35,987 nucleotides of DNA from assembly GCA_016212635.1 (NCBI GenBank), contig JACRFR010000023.1, positions 1 to 35,987 on the forward strand, written 5' to 3'. The position numbers and the translations under genes are program-made. The notes under the pieces are model-generated. The model did no database searches and was not told the origin of the DNA. It worked only from the letters and a program-made list of their open reading frames with translations. Below, one piece after another: positions 1 through 35,987 of the stretch. This stretch comes from Candidatus Liptonbacteria bacterium. GTDB lineage: Bacteria > Patescibacteriota > Minisyncoccia > UBA6257 > 2-01-FULL-56-20. How positions within the stretch are numbered: position 1 is the first letter of the stretch; each line of letters opens with the position of its first letter.

Positions 1-10
1 TGAAAAATAT

Positions 11-105
11 CCGGGATCCATTCAGTATTCCCACCTGGATTCTCCGCCGGAGGCGGACAGGCGGCTCCAAGCTCGCCCCGCACTTGATGCGGGGGCCGGA
101 ATGAC
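11..105. repeat. REP-like composite hairpin (…GGATCCA…TGGATTC…GGAATGAC) with nested short palindromes
   Basis: Ends in GGAATGAC like the 32968-33055 element; contains palindromes TCCGCCGGAGGCGGA (43-57) and CCCCGCACTTGATGCGGGG (76-94); the left part probably lies outside the window. Confidence 0.45.
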
Positions 106-248
106 ACCACTTGGGTAGTTTTCAGTTCATACCTCGTCAGCGTGCTGCGAGGTGGTTGATTGGAAATGGCGTGATTCAAGCCTCTTCGCGGTTACCGGCC
201 ACTGCCCCCGTTGCCCCACGCCATCCATTGGAAGTCGCGAGCCGTATT

Positions 249-284
249 TGGTATTATATTATCCGATCGACCAGTATAATACCA
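249..284. repeat. 36-bp imperfect palindrome, family A, upstream of PaaX-like gene 1; contains TATAAT (275-280)
   Basis: TGGTATTATA-ttatc-CGATCG-accag-TATAATACCA; near-copy at 1028-1065. Confidence 0.85.
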
Positions 285-323
285 GAAACAATTTAAAGAA
301 CGGCCAGGGGCTGATCAGGGAAT

Positions 324-944
324 ATGAAAGGGGATTGGACCATACAAATTCTGGAAGGGTTTAAACAGGCCGCGCTGGACCTGCCTACGGCGCTACAGGC
401 GTTTTTGGAATCGGGCTACGGGGCCAGCGCCGGGAAGATGATTCGCCGGTTCGACGAACTGCAAAACCAGAAGTTGATCGAACGCCAAGAAGACGAGTTG
501 TTTTCTCGCGAGCGGCGCCGGTTCTATAATCTCGTATCCTGGCTGAAAAAGGACGGATTGGTAGAGGCCAAGCGGCGACCGGCAGGGATCTTTTATCGAA
601 CTACCAGCAAGGGACTGAAGAAGCTTGAACATTTGTATCACAGGAAAAGTTCCGTTTTGCCCGCGCCTAGATATTCCGGCGTTCCAAGCAACCGTTTGAC
701 CATCGTCAGTTACGATATACCCGAGCGTCACCGCCGCAAGCGACGCTGGGTAAGTGCGTGTCTGCTAGGTTTGGGCTTTCAAGCCGTGCACCGGAGCGTC
801 TATCTGGGGAAGGTGGTCCTGCCGCGGGAGTTTATCCAGAGCATCGGTCGATTGAAACTAGCGGGATATTTGGAAATATTCGAGATCACTAAGTCCGGTA
901 CCTTGCGCCGACTGACCGAGCCCTCGACCGGGAGTAACTCTTAG
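324..944 (+). CDS. PaaX-like protein: winged-HTH plus Cas2/VapD-like domain (206 aa)
   Basis: LVSWLKKDGLV…YRTTSKG wHTH signature, then IVSYDIPE…LLGLGFQAVHRSVYLG typical of the PaaX central/Cas2-like domain; no PaaX C-terminal domain. Confidence 0.8.
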   Translation: MKGDWTIQILEGFKQAALDLPTALQAFLESGYGASAGKMIRRFDELQNQKLIERQEDELFSRERRRFYNLVSWLKKDGLVEAKRRPAGIFYRTTSKGLKKLEHLYHRKSSVLPAPRYSGVPSNRLTIVSYDIPERHRRKRRWVSACLLGLGFQAVHRSVYLGKVVLPREFIQSIGRLKLAGYLEIFEITKSGTLRRLTEPSTGSNS

Positions 945-1027
945 GCGATTATGTCTTATCGGAGCGGCGCACAGCGCCGGAATTCTGTTACCAAGATCGG
1001 AATGCTAACCCCCGGTACCTTAACCCT

Positions 1028-1065
1028 CTTGTATTATACCAATCGATCGACCGGTATAATACAAG
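1028..1065. repeat. 38-bp palindrome, family A, downstream of PaaX-like gene 1
   Basis: CTTGTATTATACC-aat-CGATCG-acc-GGTATAATACAAG with perfect 13-bp arms. Confidence 0.9.
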
Positions 1066-1297
1066 CAAGGGGTGGATGGGGGGTGGATTTGGATGTCGGG
1101 TTTTCCCTGCGTCAGAATTTGCGAACCGATTCCCAAACTCTGGTCAGGGGAGCGCGCGGCGGTTGAGGGCGCGCGCTCCGAAGCGTTTTTCCTTTGACCG
1201 TCAGTGGGGGGACGGTCAATCCCGATTAGTCATCGGGACCCGCCCAGGTTTTCGGGCGTACGGGATTGTTCAGCGTCGGCTCCCGCTGGGCCGGATG

Positions 1298-1633
1298 TTA
1301 GGCGTCTGGGGGCGCGAGTTTTGCGAGCTTGCCCCAGACGAAGAAGCTTGCAGTTGGGTGGATCAACTGCCCGGCCGAGTTCCTCTTGAACCCGGCCTCG
1401 AGCATGGTTTTCACCCATGCCCGTGCTTCTTCCTCGGACGTCTCATACGACTGGACGTCCGCGTTGTACGGCCACCAGGCCGTACAATCCGCCGGCTTAC
1501 TGCACCGGCGGATCTCCCCCCTGAAACCGGGCGGGGGCGCCAATCGCTCCCCCCCGGTGTCCGGCACCAGGGAGGCGCTCCCCCATCGATCTTCCCCGTT
1601 TGGCTCATTCCGAGCCAAAAATTCTATTTTCAT
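1298..1633 (-). CDS. hypothetical protein (111 aa, MKIEFLARNEP…)
   Basis: ATG at 1633 preceded by an AGGAG Shine-Dalgarno; plausible composition; no family recognised. Confidence 0.55.
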   Translation of the reverse strand: MKIEFLARNEPNGEDRWGSASLVPDTGGERLAPPPGFRGEIRRCSKPADCTAWWPYNADVQSYETSEEEARAWVKTMLEAGFKRNSAGQLIHPTASFFVWGKLAKLAPPDA

Positions 1634-1848
1634 GTCTTCTCCTTTCGATTTCCCCCTTGGGGGATGTTCTAACCGCACCTTTGCGTTCGAAAGGAGTTTC
1701 CGCAGTAACAATCTTGCGGAAAGCGGGCTGTTGATTTTTCTCCCATCTCCCCTCCTCGGGCAGGAGGGGAAACCAACAATCCGCTTCCCGCAAGTTTCCC
1801 ACTTCGAATTATCAAAGAGCGACCGGGCCTCATAATACCAGAAGCGGC

Positions 1849-1877
1849 TTGATAATTAAGCCGATTTTAGCTATAAT
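1849..1877 (+). promoter_or_regulatory. sigma70-like promoter for the MNT-HEPN pair
   Basis: TTGATA-17 bp-TATAAT. Confidence 0.6.
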
Positions 1878-1914
1878 ACTGTAGCATAAAGATTGTAATA
1901 TGTCAATATGAAAC

Positions 1915-2035
1915 GGCCTGTCGGAAACGTCAAAAAGTTATTCCCTGAGCCCGTCGAAGGGTAGCTTTTTGGCGGGTACATGGCATGGCCCTCGACAAGC
2001 TCGGGCAATAAAATCGGTGGTTTCCGAACAGCGCC
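1915..2035 (+). mobile_element. ~120-bp MITE-like element, copy 1
   Basis: Near-identical to 28499-28610 and the reverse complement of 35623-35745; right end GTTTCCGAACAGCGCC, degenerate left end; flanked by ATATGAAA on both sides. Confidence 0.8.
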
Positions 2036-2037
2036 AT

Positions 2038-2442
2038 ATGAAAAACGTCAGGAAAATTACAAACTACTTATCTAAAATCCCGGCAATCCAGGCGGTCTAT
2101 CTTTTCGGCTCCGTGGCGGAGGGGCGAGAACGGCAGGACAGCGATGTGGATATAGCGGTGCTTTTGTCGTATAAGTTGACCGCGAGTCAGCGTTTTCATT
2201 TACGGACCAGATTGTCTGCTGATCTTGCCGGGCAAATGAAGCGTCGAGTGGATGTAGTAGTATTAAACGACGTCCAATCGGTGTTTTTTAAGTATGTGAT
2301 CATCAAAGAGGGTCGGTTGATCTATCAAAGGTCCGAACTGTCGCGGGCGGAGTTTGAGTGTCGGACGCTTGGCGACTACTTTGACTTTCAACCGTTCCTT
2401 AATCTGTATAATCAACATTATGTCACGCGAAACGCGCGCTAA
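2038..2442 (+). CDS. minimal nucleotidyltransferase (MNT) antitoxin
   Basis: YLFGS-x10-DVD motif (GSVAEGRERQDSDVD) and VDVVVLN; start moved to ATG 2038 because the upstream ORF extension is the repeat element. Confidence 0.9.
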   Translation: MKNVRKITNYLSKIPAIQAVYLFGSVAEGRERQDSDVDIAVLLSYKLTASQRFHLRTRLSADLAGQMKRRVDVVVLNDVQSVFFKYVIIKEGRLIYQRSELSRAEFECRTLGDYFDFQPFLNLYNQHYVTRNAR

Positions 2443-2869
2443 AATCATCGCCAAGCTGGATAAGCTGGATGAGTATCTGGAGTATTTGGCTAAAATCAGG
2501 CGGGTGGACGAGAAGACCTTTTTGGCAGATTACCGCATATTCGGCGCGGCCGAGCGCTACCTGCAGTTAGCCATTGAAGTTCTCCTGGATGTCGGCAAAC
2601 TCTTAGTGGTTTTGGAAAACCTGCGTCGGCCGGATACTAATCAGGATATTTTCACCATCCTCGCCGAACGGAAAGTAATTTCTCGAGCGCTTCTGGATCG
2701 CCTGCAGAGGCTGGTCGGTTTCCGGAATATTTTAGTGCACGACTATGAAAAAATAGACCGGCAGATCGTGTTTCGGAACTTGCGCCGCAATCTCAAGGAC
2801 TTTCAAGATTTTCGCCGCGCGATTATCCGGTATCTCCGCGGGTCCAGCGGTCCATACAAAAAGTCATAG
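2420..2869 (+). CDS. HEPN/DUF86 RNase toxin (HepT-like)
   Basis: AAERYLQLAIE and the R-x4-H motif FRNILVHDY; ATG 2420 overlaps the MNT end. Confidence 0.9.
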   Translation: MSRETRAKIIAKLDKLDEYLEYLAKIRRVDEKTFLADYRIFGAAERYLQLAIEVLLDVGKLLVVLENLRRPDTNQDIFTILAERKVISRALLDRLQRLVGFRNILVHDYEKIDRQIVFRNLRRNLKDFQDFRRAIIRYLRGSSGPYKKS

Positions 2870-2880
2870 AGCTAGCGATT

Positions 2881-2912
2881 ACCCCACCTACCTCCCCTTA
2901 GAAAAGGGGAGG
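2881..2912 (+). repeat. REP-like hairpin, DUF559-associated family
   Basis: ACCCCACCTA-CCTCCCCTT-agaa-AAGGGGAGG; siblings at 4886-4917, 5271-5302 and 34135-34170. Confidence 0.75.
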
Positions 2913-2929
2913 AACAAAAAACCGATCTT

Positions 2930-4855
2930 ATGACCTCTCAAGAAATCCGACAAAAGTATCTGGATTTCTTTGCCGCCCGGGGGCATGCGATTATTCCCTC
3001 CGCTTCGCTCCTGCCGGAGAACGACCCCACTACGCTTTTCACCGGTTCCGGCATGCAGCCGCTCGTGCCTTGCCTTTTGGGCGAGGCGCATCCTTTGGGC
3101 CGGCGGTTAGTTAACTCCCAGAAAAGTTTCCGGGCGGAGGACATGGACGAGGTGGGTGATAATCGTCATACCACGTTCTTCGAGATGCTGGGCAACTGGT
3201 CACTCGGGGATTATTTCAAAAAAGAACAACTGGCTTGGTTTTTTGAATTTTTAACCGACGGGGTGGGGCTTGACCCACAACGATTATATATCTCGGTTTT
3301 TGCGGGAGACGAGAAGAATAGCGTGCCTCGCGATACGGAATCGGTGGAAATCTGGAAAAAGGCTTTTGCTGCCAAAGGTATTGAAGCTCGAGACGCAGAG
3401 CTTTTAACCGAAGCGCGAGGCGGCGAGTTGGGCATGCAAGACGGGCGGATTTTTTATTACGACGCCAAGAAAAACTGGTGGAGCCGTTCCGGTACGCCGG
3501 ATCAGATGCCCGCGGGCGAACCGGGCGGACCGGACTCGGAGGTATTTTTCGATTTTCAAACTCCGCACGATCCGAAATTCGGCAAAGAGTGCCACCCCAA
3601 CTGCGACTGCGGACGGTTCATGGAAATCGGGAACTCGGTTTTCATGGAATACCGGAGAGTAATCGCCAATAATGCCAATAGCGGAGGTAATAATGCGAAT
3701 AAAAATAGGGGCGAATGGTTCGAGAAGCTGCCGCAGAGGAATGTGGACTTCGGCGGGGGATTGGAGCGGATTGCGGCAGCCTCCATCAACTGTCCGGATA
3801 TTTTTAAAATAGACACGCTTGGCGCAATTCTTGAGGAGATGAAACGACGATTCAGCTGGGATTATGATTTAGCAAGTGACGGAGAGAGAAAAATCATGAG
3901 AATAGTAGCCGACCATCTCCGCGCTGCTGTTTTTATGGCAGGCGACGGAGTGTTCCCGTCAAATAAGCACCGAGGATATATGCTTAGGAAAATCTTGCGC
4001 AGAGCCATATTTAAAGCACATAAATTGGCCTCTGGTTTTTCTAATCTATACCCCCTTGCTAACACGGTAATCTCCTCTTATAAATCGGCCTACCCGGAGT
4101 TGGCGGAAAGAAGTAAAGATATCCATTCGGTTCTAGAAGAGGAGGAAATGAAATTCATGAAAACTATTGTGGGTGGAACAAGGGAATTCGAACATCTGGT
4201 AAAAAATGGAAAAATTACCGGTGTAGATGCGTTTAATCTTTACCAGAGTCATGGATTCCCTTGGGAGCTGACCGAGGAGTTGTCTTTGCAGCGTGGTCTA
4301 GATGTGAATCCCGCGGAGTTCCAGGCGGAATTTGAAAAGCACCAAGAGTTGTCTCGCACCGCTTCCGCCGGAACATTCAGGGGCGGTTTGGCGGACCAGA
4401 GCGAGCCGGTGGTGCGGTTGCATACAACCACCCATCTCTTGAACGCGGCATTGCGGAAGGTGCTGGGCGATCACGTTTGGCAAAAGGGCAGCAATATCAC
4501 CCCCGAACGGACCCGGTTTGACTTCACTCACGCGGCGAAACTAACCGAAGAACAGAAACAAGAGGTGGAAAAAATAGTGAACGAGGCGATCGCGCGGGAC
4601 TATGAGGTGAAAAAGGAAGTTCTGCCGCTCGAGGAGGCGCGGAAGTTGGGAGCAATCGGCGTTTTCGGCGAGAAGTATTCGGATACGGTGAGCGCTTACA
4701 CTGTTTGGGATCCTGAAACCGGCGAAGTATTCAGCCGGGAGTTCTGCGGCGGCCCGCACGTGGCGCACACTGGGGAAATCAAGGGTAAGTTCCATGTCGT
4801 AAAGGAAGAAGCCGTAGCCGCCGGAGTGCGCAGGATAAAGGGGGTGGTAGAATGA
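2930..4855 (+). CDS. alaS: alanine--tRNA ligase, short form without the C-Ala domain
   Basis: DPTTLFTGSGMQP, HTTFFEMLGNWSLGDYFK, VDFGGGLER, ADHLRA; editing motifs HTTTH and EFCGGPH; ends at AAGVRRI. Confidence 0.97.
   Translation: MTSQEIRQKYLDFFAARGHAIIPSASLLPENDPTTLFTGSGMQPLVPCLLGEAHPLGRRLVNSQKSFRAEDMDEVGDNRHTTFFEMLGNWSLGDYFKKEQLAWFFEFLTDGVGLDPQRLYISVFAGDEKNSVPRDTESVEIWKKAFAAKGIEARDAELLTEARGGELGMQDGRIFYYDAKKNWWSRSGTPDQMPAGEPGGPDSEVFFDFQTPHDPKFGKECHPNCDCGRFMEIGNSVFMEYRRVIANNANSGGNNANKNRGEWFEKLPQRNVDFGGGLERIAAASINCPDIFKIDTLGAILEEMKRRFSWDYDLASDGERKIMRIVADHLRAAVFMAGDGVFPSNKHRGYMLRKILRRAIFKAHKLASGFSNLYPLANTVISSYKSAYPELAERSKDIHSVLEEEEMKFMKTIVGGTREFEHLVKNGKITGVDAFNLYQSHGFPWELTEELSLQRGLDVNPAEFQAEFEKHQELSRTASAGTFRGGLADQSEPVVRLHTTTHLLNAALRKVLGDHVWQKGSNITPERTRFDFTHAAKLTEEQKQEVEKIVNEAIARDYEVKKEVLPLEEARKLGAIGVFGEKYSDTVSAYTVWDPETGEVFSREFCGGPHVAHTGEIKGKFHVVKEEAVAAGVRRIKGVVE
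3656..3700 (+). repeat. 45-bp dispersed repeat inserted in-frame in alaS
   Basis: AGAGTAATCGCCAATAATGCCAATAGCGGAGGTAATAATGCGAAT; siblings at 13009, 13608 and 28713 (reverse). Confidence 0.85.
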
Positions 4856-4873
4856 GGGGAGAAGGGGGAGCAA

Positions 4874-5259
4874 TTAAGTTTCTTTCCCCTCCTTGTCTAA
4901 GGAGGGGGAGGGGAGGTGCTCCCGAATTTTTTGGAGCACGGCTGGCAAGCTCGAATAAATGTCGTTATTAGTAAATCTTAAAAATCGCACGCCAAAAGAT
5001 TCTATGTATTTTTGACGCCTCCGATCTTGTTGCGGGGTATCGCCTATGAAATGTGAATCCCCGTCAATTTCAATCGCCAATTTACGAGCGGGGCAACAAA
5101 AATCGACAACAAAAGAGTCAAAACATATTGTCTGCGGAACCTAGATCCTGATTGTTTTTATCTCAACTTCGACCAGAGTATGATCTCGGCCGCTGGCATG
5201 TTCTGGCGCAAAGCCCTGCGCGCGATTCTCGTGGTTCTTCGATTGAATATTCGAGTCAT
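4874..5259 (-). pseudogene. DUF559 (Vsr-like) endonuclease pseudogene
   Basis: MTRIFNRRTTRIARRALRQNMPAAEIILWSKLR, in-frame TAA (5160-5158), KQSGSRFRRQY, then a frameshift into DSFVVDFCCPARKLAIEIDGDSH…GVRFLRFTNNDI; 386 nt, not a multiple of 3. Confidence 0.85.
4886..4917 (-). repeat. REP-like hairpin at the 3' end of the DUF559 pseudogene
   Basis: CCCCTCCTT-gtct-AAGGAGGGG-GAGGGGAGGT. Confidence 0.7.
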
Positions 5260-5270
5260 GAAATGATTTT

Positions 5271-5302
5271 ACCCCACCTAACCTCCCCTTAGAAAGGGGA
5301 GG
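5271..5302 (+). repeat. REP-like hairpin upstream of the DUF559 pseudogene
   Basis: ACCCCACCTAACCTCCCCTT-aga-AAGGGGAGG; inverted relative to the 4886 copy. Confidence 0.75.
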
Positions 5303-5310
5303 AGTACATG

Positions 5311-5319
5311 TGCTATACT
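5311..5319 (+). promoter_or_regulatory. extended -10 promoter, leaderless type
   Basis: TGCTATACT 6 nt before ATG 5326. Confidence 0.55.
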
Positions 5320-5325
5320 TACCTC

Positions 5326-5985
5326 ATGCAAACCATAACCAGTCGGGACTGGAAGGCGATTCTGATTATTGGCGCCGGGGTCGGCTTACTTGTCCAACCG
5401 CTGGTCGCGAACCTTTGGCCGGTGATCAGTCTGCCCTTTCGAGTTGTAATCTCTCTCGGTTTTATGGTTTTGTCGGTCAGCATACCTTTACAAGTCGTAA
5501 TTTTTCTAGGCTTTGCAGTTTTAGCTCCGGTGGCTCTCTGGATCGCGGCGATGCTTACTCGTTGGCTACCGGGAATTTTTCAATTTGCCAAGTTCGCCGC
5601 AGTTGGCACTCTTAATTCTTTCGTGGATTTAGGCGTGCTCAACTTGCAGATTTGGTTTTTCGGCGGCACTGCCGGCTTGGCTTACGGAGTTTATAAGTCC
5701 GTTTCGTTCGTAGTGGCTAACGCCAATAGTTTTGTCTGGAATAAGCACTGGACGTTCAACGAGAAGAAACCGACCACCGGCCGCGAAGCCCTGTTGTTCT
5801 ACCTGGTGGCGGCTGCAGGCTGGGCGGTGAATGTCGCCGTGGCTTCGGTGGTGGTGAACTATGTGGCCGCGCCGACGAGCATCGCCCCCAAGCTTTGGGC
5901 TAATATCGGAGCGATCCTGGGTATGGTTTTCTCTCTGGCGATCAATTTCTTGGGATATAAGTACTTGGTCTTTAAGGAAAAATAA
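5326..5985 (+). CDS. GtrA family membrane protein
   Basis: QFAKFAAVGTLNSFVDLGVLN, NSFVWNKHWTF, INFLGYKYLVF; extra N-terminal TM helices. Confidence 0.85.
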   Translation: MQTITSRDWKAILIIGAGVGLLVQPLVANLWPVISLPFRVVISLGFMVLSVSIPLQVVIFLGFAVLAPVALWIAAMLTRWLPGIFQFAKFAAVGTLNSFVDLGVLNLQIWFFGGTAGLAYGVYKSVSFVVANANSFVWNKHWTFNEKKPTTGREALLFYLVAAAGWAVNVAVASVVVNYVAAPTSIAPKLWANIGAILGMVFSLAINFLGYKYLVFKEK

Positions 5986-6121
5986 GCCGGGAAACTGCAA
6001 TCCATGCGTGTCTTGCAAACAGTTCTAATCATTATCGGTGTGGTCGTGCTCCTAGCTGCCGTCGGCTATTTGGCCAGCTCGCAATCACTTTCATCTGCTT
6101 GGCGCTAGGACCTGAAACAAC

Positions 6122-7240
6122 ATGCCCCGAGAGAACAATAAAAGCCATTACTTCTACTTCGCGATCCTTTTGGGCGCGCTGGCCATGGTCGGCGCGATCC
6201 TTTTGCCCTTTTTGACCGTTTTGGTTTTCGCCGTCACTTTCGCAGTGGTATTCTATCCTTTGCACCGGCGCTTGTTGCGCACCCTGCCTGCTTGGCCAGG
6301 AGTGGCCGCGTTCCTGTCCTCTCTTTTGGTGATCGTCGTAGTCCTGATCCCGCTCACCGCCCTGGGTATTTCCGCTTGGAGCGAGGCCGGCAACTTATAC
6401 GCGAAACTGACGCAACAACCGAGCGGCACTATGGCTCTGGGCGGTGTTGCGGGTCGGGTTCAGGAACTTTTGCCCCCGTCGGCGCGAGCTTGGCTGGCCA
6501 ACTCGCCGGTTGACGCGGATCGGTACATAGCCCAAGTTTTAGATTGGTTGGTTCAGAAAGGCGGCCAATTTTTCTCCGGTGCGACGCAATTCGTGTTCGG
6601 TTTCGTGCTGATGCTGATCGCGCTGTATTACTGTTTTAAAGACGGCGCGCGCTTGGCCCGCGGCGTGGTCGAACTTTGTCCGCTGGCACCGGATCATACC
6701 CGCCGCATTTTGGAACGGCTGCGGCAAACCGTAGTGTCAGTGGTCTTAGGATCCTTAGTGGTAGCTCTGGTTCAGGGTATTTTGGCAGGCATCGGTTTTA
6801 CCTTATTCGGCTTGCCCCAGGCGGCGATTTGGGGCTTGGTCACGGTCGCCGCCGCCCTTTTGCCGGTTCTAGGCACGCCGATCGTGACTGTGCCGGCATC
6901 CTTATACCTAATTTGGACCGGCAACCTGGTGAATGGAGTAGGGCTCTTGGCCTGGAGCTTGCTGATTGTCGCGCTGATCGACAACGTACTCCGTCCGTTC
7001 ATTATCCGGCGCGGAGTAGACCTTCACCCCCTGTTTATTTTGCTGGGCGTCTTGGGCGGGATCACCTTCTTCGGCCCGGCGGGATTTCTTTTGGGCCCGA
7101 TCGCAGTGGCTTTCTTGTTTGTTCTCTTAGACCTATATCCCGAGCTGGCTCACCCCGCTAGAGAATGCCCCGCGGCCCACCCTACCCGAAGTTCCATTTC
7201 TAACGGGGTAAACCGCAAGTCCGGCAGGGATGAGGAGTGA
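6122..7240 (+). CDS. AI-2E family transporter
   Basis: AVVFYPLHRRL, LYYCFKDG, VALVQG, IDNVLRP, LHPLFILLGVLGG…FGPAGFLLGP. Confidence 0.92.
   Translation: MPRENNKSHYFYFAILLGALAMVGAILLPFLTVLVFAVTFAVVFYPLHRRLLRTLPAWPGVAAFLSSLLVIVVVLIPLTALGISAWSEAGNLYAKLTQQPSGTMALGGVAGRVQELLPPSARAWLANSPVDADRYIAQVLDWLVQKGGQFFSGATQFVFGFVLMLIALYYCFKDGARLARGVVELCPLAPDHTRRILERLRQTVVSVVLGSLVVALVQGILAGIGFTLFGLPQAAIWGLVTVAAALLPVLGTPIVTVPASLYLIWTGNLVNGVGLLAWSLLIVALIDNVLRPFIIRRGVDLHPLFILLGVLGGITFFGPAGFLLGPIAVAFLFVLLDLYPELAHPARECPAAHPTRSSISNGVNRKSGRDEE
7152..7209. repeat. 58-bp inverted-repeat element inside the 3' end of the AI-2E gene
   Basis: ACCCCGCTAGA…TCTAACGGGGT (10/11 inverted match). Confidence 0.6.
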
Positions 7241-7264
7241 GTGACGGCGGAACATCGGCGCTTC

Positions 7265-9982
7265 ATGGATCCCAACCAAAAACCTTGGCACGTACAGATC
7301 CCGGCTGACCTGGAGCGATTGTTCCGAATTGAGCTCCGAGTCGGCTTGAGTTCCGCGGAGGCTAGTCGCCGGCTGGTTGAATCCGGGCCGAACCAGCTGC
7401 CTTTGGCGCCGCCGACCAGCGGTTTAGTTTTATTCCTGCGTCAGTTCCAAAGCCCGCTGATCTATATCCTCCTGGCTGCGGCAGTGGTAGTTTTTGCCCT
7501 GCGAGAAGTAACGGACGCCTCTATTATTTTCGTCGTTCTGGTGATCAATGCCATTATCGGCGCGATTCAAGAAGGCCGGGCCCAGAATACCTTACTCGCT
7601 CTGCGACGCTACGTAGAGACCAGCGCCACTGTTCTTCGGGATGGTCAGGAAGATATCGTTCCCGCCGCCACGGTGGTTCCTGGCGATGTGATAATTTTAC
7701 GGGAGGGCGAGAAAGTGCCCGCCGATGCGCGCTTGGTGGAAACCGAAGCGCTGCGCGTAGACGAGGCCTCGCTGACCGGGGAGTCGCGCCCGGTTCACAA
7801 GGACGCCGCGCCGTTGCCGGACGGCGAGCGGCCGCCTGCGGAACAGTGGAATCTGGTTTTCCAAGGCACTAGTGTTACCGGCGGAACGGCCCGGGCGATT
7901 GTGGTCGCGACCGGCGCCCATTCGGTCATGGGACAGATCAGTGCGACTATCGCGCAAACCGACACCGAGATACCGCTCCAGGGTCGCTTGCGCCGTTTGT
8001 CTCAAGTGATCATGTACGCCGTGCTCGGCATATGTCTCCTGCTTTTCGCGCTAGGCGTGGCCAAGGGCTTGCCGATTCGGACCATGTTCGCCACCGTGGT
8101 TTCTTTGGCAGTATCTATTATCCCCGAGGGTCTGCCGGTGGCGCTAACCCTGACGCTTGCGACCGGCGTTTGGCGAATGGCCAAACGGAATGCCCTGGTC
8201 AAGAAACTTCAAGCGGTGGAGGCCTTAGGCCAAGCGCAGATAATCGCGGTGGATAAAACCGGCACCCTGACGCGCAATGAATTGGTAGTACAAAAAGTGT
8301 GGGTTAATAGCACCACCTATCAAGTGACCGGTACCGGCTATCAGGTTCAAGGCGAGTTCCGGCGGGAGGGACAACTGATCGATCCGGTGAGCCACCCGGA
8401 TCTGGTGCTGGCCGGAAAAATTGCCACCTTGTGCGCTAATGCTCGGGTCTTCTTTGATACTGAACGCCAAGTTTGGCATGTGGCGGGCGATCCAACCGAG
8501 GCCGCTCTCCTGGTCTTGGGCGAGAAAGTTGGTTTTCGGAAAGATGATCTGGAACGGGAACTGCCCCTGGTCGCCGAACTGCCGTTCAATTATAAGACCA
8601 AGTACCACGTGACTCTCCACGGGAGCGGTACGGCTTACTTGTTAACTTTAGTGGGGGCGCCGGAGTCGGTAATGCTCCGAGTAGGACGGATCTATGAAGG
8701 TGGCGTGCTCCGGCCGATCACTGATCTGGACCGCGCGCGGTTCGAAGCGACTTTCCGCGAAATGTCCGCGACCGGGCTTCGAGTGGTGGCCTTTGGCTTC
8801 CGAGAACTGCCGGACAGCGACCTCCGCGCCGGGCACGAGCAGCTGTTAGACACCAAACATGTTACTCTGGTCGGTTTCTTCGGCATGTCCGATTCGCTCC
8901 GTCCGGAAGTTCCGGAGGCGGTCCGCGCCGTGAACGCGGCGGGCGTGCGGGTGGCGATGATCACCGGCGACTATCCGCTGACCGCCCAGGCGATCGCCCG
9001 CGAGGCCGGCATCTATCGAGAAGGTGACAGCATTCTGACCGATGCGGACTTCGGGAGCTTGTCGCAAGCCGAACTGGACCGGCGACTGGGGCAAACCAGC
9101 GTTTTCGCGCGGATCACGCCGGAGCATAAGATGCAGATCATCCAGGGTTTCCAGCGCCGAGGGGAAGTGGTCGCGATGACCGGCGACGGAGTCAACGACG
9201 CACCCTCCTTGGTCGCGGCCGACCTGGGCGTGGCCATGGGCAAGATCGGCACGGAAGTGGCCAAAGAGGCGGCGGACATCGTACTTCTGGACGACAACTT
9301 CGGCACTATCACCGCGGCCATTGAAGAAGGTCGGAGCATTTATCAAACCATTCGCAAGGTGATCCTGTATCTTTTCTCCACCAGTCTGGCGGAAGCGGCC
9401 ACGATCATCGTCGCCCTGCTTCTGGGTTGGCCCCTGCCGCTCTTGGCGTCCCAGATCATCTGGTTGAATCTGGTGACCGACGGGTTTTTGACGGTGGCTC
9501 TGGGCATGGAGCCGACTGATCCGGAAGTGATCCGCCGGCCGTTCCAGAAGCCCAGCCGGTTCATCTTGGATCAGCCAATGCTGCCGCGCATGCTCATTAT
9601 GGCGGCAGTCATGACCATCGGCGCTTTGTATCTCTTCGGCGAGTTGGCCGCAGTCGATCTGAACAAGGCTATGGCGATCACTTTGACCGTTTTGGCGGTG
9701 GTCCAGTGGCTGAACGCTTGGAATTGCCGCTCCGAACATCGGTCCATCTTTCAGCAGAATCCATTCAGCAACCCCCACCTGGTGGGCGCGACCGTAATCG
9801 TGATCAGTCTGCAGTTCCTGGCGATGTATACTGAACCGCTCCGGAGCATTCTCCACCTGTCACCGCTCGCGCCGCTGGAGTGGCTAGCCGTGTTGTTAGT
9901 CGCCGCCCCGGTAGTGGTGGCGGATGAGATCTGGCGTTTAAGTAATCATTACTTTGACCAAAAAGGGCGTAGATACACTTAA
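7265..9982 (+). CDS. cation-transporting P-type ATPase (P2A/Ca2+-like)
   Basis: LTGES, IIPEGLP, DKTGTLT, MITGD, TGDGVNDAP, IIWLNLVTDG; start at 7241 (GTG) or 7265 (ATG). Confidence 0.95.
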   Translation: MDPNQKPWHVQIPADLERLFRIELRVGLSSAEASRRLVESGPNQLPLAPPTSGLVLFLRQFQSPLIYILLAAAVVVFALREVTDASIIFVVLVINAIIGAIQEGRAQNTLLALRRYVETSATVLRDGQEDIVPAATVVPGDVIILREGEKVPADARLVETEALRVDEASLTGESRPVHKDAAPLPDGERPPAEQWNLVFQGTSVTGGTARAIVVATGAHSVMGQISATIAQTDTEIPLQGRLRRLSQVIMYAVLGICLLLFALGVAKGLPIRTMFATVVSLAVSIIPEGLPVALTLTLATGVWRMAKRNALVKKLQAVEALGQAQIIAVDKTGTLTRNELVVQKVWVNSTTYQVTGTGYQVQGEFRREGQLIDPVSHPDLVLAGKIATLCANARVFFDTERQVWHVAGDPTEAALLVLGEKVGFRKDDLERELPLVAELPFNYKTKYHVTLHGSGTAYLLTLVGAPESVMLRVGRIYEGGVLRPITDLDRARFEATFREMSATGLRVVAFGFRELPDSDLRAGHEQLLDTKHVTLVGFFGMSDSLRPEVPEAVRAVNAAGVRVAMITGDYPLTAQAIAREAGIYREGDSILTDADFGSLSQAELDRRLGQTSVFARITPEHKMQIIQGFQRRGEVVAMTGDGVNDAPSLVAADLGVAMGKIGTEVAKEAADIVLLDDNFGTITAAIEEGRSIYQTIRKVILYLFSTSLAEAATIIVALLLGWPLPLLASQIIWLNLVTDGFLTVALGMEPTDPEVIRRPFQKPSRFILDQPMLPRMLIMAAVMTIGALYLFGELAAVDLNKAMAITLTVLAVVQWLNAWNCRSEHRSIFQQNPFSNPHLVGATVIVISLQFLAMYTEPLRSILHLSPLAPLEWLAVLLVAAPVVVADEIWRLSNHYFDQKGRRYT

Positions 9983-10053
9983 TAAAAGGGAGGAACGGAG
10001 GGGTCAAATCTGACCAATGGCATATTCGAATAAAATCACGTAAACTTTAACCC

Positions 10054-10347
10054 ATGGACCAACCTCAACCAACCCCACCCCAAATTCAAGTCCGTGCCGC
10101 CGATGCGGATATCAAAGGCGTTTATTCCAACGTGATGCAGGTCGGTTCCACCCGCGAGGAGTTCGTGTTCGACTTCTTCAATATGGTCGGCGGCAGTGGG
10201 GCGCTGGTTTCCCGAGTAGTGGTCAGTCCCGCGCACGCCAAGCGCATCCTGGAAGCGCTCAAGGAAGGGATCGCCAAGCACGAGCGGGAATACGGGGCGA
10301 TCACTGCCGGTCCGGGCCCCAGCGGCGAATTAGGTTTCAAGACCTAG
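10054..10347 (+). CDS. DUF3467 domain protein
   Basis: GVYSNVMQV…EEFVFDF…SRVVVSPAHAKRILEALKEGIAKHEREYGAI. Confidence 0.85.
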   Translation: MDQPQPTPPQIQVRAADADIKGVYSNVMQVGSTREEFVFDFFNMVGGSGALVSRVVVSPAHAKRILEALKEGIAKHEREYGAITAGPGPSGELGFKT

Positions 10348-10361
10348 TAATAATTACCACT

Positions 10362-11279
10362 ATGCCTACCCGTATCGTTATTTTGGGTGCGGGGGATATC
10401 GGCCGCGCCTTGGCCGTTGTTTTGGAACAAGCCGGCCATGGCGTGCTGCTTTGGGACAAAGACCCGCAGAAAGTTCCCAACCAGAAACCGCTCTCTGGTC
10501 TGGTGCCCCAGGCCGAGGTCATTTTTATATGTGTGCCGTCCTGGGCTCTGCGCGAAGTGTTGATCGAGATCTCGCCCTTCCTGCCATATGCTACCACCGT
10601 AGTCTCCTTGACCAAGGGAATTGAAGTCAAGTCGCAGAAATTGGCGGACGAAGTTATGTGCGAATTGCTTTCCCGCAACCGGCCATTTGCCGTCTTGGGC
10701 GGTCCGCTTCTGGCCGAGGAAATCGTGCAGGGTTTGCAAAGCGTGGGCGTAGTCGCCTCCAATAATCGCGCCGTCTACGATCGGTTGGCGGCGGTCAGCC
10801 AGGGCACCCAGCTGATGCTGGAATACTCCAGCCACGTCCATCAAATTGCGCTAGCCGGCGTGCTCAAGAACATTTACAGTCTCATGATCGGTGTCGCCGA
10901 CGGCTTGGCCTATGGCAGTAACACCAAGGGCTGGTTAGTGGCGCAAGCCACCCACGAGATGACCGAGATATTTGCATTTTTCCGCTATCCGCCAGCAGTT
11001 ATCTTGAGTACCGCCGGTTTGGGCGACTTGATCGCCACCGCTTTCAGTCCTTACTCCCGAAACCGTAAAGCGGGTAATGAGCTGGCTCGAACCGGCACTA
11101 TTTTTACCACCAGCGAGGGCATTGTTTCTTTACCGCCGATGCTCAATTTGCTCGGAGAAGGCGCCCGCCGCCTGCCCCTGCTTCAAACCCTGCGGCGCAT
11201 CGTGATCGAAAAGCAGCCGGCCAATCAGGCACTCACGGAGTGTCTGTCCGCGACCGTCCAAGCGCGGGAGCTGGAGTGA
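10362..11279 (+). CDS. gpsA: NAD(P)H-dependent glycerol-3-phosphate dehydrogenase
   Basis: GAGDIG, SLTKGIE, GGPLLAEE, GVLKNIY, GLGDLIATAFSPYSRN, SEG. Confidence 0.92.
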   Translation: MPTRIVILGAGDIGRALAVVLEQAGHGVLLWDKDPQKVPNQKPLSGLVPQAEVIFICVPSWALREVLIEISPFLPYATTVVSLTKGIEVKSQKLADEVMCELLSRNRPFAVLGGPLLAEEIVQGLQSVGVVASNNRAVYDRLAAVSQGTQLMLEYSSHVHQIALAGVLKNIYSLMIGVADGLAYGSNTKGWLVAQATHEMTEIFAFFRYPPAVILSTAGLGDLIATAFSPYSRNRKAGNELARTGTIFTTSEGIVSLPPMLNLLGEGARRLPLLQTLRRIVIEKQPANQALTECLSATVQARELE

Positions 11280-11288
11280 TTCGTGATT

Positions 11289-11338
11289 TTGACATTTCAG
11301 TTGTCCACAGAGTAGAATACGCACCTGTCTGATATAAT
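11289..11338 (+). promoter_or_regulatory. tandem promoters before the small gene+PIN pair
   Basis: TTGACA-18-TAGAAT (11289-11318) with DnaA-box-like TTGTCCACA in the spacer; also TGATATAAT (11330-11338) 6 nt before the ATG. Confidence 0.55.
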
Positions 11339-11344
11339 AAATAT

Positions 11345-11602
11345 ATGCCTAAAACAGCGAAGGAAATAGTGGAAGCTGCTTATAAATACATGGTCGATGT
11401 CATGCAGATTCAGGCTGGCAAGATATCAAATGTCAGAGTTGAAGAACTTGAACCAGTAGAAGCAGAGGGGAGAAAGATTTGGAGTGTGGTGTTAAGCTAC
11501 GATGCCGTGGGCGATTTTGTGTTTGACAAAACCAGACAGTACAAACAATTCAAGGTAGATGGCGAAGGTGTTGTTCTTGAAATGAAAATCAAGAAAGTCT
11601 AG
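11345..11602 (+). CDS. hypothetical 85-aa protein, candidate partner of the PIN toxin
   Basis: AT-rich ORF directly upstream of the PIN gene; no family recognised. Confidence 0.7.
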   Translation: MPKTAKEIVEAAYKYMVDVMQIQAGKISNVRVEELEPVEAEGRKIWSVVLSYDAVGDFVFDKTRQYKQFKVDGEGVVLEMKIKKV

Positions 11603-11612
11603 ATGCTTTCTG

Positions 11613-12161
11613 GTGAACAATCTGGCTAATTTAGCTGAAATACAAGACTACCGTCTCTATAATCCAGGGGCACAATTGTTGTTAGACACTAATGTGCTAC
11701 TCATCTTTCTTGTCGGCATATATGATGAGGATTATTTAAAAGAGTGCCCCTTAATGACAGATAATAATAAGAATTATGGAAAGGAACATTTCGACTTAGT
11801 ACAAGAAATACTGAAATGTTTTATTTATAAGATAGTAATCACGCCGCAGGTACTCGCGGAGATTTACATGCTTTCTAGTAAAAAAATAAAACCACCCTCA
11901 AGATTTAATGAGTATTTTGTAGGGCTAATTAATCAATTAAAGAAATGCCGAGAAGAACACATTCCGCTTAAAATTCTCCTCGAGGGGAACGGTAGCGTTG
12001 TGCGATTTGGCTTCACTGATATTTCACTAGTCGAAGCTGCAAAAAAATTGAAGTCGGCGATTTTAACAGACGATTTTCCTCTCTATGAAGCATTTCGTGA
12101 GGTGGTGCCGGTAATATATTTTAGCCAGGTTTGCGTCGCTGGAATTTTTGACCGTCGGTAG
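11613..12161 (+). CDS. PIN domain protein (VapC-like)
   Basis: LLLDTNVL, ITPQVLAEI, GFTDISL, ILTDDFPL acidic active-site residues. Confidence 0.85.
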   Translation: MNNLANLAEIQDYRLYNPGAQLLLDTNVLLIFLVGIYDEDYLKECPLMTDNNKNYGKEHFDLVQEILKCFIYKIVITPQVLAEIYMLSSKKIKPPSRFNEYFVGLINQLKKCREEHIPLKILLEGNGSVVRFGFTDISLVEAAKKLKSAILTDDFPLYEAFREVVPVIYFSQVCVAGIFDRR

Positions 12162-12176
12162 CGTTTGAGATATACT
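12148..12176 (+). promoter_or_regulatory. sigma70-like promoter for the ccdA-like operon
   Basis: TTGACC-17 bp-TATACT. Confidence 0.6.
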
Positions 12177-12211
12177 ATCCCGGTCCCGCCGCGCGAGCGG
12201 CGCTTCTCAAC

Positions 12212-13009
12212 ATGTCTCGCTGGCTCATCGCCGCCTTCATACTTTTTGCGCTCCTGCTCGCAGGCGGAGGATTTTATTTTAAATCCAGCGCCGGCGGTGT
12301 TTCTTTTTTGCCTTTGGTTGTGGCCGCCTCGGCTCTTTTAGATAGCGCCAATCCCTGCGCCTTCTCGGTCTTGCTTTTAACCATCGCTTTTTTGTTCAGC
12401 CTCGGCCGTTCCCGGCGGGCCATCCTGGGTGTGGGCGTAACTTACATTACCGGTATATTCTTGGCCTATATTGCGATCGGTCTGGGCTTGCTGGGCTTAC
12501 TCCAAGTCACGTTGGGCGCAAACCTACCACCCTGGTTCTTGGTCTTGTTCGGCGGGCCGCACCTGGCCTCCAAGATCGGGGCGGTTATCTTGATTATATT
12601 CGGCCTCTTGGATCTCGTGGGCGAGGCCTTCCCAAGCTTTCCCATAAAACTCAAAATTCCCCAATCCGCCCATCAAACCATCGCCCGGCTCATGCAGCGC
12701 GCTTCTTATCCCGCGGTGTTCCTGCTGGGAGCCGCGGTCGGTTTGTATGAGTTTCCCTGCACCGGCGGGCCGTATCTGTTCGTGCTGGGACTTCTGCACG
12801 ATCACGCAACATACTTGCGAGGGTTGCTGTACCTGGTGTTCTATAACCTGATCTTTGTTTTGCCGCTGGTCGTGGTTTTGGTTCTGGCCAGCCAGCCGGC
12901 GGTGCTCCAGAAGTTCCAGGCCTGGAAAAAGTCCAACATTAAGGGCCTGCGCTTCTGGACCGGCCTGGGCATGGTCCTGTTGGGGGTGCTGCTGTTCGTG
13001 CTACAATAG
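12212..13009 (+). CDS. CcdA/DsbD-like transmembrane thiol-disulfide electron transporter
   Basis: LDSANPCAFSVL and EFPCTGGPY redox cysteines; multiple TM helices; YNLIFVLPL. Confidence 0.85.
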   Translation: MSRWLIAAFILFALLLAGGGFYFKSSAGGVSFLPLVVAASALLDSANPCAFSVLLLTIAFLFSLGRSRRAILGVGVTYITGIFLAYIAIGLGLLGLLQVTLGANLPPWFLVLFGGPHLASKIGAVILIIFGLLDLVGEAFPSFPIKLKIPQSAHQTIARLMQRASYPAVFLLGAAVGLYEFPCTGGPYLFVLGLLHDHATYLRGLLYLVFYNLIFVLPLVVVLVLASQPAVLQKFQAWKKSNIKGLRFWTGLGMVLLGVLLFVLQ

Positions 13010-13053
13010 GAGTAATCGCAAATAATGCGAATTACCGAGGTAATAATGCGAAT
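13009..13053 (+). repeat. 45-bp dispersed repeat, intergenic copy
   Basis: GGAGTAATCGCAAATAATGCGAATTACCGAGGTAATAATGCGAAT. Confidence 0.85.
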
Positions 13054-13063
13054 ATACTAATAG

Positions 13064-13609
13064 ATGGAGAACCAATTTTCGGAGGAACAATTTAAAAAGC
13101 TGCTAAATAAGGTGGCGGAGCTGAAGAAAGACAACAAGCTGGACCTCTCGACCGAGGAGGATCTGTCGCTGGCGATTATGAACTTGGTCTCGCTGGAGGA
13201 GCATTACTTTTTTACCGCGGAGAAAACCGGCAAGCCGGAGTATTTCGACCTGCTCTCGGAGGTGCGCGAAATACGCAAGACGCTTCTGGCGCGGATGATT
13301 CCGGCCAAAGAGGGGGAGGCTTGGTGCATTTCCAAACACCTTCTGGCCGCCACCATGCGCCTGATTGAAGTCGGCACCAAGCTTTATGGCAGCGGCCAGA
13401 AAGAGGAGGGGCGGGCAACTTTCGACCAGGCCTATCGAATTTACGCCTTATTCTGGGGCATCCGGCTGAAACTGATCGATCTGGCGGGGGTTAAGAAAAT
13501 AGACGATGGGCAACTGAACATTCACGACACTGCTGGGACCGATCAACCCCATAAACCCTGGTCCTATCAAGACATTGTCGAAAAACTGGTGGACTGTTGT
13601 GACGAATAG
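13064..13609 (+). CDS. hypothetical helical protein with WCISKH motif and C-terminal CCDE
   Basis: 181-aa ORF with host-like codon usage inside the redox operon. Confidence 0.8.
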   Translation: MENQFSEEQFKKLLNKVAELKKDNKLDLSTEEDLSLAIMNLVSLEEHYFFTAEKTGKPEYFDLLSEVREIRKTLLARMIPAKEGEAWCISKHLLAATMRLIEVGTKLYGSGQKEEGRATFDQAYRIYALFWGIRLKLIDLAGVKKIDDGQLNIHDTAGTDQPHKPWSYQDIVEKLVDCCDE

Positions 13610-13652
13610 AGTAATCGCAAATAACGCGAATTGCAGAGGTAATAACGCGAAT
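13608..13652 (+). repeat. 45-bp dispersed repeat, intergenic copy
   Basis: AGAGTAATCGCAAATAACGCGAATTGCAGAGGTAATAACGCGAAT. Confidence 0.85.
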
Positions 13653-13657
13653 AACGC

Positions 13658-14017
13658 ATGAGACATAAACAGATCATTGTTGGAGTAGTACTGTTGCTTT
13701 TAGTGATCGGCGCCAGCTGGTATTTTTTTGTGCCGCGAGCCGAGCCGGGAGCCGCGGCGCTGGCGGAGTGCCTGCGGGACAAGGGCGTGACCATGTACGG
13801 TTCCGCGACCTGCATTCACTGTCTCAAGCAGAAAAAACTCTTTGGCTCCGCTTTTAGTTTAGTGCCCTATGTGGAGTGTCCCGACAATCCCCAGATGTGT
13901 CTGGCCAAAGGGATCCAGGGGTTCCCGACCTGGGTAATGCCGGATGGCCGCAAGCTGGAAGGGGAGCAATCTTTCGCCGCGCTCTCGAGCGCGAGCGGCT
14001 GTACGCTGCCACAATGA
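13658..14017 (+). CDS. membrane-anchored/exported thioredoxin-like protein
   Basis: N-terminal TM; MYGSATCIHC, YVEC, GFPTW, LEGEQS, like VKOR-associated Trx domains. Confidence 0.85.
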   Translation: MRHKQIIVGVVLLLLVIGASWYFFVPRAEPGAAALAECLRDKGVTMYGSATCIHCLKQKKLFGSAFSLVPYVECPDNPQMCLAKGIQGFPTWVMPDGRKLEGEQSFAALSSASGCTLPQ

Positions 14018-14058
14018 CTAATGACTAATTAACTGTCAATAGTCAATCGTCAATCGTC
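14014..14058. repeat. heptamer tandem repeats in two orientations
   Basis: ATGACTA x2, ATTAACT, then GTCAATA/GTCAATC x3. Confidence 0.7.
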
Positions 14059-14065
14059 GCTTTTT

Positions 14066-15334
14066 ATGAAGATCCAAAACTGGAAAGAACTCGCAACCTC
14101 CGATCTGCGGCGGACGGCTTTAAATTTGGCGGAGACCGCGCTCGCGGCAATCGATACTCGCCCCGCGGTGCGGCGCGCGGTGGCGTGGGAAGATTCAAAT
14201 TTGCGGATCGGCGAAGAGCGCCTGGCCCGCGCGGCGCTCCGCCGGATCTTTTTAGTAACGGTCGGCAAGTGTGCGGGCGATGCGGCCGCGGCACTGGAGG
14301 AAATTCTGGGCGATCAGCTTGCGGCGGGAATCGCTCTGGACATAAAACCGAACTCGAGTTTACGGAAAGTCAACATCCTGGTTGGTACTCACCCCCTACC
14401 TTCCGCCGAGAATGTGGCCGCGGCCCATAAAATACTAGACCTACTGCGCGCGGCGGGGCTGCAAGCCGATGATCTGGTATTAGTAGTTGTTTCCGGCGGC
14501 GGTTCCACCTTGCTCTGCACCGATCGCCCCGCGGAGGAACGCGGGCTATTCCAAAACCTAACTCGCAGCGGCGCGACCATCCAGGAGATGAACACGGTTC
14601 GCAAACACCTCTCAATGCTGCGGGGCGGGTTTCTGGCCCAGGCGGCTTACCCGGCCCAGGTCCGCGGGCTGATATTTTCGGACGTACCGGGGAACGACAT
14701 CCAATTTATCGCTTCCGGCCCGACGGTAGCGGACGCGACCACCATCGCCGACGCGGAACAGGTGCTGGCGCGGTATGGCCTGCCTCCCGCAACCGGCTGG
14801 ATGGAAACGCCCAAAGACCCGAAGTATTTTCAAAACGTGCGAAACTTGACGGTCGTATCCAACGCAGTGGCACTCCAGGCAATGGCCGCCGCGGCGCAGT
14901 CTGCCGGTTACGCCGCAAGCGTGGTAACTGAAACCTTATCCGGCGAAGCGGCCGCTATCGGCCGCCAAGTACTCGCGGATTTGAAGGGCCGGCCGGGGCG
15001 AACAGTACTGCTCTATGGCGGCGAGACCACGGTCACAGTGCGCGGGGCGGGTCGGGGCGGCCGTAACCTGGAGGTGGCCCTGGCTGCGTTACCCGAGATC
15101 GGTGCGAACGAACTTATTCTGACTTTGGCCACGGACGGGCACGACAATGGTCCCTGGTCGGGCGCGATCTGTGATATAATCACCCAGGCGTCCGCGAACC
15201 AGATCCATCTCCAGCCCGACGCTTTCTTGGCCGGGAATGACTCTTATGGATTTTTCGAATTAGTCGGCAACTATCTGGTAACCGGACCGACCGGGGCCAA
15301 CGTGTCGGATATAATCATCGCGCTCAAGGAGTAG
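14066..15334 (+). CDS. glycerate 2-kinase (DUF4147/MOFRL family)
   Basis: VGKCA, THPLP, VSGGGSTL, MNTVRKHLS…GG, SDVPG…IASGPT, GGETTV, GRGGRN, TDGHD, TGPTGANVSD. Confidence 0.93.
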   Translation: MKIQNWKELATSDLRRTALNLAETALAAIDTRPAVRRAVAWEDSNLRIGEERLARAALRRIFLVTVGKCAGDAAAALEEILGDQLAAGIALDIKPNSSLRKVNILVGTHPLPSAENVAAAHKILDLLRAAGLQADDLVLVVVSGGGSTLLCTDRPAEERGLFQNLTRSGATIQEMNTVRKHLSMLRGGFLAQAAYPAQVRGLIFSDVPGNDIQFIASGPTVADATTIADAEQVLARYGLPPATGWMETPKDPKYFQNVRNLTVVSNAVALQAMAAAAQSAGYAASVVTETLSGEAAAIGRQVLADLKGRPGRTVLLYGGETTVTVRGAGRGGRNLEVALAALPEIGANELILTLATDGHDNGPWSGAICDIITQASANQIHLQPDAFLAGNDSYGFFELVGNYLVTGPTGANVSDIIIALKE

Positions 15335-15347
15335 AATATGGATAGCA

Positions 15348-15497
15348 AATTATTCTAATTAACCTAATTATTCTAAGTGCTCTAAACAATGACCGATGAT
15401 CCAAGTTCCAATTTGGGTCAGTTAGAACAATTAGAATAATTTCCACTATTGGGGATTGTTTAGAATAATTAGAGTAATTAGAACAATTAGGTCAATT
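15348..15497. repeat. AT-rich inverted arrays of 9-mers
   Basis: (AATTATTCT-like)x4-AAACAAT at 15348-15390 and ATTGTTT-(AGAATAATT-like)x4 at 15455-15497. Confidence 0.75.
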
Positions 15498-15524
15498 ATA
15501 AATTAAGGTAGTTAATACTTACAT

Positions 15525-17972
15525 ATGATTTCCAAGAAACTAGTAATTCCTCTAGACAAAGTCACCCTACGTGACGTGCCAAGCGTCGGCGGCAAAAATG
15601 CGTCCCTGGGCGAACTGCTGCACGATCTGGCCCCCCAAGGAGTCCGTATTCCCGGCGGTTTTGCGGTTACGGCGGAGGCCTATCGCTTCTTCTTACAAGA
15701 AACTGGCCTGGATAGGACCATCCGCCGCACTCTCAAGGGCCTGAACGTCCACGATCTGGCCGACCTGGCCCGGCGCGGCCTCTCGGTGCGCGAGGCGATC
15801 CGCGGCACGGAATTGCCGAAACCACTGGCCCAAGCGATCCGCAGATCCTACGCACAGATGGAACGGCACTATGGCCGTAAAGTGGACGTGGCGGTGCGCT
15901 CCAGCGCGACGGCGGAAGACCTGCCCGGGGCGAGCTTCGCCGGCGAGCATGAAACCTTCTTAAACATGCGCGGCGCCGAGGAGGTGCTGGCCGCGGTCCG
16001 CGCGGCGATGGCATCTCTCTTTACCAATCGAGCGATCTCCTATCGCGTGGACAAGGGCTTTGACCATTTTAAAGTGGCTCTCTCGGTCGGCGTCCAAAAA
16101 ATGGTTCGGTCGGATCTGGGTTGCTCCGGCGTGATGTTCACCCTGGATACCGAGTCCGGTTTTAAAGACGTGGTTCTGATCAATGGCGCCTGGGGCTTGG
16201 GTGAGTTGATCGTACAGGGGGAGGTTACGCCCGACGAATTTCTGGTTTTTAAACCGACCCTGGCGGACGGTCGGCACGCGCTGATCTCTAAACGCCTGGG
16301 CGTCAAGAATCGCAAGTTTGTGTACAACTCCAATCGCGGCTTGCACAGCATCAAGCTAGCCAAGACCTCGCCGCGGGAGCTGGGCACATTCGTGCTAACC
16401 GAGAATGAAGTGCTGACCCTGGCCCGCTGGGGCGCGGCGATTGAAAAGCACTACAGCGCTCGTGCTAAGCGCTGGACGCCCATGGATATCGAGTGGGCCA
16501 AAGACGGCCGCACCGGGGAACTCTTCATCGTCCAGGCGCGGCCGGAAACGATCCATGCCGGGCGGGACTACGCCAAAGTCCGGCAGTATACGCGCACCCA
16601 AGACGCTCCGGTCCTGGTCCGAGGAGCGGCGGTCGGAAGCGCCATCGCGTCCGGGACCGCGCGGGTAATTTTAGACGCCAAACATATCCGCGAGTTCAAA
16701 CCCGGCGAGGCGCTGGTTACGACCATGACCGATCCGGACTGGGAGCCGATCATGAAGATCGCGGCCGCCATCGTAACCAACAAAGGGGGACGGACCAGTC
16801 ACGCCGCGATCGTCTCGCGCGAGTTGGGCATCCCTTGCGTAGTGGGTACCGAGCGCGCCACCCGCAAAATTAGAACCGGTCAGAAGATAACCGTGGACGC
16901 ATCGGGTAATGAGGGTCTGGTCCTCCAAGGCACGGTGCCGTTTCACATCACCGAGCATGACGTGAAGAAAATGCCCCAGACGCGCACCGAGATCATGGTC
17001 AACGTGGCGATTCCGGATAGCGCCTTCGCCGCTTCTTTCCTGCCGGTTCGGGGGGTAGGGTTGGCCCGGGAGGAGTTCATTATTGCTTCCCAGATCGGCG
17101 TTCACCCGTTGGCCGCGCTCCATTTTAAAAAATTACCGCCTGTTCTGCGCCGCAAGATCCATAAACAAATGGCTGGCTGGACCGACCCGGTAGAGTATTA
17201 TGTGGACAAGCTGGCCTACGGCATCGCCAAGATCGGCGCCGCCTTTTATCCCCGGCCGGTCATCGTACGCTTCTCGGATTTCAAAACTAACGAGTACCGC
17301 ACCTTGCCGGGCGGAGAGCTGTACGAACCCAAGGAAGAGAATCCTATGATCGGCTGGCGGGGCGCGTCCCGTTATTACCATCCCGATTTCGCGCCGGCTT
17401 TCGCCTTGGAGTGCCGGGCGCTCCGAAAAGCCCGCACGGACATGGGGCTGACCAATATTATTCCGATGATACCTTTCTGCCGTACGTCGGAGGAGGGTCG
17501 AAAAGTAGTGGCGCTGATGAAAAAACACGGCCTGGATCGAGCCACGGACAAAACTTTAAAGGTTTATGTGATGTGCGAAATACCCGCGAACGTAATTCTG
17601 GCAGACCAGTTCTTAAATATATTCGATGGCATGTCCATTGGCTCCAATGACCTGACCCAGCTTACGGTGGGCATTGATCGCGATGGTAGCGCCTTGGTGC
17701 GGGGTATCGCCAACGAGAACGACCCTTCGGTCCGGCAATTAATCACAGAGGCGATCCAGCGCTGTCGGGCGCGGCATAAGTACATCGGGATCTGCGGCCA
17801 GGGGCCGTCGGATATGCCGGACTTCGCGCAATTTCTAGTTAAACAGGGGATAGAGAGCATGTCGCTCAATCCGGACTCGGTCGTGCCCACTTTGCTCGCA
17901 GTGGCCAGACTGGAAAAGAAAATAGCGAAGAGCGAAAAGCGAAGAGCGAAAAGCGAAAAGAGAGAGAAATAA
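15525..17972 (+). CDS. ppsA: phosphoenolpyruvate synthase
   Basis: VGGKNASLGE, AVRSSATAEDLP…SFAG, DIEWAKDG, QARPET, GGRTSHAAIVSRELG, EENPMIGWRG, SIGSNDLTQ. Confidence 0.97.
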   Translation: MISKKLVIPLDKVTLRDVPSVGGKNASLGELLHDLAPQGVRIPGGFAVTAEAYRFFLQETGLDRTIRRTLKGLNVHDLADLARRGLSVREAIRGTELPKPLAQAIRRSYAQMERHYGRKVDVAVRSSATAEDLPGASFAGEHETFLNMRGAEEVLAAVRAAMASLFTNRAISYRVDKGFDHFKVALSVGVQKMVRSDLGCSGVMFTLDTESGFKDVVLINGAWGLGELIVQGEVTPDEFLVFKPTLADGRHALISKRLGVKNRKFVYNSNRGLHSIKLAKTSPRELGTFVLTENEVLTLARWGAAIEKHYSARAKRWTPMDIEWAKDGRTGELFIVQARPETIHAGRDYAKVRQYTRTQDAPVLVRGAAVGSAIASGTARVILDAKHIREFKPGEALVTTMTDPDWEPIMKIAAAIVTNKGGRTSHAAIVSRELGIPCVVGTERATRKIRTGQKITVDASGNEGLVLQGTVPFHITEHDVKKMPQTRTEIMVNVAIPDSAFAASFLPVRGVGLAREEFIIASQIGVHPLAALHFKKLPPVLRRKIHKQMAGWTDPVEYYVDKLAYGIAKIGAAFYPRPVIVRFSDFKTNEYRTLPGGELYEPKEENPMIGWRGASRYYHPDFAPAFALECRALRKARTDMGLTNIIPMIPFCRTSEEGRKVVALMKKHGLDRATDKTLKVYVMCEIPANVILADQFLNIFDGMSIGSNDLTQLTVGIDRDGSALVRGIANENDPSVRQLITEAIQRCRARHKYIGICGQGPSDMPDFAQFLVKQGIESMSLNPDSVVPTLLAVARLEKKIAKSEKRRAKSEKREK
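17924..17958 (+). repeat. AGCGAAR heptamer x5 forming the ppsA C-terminal tail
   Basis: AGCGAAG AGCGAAA AGCGAAG AGCGAAA AGCGAAA. Confidence 0.8.
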
Positions 17973-18051
17973 TATCATCTCATTCGTATATTCGTATCAA
18001 TTCGTCCACCTTCGTTAAAACTTCGGCGGATAAATATTTCGTAGCTAAATT

Positions 18052-19062
18052 ATGAAGATTGCTTTTTTCGAACTGGAGGGCTGGGAAAAAGAACAGATCC
18101 TGGGGAGCTTCCCGCTGGGCAGTGCGGAGCTGCTCGCGGCCAAGCTGGACGAGCACACCCTGCCGGATCGCACCGACTTTGAAGTTATTTCGGTCTTTGT
18201 CGGTTCCCGAGTGAACGCGGCGGTGCTGGACCACCTTCCTAATCTCAAGCTGATTACCACTCGCTCCACCGGCTACGACCACATTGATTTGCCTGCTTGC
18301 CGGGCCCGGAATGTGGCCGTGGCGTACGTGCCCGGCTACGGAGATAATACGGTGGCGGAGTTCGCGTTTGGACTGCTCTTGGCCGTGATGCGCAAGATCT
18401 ACCAGGGTATCGATCGGGTCAAGGAACACGGCTCTTTCGATCTCGCGGGACTGCGCGGTTGCGACTTGAAGGGTAAGACTTTAGGCGTGATCGGTACCGG
18501 CCGCATCGGCAAGGAAGTTGTTCGGATCGGTTTGGGTTTCGGCATGCAGGTCGCCGCCTTCGACCTTTTCCCGGATGTAGCCTTTGCCGCGCAAGCGGGC
18601 ATCCGTTACATGTCTTTGGATGAACTGCTGGCCAGCTCCGACGCGATCACTGTCCACTGCCCCCTGACCGATCAAACTCGGCACCTTTTGAACAGCCAGC
18701 GCCTAGAACACGTCAAGCGCGGGGCGTTTCTGATCAACACCGCGCGGGGCGGCATTATCGAGACGGAGGCGCTGGTTCAAGCTCTGCAAAACGGCACTAT
18801 CGCCGGTGCGGGCCTGGACGTGATCGAGGAGGAAGGAGAAACTAAGGACGAGTTGAACTTTCTGACCCAGGCCCATCCGCGCGCCGAAGAACTGCGCACC
18901 CTGGTGGAGAATCACATCTTAATGCGCATGCCGAACGTCTTGGTCACGCCCCACATGGCGTTTAATTCCCAGGAAGCGCTGGGCCGAATTTTGAAGACCA
19001 CGATTGACAGTGTCCAAAGTTTTTTGGAAGGCAAACCGGCCAATCTGGTGCCGGAGGGTTAG
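18052..19062 (+). CDS. D-isomer-specific 2-hydroxyacid dehydrogenase (D-lactate dehydrogenase-like)
   Basis: TRSTGYDHID, VPGYGDNTVAE, GTGRIG, INTARG, GLDVIEEE, TPHMAF. Confidence 0.93.
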   Translation: MKIAFFELEGWEKEQILGSFPLGSAELLAAKLDEHTLPDRTDFEVISVFVGSRVNAAVLDHLPNLKLITTRSTGYDHIDLPACRARNVAVAYVPGYGDNTVAEFAFGLLLAVMRKIYQGIDRVKEHGSFDLAGLRGCDLKGKTLGVIGTGRIGKEVVRIGLGFGMQVAAFDLFPDVAFAAQAGIRYMSLDELLASSDAITVHCPLTDQTRHLLNSQRLEHVKRGAFLINTARGGIIETEALVQALQNGTIAGAGLDVIEEEGETKDELNFLTQAHPRAEELRTLVENHILMRMPNVLVTPHMAFNSQEALGRILKTTIDSVQSFLEGKPANLVPEG

Positions 19063-19176
19063 GGTTTTGAAGTATAAAAAGTCAGTTAATATCAGGTCCG
19101 TGCCTGGGGATTGGTGTTGTCCGGGCTTGGGTATATACTGTCTGTCCGGCGGGGTTCCGGCCGGAGCCGAAAATCC

Positions 19177-19211
19177 CGTCAACAGTCAGTAGTCAAAGGT
19201 CAATAGTTATT
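19177..19211 (+). repeat. heptamer array (NGTCAAN orientation) upstream of glutaredoxin
   Basis: CGTCAAC AGTCAGT AGTCAAA GGTCAAT AGTTATT. Confidence 0.7.
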
Positions 19212-19230
19212 AAAATAATTACTAAAATTC

Positions 19231-19467
19231 ATGCCCAACATTACAATTTATTCCACGCCCTCGTGTGTCTACTGTAAAATGGCCAAGGCTTTCTTCCAGA
19301 AAAACCAGGTTACCTATACCGAAAAAGATGTGGCCGTCGACACTGTCGCCCGGGACGACATGGTTCAGAAGTCGGGGCAGCTTGGGGTGCCGGTAATCGA
19401 CATTGACGGTACCATCGTGGTCGGCTTCGATCAGCCCCGCCTCCGCGAACTGTTAAAGTTAAAATAG
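19231..19467 (+). CDS. glutaredoxin-like protein (NrdH/YruB-type)
   Basis: YSTPSCVYC, SGQLGVPVI, VVGFD. Confidence 0.93.
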   Translation: MPNITIYSTPSCVYCKMAKAFFQKNQVTYTEKDVAVDTVARDDMVQKSGQLGVPVIDIDGTIVVGFDQPRLRELLKLK

Positions 19468-19469
19468 TA

Positions 19470-19539
19470 TTGACCATCGACCATTGACGCTTGACCATTG
19501 ACGCTTGACTCTTGACTCCTGACTTCTGACCCCTGACAC
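19470..19539 (+). repeat. heptamer array x10 (TTGACNN orientation) downstream of glutaredoxin
   Basis: TTGACCA TCGACCA TTGACGC TTGACCA TTGACGC TTGACTC TTGACTC CTGACTT CTGACCC CTGACAC. Confidence 0.85.
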
Positions 19540-19546
19540 TCGATCC

Positions 19547-20785
19547 ATGACCCGGATACTTATCCTGGGCGGCGGCTTCGGCGGCACTTATCTGCTGCGC
19601 TCGCTTCGCCGTAAAATCGCACCCTCGCAGATTACTTTAGTAACTCGGGACGACTACTTTACGTTCACCCCTTTGCTCCACGAGGTTGCGACCGGCGGCT
19701 TGGCCCCCGCCACCATCACCGAACCGCTCCGCGATCTGAACGAAGATAACCGAGTGGGCCTGGCCCGAGCGGAAATTCGACGGATACGTCTCCAGGATCG
19801 CGTGGTCGAAACCGATCAAGGAGAAATCTCCTACGATTGCTTGGCGGTCGCGCTGGGTTCGGAATCGGAGGATCATGGCACGCCCGGAGTTGCCGAGCAC
19901 GCTCTGATCTTGAAGTCCTTGTCCGATGCAGTCCGGATCAAGAACCATGTTTTAAATCAGGTTCAAGCGGCGGCTCGCGCCACGAATCCGGTCGAGCAAC
20001 AAAGGCTCGCGCGGGTGGTGGTGGTCGGCGGCGGCGCGACCGGAATAGAGTTGGCTGCGGAGCTCGCGGATCTCTACCGGCACACTTTGCGCGGCCTCTA
20101 TCCCGAGCTTTTTCGAGATACTAGATTCGGTCCCGAGTTGGTTCTGCTGGCCAAGGCCGATGAACTTTTGTCTTATCTACCCCCATACTTCCGTACGCGC
20201 AGTCATACCGCGCTCACGCGGATGGGAGTCGTTGTACGCTTGGGCGTCACGGTTACGGCAGTCGGTACGCAGGGGGTCCGGCTCATGGGTGGCGAGGAAA
20301 TAGCTAGCGGCACGGTCTTATGGGCGGCGGGAGTGAGGCCTAGCCGGGTAGAGTTTCAGCCGGCGGTGCCGCGGTCCGCTCGCGGGCGAGTAATCGTTTC
20401 CCCGAATCTAAATTTAGCGGAGTTTCCGGAAGTATTCGTTCTGGGCGACATGGGGACCCCGGCTGGTCTCCCCGTGCCGGAGTTGGCCCAGGCGGCGACC
20501 AAAGAGGCGGAAGTGGTTGCGGGGAATATTCTCCGTCACCTGGCCCGGCGGCCGCTCCGGCCATTTCGCTATCGTTCTTCGGGCAGTCTGCTGTCCTTGG
20601 GTCGCTGGCAGGCGATCGCGCAGATCGGCCCGGTACATTTAAGGGGACCGTTTGCCTGGTGGTTGTGGCGGACGATCTATTTGAGTAAACTATTGACCGG
20701 GCGCAAGCGCTTGGCGGTCGCGCTGGAATGGACGGTCAATCTTTTCCGTCCTCGCGATACCCGCATAGTGAACGACAATCATTAA
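19547..20785 (+). CDS. ndh: type II NADH dehydrogenase family FAD oxidoreductase
   Basis: GGGFGG, FTPLLHEVATG, VVVGGGATGIELAAEL, WAAGV, VFVLGD, AQAA, WWLWRTIYL. Confidence 0.9.
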   Translation: MTRILILGGGFGGTYLLRSLRRKIAPSQITLVTRDDYFTFTPLLHEVATGGLAPATITEPLRDLNEDNRVGLARAEIRRIRLQDRVVETDQGEISYDCLAVALGSESEDHGTPGVAEHALILKSLSDAVRIKNHVLNQVQAAARATNPVEQQRLARVVVVGGGATGIELAAELADLYRHTLRGLYPELFRDTRFGPELVLLAKADELLSYLPPYFRTRSHTALTRMGVVVRLGVTVTAVGTQGVRLMGGEEIASGTVLWAAGVRPSRVEFQPAVPRSARGRVIVSPNLNLAEFPEVFVLGDMGTPAGLPVPELAQAATKEAEVVAGNILRHLARRPLRPFRYRSSGSLLSLGRWQAIAQIGPVHLRGPFAWWLWRTIYLSKLLTGRKRLAVALEWTVNLFRPRDTRIVNDNH

Positions 20786-20833
20786 TCATTAATCATTAAT
20801 CATCCGTCATCCATCATTAATCATTAATCATTA
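20778..20833 (+). repeat. ATCATTA heptamer array x8
   Basis: ATCATTA x3, ATCATCC, GTCATCC, ATCATTA x3. Confidence 0.85.
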
Positions 20834-20841
20834 CTAATCCC

Positions 20842-22005
20842 ATGCCTCCCGAAATTATCCCGGATCAATTTGGTCCCGAGTACGTTATTCAAGTATCCGA
20901 TTCCTCGGTGGGTATGAAAGGCTTTTTGGTGATCGACAACACCGCGCGCGGCCCGGGCAAGGGCGGTCTGCGCATGACGCCGAACGTCACTGCCGAGGAG
21001 GTCTTCCGCTTGGCGCGGGCCATGACCTGGAAAAATGCGCTGGCGGATATTCCTTTTGGCGGCGCCAAGTCCGGCATTGTATGGGAAGCGAGGAGCGAAG
21101 AGGGAAGAGCGAAGAGTGAAGAACGAAAAAGGAGCTACGTCCAAAGTTTTGCCCGGGCGCTCAAACCACTACTGATTAAAAAATATATCGCCGGTCCGGA
21201 TGTGAGTTCCGGCGAAAGAGAAATGCAGTGGTTCGTGGAGGCGGTGGGGAATTGGCGGGCCGCGACCGGCAAGCCGGCCAACTACTGCATGAGCGTTTTT
21301 GGCAAGGAGGGGGAGCGCTGCGGCATTCCCCACGAGTTCGGCTCGACCGGTTTCGGCGTGGTCAAGTCCGCCGCGGTGGCGGCCGAGATCGCGGGGATTA
21401 ATTTGAAAGGCGCGAGGGTGGCCATCCACGGTTTCGGCAATGTGGGCACTTTCGCCTACCAGTACTTGACCGAGATGGGCGCCACGGTGGTGGCGCTGGC
21501 TGACCGGCTGGGAGCGGTTTACTCGTCGCGCGGTTTTGAGAAGCGGGCGATAGCCGATGCCATCCAAAACAAGAAAGAACTAACAAAAGTTTTTCCCAAG
21601 AATAAAATACCGTCGGAGGATTTCTGGTCCTTGCCGGTGGATATTCTGATCCCGGCTTCGGTGACTGATGTTATTCATGAAAAAAATTATCGCGGCATCC
21701 AGGCGCGCCTGATCGTAGAAGGCGGCAATATTCCCATGCGGGAAGAGATCGAAGAAAAGCTTTTCGCCAAAGGCGTTGTGATCGTGCCGGACTTTGTGGC
21801 CAATGCCGGCGGGGTGATCTCCTCCTATGCGGAGTACCGCGGCTATAACCCCAAGCGCATGTTCGAGCTGGTGGAGCGGAAAATCACCAAGACTACCCGC
21901 CGGGTCCTGGAATTAAGCGCCAAGCGGAAAATAAGCCCCCGGCGAGTAGCGCTAGAATTGGCCCAAAAACTGGTTCGGGAACGAATGGCTAAGCGGCGCA
22001 GCTAG
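20842..22005 (+). CDS. Glu/Leu/Phe/Val dehydrogenase
   Basis: GPGKGGLR, MTWKNA, GGAKSG, GPDV, STGFGV, HGFGNVG, EGGN, PDFVANAGGVISS. Confidence 0.93.
   Translation: MPPEIIPDQFGPEYVIQVSDSSVGMKGFLVIDNTARGPGKGGLRMTPNVTAEEVFRLARAMTWKNALADIPFGGAKSGIVWEARSEEGRAKSEERKRSYVQSFARALKPLLIKKYIAGPDVSSGEREMQWFVEAVGNWRAATGKPANYCMSVFGKEGERCGIPHEFGSTGFGVVKSAAVAAEIAGINLKGARVAIHGFGNVGTFAYQYLTEMGATVVALADRLGAVYSSRGFEKRAIADAIQNKKELTKVFPKNKIPSEDFWSLPVDILIPASVTDVIHEKNYRGIQARLIVEGGNIPMREEIEEKLFAKGVVIVPDFVANAGGVISSYAEYRGYNPKRMFELVERKITKTTRRVLELSAKRKISPRRVALELAQKLVRERMAKRRS
21087..21128 (+). repeat. AGCGAAG-like heptamer x6, in-frame in the dehydrogenase
   Basis: AGCGAGG AGCGAAG AGGGAAG AGCGAAG AGTGAAG AACGAAA (42 nt). 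Confidence 0.75.
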
Positions 22006-22105
22006 CGTTTTAATTTACACCGGAAGAATCGTATCCAAACCCCGCATCTCATCCTTGCCAACTTATGGGTAGCGGCTGCTTAGGGCGGGGATAGCAAAAT
22101 ATAAA

Positions 22106-22145
22106 ATCTGCTAGTTTGACAACGATCGTTGTCAAACTAGCAGAT
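22106..22145. repeat. perfect 40-bp palindrome
   Basis: ATCTGCTAGTTTGACAACGA|TCGTTGTCAAACTAGCAGAT. Confidence 0.95.
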
Positions 22146-22253
22146 AAGATAACCACACTCCAACCACACTCCAAAATTGACTTAACTGTCAAGTTGTTTT
22201 AGTTTTTAGCGAGCGTCTAGAAAATTTAAAATGACGCAAAAAGGAGGCCCAAA

Positions 22254-23825
22254 ATGGGCGCAGCGATTGAGTCGCAGTATGCTCTCGCGTACGCCCGCAA
22301 GCTCGGGGCGTCCTACGCGGATCTGCGCGTTACCCGCCGCCGAGCGGAGCGCGCAGAGCTAACCGATGGAGTTTCACCCGGGCTGTCCGGTAGCAATACG
22401 GCCGGCCTGGGCATCAGAGTCCTTGTGAGTGGCGCCCGGGGTTTTTCGAGCATTCAGCTCGACGGGACTCCGGGCCGCGCCAGCTTACGTGAACTGGTTC
22501 GGGAAGCGGTGGAGTTGGCGAAAGTCAGCGCCAAATTTCGCGCTTCGCGAATCCGGCTCGCGCCGCTTCGCGGATTTAGTCCTGGGAAGGTTGACTGTCG
22601 CAGTAGCGCGACTACGCCTTATCACGGACTAGCCCCCAGAGAGAGAATGCGTGTCCTGCGCGAGTGGGACAACGCCCTCCACGGCCGCATGGTGGCCCAG
22701 CGAACCGTCGCGATTGAAACCGACCAGTGCGACTACTACTTCGCGCAGGTCGAGCGCGGCGAGTTCCGCGAGATCCACCAGAACCGGCGAGGGTGCGAGC
22801 TGGATATTTCCGTAACCGCGATCGGTCACGGGGAAGTCCAGACCCGCTCGCGGCTTTTCGCTGGAACTGTCGGCTACTCTTTCCCGCTGACCGAAGCCGT
22901 GGAGAAAGAGTGCCGCCGGCTGCGCGTGGAAGCGACCCGCCTACTCCGCGCACCGGAGTGCCGCGAGAACAGGTGCGATCTGATCATCCTGCCGGATCAG
23001 TTTGCACTTCACGCGCACGAACTGGTCCATGGTATGGAAGGCGACCGGATTGGCGACTGGAAAGACAACCGGATTGGTGAATGGACCGAGGGTCTGGACT
23101 ATGAGGCTACCTACATGGGTGGCGCCATCATGTCTGATCCGAGGTTTCTTGCCGGTCAGGGTGAGTTCCGTCTGGCGAACAAGTGTGTCACGCTTCTCGC
23201 GGACGCGACTTTGCCTGGTGGATACGGGACGTTCAACTTTGACGACGATGGCGTGCCCGCCGCCAACTTTCCGCTTCTCGAGCAGGGAGTGTTCCAAAAC
23301 TTCTTGCACTCGCGGGAAACGGCGGGCATGCTCGCCCGGGCGACCAAGAATCACGAACTCCGCCGGAGCCCCGGTATTGGCTGCTCGCGCGCGTCCGACT
23401 ACAGTCGGATGCCGCTTGTTCGGATGACCAACACCGTGTTGGTTCCGGGCGAGGCAACACTCAAAGCGCTGGTTGCCGGCGTCGATCGCGGGCTGATAAT
23501 CGCTACGCCTTACTCGTGGTCAATGTATCCCTTTCGTCGGGGATTTATATTTGGCTGCGAGATCGGATGGCTGATCAAGGGCGGGAAGATCGTGGGCATG
23601 GTCCGAAACCCGGCCTACCGCGGCGGCACCGTCAAGTTCTGGAGCTCCATCCGGGCGGTTGGCTGCGAGTCCGAGATTCACAACCAACCCAACTGTGGGA
23701 AGGGCCAGCCGGGACAGGCCATCGGCACCGGGCACCAGACGCCGCCGGTCCTCGTGGAGGGCGTCCAGGTGTTCAGTCGCCGGAAGTTTCGGGGAGGGAA
23801 GAAAGGAGGCAAAAAATGCTCTTAG
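22254..23825 (+). CDS. tldD: TldD/PmbA family metalloprotease, catalytic subunit
   Basis: YADLR, GLGIRVL, HELVHGMEGD (HExxH), FDDDGVP, RMTNT, CGKGQPGQ; AGGAGG SD. Confidence 0.88.
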   Translation: MGAAIESQYALAYARKLGASYADLRVTRRRAERAELTDGVSPGLSGSNTAGLGIRVLVSGARGFSSIQLDGTPGRASLRELVREAVELAKVSAKFRASRIRLAPLRGFSPGKVDCRSSATTPYHGLAPRERMRVLREWDNALHGRMVAQRTVAIETDQCDYYFAQVERGEFREIHQNRRGCELDISVTAIGHGEVQTRSRLFAGTVGYSFPLTEAVEKECRRLRVEATRLLRAPECRENRCDLIILPDQFALHAHELVHGMEGDRIGDWKDNRIGEWTEGLDYEATYMGGAIMSDPRFLAGQGEFRLANKCVTLLADATLPGGYGTFNFDDDGVPAANFPLLEQGVFQNFLHSRETAGMLARATKNHELRRSPGIGCSRASDYSRMPLVRMTNTVLVPGEATLKALVAGVDRGLIIATPYSWSMYPFRRGFIFGCEIGWLIKGGKIVGMVRNPAYRGGTVKFWSSIRAVGCESEIHNQPNCGKGQPGQAIGTGHQTPPVLVEGVQVFSRRKFRGGKKGGKKCS

Positions 23826-25222
23826 GGCATGAGTATGTTTCCGAATTTCTCCTGCGGGCGATCCGGCTCGCCGCGCGCCACGGCTTCGAGGCCGAGGCGT
23901 ACTACTACGGAGAAGTGCTTCGGGGTATGCGGTCCGCCCGCCAAGGCATCCATCAGACGCCAACCGCACGGGAGGGAGAGCTTGTTCTTCGATTGCGAAA
24001 AACAACACGCGGTAAAACGCGCGCAGTTGAAGTCGTGGTTTCCTCACCGGCGGACATCGGCACGGCCGTGCGACAGGGCAAGGAGCTCATCGCCTCCGCC
24101 CGGCCCAACCCGTTACTCTACCAGCTCGAGCCGCAACCCGCGGACTTACCGGAAGAGCGCCTACGCCTTCAGGTTGTCCCTAAGCAGTTTTGGGATGATC
24201 TGCCGACAAAGAGCGCCGCCTTCCGGACAATCCGTAAGGATGCTGTGGAAACTCCGGGTTGGTACGGAGCCGGGTACTTTCTAACGGCGGCGCACGAGAT
24301 CGGAGCTGCGAATAGCTCTGGGCTTCTGCGCTACGCCGCCGGGTGCTACTCCGGGTTCACGGTAGTGGCGACCGGCGGCAAGCGTCAGCGCCAGCTCACT
24401 ACCTACGCCGAGGACTTCGCGAAACTGCCGCAAGAAATCGACTACCGTCGGGTAGTTGCGGAAGCTTTCGTGAGAGCTCGCCTAACCGACGGGTTGCCCT
24501 TCCTCGAGCCCCTGAATGGACGGTCGCGGATTCAGATGGACGCGGTTCTTTCACCGAACTGCGTTAACGACTGGATCAAAGACCTTACCCCCACTTTCTG
24601 CGGCTACGCCGTGCATAACGGCGAGTCGTATGTAAGTGACCGGGTTCGGGGCAAGTCGCGGATCGCCAGCTCCTGCGTGACCCTGCGGGACGACTGGCAG
24701 GATCCGCGCGGTCTCGCGGTACCGTTCGACTTGGAGGGTCGGACCCGGCAACAAGTTATCCTGATCGACCACGGGGTCTACGCCGGCCACTGTCACGACG
24801 GAATGTCGGCGATTGTGGCAGGCGAGGCGCCCACCGGTCACTCCGGGTTTGAGCTCGGGACCGGTACTCCCGACCTCCTGGTTCTCGGCGGTGAGGACCA
24901 CTCCATGGAAGACCTCGTCGTTTCCTGTGATCGGCCAGCGCTCATTCTAACCTGGCCCCACTATTCCTCTGATATGTATGAGAAAGAGGGAATGTGGACC
25001 GTCACCGGCCACCACGGCGTCTTCCTCGCCAAGGGCGGTCGCATCGTTGCGGTTTGCCCCCCGACCAGAATCCGGCTCCGGACCTTCGACGCGCTCCGGC
25101 GCGTTGAGATGCTATCCGCGAGCCAGCCGGTTTTCGACGTCGAGCGGTATCCGCTCACCCTGCCGTCGAGTGCGGTGGTGCCGGGGATCAAACTCCGAAA
25201 CGTCGAGTTTCTCAACTTCTAA
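23816..25222 (+). CDS. TldE/PmbA-like non-catalytic partner
   Basis: ATG 23816 after AGGAGG, overlapping the tldD end; ANSSG, PFDLEG, PTGH; no HExxH. Confidence 0.8.
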   Translation: MLLGHEYVSEFLLRAIRLAARHGFEAEAYYYGEVLRGMRSARQGIHQTPTAREGELVLRLRKTTRGKTRAVEVVVSSPADIGTAVRQGKELIASARPNPLLYQLEPQPADLPEERLRLQVVPKQFWDDLPTKSAAFRTIRKDAVETPGWYGAGYFLTAAHEIGAANSSGLLRYAAGCYSGFTVVATGGKRQRQLTTYAEDFAKLPQEIDYRRVVAEAFVRARLTDGLPFLEPLNGRSRIQMDAVLSPNCVNDWIKDLTPTFCGYAVHNGESYVSDRVRGKSRIASSCVTLRDDWQDPRGLAVPFDLEGRTRQQVILIDHGVYAGHCHDGMSAIVAGEAPTGHSGFELGTGTPDLLVLGGEDHSMEDLVVSCDRPALILTWPHYSSDMYEKEGMWTVTGHHGVFLAKGGRIVAVCPPTRIRLRTFDALRRVEMLSASQPVFDVERYPLTLPSSAVVPGIKLRNVEFLNF

Positions 25223-25224
25223 CC

Positions 25225-25263
25225 CAGGCCCTCCGATTCATTTCGGAGGGCCTGCACTTTTTT
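25225..25263 (+). terminator. intrinsic terminator of tldD/E
   Basis: CAGGCCCTCCGA-ttcatt-TCGGAGGGCCTG followed by CACTTTTTT. Confidence 0.8.
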
Positions 25264-25272
25264 AATACCAAC

Positions 25273-25376
25273 AGGACTTACGCGTTTGACTATCTTATTC
25301 CTCCTTCCTTCCGCCGGAGGCCGATCCTCCTCTGGAGGAAGAAAAGGGAGAATTAACGCCCAAATGCGTAAGTCCT
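25273..25376. mobile_element. 104-bp MITE-like element with 16-bp TIRs and AAC direct flanks
   Basis: AGGACTTACGCGTTTG…CAAATGCGTAAGTCCT (15/16); AAC at 25270-25272 and 25377-25379. Confidence 0.75.
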
Positions 25377-25428
25377 AACCAAGCCAAACAACTACCCGCC
25401 GAGGGTTGGGGTCACAGAGACTGATCGG

Positions 25429-25472
25429 TCCATAATCTCCCCTTCGACGGCCGTCGAAGGGGAGATTATGGA
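25429..25472. repeat. perfect 44-bp palindrome
   Basis: TCCATAATCTCCCCTTCGACGG|CCGTCGAAGGGGAGATTATGGA. Confidence 0.95.
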
Positions 25473-25571
25473 TATAGAGTGCTTCCCGGATATTTAGCAC
25501 TTTAAACGGGGACCAGATTGGGCGCGGCTAGCTTACCTTTCCTTGGGGAGGATGTTATACTAATCACTATC

Positions 25572-26504
25572 ATGCCCAACACTCTTGGTTACGACCAGCC
25601 GCTTTTTATCCTGGCTTTTGACCAGCGGGCTTCGATTTTAGAGAAGCTTCTTCAATTGTCTCCGGGTCAGACGCCATCGCCGGAAGTGGCGGATCAAATG
25701 GAGCGCTTTAAAACTGCTATTTATGAGGGTTTTCGCTATGCTCTGGCACACGGCGTACCGCAAGCAGAAGCGGCAATTCTAGTGGATGAGCAGTACGGCC
25801 ACGCGATTCTGCACGACGCTGTCTTCCACGGCTTCACCGTGGCGCTGACCACCGAGAAGACTGGTCAACACGAATTCGATTTTGAGTATGGCGATGAGTT
25901 CACCTCCCACCTCCTGAAATACCGCCCGACTTTCGCCAAGGTGCTGGTGCGGCATAACCCCGAAGCGGGGGATGCGTTAAACGTCCACGAGCATGCCAAG
26001 CTGGTCCGGCTGCGGGAGTTTTGCGACCGGGAGAACTTCAAGCTCTTGGTCGAGTTGATCTTGCCTCCGACCGATGCGCAGCTGGCCTGGGTGGGCAACG
26101 ACCTGGCCCGCTACGATCGCGAAATTCGACCCGCCCTGGAAATTAAGCTGGTCAAACAGTTTCAAAACGCAGGGATCGAGGCGGACGTTTGGAAAATAGA
26201 AGGCTTGACCAGCGCGGAGCAGTATCGGGCGTTGGTCGGCCAGGTGCAAAGCGGGGGACGAGATAAGGTCGGCGTGGCGGTGCTCGGCCGCGCGGCGAGC
26301 GATGAGCAAGTGGAAGAGTGGCTCCGGGTCGGCGCGGGCGTGGACGGGGTGATCGGTTTCGCCGTGGGCCGGACAATTTTCTGGGAGCCGATCGCGCGTT
26401 ACCACCAAGGGAGCCAGACCTGGGAACAAACCGTGGAGCAGATTGGCGAACACTATCTGCATTTTTATCGAGTTTTTAGTAACATCAAGTCGAAAAAGTC
26501 ATAG
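25572..26504 (+). CDS. DUF2090 domain protein (IolC C-terminal-like, class I aldolase/TIM-barrel)
   Basis: LFILAFDQR, ILVDEQYG, KVLVRHNP, ADVWKIEG, VLGRA, GFAVGRTIF; ATG 25572 follows the extended -10 TGTTATACT. Confidence 0.82.
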   Translation: MPNTLGYDQPLFILAFDQRASILEKLLQLSPGQTPSPEVADQMERFKTAIYEGFRYALAHGVPQAEAAILVDEQYGHAILHDAVFHGFTVALTTEKTGQHEFDFEYGDEFTSHLLKYRPTFAKVLVRHNPEAGDALNVHEHAKLVRLREFCDRENFKLLVELILPPTDAQLAWVGNDLARYDREIRPALEIKLVKQFQNAGIEADVWKIEGLTSAEQYRALVGQVQSGGRDKVGVAVLGRAASDEQVEEWLRVGAGVDGVIGFAVGRTIFWEPIARYHQGSQTWEQTVEQIGEHYLHFYRVFSNIKSKKS

Positions 26505-26538
26505 GTCATAAGTCAATAGTCATTAGTCATCAGTCAAT
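26497..26538 (+). repeat. heptamer array x6 (AGTCANN orientation)
   Basis: AGTCATA GGTCATA AGTCAAT AGTCATT AGTCATC AGTCAAT. Confidence 0.8.
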
Positions 26539-26546
26539 CAATACTC

Positions 26547-27269
26547 ATGCCCAAATCACAAGTTCCGCCGGTCGCCAAGAAATCAGTTAAAAGCGAAACA
26601 AAACCCCGGATAAATTATCTCTTCCCGGCTCATCAGCACGATGTCTCCCCCTGGCGGATTTTTAAGATCATGGCCGAGTTCGTCAACGGATTTGAATTCC
26701 TGCGGCAATTCACCCGTGCGGTATCGTTCTTCGGCTCCGCGCGAGTCGGTCTGGAACCGCGGATGTACACGGAGGCGACCAAGCTGGCGCGCATGTTCGC
26801 GGACGCGGGTTTCGCGGTGGTGACTGGCGGGGGCCCGGGCATCATGCAGGCGGCGAATAAGGGCGCATTTGAGGCCGGCGGACGCTCCATTGGCTTGAAT
26901 ATTAAACTGCCTTTTGAACAACGGACCAATAAGTACGTCACCGACGCGGAAAGCTTCGAGTACTTCTTCTCTCGTAAGGTTATGCTGTCTTTCGCCGCGC
27001 ACGCCTACATTTTCTTCCCCGGTGGCTACGGAACTCTGAACGAAATGTTCGAAATGGTAGAGTTGGTGCAAACCAAGAAGATCGAACCCCTGCCGATAGT
27101 GCTGGTCGGTCGGGATTTTTGGACTCCGCTTCTGGATTGGTTGAAGACGGTTGTTTTGGACAAAACTCGCGGCATAGAGCCGGAAGACCTGGCGATCATT
27201 CATGTGGCCGACAATGCGGAAGAGGCCTTTCGTACCGTGGTCCGGCTAATCCAGCCGCTTAAGCGGTAA
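26547..27269 (+). CDS. LOG family protein (TIGR00730-like)
   Basis: VSFFGSAR, TGGGPGIMQAANKGA, LPFEQ, FFSRKVM, PGGYGTLNE. Confidence 0.92.
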   Translation: MPKSQVPPVAKKSVKSETKPRINYLFPAHQHDVSPWRIFKIMAEFVNGFEFLRQFTRAVSFFGSARVGLEPRMYTEATKLARMFADAGFAVVTGGGPGIMQAANKGAFEAGGRSIGLNIKLPFEQRTNKYVTDAESFEYFFSRKVMLSFAAHAYIFFPGGYGTLNEMFEMVELVQTKKIEPLPIVLVGRDFWTPLLDWLKTVVLDKTRGIEPEDLAIIHVADNAEEAFRTVVRLIQPLKR

Positions 27270-27271
27270 GC

Positions 27272-28279
27272 ATGGATCTTGTGCCGGATCCGGAAACATC
27301 GATCATGCGCAAATCCATCCTAGAATTTCCGCGGCAGTTCGAGTTTGAGCCGGTCATCGCGAACGCGGATAAGTTCCGGCGATCGCCGCACGTCATCGTC
27401 TGCGGCATGGGTGGGTCGCACCTGGCTGGCGACTTTTTGAATCCGATCGAGCCAGAAATAAATCTGCGTGTTTGGAGTGACTACGGTTTACCGCCAGTCC
27501 CAGAGGATGAATTGCAGGACTCCTTGATCATTGTGAGTTCCTACTCCGGCAATACTGAAGAGACGCTGGATGCTTATCGCGCGGCCCGGGAGCGAGGTCT
27601 GTCACTGGCCGCGGTGGCGGTCGGTGGTAAGCTTCTGGAGTTGGCCAAGAAGGATGGCGTGCCATATGTCCAACTGCCGGACACCGGTATCCAGCCGCGA
27701 ATGGCCTTGGGCTTCAGCTTGCGTGCCATGCTCGCCTTAATCGGGGACCAAGACGGCCTGCAAGGGACGCGGGGGCTGGCCCAGGACCTGCCCGCCGAGG
27801 TTTTGGAGTCGGAGGGGCGCGACTTGGCCAAGTGGCTCAAGAACTACGTACCGGTTGTTTACGCTTCCGACTCTAACCGGTCGCTGGCTTACTACTGGAA
27901 GATAACCTTAAACGAGACCGGTAAGATCCCGGCTTTCTATAATGTTCTGCCGGAGCTGAATCACAACGAGATGAACGGCTTTGATGTTAAGTCCGGTTCT
28001 CGCCCACTGGCCCAGAACTTCGCTTTTATTTTCCTTTCAGATACCGACGACCACCCGTTGGTTCAAAAACGCATGGCGATATTGAAATCTATGTACCAAG
28101 ACCGCAAGCTGCCGGTCCGAACCATCCCACTTGTAGGTCAAACCAAGTATCATAAGCTGTTTACCAGTGTCCTTCTGGCAATTTGGACCGCGTTCTGCGT
28201 CGCCGAGCAATATGGCCTGGAACCGGAGCAGGTCCCGATGGTGGAGGAATTTAAAAGGCTAGTGACTACTGACCGATGA
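27272..28279 (+). CDS. bifunctional phosphoglucose/phosphomannose isomerase (SIS domains)
   Basis: CGMGGS, SSYSGNTEETL, GGKL, QPRMA, WKITLNETGK, PELNHNE; start may be 27305. Confidence 0.92.
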   Translation: MDLVPDPETSIMRKSILEFPRQFEFEPVIANADKFRRSPHVIVCGMGGSHLAGDFLNPIEPEINLRVWSDYGLPPVPEDELQDSLIIVSSYSGNTEETLDAYRAARERGLSLAAVAVGGKLLELAKKDGVPYVQLPDTGIQPRMALGFSLRAMLALIGDQDGLQGTRGLAQDLPAEVLESEGRDLAKWLKNYVPVVYASDSNRSLAYYWKITLNETGKIPAFYNVLPELNHNEMNGFDVKSGSRPLAQNFAFIFLSDTDDHPLVQKRMAILKSMYQDRKLPVRTIPLVGQTKYHKLFTSVLLAIWTAFCVAEQYGLEPEQVPMVEEFKRLVTTDR

Positions 28280-28303
28280 CCATTGACTATTGACTGTTGA
28301 CTA
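28262..28303 (+). repeat. heptamer array x6 (NTGACNN orientation)
   Basis: GTGACTA CTGACCG ATGACCA TTGACTA TTGACTG TTGACTA. Confidence 0.8.
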
Positions 28304-28353
28304 GGGGGCGGGGAGTAAGGGAAAAGCCCGACTTCCTCCGAAGGACCTCCCCC

Positions 28354-28460
28354 GAGGTTCACCCTCCCCAATATTCATTCTTCGGTTCCCGGAGGTTGAA
28401 CCTCCTAATATCGTTCTGGTTTCTCCCCGAGGTCCGTCCTCCTTTGGAGGTCGAACCTCC
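28354..28460. repeat. cluster of four short GAGGT-NNN-ACCTC hairpins
   Basis: 28354-28366, 28391-28405 (GGAGGTTGAACCTCC), 28429-28441, 28446-28460 (GGAGGTCGAACCTCC). Confidence 0.7.
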
Positions 28461-28498
28461 CGACATTAAATCTACCCGGACATATTCCTAAAATTAAA

Positions 28499-28610
28499 GG
28501 CGCCCCTAAAAAGTTATTCCCTGAGCCCGTCGAAGGGTAGCTTTTTGGCGGGTACAGGCATGGCCCTCGACAAGCTCGGGCAATAAAATCGGTGGTTTCC
28601 GAACAGCGCC
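28499..28610 (+). mobile_element. ~120-bp MITE-like element, copy 2 (left end eroded)
   Basis: 28508-28610 is nearly identical to 1932-2035. Confidence 0.8.
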
Positions 28611-28712
28611 CCGCGGCTTGGGGTATTGATTCCACAATTCGCCGCCCGCCTCTTTCCGTTGTAGAATATATTTGGCGTTAGTTCTGCGAACTGCGCACTA
28701 CGAACTCTCTTC

Positions 28713-28757
28713 ATTCGCATTATTACCTCCCCGATTAGCGTTATTAGCGATTACTCT
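28713..28757 (-). repeat. 45-bp dispersed repeat, reverse copy abutting the nuclease ATG
   Basis: Reverse complement reads AGAGTAATCGCTAATAACGCTAATCGGGGAGGTAATAATGCGAAT. Confidence 0.85.
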
Positions 28758-29504
28758 ATGCAGAAGCTCTCCCGCTCCAAGATCGACCTGTTCCACGAGT
28801 GCCAGCGCTGTTTTTGGCTGGAGGTCAAGCACGGCGTGAAACGCCCCCCGGGATTCCCATACACCATCAATAGCGCGATCGACTGGCTTCTGAAGCAGGA
28901 GTTCGACGAGTATCGGGCGCTTGGCCGGGCGCACCCCATTATGGAGGCGGCCGGGATCGGAGCGGTGCCTTATGAACATCCGAAGATCAATGAGTGGCGG
29001 CACAACTTTACCGGTATCCGATTTGAGCACAAGCCGACTGACTTCTTGGTCTTTGGCGCGGTGGATGACATTTGGGTTAACCCGGCAGGGGAGTTAATTA
29101 TTGTGGACTATAAATCCACCGGTTCGGTTCAGCACAAAATCTACGATGAGTACCGCCGCCAACTGGAGGTTTACCAGTGGCTCTTCCGCCAGAACGGATT
29201 TACGGTTTCCGAGACGGGCTATTTCGTTTTTGCTCGGGTCAGCAAGGCCCACGGTTTCTCGGCGCACGCGGATGCCGGACCGGCGGAGGGCGAGGCCCAT
29301 GAACGCGCGCTTTTGCCCTTCGATATTTTTGTCGAGCCCTTAACCGGCAACCCATCCTGGGTGGAAGGCGCCTTAGCGGACGCCCACCGGGTATTGGACT
29401 CGGATACGCCGCCTGCCCCGGGCGGCGATTGCGAACACTGTAAATATCGCCGCGCCGCGAATGAGCATGCCGCAGGGAAAATGTCACATCCCGCCAGTTC
29501 TTAG
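28758..29504 (+). CDS. PD-(D/E)XK nuclease (RecB/Cas4-like, four cysteines)
   Basis: LSRSKI…CQRCFW, GAVDDIW, IIVDYKS, QLEVY, CEHCKY. Confidence 0.88.
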   Translation: MQKLSRSKIDLFHECQRCFWLEVKHGVKRPPGFPYTINSAIDWLLKQEFDEYRALGRAHPIMEAAGIGAVPYEHPKINEWRHNFTGIRFEHKPTDFLVFGAVDDIWVNPAGELIIVDYKSTGSVQHKIYDEYRRQLEVYQWLFRQNGFTVSETGYFVFARVSKAHGFSAHADAGPAEGEAHERALLPFDIFVEPLTGNPSWVEGALADAHRVLDSDTPPAPGGDCEHCKYRRAANEHAAGKMSHPASS

Positions 29505-29511
29505 CGGAGAT

Positions 29512-29549
29512 CATCTATTCTATTGTTCTTGAGAACAATAGAATAGATG
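29512..29549. repeat. 38-bp palindrome with 18-bp perfect arms
   Basis: CATCTATTCTATTGTTCT-tg-AGAACAATAGAATAGATG. Confidence 0.92.
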
Positions 29550-29571
29550 GAGGGTCTTTGTGCTAATGATT

Positions 29572-29931
29572 ATGCCTGCGCCGATTAGATCTAAGGAATA
29601 TTACTGGACATTCCATGCGCGCAATAAAATGCGCCAGTACCAGTTGTCGGAGCAAAGGGTACGGCGGGTGCTCCACTCCCCGGCGCGGATCGAGGAGGGG
29701 ATTGCGCCCAATACTATTGCGGCCATGCAGGTGGTTCCCGCGCCCAAGCGCCCCTATGAGATCTGGGTCATGTTGCAATCTGTAAGTCGAAAGTCAGAAG
29801 TTAAGGGTCAAAAGTCAAAGGTCAAAGGTCACGAGTCAAAGATCATTTCCGCCTGGCGCTATCCCGGCCGCACCAAGCCCGGCGATCCTATTCCAGCGGA
29901 GATATTACGAGAGCTAAGAATGCTGGCGTGA
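29572..29931 (+). CDS. hypothetical protein, DUF4258-like, with an in-frame heptamer insert
   Basis: WTFHARNKMRQY…VRRVLHSP…EIWVM…KIISAWRYPG; heptamer x8 at 29785-29840. Confidence 0.7.
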   Translation: MPAPIRSKEYYWTFHARNKMRQYQLSEQRVRRVLHSPARIEEGIAPNTIAAMQVVPAPKRPYEIWVMLQSVSRKSEVKGQKSKVKGHESKIISAWRYPGRTKPGDPIPAEILRELRMLA

Positions 29932-29978
29932 TTTAGCGCAACTTGTCCCACTTGCCTCCGTTCCGTCCCTACGGCACC

Positions 29979-30072
29979 TTACCACATTATCTGGCTATGA
30001 CCAGATAATGTGGTAAAGCAATAGTGGCTCCACACCACCATGTTATCTAGCTATGACCGGATAGTGTGGTAA
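29979..30072. repeat. two tandem ~38-bp palindromes, family B, upstream of PaaX-like gene 2
   Basis: TTACCACATTATCTGG-ctatga-CCAGATAATGTGGTAA (29979-30016) and a degenerate copy at 30035-30072 whose right arm carries TGGTAAAAT. Confidence 0.88.
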
Positions 30073-30092
30073 AATAAGTTTGATCGAAAAGC

Positions 30093-30665
30093 ATGGCTGG
30101 AATTATCCGAAGAGGGGGTAACTCTCATAAAATACTTAACACCCTGGCAATCAGCGCTGGTTTTTTGGCTATTTCACTCATTTCTCCAGGTTCCAGTGGC
30201 GTTATCGTTCAGGGATTGGTTCGGGGTTACTTTCGGAGAAGGTCTTTTGAGAAACACAGGTTTTTGAGAGACATTCGGAGGTTGCAGCGGTTAGAGATGC
30301 TAGATTTTCGCGAGCTGGCGGATGGAAATATCAGGATAACTCTGTTGAAAAATGGCCGACGCTTTGTCTTGACCGACAAATTGGATAATCTGAAAATCAA
30401 GCGACCGATAGCGTGGGACGGTAAATGGAGACTGGTAATATTCGACATTCCTCATGATCAGCGCCGCGCCCGGGATGCGTTTCGCGAGAAACTTACCGAC
30501 CTAGGCTTCCATCAGCTACAGAAAAGCGTTTTTATTATCCCATTCCCTTGCGAAAAAGAATTGGATTTTATTATGACCTACTGGAATGTCCAAGACCACG
30601 TTTTATTGCTGTATGTCAGTTCTTTTGAGGGAGAAGCCAAACTCAAGCATCACTTTGGGTTATAG
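30093..30665 (+). CDS. PaaX-like protein: winged-HTH plus Cas2/VapD-like domain (190 aa)
   Basis: IRRLQRLEML…ITLLKNG wHTH; WDGKWRLVIFDIP…RDAFREKLTDLGFHQLQKSVFIIPFPC. Confidence 0.88.
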   Translation: MAGIIRRGGNSHKILNTLAISAGFLAISLISPGSSGVIVQGLVRGYFRRRSFEKHRFLRDIRRLQRLEMLDFRELADGNIRITLLKNGRRFVLTDKLDNLKIKRPIAWDGKWRLVIFDIPHDQRRARDAFREKLTDLGFHQLQKSVFIIPFPCEKELDFIMTYWNVQDHVLLLYVSSFEGEAKLKHHFGL

Positions 30666-30712
30666 CTCGTGTTCCTTAGGCGACAGCCCGCCCCCCTCTG
30701 TTTCTTTGCTAC

Positions 30713-30758
30713 TTCTACACCACGCTATCTAGCCATAGCTAGATAGCGTGGTGTAGAA
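30713..30758. repeat. 46-bp palindrome, family B, downstream of PaaX-like gene 2
   Basis: TTCTACACCACGCTATCTAGC-cata-GCTAGATAGCGTGGTGTAGAA with 21-bp perfect arms. Confidence 0.92.
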
Positions 30759-30801
30759 AAGAAGTGGGCTGGGGAGGGAAGGGGAGGGAAGGATGGGGAT
30801 A

Positions 30802-30829
30802 TTGAGCGAGTTTCGGATACTGGTATAAT
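30802..30829 (+). promoter_or_regulatory. extended -10 promoter, leaderless type
   Basis: TTGAGC-16-TATAAT with TG extension, 6 nt before ATG 30836. Confidence 0.55.
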
Positions 30830-30835
30830 CAGCCC

Positions 30836-31300
30836 ATGCCTGGTTATCGCGCCGAATATCCCTGGAGAAGCACGGATAGAGCGGCAGGTAGGGATATGCA
30901 GCGCTTAATGCTATTCGAGCAGAGGTCGGGCGAGATCGGGCAGATGCTCCAGGGGACATTCAACCTCCCCGAGGAAACAGCTCGGCGTCTGGAACGATTG
31001 CTCTTTGATACAGCCGTCGAGCCACAAGAGACAGTTGACCAAATACGCGCGAGCGAGAAATCTTTAGTTTATCACCCTCCTTACTTCCAGGTTCAGGGGG
31101 TGAGCGATTCGGCGTTTCGGTGTCCGGATGGGAAAAGTTTTCTGGATTTGTTTACACGCGATAAATTAGCGGAGCACTCATCTCCGGAAACATTGGTCGC
31201 AGGAATCGAAGTGGCGGTGGAGTACGAGATGGAAAATTTGTCTAAGATCAGAGAAGCCATGGCAAGCGCCTCTCGGGAGCGGAGAGAATTGGAACATTAA
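30836..31300 (+). CDS. hypothetical protein (154 aa)
   Basis: ORF with promoter in leaderless position; no family recognised. Confidence 0.65.
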   Translation: MPGYRAEYPWRSTDRAAGRDMQRLMLFEQRSGEIGQMLQGTFNLPEETARRLERLLFDTAVEPQETVDQIRASEKSLVYHPPYFQVQGVSDSAFRCPDGKSFLDLFTRDKLAEHSSPETLVAGIEVAVEYEMENLSKIREAMASASRERRELEH

Positions 31301-31334
31301 TATCCGAAATCTGGCAGAATATTTGTTTAGCACC

Positions 31335-31916
31335 ATGACTAAAAAGCGCTGGTATGGAATAATTCTAGTGGCGGTGATAGTTTTAGTATTAGCGGTAGTT
31401 TGGCCCAAACCGGGCCAGGCACCGTCCCCGCCACCCCCTGGTATTTCAGCCGATAACCAAACTCCACCCACCAACATGTTTATCACCAGCCCTGCTTTCA
31501 ATAATCAGGAAACCATTCCCCGGAAATTCACCTGTTCTGGAGGCGATATCAATCCTGAATTGCAAATTCAAAATGTTCCGACTGGGGCTAAATCACTGGT
31601 CTTGATCGTAGATGACCCAGACGCCCCGGGTGGTATATTTACCCACTGGACCATCTGGAATATAGGCTCCAAAACAACTGTGGTGAAAGAAGAAAGCAAG
31701 CCGCCGTCCGCGGTGGAGGGTACGACAGATTTTGGCCGGATCGGCTGGGGCGGGCCGTGTCCACCGCCCGGCACGCCCCATCGGTACTTCTTCCGACTCT
31801 ACGCCGTGGATACCCTGCTTGATTTGCCGGCTGGTGCCAGCCGAAAACAACTCGAGCATGCCATGGAGGGGCACGTCCTCCAGGCCGCCGAGCTCATGGG
31901 TATTTTTAGCCGCTGA
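31335..31916 (+). CDS. YbhB/YbcL family (PEBP/RKIP-like) protein with N-terminal membrane anchor
   Basis: ITSPAF, DINPEL, SLVLIVDDPDAPGGIFTHW, GPCPPPGTPHRYFFRLYAVD. Confidence 0.93.
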   Translation: MTKKRWYGIILVAVIVLVLAVVWPKPGQAPSPPPPGISADNQTPPTNMFITSPAFNNQETIPRKFTCSGGDINPELQIQNVPTGAKSLVLIVDDPDAPGGIFTHWTIWNIGSKTTVVKEESKPPSAVEGTTDFGRIGWGGPCPPPGTPHRYFFRLYAVDTLLDLPAGASRKQLEHAMEGHVLQAAELMGIFSR

Positions 31917-31928
31917 TCTTTTATCCCC

Positions 31929-32189
31929 ATGAACGAACGAGTCATAGACAGTTTGCCGGATGACCGTGTGCCCGAATTGGGCAAGACGCTTGTGCTTAAC
32001 GTGTGGTGGGTGGATGGCAGGAAGCGCCAGCGCGTACGCTTTTGGGCCACACCGCCCGAGGGGAAGGAGTCCGAGGTTATGGAGGATACATATGAAGAGT
32101 ATGAACCCGGCAAGTGGCGAAAAGTGCCGGGCGAGCCAGAGGCCGATTATGGCCCAGCGCCCACTAGAAATTCTGGTAATCCGGGCTAA
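31929..32189 (+). CDS. hypothetical protein (86 aa)
   Basis: ATG 12 nt after the preceding stop; plausible composition. Confidence 0.5.
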   Translation: MNERVIDSLPDDRVPELGKTLVLNVWWVDGRKRQRVRFWATPPEGKESEVMEDTYEEYEPGKWRKVPGEPEADYGPAPTRNSGNPG

Positions 32190-32245
32190 ACTGCTATCCC
32201 CAGTCCGTCTTGACAGAAATATCGGATTGCTTAATACTCCCATCA

Positions 32246-32341
32246 ATGAAAGAGAGTCTTTCCATCTGTAGCACTGCCCCAGGCGCCCGTTACTTTGCGT
32301 TTTACTTTTTTTATCCCGCCACCGCGGCCAGGGAGTCTTAA
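32246..32341 (+). CDS. putative Phe/Tyr attenuator leader peptide (31 aa)
   Basis: MKESLSICSTAPGARYFAFYFFYPATAARES*; seven of eight consecutive residues are F/Y; TTGACA (32210) then 17 bp then AATACT upstream. Confidence 0.7.
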   Translation: MKESLSICSTAPGARYFAFYFFYPATAARES

Positions 32342-32380
32342 AGTAGCGAAAAGCGAAAAGCGATAAGCGAAAAATAAGAG

Positions 32381-32404
32381 CCCCCTGACCGCAGGGGGAT
32401 TTTT
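32381..32404 (+). terminator. attenuator-type intrinsic terminator
   Basis: CCCCCTG-accg-CAGGGGG-ATTTTT; the 5' arm can alternatively pair with 32329-32340. Confidence 0.7.
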
Positions 32405-32502
32405 GTATACGTTGCGATTCGGATGCTGGTCGGGTCAAGCGACCTAACTATCCTCCGGGTCGGGACCGCAAGCAATTGCCAACCGAACCGGGCGAGCTCT
32501 TT

Positions 32503-32880
32503 ATGAAAAGAATAATGCCGTTTTTTTCCGCGATTTCTGCGGACGGCGAGAATCCGGAATCGGTGCGATTACTAAACGTAATTGCCACCGAACCGGATAG
32601 CGGCGCAGGTTTCTCTTTCTGCTGGTGTCTAGGGGTGCGCACCGGTAGTTTTCGCCAAAACGGAAACTACGGGTCCATCTCGTTATATCAGCAGGAGGGA
32701 GGCTTAATTCTCCGTATAGGTGATTCTGCGGAGAACTTCCCAACCCGGATACATAACGGCCAGTCCGTAGTGCTCTGGGTCGGCCGTGCCGCTCTCGCCA
32801 CCCGCCGGCGCGAGATCGTGCGGGCCATCGTGGCCTATGCGATCTCCGGCGACCCTTCGGTCCTGGGAGACGGCAAGTAA
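32503..32880 (+). CDS. hypothetical protein (~125 aa)
   Basis: ORF from ATG 32503 followed by a strong hairpin; no family recognised. Confidence 0.5.
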   Translation: MKRIMPFFSAISADGENPESVRLLNVIATEPDSGAGFSFCWCLGVRTGSFRQNGNYGSISLYQQEGGLILRIGDSAENFPTRIHNGQSVVLWVGRAALATRRREIVRAIVAYAISGDPSVLGDGK

Positions 32881-32909
32881 CACCTGCCGTTTCCCTAAGC
32901 CAATCCAGC

Positions 32910-32942
32910 CCCAGTGGTCCGATTCAAGATCGGACCACTGGG
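32910..32942 (+). terminator. 14-bp-stem hairpin, possible terminator
   Basis: CCCAGTGGTCCGAT-tcaag-ATCGGACCACTGGG; weak U-tract. Confidence 0.45.
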
Positions 32943-32967
32943 CGCAGTTCTTATCTGAAGATGACTG

Positions 32968-33055
32968 CCCGTGCAGTCATTCCGAGGTATTCCGAGGAAT
33001 CTCGTAATCAAAAAATCAGATTTTTCGCACGACCCAGAATGACTAACTGCACGGG
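32968..33055. repeat. REP-like composite hairpin (GTCATTCCGAG…GAATCT…AGATT…AGAATGAC)
   Basis: Closing arms CCCGTGCAG/CTGCACGGG and GTCATTC/GAATGAC. Confidence 0.6.
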
Positions 33056-33060
33056 ATATC

Positions 33061-33091
33061 ATCTTCAGGTCGGAGACTTATCCCGACCTGA
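33061..33091. repeat. hairpin repeat, copy 1 (ATCTTCAGGTCGGA…GACCTGA)
   Basis: 14-bp identity with 33747-33760. Confidence 0.65.
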
Positions 33092-33251
33092 CTCCAGATC
33101 ACCATGTCAGTTAAAATATCCAATATTTCATTTAGACCAGAACAAACCCCTTCTTGGATAAGGGTCGGTTTGGTTTGTCTGCGGTCTAATAAGCCAAGCG
33201 CCTCTCCTCCGGGAAAGGCGTCAGCGTTTTCCGGAGAAAGCACTTTGACGC

Positions 33252-33644
33252 ATGAAAAACCAAAATTACGAATCTGTTTGCGAACGGATAATCACCGGCT
33301 CCGGAATCGGAGTGGTGGGCGACTGCCAAGCATATCTCGGACCAGCCATCCGCTGGCTGGCCGGAGTAGAAAACGGGAGTTACTGCCAGGTGCGAACCGG
33401 TACGGCAATCCACTTGGTCTGGCTGCGCCAAGAATTGGGCCGGTTAGCCGCCTCGCTCGCGGTCGGGCAACTGACGGCGAACGAGATGGACGGCTTGTTG
33501 CGCATGCGCGGCAAGCTGGCCGAACCCTTGCCGCGGATCCCGTTCCATCGGCGCGCCAGGATCATTCGATTTTGCCAGGCGCTACAGGTCGTCTGCCATA
33601 TTGGCTCGAAACGCGCCCGCAACATGCTCCGTGGCAGGGGATAG
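33252..33644 (+). CDS. hypothetical protein (130 aa)
   Basis: ATG-started ORF between two hairpin repeats; no family recognised. Confidence 0.5.
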   Translation: MKNQNYESVCERIITGSGIGVVGDCQAYLGPAIRWLAGVENGSYCQVRTGTAIHLVWLRQELGRLAASLAVGQLTANEMDGLLRMRGKLAEPLPRIPFHRRARIIRFCQALQVVCHIGSKRARNMLRGRG

Positions 33645-33746
33645 TATGCCCCGCCGATTCACCTTGCGGCTCCCGGAAAGCACGCGCCTCCGGGAGCCGC
33701 ACATAATCTAACTTCTTATCCGAAGATTGATCCGCCCCGCGTGCCA

Positions 33747-33773
33747 ATCTTCAGGTCGGAAGTATTGACCTGA
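33747..33773. repeat. hairpin repeat, copy 2 (ATCTTCAGGTCGGA…GACCTGA)
   Basis: Direct repeat of 33061-33091. Confidence 0.65.
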
Positions 33774-33892
33774 TACTTGCACCTTTACATGTTTCCGGTT
33801 TGGGAGAAGATAGTGCGAATTTGCGCGAATCTATACGCGAATCTACGCGAATAGAATATTCTCCCAGGCCGGAAAGGAGCCGCCTGGCGCGT

Positions 33893-34075
33893 ATGACACC
33901 ACAAGAAACATTAGAGACCGTCACGCCCAGGATGGCCGACGGGGTTCCACTCAACCCCGAGGAATTCTGGGCTGGCGCCGAGGAGTTGCTCCCCGGCACT
34001 ATCGAAGAGGAGCTCTTCCCCGAGGCCGCCGCCGAGGCGGCCAAAAGGAAAGAAAGGGAAGAGTGCTGGGCATGA
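33893..34075 (+). CDS. small acidic hypothetical protein (60 aa)
   Basis: ATG 33893 with upstream AGGAG; the longer ORF start is derived from a GCGAAT repeat tract (33814-33852). Confidence 0.4.
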   Translation: MTPQETLETVTPRMADGVPLNPEEFWAGAEELLPGTIEEELFPEAAAEAAKRKEREECWA

Positions 34076-34134
34076 AAACCCGAGTGAGCGCAAACAACGC
34101 GCTCGCTCGGGTCCCACTTAACAATTTGAAATTT

Positions 34135-34170
34135 ACCCCCTCCTTTTCTAAGGAGGGGGTAAGGGGAGGT
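34135..34170 (-). repeat. REP-like hairpin, DUF559-associated family
   Basis: ACCCCCTCCTT-ttct-AAGGAGGGGGT-AAGGGGAGGT. Confidence 0.75.
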
Positions 34171-34199
34171 CGAATTGATATGCCAAAGCAATACCACCC

Positions 34200-35555
34200 A
34201 TGAACAATAAGAATTTTAAAACCGTTCTCATTCTCGGTTTCGGCCGCTTCGGCAAACTTCTGGCCGAGATCCTTAAGCCAGATTTTGACGTGGCCGTTTT
34301 CAGCCATCGGGACGTGCAGGCCGAGGCGGCTACTCTTGGCGTCAAGCAGCTGCCGCTCCAGGAAGGCCTGCGCCGGGACGCCGTGTTTTTCGCCGCCCCA
34401 ATCTCCAAATTTGAGCAGGCGTTGAACGAATGTCTGCCATTTCTCAAAGAAGCCAGGCCGAAACTTCTACTCGACGTTCTCTCGGTCAAAACCTACCCCA
34501 AAACTGTTTTCGAGCGTTTCCTACCTCCCGAGCAGGAAGCGCTTTTGACCCATCCCATGTTCGGTCCCGACAGCGTCCGACTGAACGGCGGCCTGAAGGA
34601 TCTGCCTATCATGCTGGACAAGTTCCGAGCATCCGAGGAAAGTTATCGCTTCTGGTCGGAGTATTTCCGGGGTAAAGGCCTGCGCGTGGTCGAGATGTCC
34701 GCCGAGGAGCACGATGAGCATGCCGCCCGGAGTCAGGGAGTGGCGCACTTCATCGGCCGGGTGTTGGAGGACCTGCGTTACTCACCGACCCCCATAGACA
34801 CGCTGGGTGCTCGGAAGTTACTGGAAGTGGAAGAGCTCGCGCGCAATGATGCCTGGGAGCTGTTCGCTGACCTTCAGAATATGAATCCCTACACCAAAGC
34901 CATGCGGGTGGAGTTGGGCGGAGCGGTGGAGCGAATTTACAACCGGCTTCTGCCCAATCGGGTTGATCCCGACACGCTGGTGGTCGGTATCCAGGGTGGT
35001 CGGGGTAGTTTCAATGAGCAAGCGGCAAGGTATTATCTGGAACGTACCGGCGTCGAACAACACGACATCCGATACCTACATACTACCGAGAACGTGCTCC
35101 AAGCCCTCCACGAAGGTAATGTCGATCGCGGGCAGTTTGCGATCCACAACTCGGTCGGCGGAGTGGTCGGAGAAAGCATCGAGGCCATGGCCAGGTATAA
35201 GTTTCGCATCGTGGAGGAGTTCGCGATTCAAATTTCTCACGCGCTAATGGTTCATCCGGACGCCGATCTGGCCCGAGTGGATACCATCATGACTCATCCC
35301 CAGGTTTTGGCGCAGTGCAAGCGAACGCTCGCCGAGAAGTATCCGCGGCTCCGGCAGGTGAGCGGCGAAGGGGACTTGATCGACCATGCCCTGGTGGCGG
35401 AAAAACTCGGCCATGGGGAACTGCCCAAGAGCATCGCCACCATGGGCAGCGCGCTTTTGGCCGAACTGAATAATCTCCATATTATCGAAGATCACCTGGA
35501 AGATCAGAAAGAGAACTTTACCAGCTTCCTCTGGGTCGAACGCCCTACAAGTTAA
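34200..35555 (+). CDS. bifunctional prephenate dehydrogenase (TyrA-like) / prephenate dehydratase (PheA-like), no ACT domain
   Basis: N-term GFGRFG, DVLSVK, THPMFGPD, EEHDEHAARSQGVAH; C-term QGGRGSFNEQAA, HNSVGGVV, THPQVLAQC, EDQKENFTSF. Confidence 0.9.
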   Translation: MNNKNFKTVLILGFGRFGKLLAEILKPDFDVAVFSHRDVQAEAATLGVKQLPLQEGLRRDAVFFAAPISKFEQALNECLPFLKEARPKLLLDVLSVKTYPKTVFERFLPPEQEALLTHPMFGPDSVRLNGGLKDLPIMLDKFRASEESYRFWSEYFRGKGLRVVEMSAEEHDEHAARSQGVAHFIGRVLEDLRYSPTPIDTLGARKLLEVEELARNDAWELFADLQNMNPYTKAMRVELGGAVERIYNRLLPNRVDPDTLVVGIQGGRGSFNEQAARYYLERTGVEQHDIRYLHTTENVLQALHEGNVDRGQFAIHNSVGGVVGESIEAMARYKFRIVEEFAIQISHALMVHPDADLARVDTIMTHPQVLAQCKRTLAEKYPRLRQVSGEGDLIDHALVAEKLGHGELPKSIATMGSALLAELNNLHIIEDHLEDQKENFTSFLWVERPTS

Positions 35556-35622
35556 TCCCTCTGACCTGGCCGCAATCGTGTCCCCTCCGCCCCTGTCTCC
35601 CTCCGCCTCCCGTCCCCGCCCT

Positions 35623-35745
35623 GGCGCTGTTTGGAAACCACCGATTTTATTGCCCGAGCTTGTCGAGGGCCATGCCATGTACCCGCCAATAAGCTACCCT
35701 TCCACGGGCTCAGGGAATAACTTTTTGACGTTTTCGAACAGCGCC
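35623..35745 (-). mobile_element. 123-bp MITE-like element, copy 3 (both TIRs intact)
   Basis: GGCGCTGTTTGGAAAC…GTTTTCGAACAGCGCC (14/16 inverted match). Confidence 0.85.
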
Positions 35746-35855
35746 CCCCTACTCTTGCCATTCTCTATGAGATTACGTACTAGTACATGAGTACAGTACA
35801 CGCGCGCCGCCCTGTCCCCACTGGCCGGTTGAGTCCGGTTAAGTCTCAGTATTTT

Positions 35856-35987
35856 CTAATCGACAAATGAGCCCGAAATAGCCTGGGCGTAGATGGTCGG
35901 TAATTGAGGCTTGAAATGGATGGTTTTGAATAATTCGGCCTTGGCTTTTTGCATGGCAACAGCACACTCGTTATCGCTTTGCCCCAA
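35856..35987 (-). CDS. C-terminal fragment of an unknown gene running off the window
   Basis: Open frame from the window edge: LGQSDNECAVAMQKAKAELFKTIHFKPQLPTIYAQAISGSFVD*. Confidence 0.45.
   Translation of the reverse strand: MGQSDNECAVAMQKAKAELFKTIHFKPQLPTIYAQAISGSFVD

Follow-up and report, generated by a model that had tools for sequence, protein, structure and literature searches.

The region studied here lies near the left end of a 35,987-nucleotide stretch of DNA (the window) from a tiny groundwater bacterium with a 1.02-Mb genome, 94% complete. A 206-residue open reading frame (gene 1) is flanked there by two sibling palindromes (Table 1). The upstream palindrome has 10-bp perfect outer arms (TGGTATTATA and TATAATACCA) around TTATC-CGATCG-ACCAG and ends 39 nt before the ATG of gene 1, and the downstream palindrome, with 13-bp perfect arms (CTTGTATTATACC and GGTATAATACAAG) around AA-TCGATCGA-CC, begins 83 nt past the stop codon. 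Both copies are listed by an inverted-repeat search of the window (I19 for the upstream and I6 for the downstream copy). The pattern that they share, GTATTATA-N5-CGATCG-N5-TATAATAC, has exactly two matches in the window and none in 100 dinucleotide-preserving shuffles, and the whole 1,019,521-bp assembly contains those two sites only, even when up to five substitutions are allowed. The bracketing of gene 1 by its own pair of long palindromes, as described in the initial annotation, is borne out, and the motif is unique to the two flanks genome-wide. Compared with shuffles, single-strand folding gives z-scores of -3.6 for the upstream copy (2/200 as good) and -6.6 for the downstream copy (0/200); the RNA folding energies of the two are -12.9 and -18.4 kcal/mol.

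Table 1. Features at the gene 1 locus, with window coordinates
Feature	Position	Strand	Sequence or basis
Promoter-like element	228-257	+	TTGGAA-18 nt-TATTAT, TG before -10; consensus scan, 9/12 matches
Upstream palindrome, putative operator	249-284	.	TGGTATTATA-TTATCCGATCGACCAG-TATAATACCA
Gene 1, truncated PaaX-family protein, 206 aa	324-944	+	ORF list, Pfam, AlphaFold2, Foldseek, alignment
Terminator-like hairpin (candidate)	965-989	+	CGGCGCACAGCGCCG then GAATTCTGTT; consensus scan; weak T tract
Downstream sibling palindrome	1028-1065	.	CTTGTATTATACC-AATCGATCGACC-GGTATAATACAAG
G+C-rich hairpin	1149-1195	+	GGAGCGCGCGGC-ggttgag-GGCGCGCGCTCC then gaagcgTTTTT; palindrome scan
Convergent ORF	1298-1633	-	ORF list; start put at 1633 from AGGAG before ATG

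The candidate -10 hexamer TATTAT of the promoter-like element lies within the upstream palindrome, in its left arm, and a TATAAT occupies part of the right arm (274-279), so the proposal that the upstream copy holds the probable -10 box agrees with the consensus scan, which places -10-like hexamers in both arms. The terminator-like hairpin is placed between the stop codon of gene 1 and the downstream palindrome. The G+C-rich hairpin, the inner stem of which (1173-1186) was also found by the consensus scan, is a possible plus-strand terminator approximately 85 nt beyond the downstream palindrome, and this palindrome sits between convergent genes (direction read by eye from the ORF list). No Pfam family was matched in 1298-1708, no Rfam family matches the window at the gathering threshold and ARAGORN reported no tRNAs. 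Three groundwater DNA runs from one study contain the stretch, and no RNA run is listed; their assembled contigs show no joints, indels or variant letters, end before reaching the upstream palindrome and give no cover at 189-282. Positions 1-161 of the window match short contigs at 60-340x word depth, compared with 5-7.5x for gene 1.

The gene 1 product matches PaaX_M in Pfam over residues 126-192 (PF20803; E = 5.9e-07, 29.9 bits against a cut-off of 24) and lies just above the cut-off for CRISPR_Cas2 (PF09827; E = 1.6e-05, 25.4 bits against 23.8). The NCBIfam Cas2 model TIGR01573 (22.4 bits, cut-off 24.5) and Pfam PadR (19.7 bits, cut-off 27) remain below threshold, and the similarity of the N-terminal region to HlyU/ArsR is weak (E = 0.015). 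An AlphaFold2 model with a mean pLDDT of 85.4 predicts a winged helix, comprising three helices (residues 2-15, 20-30 and 36-76) and a beta wing (80-93), and a C-terminal ferredoxin-like Cas2-type beta-alpha-beta-beta-alpha-beta domain (120-196). The putative recognition helix is RRFYNLVSWLKKDG. The top Foldseek rows are E. coli PaaX (PDB 8a39) and many Cas2 chains, all weak (best E = 0.023, none <= 0.001), and a homodimer prediction scored 0.02 against a mark of 0.42, which counts neither way. The aspartate of the YDIP motif (Asp131 in YDIPE), to which the initial annotation had drawn attention, is invariant in 26/26 aligned homologues. The same annotation had remarked on the lack of an extra C-terminal PaaX domain and of paa genes, and this was confirmed: neither PaaX_C (PF08223) nor PaaA/PaaC (PF05138) has a match in the 94%-complete genome. 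The PaaX equivalog model TIGR02277 does not match gene 1 and scores 28.9 bits on gene 2 (cut-off 264.55). Pfam finds no transposase, recombinase or HUH/Y1 domain in the gene 1 protein.

The family to which gene 1 belongs is large, with 743 clusters (50% identity) at E <= 1e-30 and 1821 at E <= 1e-10 in a profile search. Eighty homologous loci were returned, of which 48 near-full-length loci were analysed and 32 partial matches were set aside. A palindrome lies within 300 nt after the stop codon in 39 of the 48 and within 200 nt before the start codon in 30; 27 have both, and a general lack of paired palindromes among homologues was not observed. The palindrome density is 3.18 per kb in the flanks and drops to 0.17 per kb in the remainder of these loci, with 0.01 per kb in shuffled sequence; CGA/TCG-type centres are found in 51/79 flank palindromes versus 0/18 elsewhere. 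The arms (positions 6-18 from the centre) of copies at the same locus share a mean of 11.4 of 13 positions, with at least nine shared in 27/27 cases, as against 4.5 of 13 for cross-locus pairs, only 2% of which share at least nine. Many upstream copies have a -10-like hexamer, read by eye, in or just after the right arm, and in most loci the downstream copy closely follows the stop codon, at a distance of -1 to about 70 nt. Where a next ORF could be assigned after a downstream palindrome (37 loci), it is co-directional in 21 and convergent in 16; the downstream copy is present whatever the direction of the neighbour. The operator-gene-operator layout is conserved across this mini-PaaX family. 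In 16/48 loci the same housekeeping neighbour is kept across genomes (eight an XerC/D-like recombinase, six gyrB and two recA). Public annotations name several of the homologues 'CRISPR-associated endonuclease Cas2' and others 'hypothetical'.

The genome itself encodes 14 PaaX_M paralogues in 1.02 Mb, seven of type B and seven of type A, compared with one or two matches in those relatives that have any. Collecting these paralogues and scanning their flanks, as suggested at the outset, revealed that 10/14 possess their own distinct cognate palindrome on both sides; together with the 27 homologous loci, they establish the gene and its two palindromes as a real, recurrent unit. There are 253 long palindromes in the genome and three in a shuffled genome. 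As 9-mer single-linkage clustering lumped 212 of the 253 into one cluster, families were set by core motifs; a count of variant symmetry within families was dropped because flank positions swamped the signal. Genomic contexts were taken from longest ORFs and are approximate, since the gene caller sets starts poorly. The palindromes of the other paralogues are dispersed, with about 3-12 copies per family. The 39 type-B palindromes lie in convergent (seven), tandem (17) and divergent (two) spacers, at contig ends (11) and in ORFs (two), and they are not depleted in convergent spacers relative to intergenic length, 16% of which is convergent. Beside dispersed copies stand genes for Obg, a PGA_cap protein, an epimerase, a UvrD/PD-(D/E)XK helicase-nuclease, EamA, Orn/DAP decarboxylase, GatC, HD proteins, DNA polymerase III subunits, TyrRS and several family-less proteins, among which no common function was found. 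A 700-aa ORF (C54:16226-18328) is bracketed by palindromes of the C32 type, a palindrome copy of the C60 paralogue lies 46 nt upstream of a DUF2090 gene within the window, and an ArsR-type gene (C43) is preceded by its palindrome, another copy of which lies 59 nt ahead of the following co-directional gene. The same genome contains a Y1_Tnp gene (C40:8291-8968) flanked by palindromes of its own.

Covariation between palindrome and protein, a check that the initial annotation had proposed, was analysed in 49 proteins, leaving out loci without a palindrome or with an in-frame stop. Of three protein segments, the helix-plus-wing segment shows the closest correlation with half-site similarity (Spearman 0.217; 0/500 Mantel permutations as high), the other two giving 0.149 and 0.156. 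Helices of the form T-L-[ILV]-S-R-L-K-K-D pair with CCTTACA arms, YYN[LIF][LI]YKLK helices with ACTATCC arms and xSWL/AWL helices with TTATTA-type arms. Gene 1 belongs to the last class, as does its nearest relative (locus L016), in which both flanking palindromes have TTATTAWAT arms and the helix reads YNLISWL; gene 1 has a CGA/TCG-type centre in both flanks and arms that fit its helix class. Because the arms co-vary with the recognition helix and each paralogue has a palindrome of its own, the palindromes are most likely to be read by the product of the gene that they flank, and the earlier suggestion that the ends are recognized in this way stands at that strength.

In the reading that we favour, with a probability of roughly 0.6, gene 1 is an autorepressor that binds PaaX-style wide palindromes, the 3' copy being an auxiliary operator. 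Its product would be a miniature PaaX-family DNA-binding protein with a PadR/PaaX-like winged helix and a Cas2-like central domain but without the C-terminal effector domain. It would sit as a symmetric oligomer on its own palindrome of about 36 bp, two winged helices reading the outer arms GTATTATA and the conserved protein body covering the family-wide CGA/TCG centre. The upstream copy overlaps the putative -10 region of the gene 1 promoter, and its occupancy would shut off transcription of the gene. The downstream copy, as a second operator of the gene 1 unit, may tighten autorepression by looping out gene 1 or, with protein bound to it, may serve as a roadblock or boundary at the 3' end. 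The geometry has a precedent: E. coli PaaX recognizes TGATTC-N27-GAATCA, an inverted repeat with wide spacing and a total length of 39 bp, and represses Px, its own promoter, by sterically occluding RNA polymerase (PMC9493321). PaaX from E. coli and Pseudomonas (PDB entries 8a39 and 3l09) consists of a winged helix followed by the Cas2-like PaaX_M domain, the order predicted for the gene 1 protein, and the palindromes here (32-38 bp) resemble its operator in the geometry of the sequence. Gene 1 differs from PaaX in ending at residue 206 without PaaX_C, in the lack of accompanying paa genes and of a TIGR02277 match, in the conservation of the whole palindrome including its centre rather than of two hexamers, in the second copy behind the gene and in the presence of 14 paralogues in a 1-Mb genome.

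The argument of the initial annotation that a downstream copy would be superfluous for a simple repressor holds: this copy is present beside convergent neighbours in 16/37 loci and at gene 1 itself. Of its two suggestions, that of an autoregulator fits better when worded as a second-operator system, which matches the PaaX operator geometry; the DNA-looping part is marginal. In an initial set of 27 loci the helical phasing between the two sites had R = 0.50 at 10.5 bp; for cognate pairs only, with the pairs from this genome and four relatives included (n = 36), the best value was R = 0.38 at 10.44 bp, which was reached by 91/2000 jittered sets, and R was 0.32 on 30 unique distances; the phasing is taken as a hint of looping only. 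The repressor gene of phage lambda, cI, lies between the OL and OR operator sets, which loop, and the distal set sharpens autoregulation; there are three sites per side, 2.4 kb apart. Gene 1 resembles cI in being flanked on both sides by its own putative operators and differs in the fold of its product and in having one site per side, and looping is here a hypothesis with marginal phasing.

Several observations count against autorepression. At the threshold used, 9/48 loci lack a downstream and 18/48 an upstream palindrome, cognate palindromes of paralogues also occur at sites without an expected promoter, and the genes beside dispersed copies share no function. The weak Foldseek matches and the marginal phasing count on the same side. 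A regulon of 2-12 sites would need far less than about 40 bp of conserved symmetric sequence. Between sibling copies, 39 changes are symmetric in both arms and 29 affect one arm; the symmetric changes are not predicted by a plain operator model, and templated quasi-palindrome mutation could produce them. A tentative and rather doubtful alternative is that the paralogues form a boundary system, in which wHTH-Cas2-like proteins clamp long palindromes at the ends of their own gene and of some target genes, such as the 700-aa ORF C54:16226-18328, the Cas2-like dimer reads or acts on CGA/TCG, and bridged loops or roadblocks insulate transcription units in genomes with short spacers. If this were true, the operator-gene-operator cassette would be a duplicating, re-specifying unit, and the occurrence of 14 paralogues in 1 Mb, each with a private palindrome, would be accounted for. 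It also seems unlikely that the downstream copy is an operator of the next transcription unit, either the neighbouring gene or a small unannotated RNA, with the bracket arising incidentally from a very small regulon in a compact genome. The 21 co-directional neighbours, the C43 palindrome before the next gene and the C60 copy before the DUF2090 gene agree with this, and at gene 1 a short transcript could run from a TATAAT within the right arm of this copy to a hairpin with a T run some 85-130 nt beyond; however, the next ORF is convergent in the other 16 loci and for gene 1, no consistent -10-like box follows the downstream copies (by eye) and no Rfam family matches the window.

The initial annotation had also considered gene 1 and its palindromes as a minimal selfish or mobile unit comparable to RAYT+REP. 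In such an element the protein, perhaps through its Cas2-like aspartate, would nick or mobilize hairpin-forming palindromes that mark the ends and spread through the genome. RAYT genes are likewise flanked by cognate hairpin-capable repeats, each paralogue with its own repeat family, and the Y1 transposase gene with its own palindromes indicates that such systems live in this genome. The dispersal of the other paralogues' palindromes, some of them between convergent genes, the type-B copies at contig ends, the high number of paralogues compared with relatives, the concerted arm changes and the invariant aspartate are further points in its favour. Nevertheless, we consider mobility improbable, and the analogy was not upheld. 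The gene 1 repeat is not dispersed and exists as two flanking copies only, a third of the homologous loci keep their housekeeping neighbour, the protein has no transposase, recombinase or HUH/Y1 domain, although the same method does find Y1_Tnp elsewhere in the genome, the sites are true palindromes with upstream copies at promoter-like positions, and helix-arm covariation points to a winged helix reading duplex DNA. The contigs of the three runs contain no joint across the cassette, which is weak evidence as contigs cannot exclude rare excision. The empty-site search that had been called for was carried out behind the XerC/D-like gene of 30 relatives: by a motif heuristic none has a transcription-factor-like gene within 1.5 kb downstream, and one (G010) carries a solo palindrome of this type. 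No better odds can be given to a role of the downstream palindrome in RNA, as a 3' hairpin that terminates or stabilizes the mRNA and is perhaps bound or cut by the Cas2/VapD-like domain in post-transcriptional feedback. VapD and some Cas2 proteins have been reported as RNases, and a 'putative ssRNA endonuclease Cas2' appears among PDB entry titles. In addition, the two copies in the window form stable RNA folds, downstream copies follow closely on the stop codon, the arms change in concert and a few copies have A-run/T-run borders (for example L105, L099 and L071). Against this, at least six T in the following 8 nt are found after only 2/39 downstream copies, arm mismatches show no sense-strand G.U bias (five G.U-type, 11 A.C-type and ten others), a separate terminator-like hairpin precedes the downstream palindrome of gene 1, and the upstream copies, being placed at the -10 box or ahead of it, would not be transcribed whole. 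An origin of the pair by chance in a genome that abounds in palindromes (253 long ones) is next to negligible, given three in the shuffled genome, no motif match in 100 shuffles, and the recurrence of the layout with cognate arms in 27/48 homologues at the flank densities given above.

The autorepressor reading also bears on how these proteins are named. Gene 1 shares with Cas2 and VapD the predicted ferredoxin-like fold and the beta1 motif hydrophobic-x-[FY]-D-[IV]-P with its invariant aspartate, but its Cas2-like domain is fused to a predicted winged helix; the genome has no match to Cas1 (PF01867) and no CRISPR-like array is present among the tandem repeats of the window. The name Cas2 for these homologues is probably a misannotation. 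A full-text literature search, outside subscription journals and supplements, found no description of the operator-gene-operator layout and no joint mention of 'PaaX' and 'Cas2'; 'PaaX' did not occur among the matches listed for PaaX/CPR, and the sole match to 'Cas2-like' with 'winged helix' was a paper whose excerpted text mentions Cas2-like proteins in integron cassettes (PMC3710099).

Genomes of the candidate phyla (Paceibacteria/Parcubacteria) contain few recognizable regulators, and the mini-PaaX family is large. Should its members be sequence-specific DNA-binding proteins, the labels 'Cas2' and 'hypothetical' would be incorrect, and Cas2 would be overcounted in these lineages. The near-perfect symmetry over 36-50 bp, the invariance of the centre and the conservation of the 3' copy exceed what the excerpted description of PaaX (PMC9493321) contains, and such features raise the question of what the Cas2-like domain does on DNA. 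With the putative binding site of each protein written on both sides of its own gene, a recognition code would be readable from sequence, and the pairing of helices and arms across dozens of genomes would make regulon prediction in uncultured bacteria directly testable.

The bracket that two palindromes form around gene 1, a mini-PaaX gene of the window, is a trait of its family and far more general than is visible from the window sequence alone. The assembly comprises 65 contigs (1,019,521 bp, 94% complete, 54% G+C), of which the window is C63, and the host's relatives, judged by the names on homologues, are Paceibacteria/Parcubacteria, e.g. Liptonbacteria. The initial annotation had placed sibling palindromes on both sides of gene 1, and this proved right in all checkable details (sequence, gaps, shuffles and genome scan): the window has two matches to the common pattern, 100 shuffles have none, and the rest of the 1,019,521-bp assembly has none even with five substitutions allowed. 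It had also put a probable -10 box inside the upstream copy, where TATTAT and TATAAT, matches to the consensus, lie one per arm, with TTGGAA 18 nt ahead of the first.

Features of the window and of other contigs (C numbers) of the same genome
Feature	Contig	Positions	Strand	Details
Repeat	window	1-161		first 160 bases match many short contigs; word depth 60-340x (gene 1, 5-7.5x)
Upstream palindrome, gene 1	window	249-284		TGGTATTATA-TTATCCGATCGACCAG-TATAATACCA; gap to ATG 39 nt
Gene 1	window	324-944	+	206 aa (ORF list)
Downstream palindrome, gene 1	window	1028-1065		CTTGTATTATACC-AATCGATCGACC-GGTATAATACAAG; gap from stop 83 nt
PELVEGHAMYPPKSYPSTGSGNNFLTFP-encoding stretch	window	1871-2008	-	second locus, C48:17221-18369
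Gene couple	window	1969-2869		MNT-type nucleotidyltransferase (Polbeta, E 1.4e-22) overlapping HepT-like HEPN RNase (E 7e-31)
Palindrome	window	22106-22145		40 bp, perfect; type-B centre ACGA·TCGT; TTGACA in each arm; no paralogue matched; about 110 nt upstream of TldD/PmbA gene (22254-23825)
Palindrome	window	25429-25472		44 bp, perfect; near-identical to that flanking the C60 paralogue; 46 nt upstream of DUF2090 gene (25518-26504)
Palindrome	window	29512-29549		TTCTATTGTTCT family (7 copies genome-wide); fills 55-nt spacer between PD-(D/E)XK gene and 123-aa ORF
Upstream palindromes, gene 2	window	29977-30018, about 30033-30075		related to each other
Gene 2	window	30093-30665		190 aa; type A; PaaX_M E 4.6e-22
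Downstream palindrome, gene 2	window	30713-30758		46-bp sibling
ArsR-type genes (HTH_5)	C43, C38	916-1415, 416-1494		private palindromes ahead of own gene and of next co-directional gene
Y1_Tnp (IS200-like) locus	C40	8213-9040		gene 8291-8968, E 1.8e-08; flanked by TACGCCTTCGCAAGACGTA palindromes, which recur on C5, C13, C15, C53 and C61
Palindrome	C41	1-120		120 bp, perfect; contig end
ORF	C54	16226-18328		700 aa

The genome contains 14 PaaX_M genes in two subfamilies of seven, type A and type B. A palindrome scan of their flanks found a private sequence for each, on both sides in ten of the 14: type-B gene 1 and its paralogues on C60, C52, C25, C32 and C2, and type-A gene 2, C58 and both C7 genes, one of the latter with its downstream copy at a distance of 486 nt. 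The C1 paralogue (type B) has a downstream palindrome alone, that on C27 has one and those on C46 and C24 have none. The centres are CGA·TCG or CGATCG in type B and GCCA·TGGC-like in type A. The bracket of gene 2 resembles that of gene 1 in layout and is built on another sequence, ACCAC-N-TATCTRG.

Beyond this genome, 48 near-full-length homologous loci were kept from 80 returned (one genome per species; 32 partial matches excluded). Palindromes with 11 or more matched pairs in each arm occur in the 300 nt behind the stop at 39 of the 48, in the 200 nt ahead of the start at 30 and on both sides at 27, so that cognate flanking pairs are not mostly missing from homologues. With the shared centre excluded, copies from the same locus agree at a mean of 11.4 of 13 arm positions (at least nine in 27/27) and copies from different loci at 4.5 of 13 (at least nine in 2%). 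The flank windows contain 3.18 palindromes per kb; the figure falls to 0.17 for the remainder of these loci, 0.07 within the gene and 0.01 on shuffling, and CGA·TCG-type centres account for 51 of 79 flank palindromes versus 0 of 18 elsewhere. A separate genome search gave the same pattern at 18 loci from 14 relatives; among eight type-A loci in relatives there were four clear cognate pairs and one weaker pair. No description of an operator-gene-operator layout was found in the full-text literature searched.

By its domain matches, structural model, alignment and absent partners, the gene 1 product is a two-domain PaaX relative, distinct from both PaaX orthologues and the Cas2 of CRISPR systems. 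Residues 126-192 match PaaX_M (29.9 bits, cut-off 24) and CRISPR_Cas2 (25.4 bits, cut-off 23.8) in Pfam, residues 19-70 match PadR under the cut-off, and NCBIfam gives Cas2 alone, also under the cut-off. Residues 67-107 show weak similarity to HlyU, a winged helix of ArsR type, over its recognition helix and wing (phmmer against PDB sequences, E 0.015). The AlphaFold2 model (26 homologues, mean pLDDT 85.4) has helices at 2-15, 20-30 and 36-76, a beta wing at 80-93 and a beta-alpha-beta-beta-alpha-beta domain at 120-196; a Foldseek search with it ranks E. coli PaaX (8a39, E 0.023), numerous Cas2 chains and VapD first, and no hit reaches E 0.001. D131 of the YDIPE motif is identical in 26/26 aligned sequences, as are P133, R140, W142 and S158. 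Profile scans of the genome (94% complete) gave no match to PaaX_C, PaaA/PaaC or Cas1, in accord with the earlier statement that paa genes are lacking. Four homologues (P0002, P0020, P0034 and P0046) are publicly named 'CRISPR-associated endonuclease Cas2', yet the genome of gene 1 has no Cas1 match; in Paceibacteria, this label on wHTH-Cas2-like proteins probably reflects systematic misannotation.

Covariation of the palindrome with the recognition helix, proposed as a check in the initial annotation, was observed. Across 49 proteins, half-site similarity correlates most strongly with that of the helix plus wing (Spearman 0.217; 0/500 Mantel permutations as high), followed by the Cas2-like domain (0.156; 1/500) and the N-terminal segment (0.149; 4/500); shared ancestry raises all three values, and therefore the difference between segments is the meaningful part. 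Helices T-L-[ILV]-S-R-L-K-K-D pair with CCTTACA arms (L059, L081, C2; L numbers denote loci in other genomes), YYN[LIF][LI]YKLK with ACTATCC (L047, L054, L058, L060) and RRLxxFISKMKHDG with GTTTACYAT (L061, L070, L074). TATTATA-type arms stand on either side of gene 1 (helix RRFYNLVSWLKKDG) and likewise of L016 (helix RRYYNLISWLQRDG), its best relative at 40% identity. These data support the view that each gene's own winged helix reads the arms. Upstream copies end 4-170 nt ahead of the start codon in the 48-locus sample, and many carry, by eye, a TATAAT-like hexamer in or directly after the right arm (L049, L053, L054, L060, L065, L085). Given these boxes, and those of gene 1 with TTGGAA ahead of them, a bound protein would cover the -35 to -10 region, the classical position of an autorepressor. 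According to a review (PMC9493321), E. coli PaaX binds TGATTC(N27)GAATCA and, by sterically hindering RNA polymerase, represses its own Px promoter; the Jannaschia homologue combines a winged helix with a dimerisation motif and a C-terminal domain. The PaaX site, a wide-spaced inverted repeat of 39 bp, shares its geometry with the palindromes of mini-PaaX loci (32-48 bp), in which the specific parts are about 8-20 bp away from the centre. Downstream copies begin from -1 to about 70 nt past the stop at most loci. The next ORF at the 39 loci concerned is co-directional in 21, convergent in 16 and not seen in two, and it is convergent at gene 1; thus, the downstream copy is not, in general, a neighbour's operator. 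The best-supported reading, judged from sequence, is a PaaX-type autorepressor with one putative operator on either side of its gene, and the autoregulator option of the initial annotation is accordingly favoured by covariation, promoter-like position and operator geometry.

The other option raised there, a mobile unit analogous to RAYT/REP, is unlikely for gene 1. At eight of the 48 loci, a tyrosine recombinase gene (65-82% identical; Phage_integrase with a SAM-like N-domain) sits immediately upstream. This gene is present in 40 of the 41 genomes in a sample of relatives and is therefore a housekeeping XerC/D-like gene; six loci lie downstream of gyrB and two beside recA. At 30 xer loci from that sample, including the host's own, no TF-like gene occurs within 1.5 kb downstream, and a solo palindrome of mini-PaaX type was seen at only one. 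The gene 1 palindrome is undispersed, its two flanking copies being the only ones in the genome, and contigs from three sequencing runs contain no joint across the cassette, which is weak evidence. Logan contigs give no cover at 189-282, i.e. at the upstream palindrome. The same genome does hold a RAYT/REP-like system, the C40 Y1_Tnp locus.

Long palindromes number 253 in the genome versus three after shuffling. That at 25429-25472 is likely a distant target site of the C60 paralogue. Besides the TTCTATTGTTCT family, orphan families are ACATTCCAACATTCTG (eight copies) and GACATTCTCACTTTCTT (five copies), and a GAGGTCGGGCCTY-loop-RAGGCCCGACCTC hairpin recurs about 74 times, mostly in tandem spacers. 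The stretch encoding PELVEGHAMYPPKSYPSTGSGNNFLTFP is DNA repeated at dispersed sites and takes in the GTTTCCGAACAGCGCC palindrome family, the first bases of the window are a repeat shared within or between community members, and the C41 palindrome may represent a genuine hairpin end or a fold-back from assembly. The couple at 1969-2869 is, by its domain matches, a putative toxin-antitoxin-like pair.

A simple repressor does not account for several facts. Dispersed palindromes number about 12 of the C32 type (at least one pair being the same site on overlapping contig ends), nine of C25, seven of C60, five of C1, three of C52 and four of C58. The 39 type-B palindromes fall in convergent (seven), tandem (17) and divergent (two) spacers, at contig ends (11) and inside ORFs (two). 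Of the intergenic length in the genome, convergent spacers make up 16%, tandem ones 68% and divergent ones 16%. The genes adjoining dispersed palindromes share no common theme. The conserved symmetric part spans 36-50 bp. Differences between same-locus copies (31 pairs) are symmetric in both arms in 39 cases, in one arm in 29 and otherwise in five, and symmetric change is far above the level from independent arm evolution. Such a pattern would follow from selection for a hairpin, but T tracts are rare and the arm mismatches are not biased towards G.U on the sense strand (5 versus 11); alternatively, templated correction of quasi-palindromes, which occurs during replication, requires no function. 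In addition, the C54 ORF is likewise bracketed, by C32-type palindromes, and centre-to-centre distances give a marginal hint of a 10.4-bp period. Together, these observations leave some room, beside the autorepressor with two operators, for a bolder but less probable reading, in which mini-PaaX proteins would mark both ends of transcription units.

Follow-up and report, generated by a model that had tools for sequence, protein, structure and literature searches.

Does a short open reading frame rich in phenylalanine and tyrosine codons, followed by an intrinsic terminator, act as an attenuator of aromatic amino acid synthesis in a bacterium with a very small genome, and if so, which gene would it govern? 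Leader-peptide attenuation needs coupled transcription and translation, and reports the charging of tRNA. The locus that raises the question lies in a window of 35,987 nt, contig JACRFR010000023.1 of Candidatus Liptonbacteria bacterium (GCA_016212635.1), to which all coordinates refer. The host, an ultra-small, uncultured, largely auxotrophic groundwater bacterium, has a genome of 1.02 Mb with a completeness of 94%; its size and the relatives of the organism would agree with the CPR origin that a sequence-only reading had thought likely. We consider that the element at 32210-32404 is in all likelihood a ribosome-mediated attenuator of the pheL/aroR kind, and that it belongs to a widespread family of aromatic (F/Y/W) leaders of Patescibacteria-type aro operons that is absent from Rfam 15.

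Architecture of the leader element

The same reading had described the element as a promoter, a 31-codon ORF containing YFAFYFFY, a terminator and an antiterminator loop filled with heptamers, and each of these parts was found, base for base, where it had been placed. The -35 hexamer TTGACA (32210-32215, + strand) and the -10 hexamer AATACT (32233-32238, + strand), which follows it after 17 nt, were read directly from the sequence, and together this promoter-like site scores 10 of 12 consensus matches. TTGACA at 32210 is the sole copy on the + strand within 31000-35987, and the leader's site is the only one of the form TTGACA-N16-18-NANNNT within 28000-35987; genome-wide, this pattern is not enriched (72 sites vs 61-71 in three shuffles). 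TTGACA also precedes the equivalent leaders in three genomes of the host's family (G024, G014 and G075) and at the loci L031 and L061.

The leader ORF (32246-32341, + strand; translation MKESLSICSTAPGARYFAFYFFYPATAARES) consists of 31 codons and a TAA, with the ATG at 32246 and the stop codon at 32339-32341. Its ATG lies 7 nt past the -10 hexamer, a spacing that is identical in G024 and L031 and compatible with a leaderless mRNA; with so short a gap, transcription would be expected to begin on the start codon or beside it. Since no Shine-Dalgarno sequence was found upstream of the ORF, its translation, which we infer, would depend on this leaderless start. The control codons TAC TTT GCG TTT TAC TTT TTT TAT (32291-32314, + strand) encode residues Y16-Y23, of which four are Phe and three are Tyr.

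Hairpin 1:2 (32314-32334, + strand), obtained from folding and from alignment to the covariance model described below, opens at the Pro codon immediately 3' of the F/Y run; in it, 32314-32320 is paired with 32326-32334, with a 2-nt bulge. Region 2, which forms the 5' strand of the antiterminator in constrained folds (GCGG, CAGGG and GTCTTA; 32324-32340, + strand), overlaps the final codons of the leader ORF and its stop codon. The 3' strand in the same kind of fold, region 3 (TAAGAG, CCCCCTG and ACCGC; 32375-32392, + strand), consists of the 5' arm and the loop of the terminator. The two halves that can be read from the sequence, CAGGGAGTCTTA at 32329-32340 and TAAGAGCCCCCTG at 32375-32387 (+ strand), had been suggested to pair with each other, and they form the core of the predicted antiterminator helix, which runs beyond this core through pairing of GCGG (32324-32327) with CCGC (32389-32392). 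The antiterminator loop is a spacer made of four heptamers, AGCGAAA, AGCGAAA, AGCGATA and AGCGAAA (32345-32372, + strand). The intrinsic terminator CCCCCTG-ACCG-CAGGGGG-ATTTTT (32381-32404, + strand) has seven pairs, six of them G-C, and a loop of 4 nt, and is the sole terminator-like site on the + strand from 30160 to the end of the window. On the minus strand, too, the site has the form of a terminator.

Predicted switch and comparison with known attenuators

When the RNA was folded with a ribosome mask and without one, the result was the switch expected from the pheL/trpL-type logic that had been proposed for this element, a logic supported as well by relatives and by the covariance model. 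In constrained folding, a ribosome stalled on each of the F/Y codons left the terminator with a probability of 0.00-0.56 (mean 0.10), and a ribosome at the stop codon raised it to 1.0. Region 2 was free in the folds with the ribosome on the F/Y codons and covered in those with the ribosome at the stop codon. When the 66 nt from the F/Y run to the terminator stem were shuffled 200 times with preservation of dinucleotides, the mean terminator probability in the stalled state was 0.97 ± 0.09; a value as low as that observed was reached in one of the 200 shuffles and a switch in none. The run itself is rare: among 21,103 small ORFs of the 1.02-Mb genome (ORFs or ORF tails of 8-60 codons, both strands), seven F/Y in eight residues are found in the leader only, and none of the five ORFs with six F/Y in eight residues is accompanied by a terminator.

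According to the proposed mechanism, TTGACA-17-AATACT would drive transcription that begins on or beside the AUG, presumably without a 5' leader, and a ribosome would translate the 31-codon ORF. When Phe-tRNA or Tyr-tRNA is scarce, the ribosome would stall within Y16-Y23 and cover region 1 (32314-32320), so that region 2 (32324-32340) could pair with 32375-32392 and sequester the 5' arm of the terminator, which would allow read-through. Under ample supply, the ribosome would proceed to the TAA and cover region 2, the terminator at 32381-32404 would form, and transcription would stop. Transcripts that read through would cross 1.8 kb of orphan sequence, in which the + strand has no terminator-like or strong promoter-like site, and would reach a TyrA-PDT fusion gene. 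Both Phe and Tyr may be sensed.

The arrangement is like that of E. coli pheL-pheA (RF01859), with a short leader ORF of aromatic codons, hairpins 1:2, 2:3 and 3:4 and an intrinsic terminator, and with the stop codon within region 2. The window leader differs from pheL-pheA in its mixture of Phe and Tyr control codons, its probably leaderless start, its host, which is a groundwater bacterium with a small genome and not a gammaproteobacterium, and its downstream gene, a TyrA-PDT fusion at 1.8 kb and not CM-PDT. The 53 pheL genes described in PMC3082878 are all in the gamma subdivision. A search of the window with Rfam 15 at gathering thresholds gave no match, a tRNA search of the window found none, and an E-value search of 32100-34300 with Rfam gave sub-threshold matches only. 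The Phe_leader model of Rfam aligns with the element end to end, in the right place and on the right strand, with a score of 22.1 bits (E 1.1 in 2.2 kb, 0.13 in 251 nt); because this is below the gathering score of 55, the element is not a member of RF01859 by the Rfam criterion.

The second system with a comparable layout is aroR of Corynebacterium glutamicum, located upstream of aroF, which, as presented in the review PMC11802643, has a mixed Phe/Tyr leader and controls aromatic genes by ribosome stalling. The AroR leader (Neshat et al. 2014) is described in the same review as containing Phe-Tyr-Phe and as responding to Phe, not Tyr. The likeness to the aroR described there is one of layout; the run in the window is longer (seven F/Y in eight residues), and, unlike aroR, which precedes a DAHP synthase gene, the window leader belongs to a genome in which no DAHP synthase was found. 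Since the mechanism is a textbook one, known from pheL and aroR, the finding adds a case, not a concept.

Related leaders and the covariance model

The search for related leaders, a check that the sequence-only reading had proposed, covered 125 genomes of the host's family and 160 fusion-centred loci, 80 from metagenomes and 80 from named genomes; ahead of homologous tyrA-pheA fusion operons it found upstream ORFs that are rich in F/Y and have hairpins arranged in the same way. In the 488 kb of the 80 metagenome loci, an F/Y run followed by a terminator occurred seven times on the gene strand, in all seven cases upstream of aro genes, and the opposite strand contained one weak case. These seven leaders are distributed over five of the 70 fusion loci having upstream sequence. 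The 80 loci from named genomes (924 kb) contained 16 leader ORFs in 15 loci, and L136 was added by the covariance model. Leader-type elements stand upstream of aro genes in more than 20 loci, often in tandem. The first gene after the leaders of the relatives is a DAHP synthase, a PfkB kinase or the TyrA-PDT fusion, at a distance of 0-390 nt in each relative inspected. At L061, where the leader peptide has the same core FYFFYPA as that in the window, the leader is followed by a short ORF and a chorismate-mutase-like stretch and then by an aminotransferase. Within the host's family, the leader of G024 (MNRPAQRFYCYFMRQ...) precedes CM-GATase-fusion, and the leaders of G014 and G075 (...FCFSFSFIFSKPREG...) precede racemase-ORF-fusion-aminotransferase.

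The covariance model, R2, was built from the seven metagenome leaders, with the window left out. Its alignment was obtained from a two-sequence seed re-aligned by Infernal; the MAFFT alignments A1-A3 left the hairpins unaligned. In the window, R2 matched 32297-32405 (+ strand) with 30.7 bits (E 0.0028; runner-up 16.7 bits), with the control codon run aligned to the F/Y codon run of the model. In the whole genome, the leader was the best match with a marginal E of 0.078, and the second-best match, C25:724-795 (29.3 bits), is without an F/Y ORF. Over 1.05 Mb, 23 of the 29 matches at E ≤ 0.5 were F/Y/W leaders. In the 125 genomes of the host's family, R2 gave four matches at E ≤ 0.05, none of them with an F/Y ORF; the leaders of G024, G014 and G075 were found solely by reading intergenic regions.

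In the covariation analysis, for which the alignment was fitted to the model and pairing thereby favoured, helices 1:2 and 3:4 were 94.7% paired in 29 rows, with compensatory changes in 8 of 10 pairs, a result equalled in none of 500 shuffles; helix 2:3 was 80.9% paired vs 74.5% in the shuffled alignments, with a covariation score of 0.232 vs 0.138 (0 of 500); and the equivalent of helix 1:2 in the family alignment was 92.7% paired, with compensatory changes in five of five pairs. Folding of individual relatives gave a less uniform picture: in G014 and G075 no equilibrium switch was found, the terminator having a probability of 0.94-0.96 in all states, so the simple model does not fit every presumed member, and in L061 and L079b the equilibrium switch was not clear-cut.

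The element in the window shares the features of the R2 family: hairpin 1:2 starts at a Pro/Thr/Ser codon just after the F/Y run, the sequence of the terminator's 3' arm recurs in region 2, the spacer is A-rich and leads to the terminator itself, and there is an association with TyrA-PDT fusion operons. Unlike the other F/Y members of the family, it scores weakest (30.7 bits), it sits in DNA of 50% G+C and not 33-49%, its spacer consists of a heptamer repeat that belongs to the host genome, and it alone precedes an orphan ORF, not DAHP synthase, PfkB kinase, a chorismate-mutase/aminotransferase cluster or the fusion. A full-text search of the literature found no publication linking this leader family to CPR/Patescibacteria. 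R2 could serve as a sequence-level marker for aromatic operons in such genomes.

The 1.8-kb gap and the presumed target gene

The nearest recognisable aromatic gene to the leader is the TyrA-PheA-type fusion that the sequence-only reading had located 1.8 kb downstream; it is on the same strand, and orphan ORFs lie in between. The gene (34200-35555, + strand; 451 aa) encodes a TyrA-like dehydrogenase fused to prephenate dehydratase (Pfam PDH_N, 33.2 bits; PDT, 125.5 bits), its reading frame is unbroken and has a good coding score, and confirmed relatives number 554 in the metagenome collection and 571 in the genome collection. Its start overlaps (ATGA) a 7-codon mini-ORF at 34181-34203, which is itself preceded by GGAGG. 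We take this fusion as the presumed regulated gene.

The gap between leader and fusion (32405-34199) is without a recognisable gene, and a Pfam search of it gave no match. It contains three orphan ORFs, of 125 aa (32503-32880), 130 aa (33252-33644) and 91 aa (33800-34075). Whereas an aro gene comes first after the leader in the R2 family, the first ORF downstream of the window leader is the first of these three, which has no homologue but itself in 5.8 billion clustered proteins. No homologue was found for the third, and none for the second in 150 genomes of the order; one candidate for the second among 1.84 billion representatives, a low-complexity tandem-repeat protein to which the match falls into 8 stretches, was regarded as spurious. 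A tblastn search of 31900-34300 for remnants of operon genes, with every ORF from 10 related loci as a query, returned only the start of the fusion and the 86-aa gene, and when DAHP synthase, PfkB kinase and aminotransferase were searched for in the whole genome, no match reached E < 0.01. On the + strand, 32405-34200 contains no further terminator-like site and no TTGACA. Contigs from a second sample (X2), used to check the contiguity of the 1.8-kb spacer, confirm it except for 33658-33721. An inverted repeat with 28-nt arms (32955-33068), short dispersed repeats (33815-33853 and 34133-34162) and hairpins are also present in the gap. A reading of the gap as a MITE was rejected, as the inverted repeat and the rest of the gap are single-copy, bar the two short dispersed repeats.

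The host genome, 94% complete, yielded no DAHP synthase, chorismate synthase or chorismate mutase (CM_2), and the first two were likewise found in none of the five fusion-bearing genomes of the host's family (the host and four relatives). Because these pathway genes were not found and the gap holds only orphan ORFs, the fusion is no more than the presumed target of the switch, and the switch could be a relic. The first operon genes would then have been lost or replaced by orphan DNA, and the element would now be mainly a constitutive terminator or insulator after the PEBP and 86-aa genes, without a meaningful regulated target. The 1.8 kb of orphan ORFs fits this explanation, given that the first operon gene follows within 0-390 nt in the relatives, and so does the origin of the spacer: AGCGAAA-type heptamers are a dispersed genome-wide repeat with 27 runs of at least three AGCGA[AT]A-like units, and the leader's own stretch has matches at 11 other places in the genome. 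However, the relatives have A-rich spacers of unrelated sequence and similar length, so that the heptamer spacer is of the usual length for the family, the switch is thermodynamically intact, and the fusion ORF is unbroken. The element is also conserved in X4, a run from another study with a strain about 92-96% identical, the contig of which ends at 32407. X4 differs from the window at one position in 32258-32407 (150 nt), compared with 20 of 247 nt (8% of sites) in the adjacent 86-aa gene (Fisher p 0.0008); no change has occurred in the F/Y run, in either hairpin or in either promoter hexamer, the leader frame is intact with a Ser-to-Cys replacement at codon 4, and the spacer carries A>G at 32358. 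In a DNA search of 41 related genomes with 31300-32900, the PEBP gene and the heptamers gave matches and the leader did not; even the nearest of these relatives have diverged too far for alignment at the DNA level. The conservation in X4, the intact switch and fusion ORF and the usual length of the spacer make a relic unlikely in our view.

For the attenuator that we prefer, a more specific scenario can be put forward tentatively, namely that the switch survives where most of its pathway has gone. A leader responding to Phe/Tyr-tRNA would then govern a lone bifunctional TyrA-prephenate dehydratase via a 1.8-kb lineage-specific transcript, which perhaps encodes new small proteins. If this is true, an ultra-small symbiont would use an attenuator to time the conversion of chorismate or prephenate, scavenged from its host or community, into precursors of Phe and Tyr. 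An intact attenuator in an ultra-small, largely auxotrophic bacterium would mean that the biosynthetic steps it has retained are still regulated, and the instance would represent a natural experiment in which the leader and the last enzyme of the pathway are conserved and the usual intervening genes are gone.

A free-standing small gene, with its own promoter and terminator, that produces a small RNA or a hydrophobic peptide of 31 residues and senses no amino acid would account for the compactness of the unit (promoter, short ORF and terminator in about 195 nt) and for the lack of anything aromatic immediately downstream. It would not account for the pattern of conservation, as conservation among the relatives is confined to the F/Y run and the RNA pairings, with N-termini and post-run residues that are free to vary and that track the hairpin sequence, nor for the repeated, often tandem, occurrence of such elements upstream of aro genes; we therefore regard it as very improbable. 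That a T-rich stretch beside the upstream operon's terminator, which may once have been an arm complementary to the heptamer repeat and have decayed since, resembles a leader by chance is hardly credible. In favour of chance, folding of the free RNA pairs part of the F/Y codon run with the AGCGAAA repeats, and the heptamers look like a mobile genome-wide repeat. Against it, the run is found in one of 21,103 small ORFs and the switch in 0 of 200 shuffles, the independently built R2 matches the element, X4 conserves it and the peptide core recurs in L061.

Anatomy and predicted switch of the leader

The promoter, 31-codon ORF, heptamer spacer and terminator proposed by the sequence-only reading were all present exactly as described. 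On the + strand, a promoter-like site (TTGACA, 32210-32215, and AATACT, 32233-32238, separated by 17 nt) is followed by the leader ORF (MKESLSICSTAPGARYFAFYFFYPATAARES), which runs from the ATG at 32246 to the TAA at 32339-32341, by a spacer of four AGCGAAA-type heptamers (32345-32372) and by the terminator CCCCCTG-ACCG-CAGGGGG-ATTTTT (32381-32404). Because the ATG follows the -10 hexamer at a distance of 7 nt and no Shine-Dalgarno sequence was found upstream of the ORF, the leader mRNA may be leaderless or nearly so, provided that the promoter is real. Among 21,103 small ORFs or ORF tails (8-60 codons) from the whole genome, the window leader was the only one with seven Phe or Tyr residues within eight; six of eight occurred in five small ORFs, none of which had a terminator. 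The loose promoter pattern was not enriched in the genome (72 sites versus 61-71 in shuffled sequences), and the leader's site is the sole one within the final 8 kb of the window.

The free RNA of 32240-32410 folded with -49.1 kcal/mol (z = -2.2; 4 of 200 shuffles folded equally well). For the switch test, 32246-32404 was folded while the 29 nt covered by a ribosome were kept unpaired. When the A site was placed on the seven F/Y codons in turn, the probability of the terminator helix was 0.00, 0.00, 0.00, 0.00, 0.15, 0.00 and 0.56 (mean 0.10), versus 1.0 with the ribosome at the stop codon (0.93 if the extended helix is scored) and 0.23 for the free RNA in the extended-helix run. The competing structure consists of three helices, GCGG (32324-32327) with CCGC (32389-32392), CAGGG (32329-32333) with CCCUG (32383-32387) and GUCUUA (32335-32340) with UAAGA (32375-32379), and thus contains the antiterminator pairing of 32329-32340 with 32375-32387 that had been suggested earlier. 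As a control, the 66 nt that separate the F/Y run from the terminator stem were replaced by 200 dinucleotide-preserving shuffles; their stalled-state terminator probability averaged 0.97 ± 0.09, one of the 200 was as low as the window, and none showed a switch.

The window, 35,987 nt long, is one entire contig of an assembly of 65 contigs that totals 1.02 Mb and is 94% complete (genomes of relatives are 0.5-1.3 Mb), and groundwater metagenome runs contain DNA near-identical to it. In another sample of the same study (X2), contigs tile 31900-34600 at 100% identity, with the exception of 33658-33721, and the arrangement of leader, spacer and fusion gene is therefore no accident of assembly. A freshwater run from a different study (X4) yielded two 250-nt contigs of a related strain, at depth 3 and ending at 32407. 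In 32160-32407 this strain differs from the window at 32192, 32204, 32206, 32243, 32255 together with 32257 (codon 4 of the leader ORF, Ser to Cys) and 32358 (inside a heptamer), and by a CC inserted after 32193. X4 thus preserves the two promoter hexamers, the F/Y run, the two hairpins and the terminator without change. The stretch 32258-32407 carries 1 change in 150 nt, versus 20 differing positions in the 247 nt of 31930-32176 that belong to the preceding 86-aa gene (Fisher p 0.0008, from single contigs at depth 3). This 86-aa ORF (31929-32189), located between a PEBP gene and the leader, has no Pfam family; since a counterpart in G006, 47.5% identical, also adjoins the PEBP gene, it is a real small gene.

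Leaders upstream of related fusion genes

As nucleotide searches of 41 related genomes gave no alignable leader, relatives were sought through the neighbouring gene. The TyrA-PheA fusion noted earlier downstream of the leader is a 451-aa protein (34200-35555) in which a TyrA-like dehydrogenase is joined to prephenate dehydratase. We confirmed 554 relatives of it in metagenome contigs and 571 in species-representative genomes (41-59% identity). Small ORFs with the same F/Y core lie upstream of the fusion in 5 of the 70 metagenome loci that have at least 150 nt of upstream sequence: L061 (MIKTSKFYFYFFYPAKGG...), L044 (...WFSYFYFTSPTGR...), L031 (...NKNYFWFYFTSPKGS...), and the tandem pairs of L079 (MKTLAVNKFYFFYTRLEGGEIC and MKNILSKHNLFYFYYFPSGGLYW) and L090 (MRKINTINFYFFYYPQKAA and MDNRIKTNFFYFYYPAEAG). 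Every one of these leaders has a promoter-like site, a hairpin that opens at the codon after the F/Y run, and a terminator, and the 3' arm of the hairpin is repeated in the 3' arm of the terminator. A scan of both strands of the metagenome loci (488 kb) for an F/Y run with a perfect-stem terminator returned these seven leaders on the gene strand and one weak match on the other, while the same scan of 80 named genome loci (924 kb; threshold at least 5 of 7 F/Y) returned 16 ORFs in 15 loci. By their record titles, the named loci belong to the Patescibacteria group, Candidatus Saccharibacteria, Levyibacteriota, Woesebacteria, Peribacteria, Gracilibacteria and Obscuribacterales, and several further records were deposited under the title 'uncultured Gammaproteobacteria'.

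The first gene after the leader encodes DAHP synthase in L031, L079, L090, L183, L143, L133, L129 and, weakly, L170; a PfkB kinase followed by a DAHP-synthase-like gene in L044, L136, L120, L126, L159 and L193; and the fusion itself in L176. The L061 leader is followed by a short ORF, a chorismate-mutase-like stretch and then an aminotransferase gene. Few members of the window's own family carry the fusion (5 of 60 other genomes), and reading of the intergenic DNA revealed three leaders. That of G024 (TTGACA-16-TATACT, MNRPAQRFYCYFMRQPLSRKGLF, terminator) precedes chorismate mutase, a GATase_4 protein and the fusion; those of G014 and G075 (...TFCFSFSFIFSKPREG..., 13-bp terminator) precede a racemase, an ORF, the fusion and an aminotransferase. 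The equilibrium switch was clean in the window, L079a, L090a and L090b, partial in L031, L044 and G024, ambiguous in L061 and L079b, and absent in G014 and G075 (terminator probability 0.94-0.96 whatever the ribosome state).

Several other elements were seen in these loci. A module of ~75 nt (…GAGCCG.G..ACGAATAG…) is repeated downstream of the tandem leaders and ahead of the DAHP synthase gene (L090:1555-1690 and 1804-1940; L079:4761-4858); the outer stems of the two L090 copies differ in sequence with complementarity kept, no Rfam gathering hit was obtained, and the module may be a second RNA element in series with the attenuators. The ORF after the L061 leader contains three copies of a peptide motif, (I)TNDASLDY(A) (L061:4317-4571), of which one further copy lies at the C-terminal end of the DAHP synthase frame of L079 (5690-5725); a repeated nucleotide element may be its source. 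G014 and G075 share a conserved stretch of ~340 nt without an ORF after their PEBP gene (L029:3425-3790; L028:5245-5610). It has its own TTGACA-type promoter and terminator, gave no Rfam gathering hit on L029, and is a possible structured RNA gene.

Covariance models and relation to known attenuators

A covariance model seeded with L061 and L090a (R1) returned all seven metagenome leaders as its top hits. A second model (R2), built from these seven after re-alignment and with the window left out, matched the window at 32297-32405(+) with 30.7 bits (E 0.0028; next match 16.7 bits). Genome-wide, the window leader was the top match (E 0.078), followed by C25:724-795 (29.3 bits), which has no F/Y ORF. 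Of 29 matches at E ≤ 0.5 in 1.05 Mb of loci, 23 were F/Y/W leaders, and the window leader scored lowest among these 23. In a 29-row alignment, fitted to the model and hence favouring pairing, the hairpin after the F/Y run (1:2) and the terminator (3:4) were 94.7% paired, versus 42-72% in slid controls, with two-sided changes in 8 of 10 pairs (53 cells), which none of 500 shuffles reached. The antiterminator helix (2:3) in the same fitted alignment was 80.9% paired versus 74.5 ± 2.2 in shuffles, and its covariation score was 0.232 versus 0.138 (0 of 500). In nearly all rows the region-2 pentamer (GCGGG, GGAGG, GAGGG or GGCGG) is identical to the terminator 3' arm, as a 2:3 antiterminator requires. 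The Rfam Phe_leader model aligned in full length at 32273-32408(+) with 22.1 bits, versus a gathering score of 55; in six related loci no gathering score of any Rfam family was reached, one tRNA excepted.

The in silico switch, the leaders of relatives and the R2 match support the earlier reading, and we conclude that the window element is real and very probably works as a Phe/Tyr leader-peptide attenuator, which belongs to a widespread family uncatalogued so far. The mechanism is already known, its logic being that of pheL-pheA and trpL. According to a review (PMC11802643), aroR of Corynebacterium glutamicum is a mixed Phe-Tyr-Phe leader ahead of DAHP synthase that responds to Phe and not to Tyr, and PMC1173090 lists putative attenuators before tyrA operons and other kinds of TyrA fusions. 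A full-text literature search found no paper joining leader peptide attenuation with Patescibacteria or the candidate phyla radiation with transcription attenuation. What is unusual is the context: an orphan 1.8-kb spacer before the fusion, a spacer loop made of the heptamer repeat that is dispersed in this genome, and a terminal-branch enzyme that stands alone, the remaining pathway not having been found in the genome (94% complete).

R2 also matched leader-like elements with other peptides (L060:9027-9124; L176:5085-5187; L192:2934-3022 (-); L157:7359-7480, 7947-8060 and 9530-9629), among them MKTKVLSIIVSSSLFLLPPKIGGRMK and MKSILNVIIVIIIIPSYSASF, the latter with an Ile/Val run. Further matches precede a class IV aminotransferase and a LeuA-like gene, and branched-chain leader attenuators may also be present in these genomes.

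The downstream stretch and the presumed target

The window differs from every relative in what follows the leader. For the ORF at 32503-32880 and the others in 32405-34199, neither a Pfam family nor a credible homologue was found, and no remnants of the relatives' operon genes were detectable in this stretch. It is single-copy in the genome, except for a GCGAATC-type repeat (33815-33853) and a dispersed palindrome (34133-34162). The codon-usage score of the orphan ORFs (0.12-0.15 per codon for two of them) falls within that of small real genes nearby (0.05-0.19) and is lower than in long genes (0.27 ± 0.11), so that these ORFs are only possible genes. No other terminator-like site on the + strand and no TTGACA intervenes on the way from the attenuator to the fusion gene, which read-through could reach. 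Any downstream partners of the fusion would lie outside the contig, which ends 430 nt past that gene.

The window's genome (94% complete) yielded no chorismate synthase, CM_2 or DAHP synthase I, and its one class I/II aminotransferase is on a different contig. In a Pfam HMM search, chorismate synthase and DAHP synthase I were found neither there nor in the four other fusion-bearing family genomes, G024, G014, G075 and G074 (completeness 81-99%). The family seems to keep just the terminal Phe/Tyr branch; in G024 a chorismate mutase is retained beside the fusion.

The stretch 34133-34203, just upstream of the fusion gene, contains a perfect 13-bp palindrome (TTACCCCCTCCTT-ttct-AAGGAGGGGGTAA) of which the genome has at least 11 other copies. 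GGAGG and a mini-ORF of 7 codons, MPKQYHP (34181-34203), come next, and the TGA of the mini-ORF overlaps the fusion ATG (ATGA); in relatives, the fusion likewise overlaps the real gene before it. Within 32910-33075, a perfect 14-bp hairpin (32910-32942) is followed by an inverted repeat with 28-nt arms (32955-33068), the outer ends of which (TTCTTATCTGAAGAT ... ATCTTCAGGTCGGA) recur 765 nt further on around a 19-nt core (33711-33763). A MITE is not an obvious explanation for these repeats, both being single-copy in the genome.

Heptamer runs of the AGCGAAG/AGCGAAA type are dispersed genome-wide, many as inverted pairs (repeat, loop, complementary repeat), for example at 17924-17965 and 21087-21128 of the window and at C8:10797-11073, C32:2973-3900 and C51:14512-16437 on other contigs of the genome. 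Many runs lie in frame within long open frames, as in a 72-nt insert behind the HKIYGPKGVGAL motif of a cysteine-desulfurase-like gene. In the window, a DUF4258-like ORF (29560-29931) has a heptamer-encoded SRKSEVKGQKSKVKGHESK stretch, and the gene after it (30093-30665) has a PaaX central (Cas2-like) domain.
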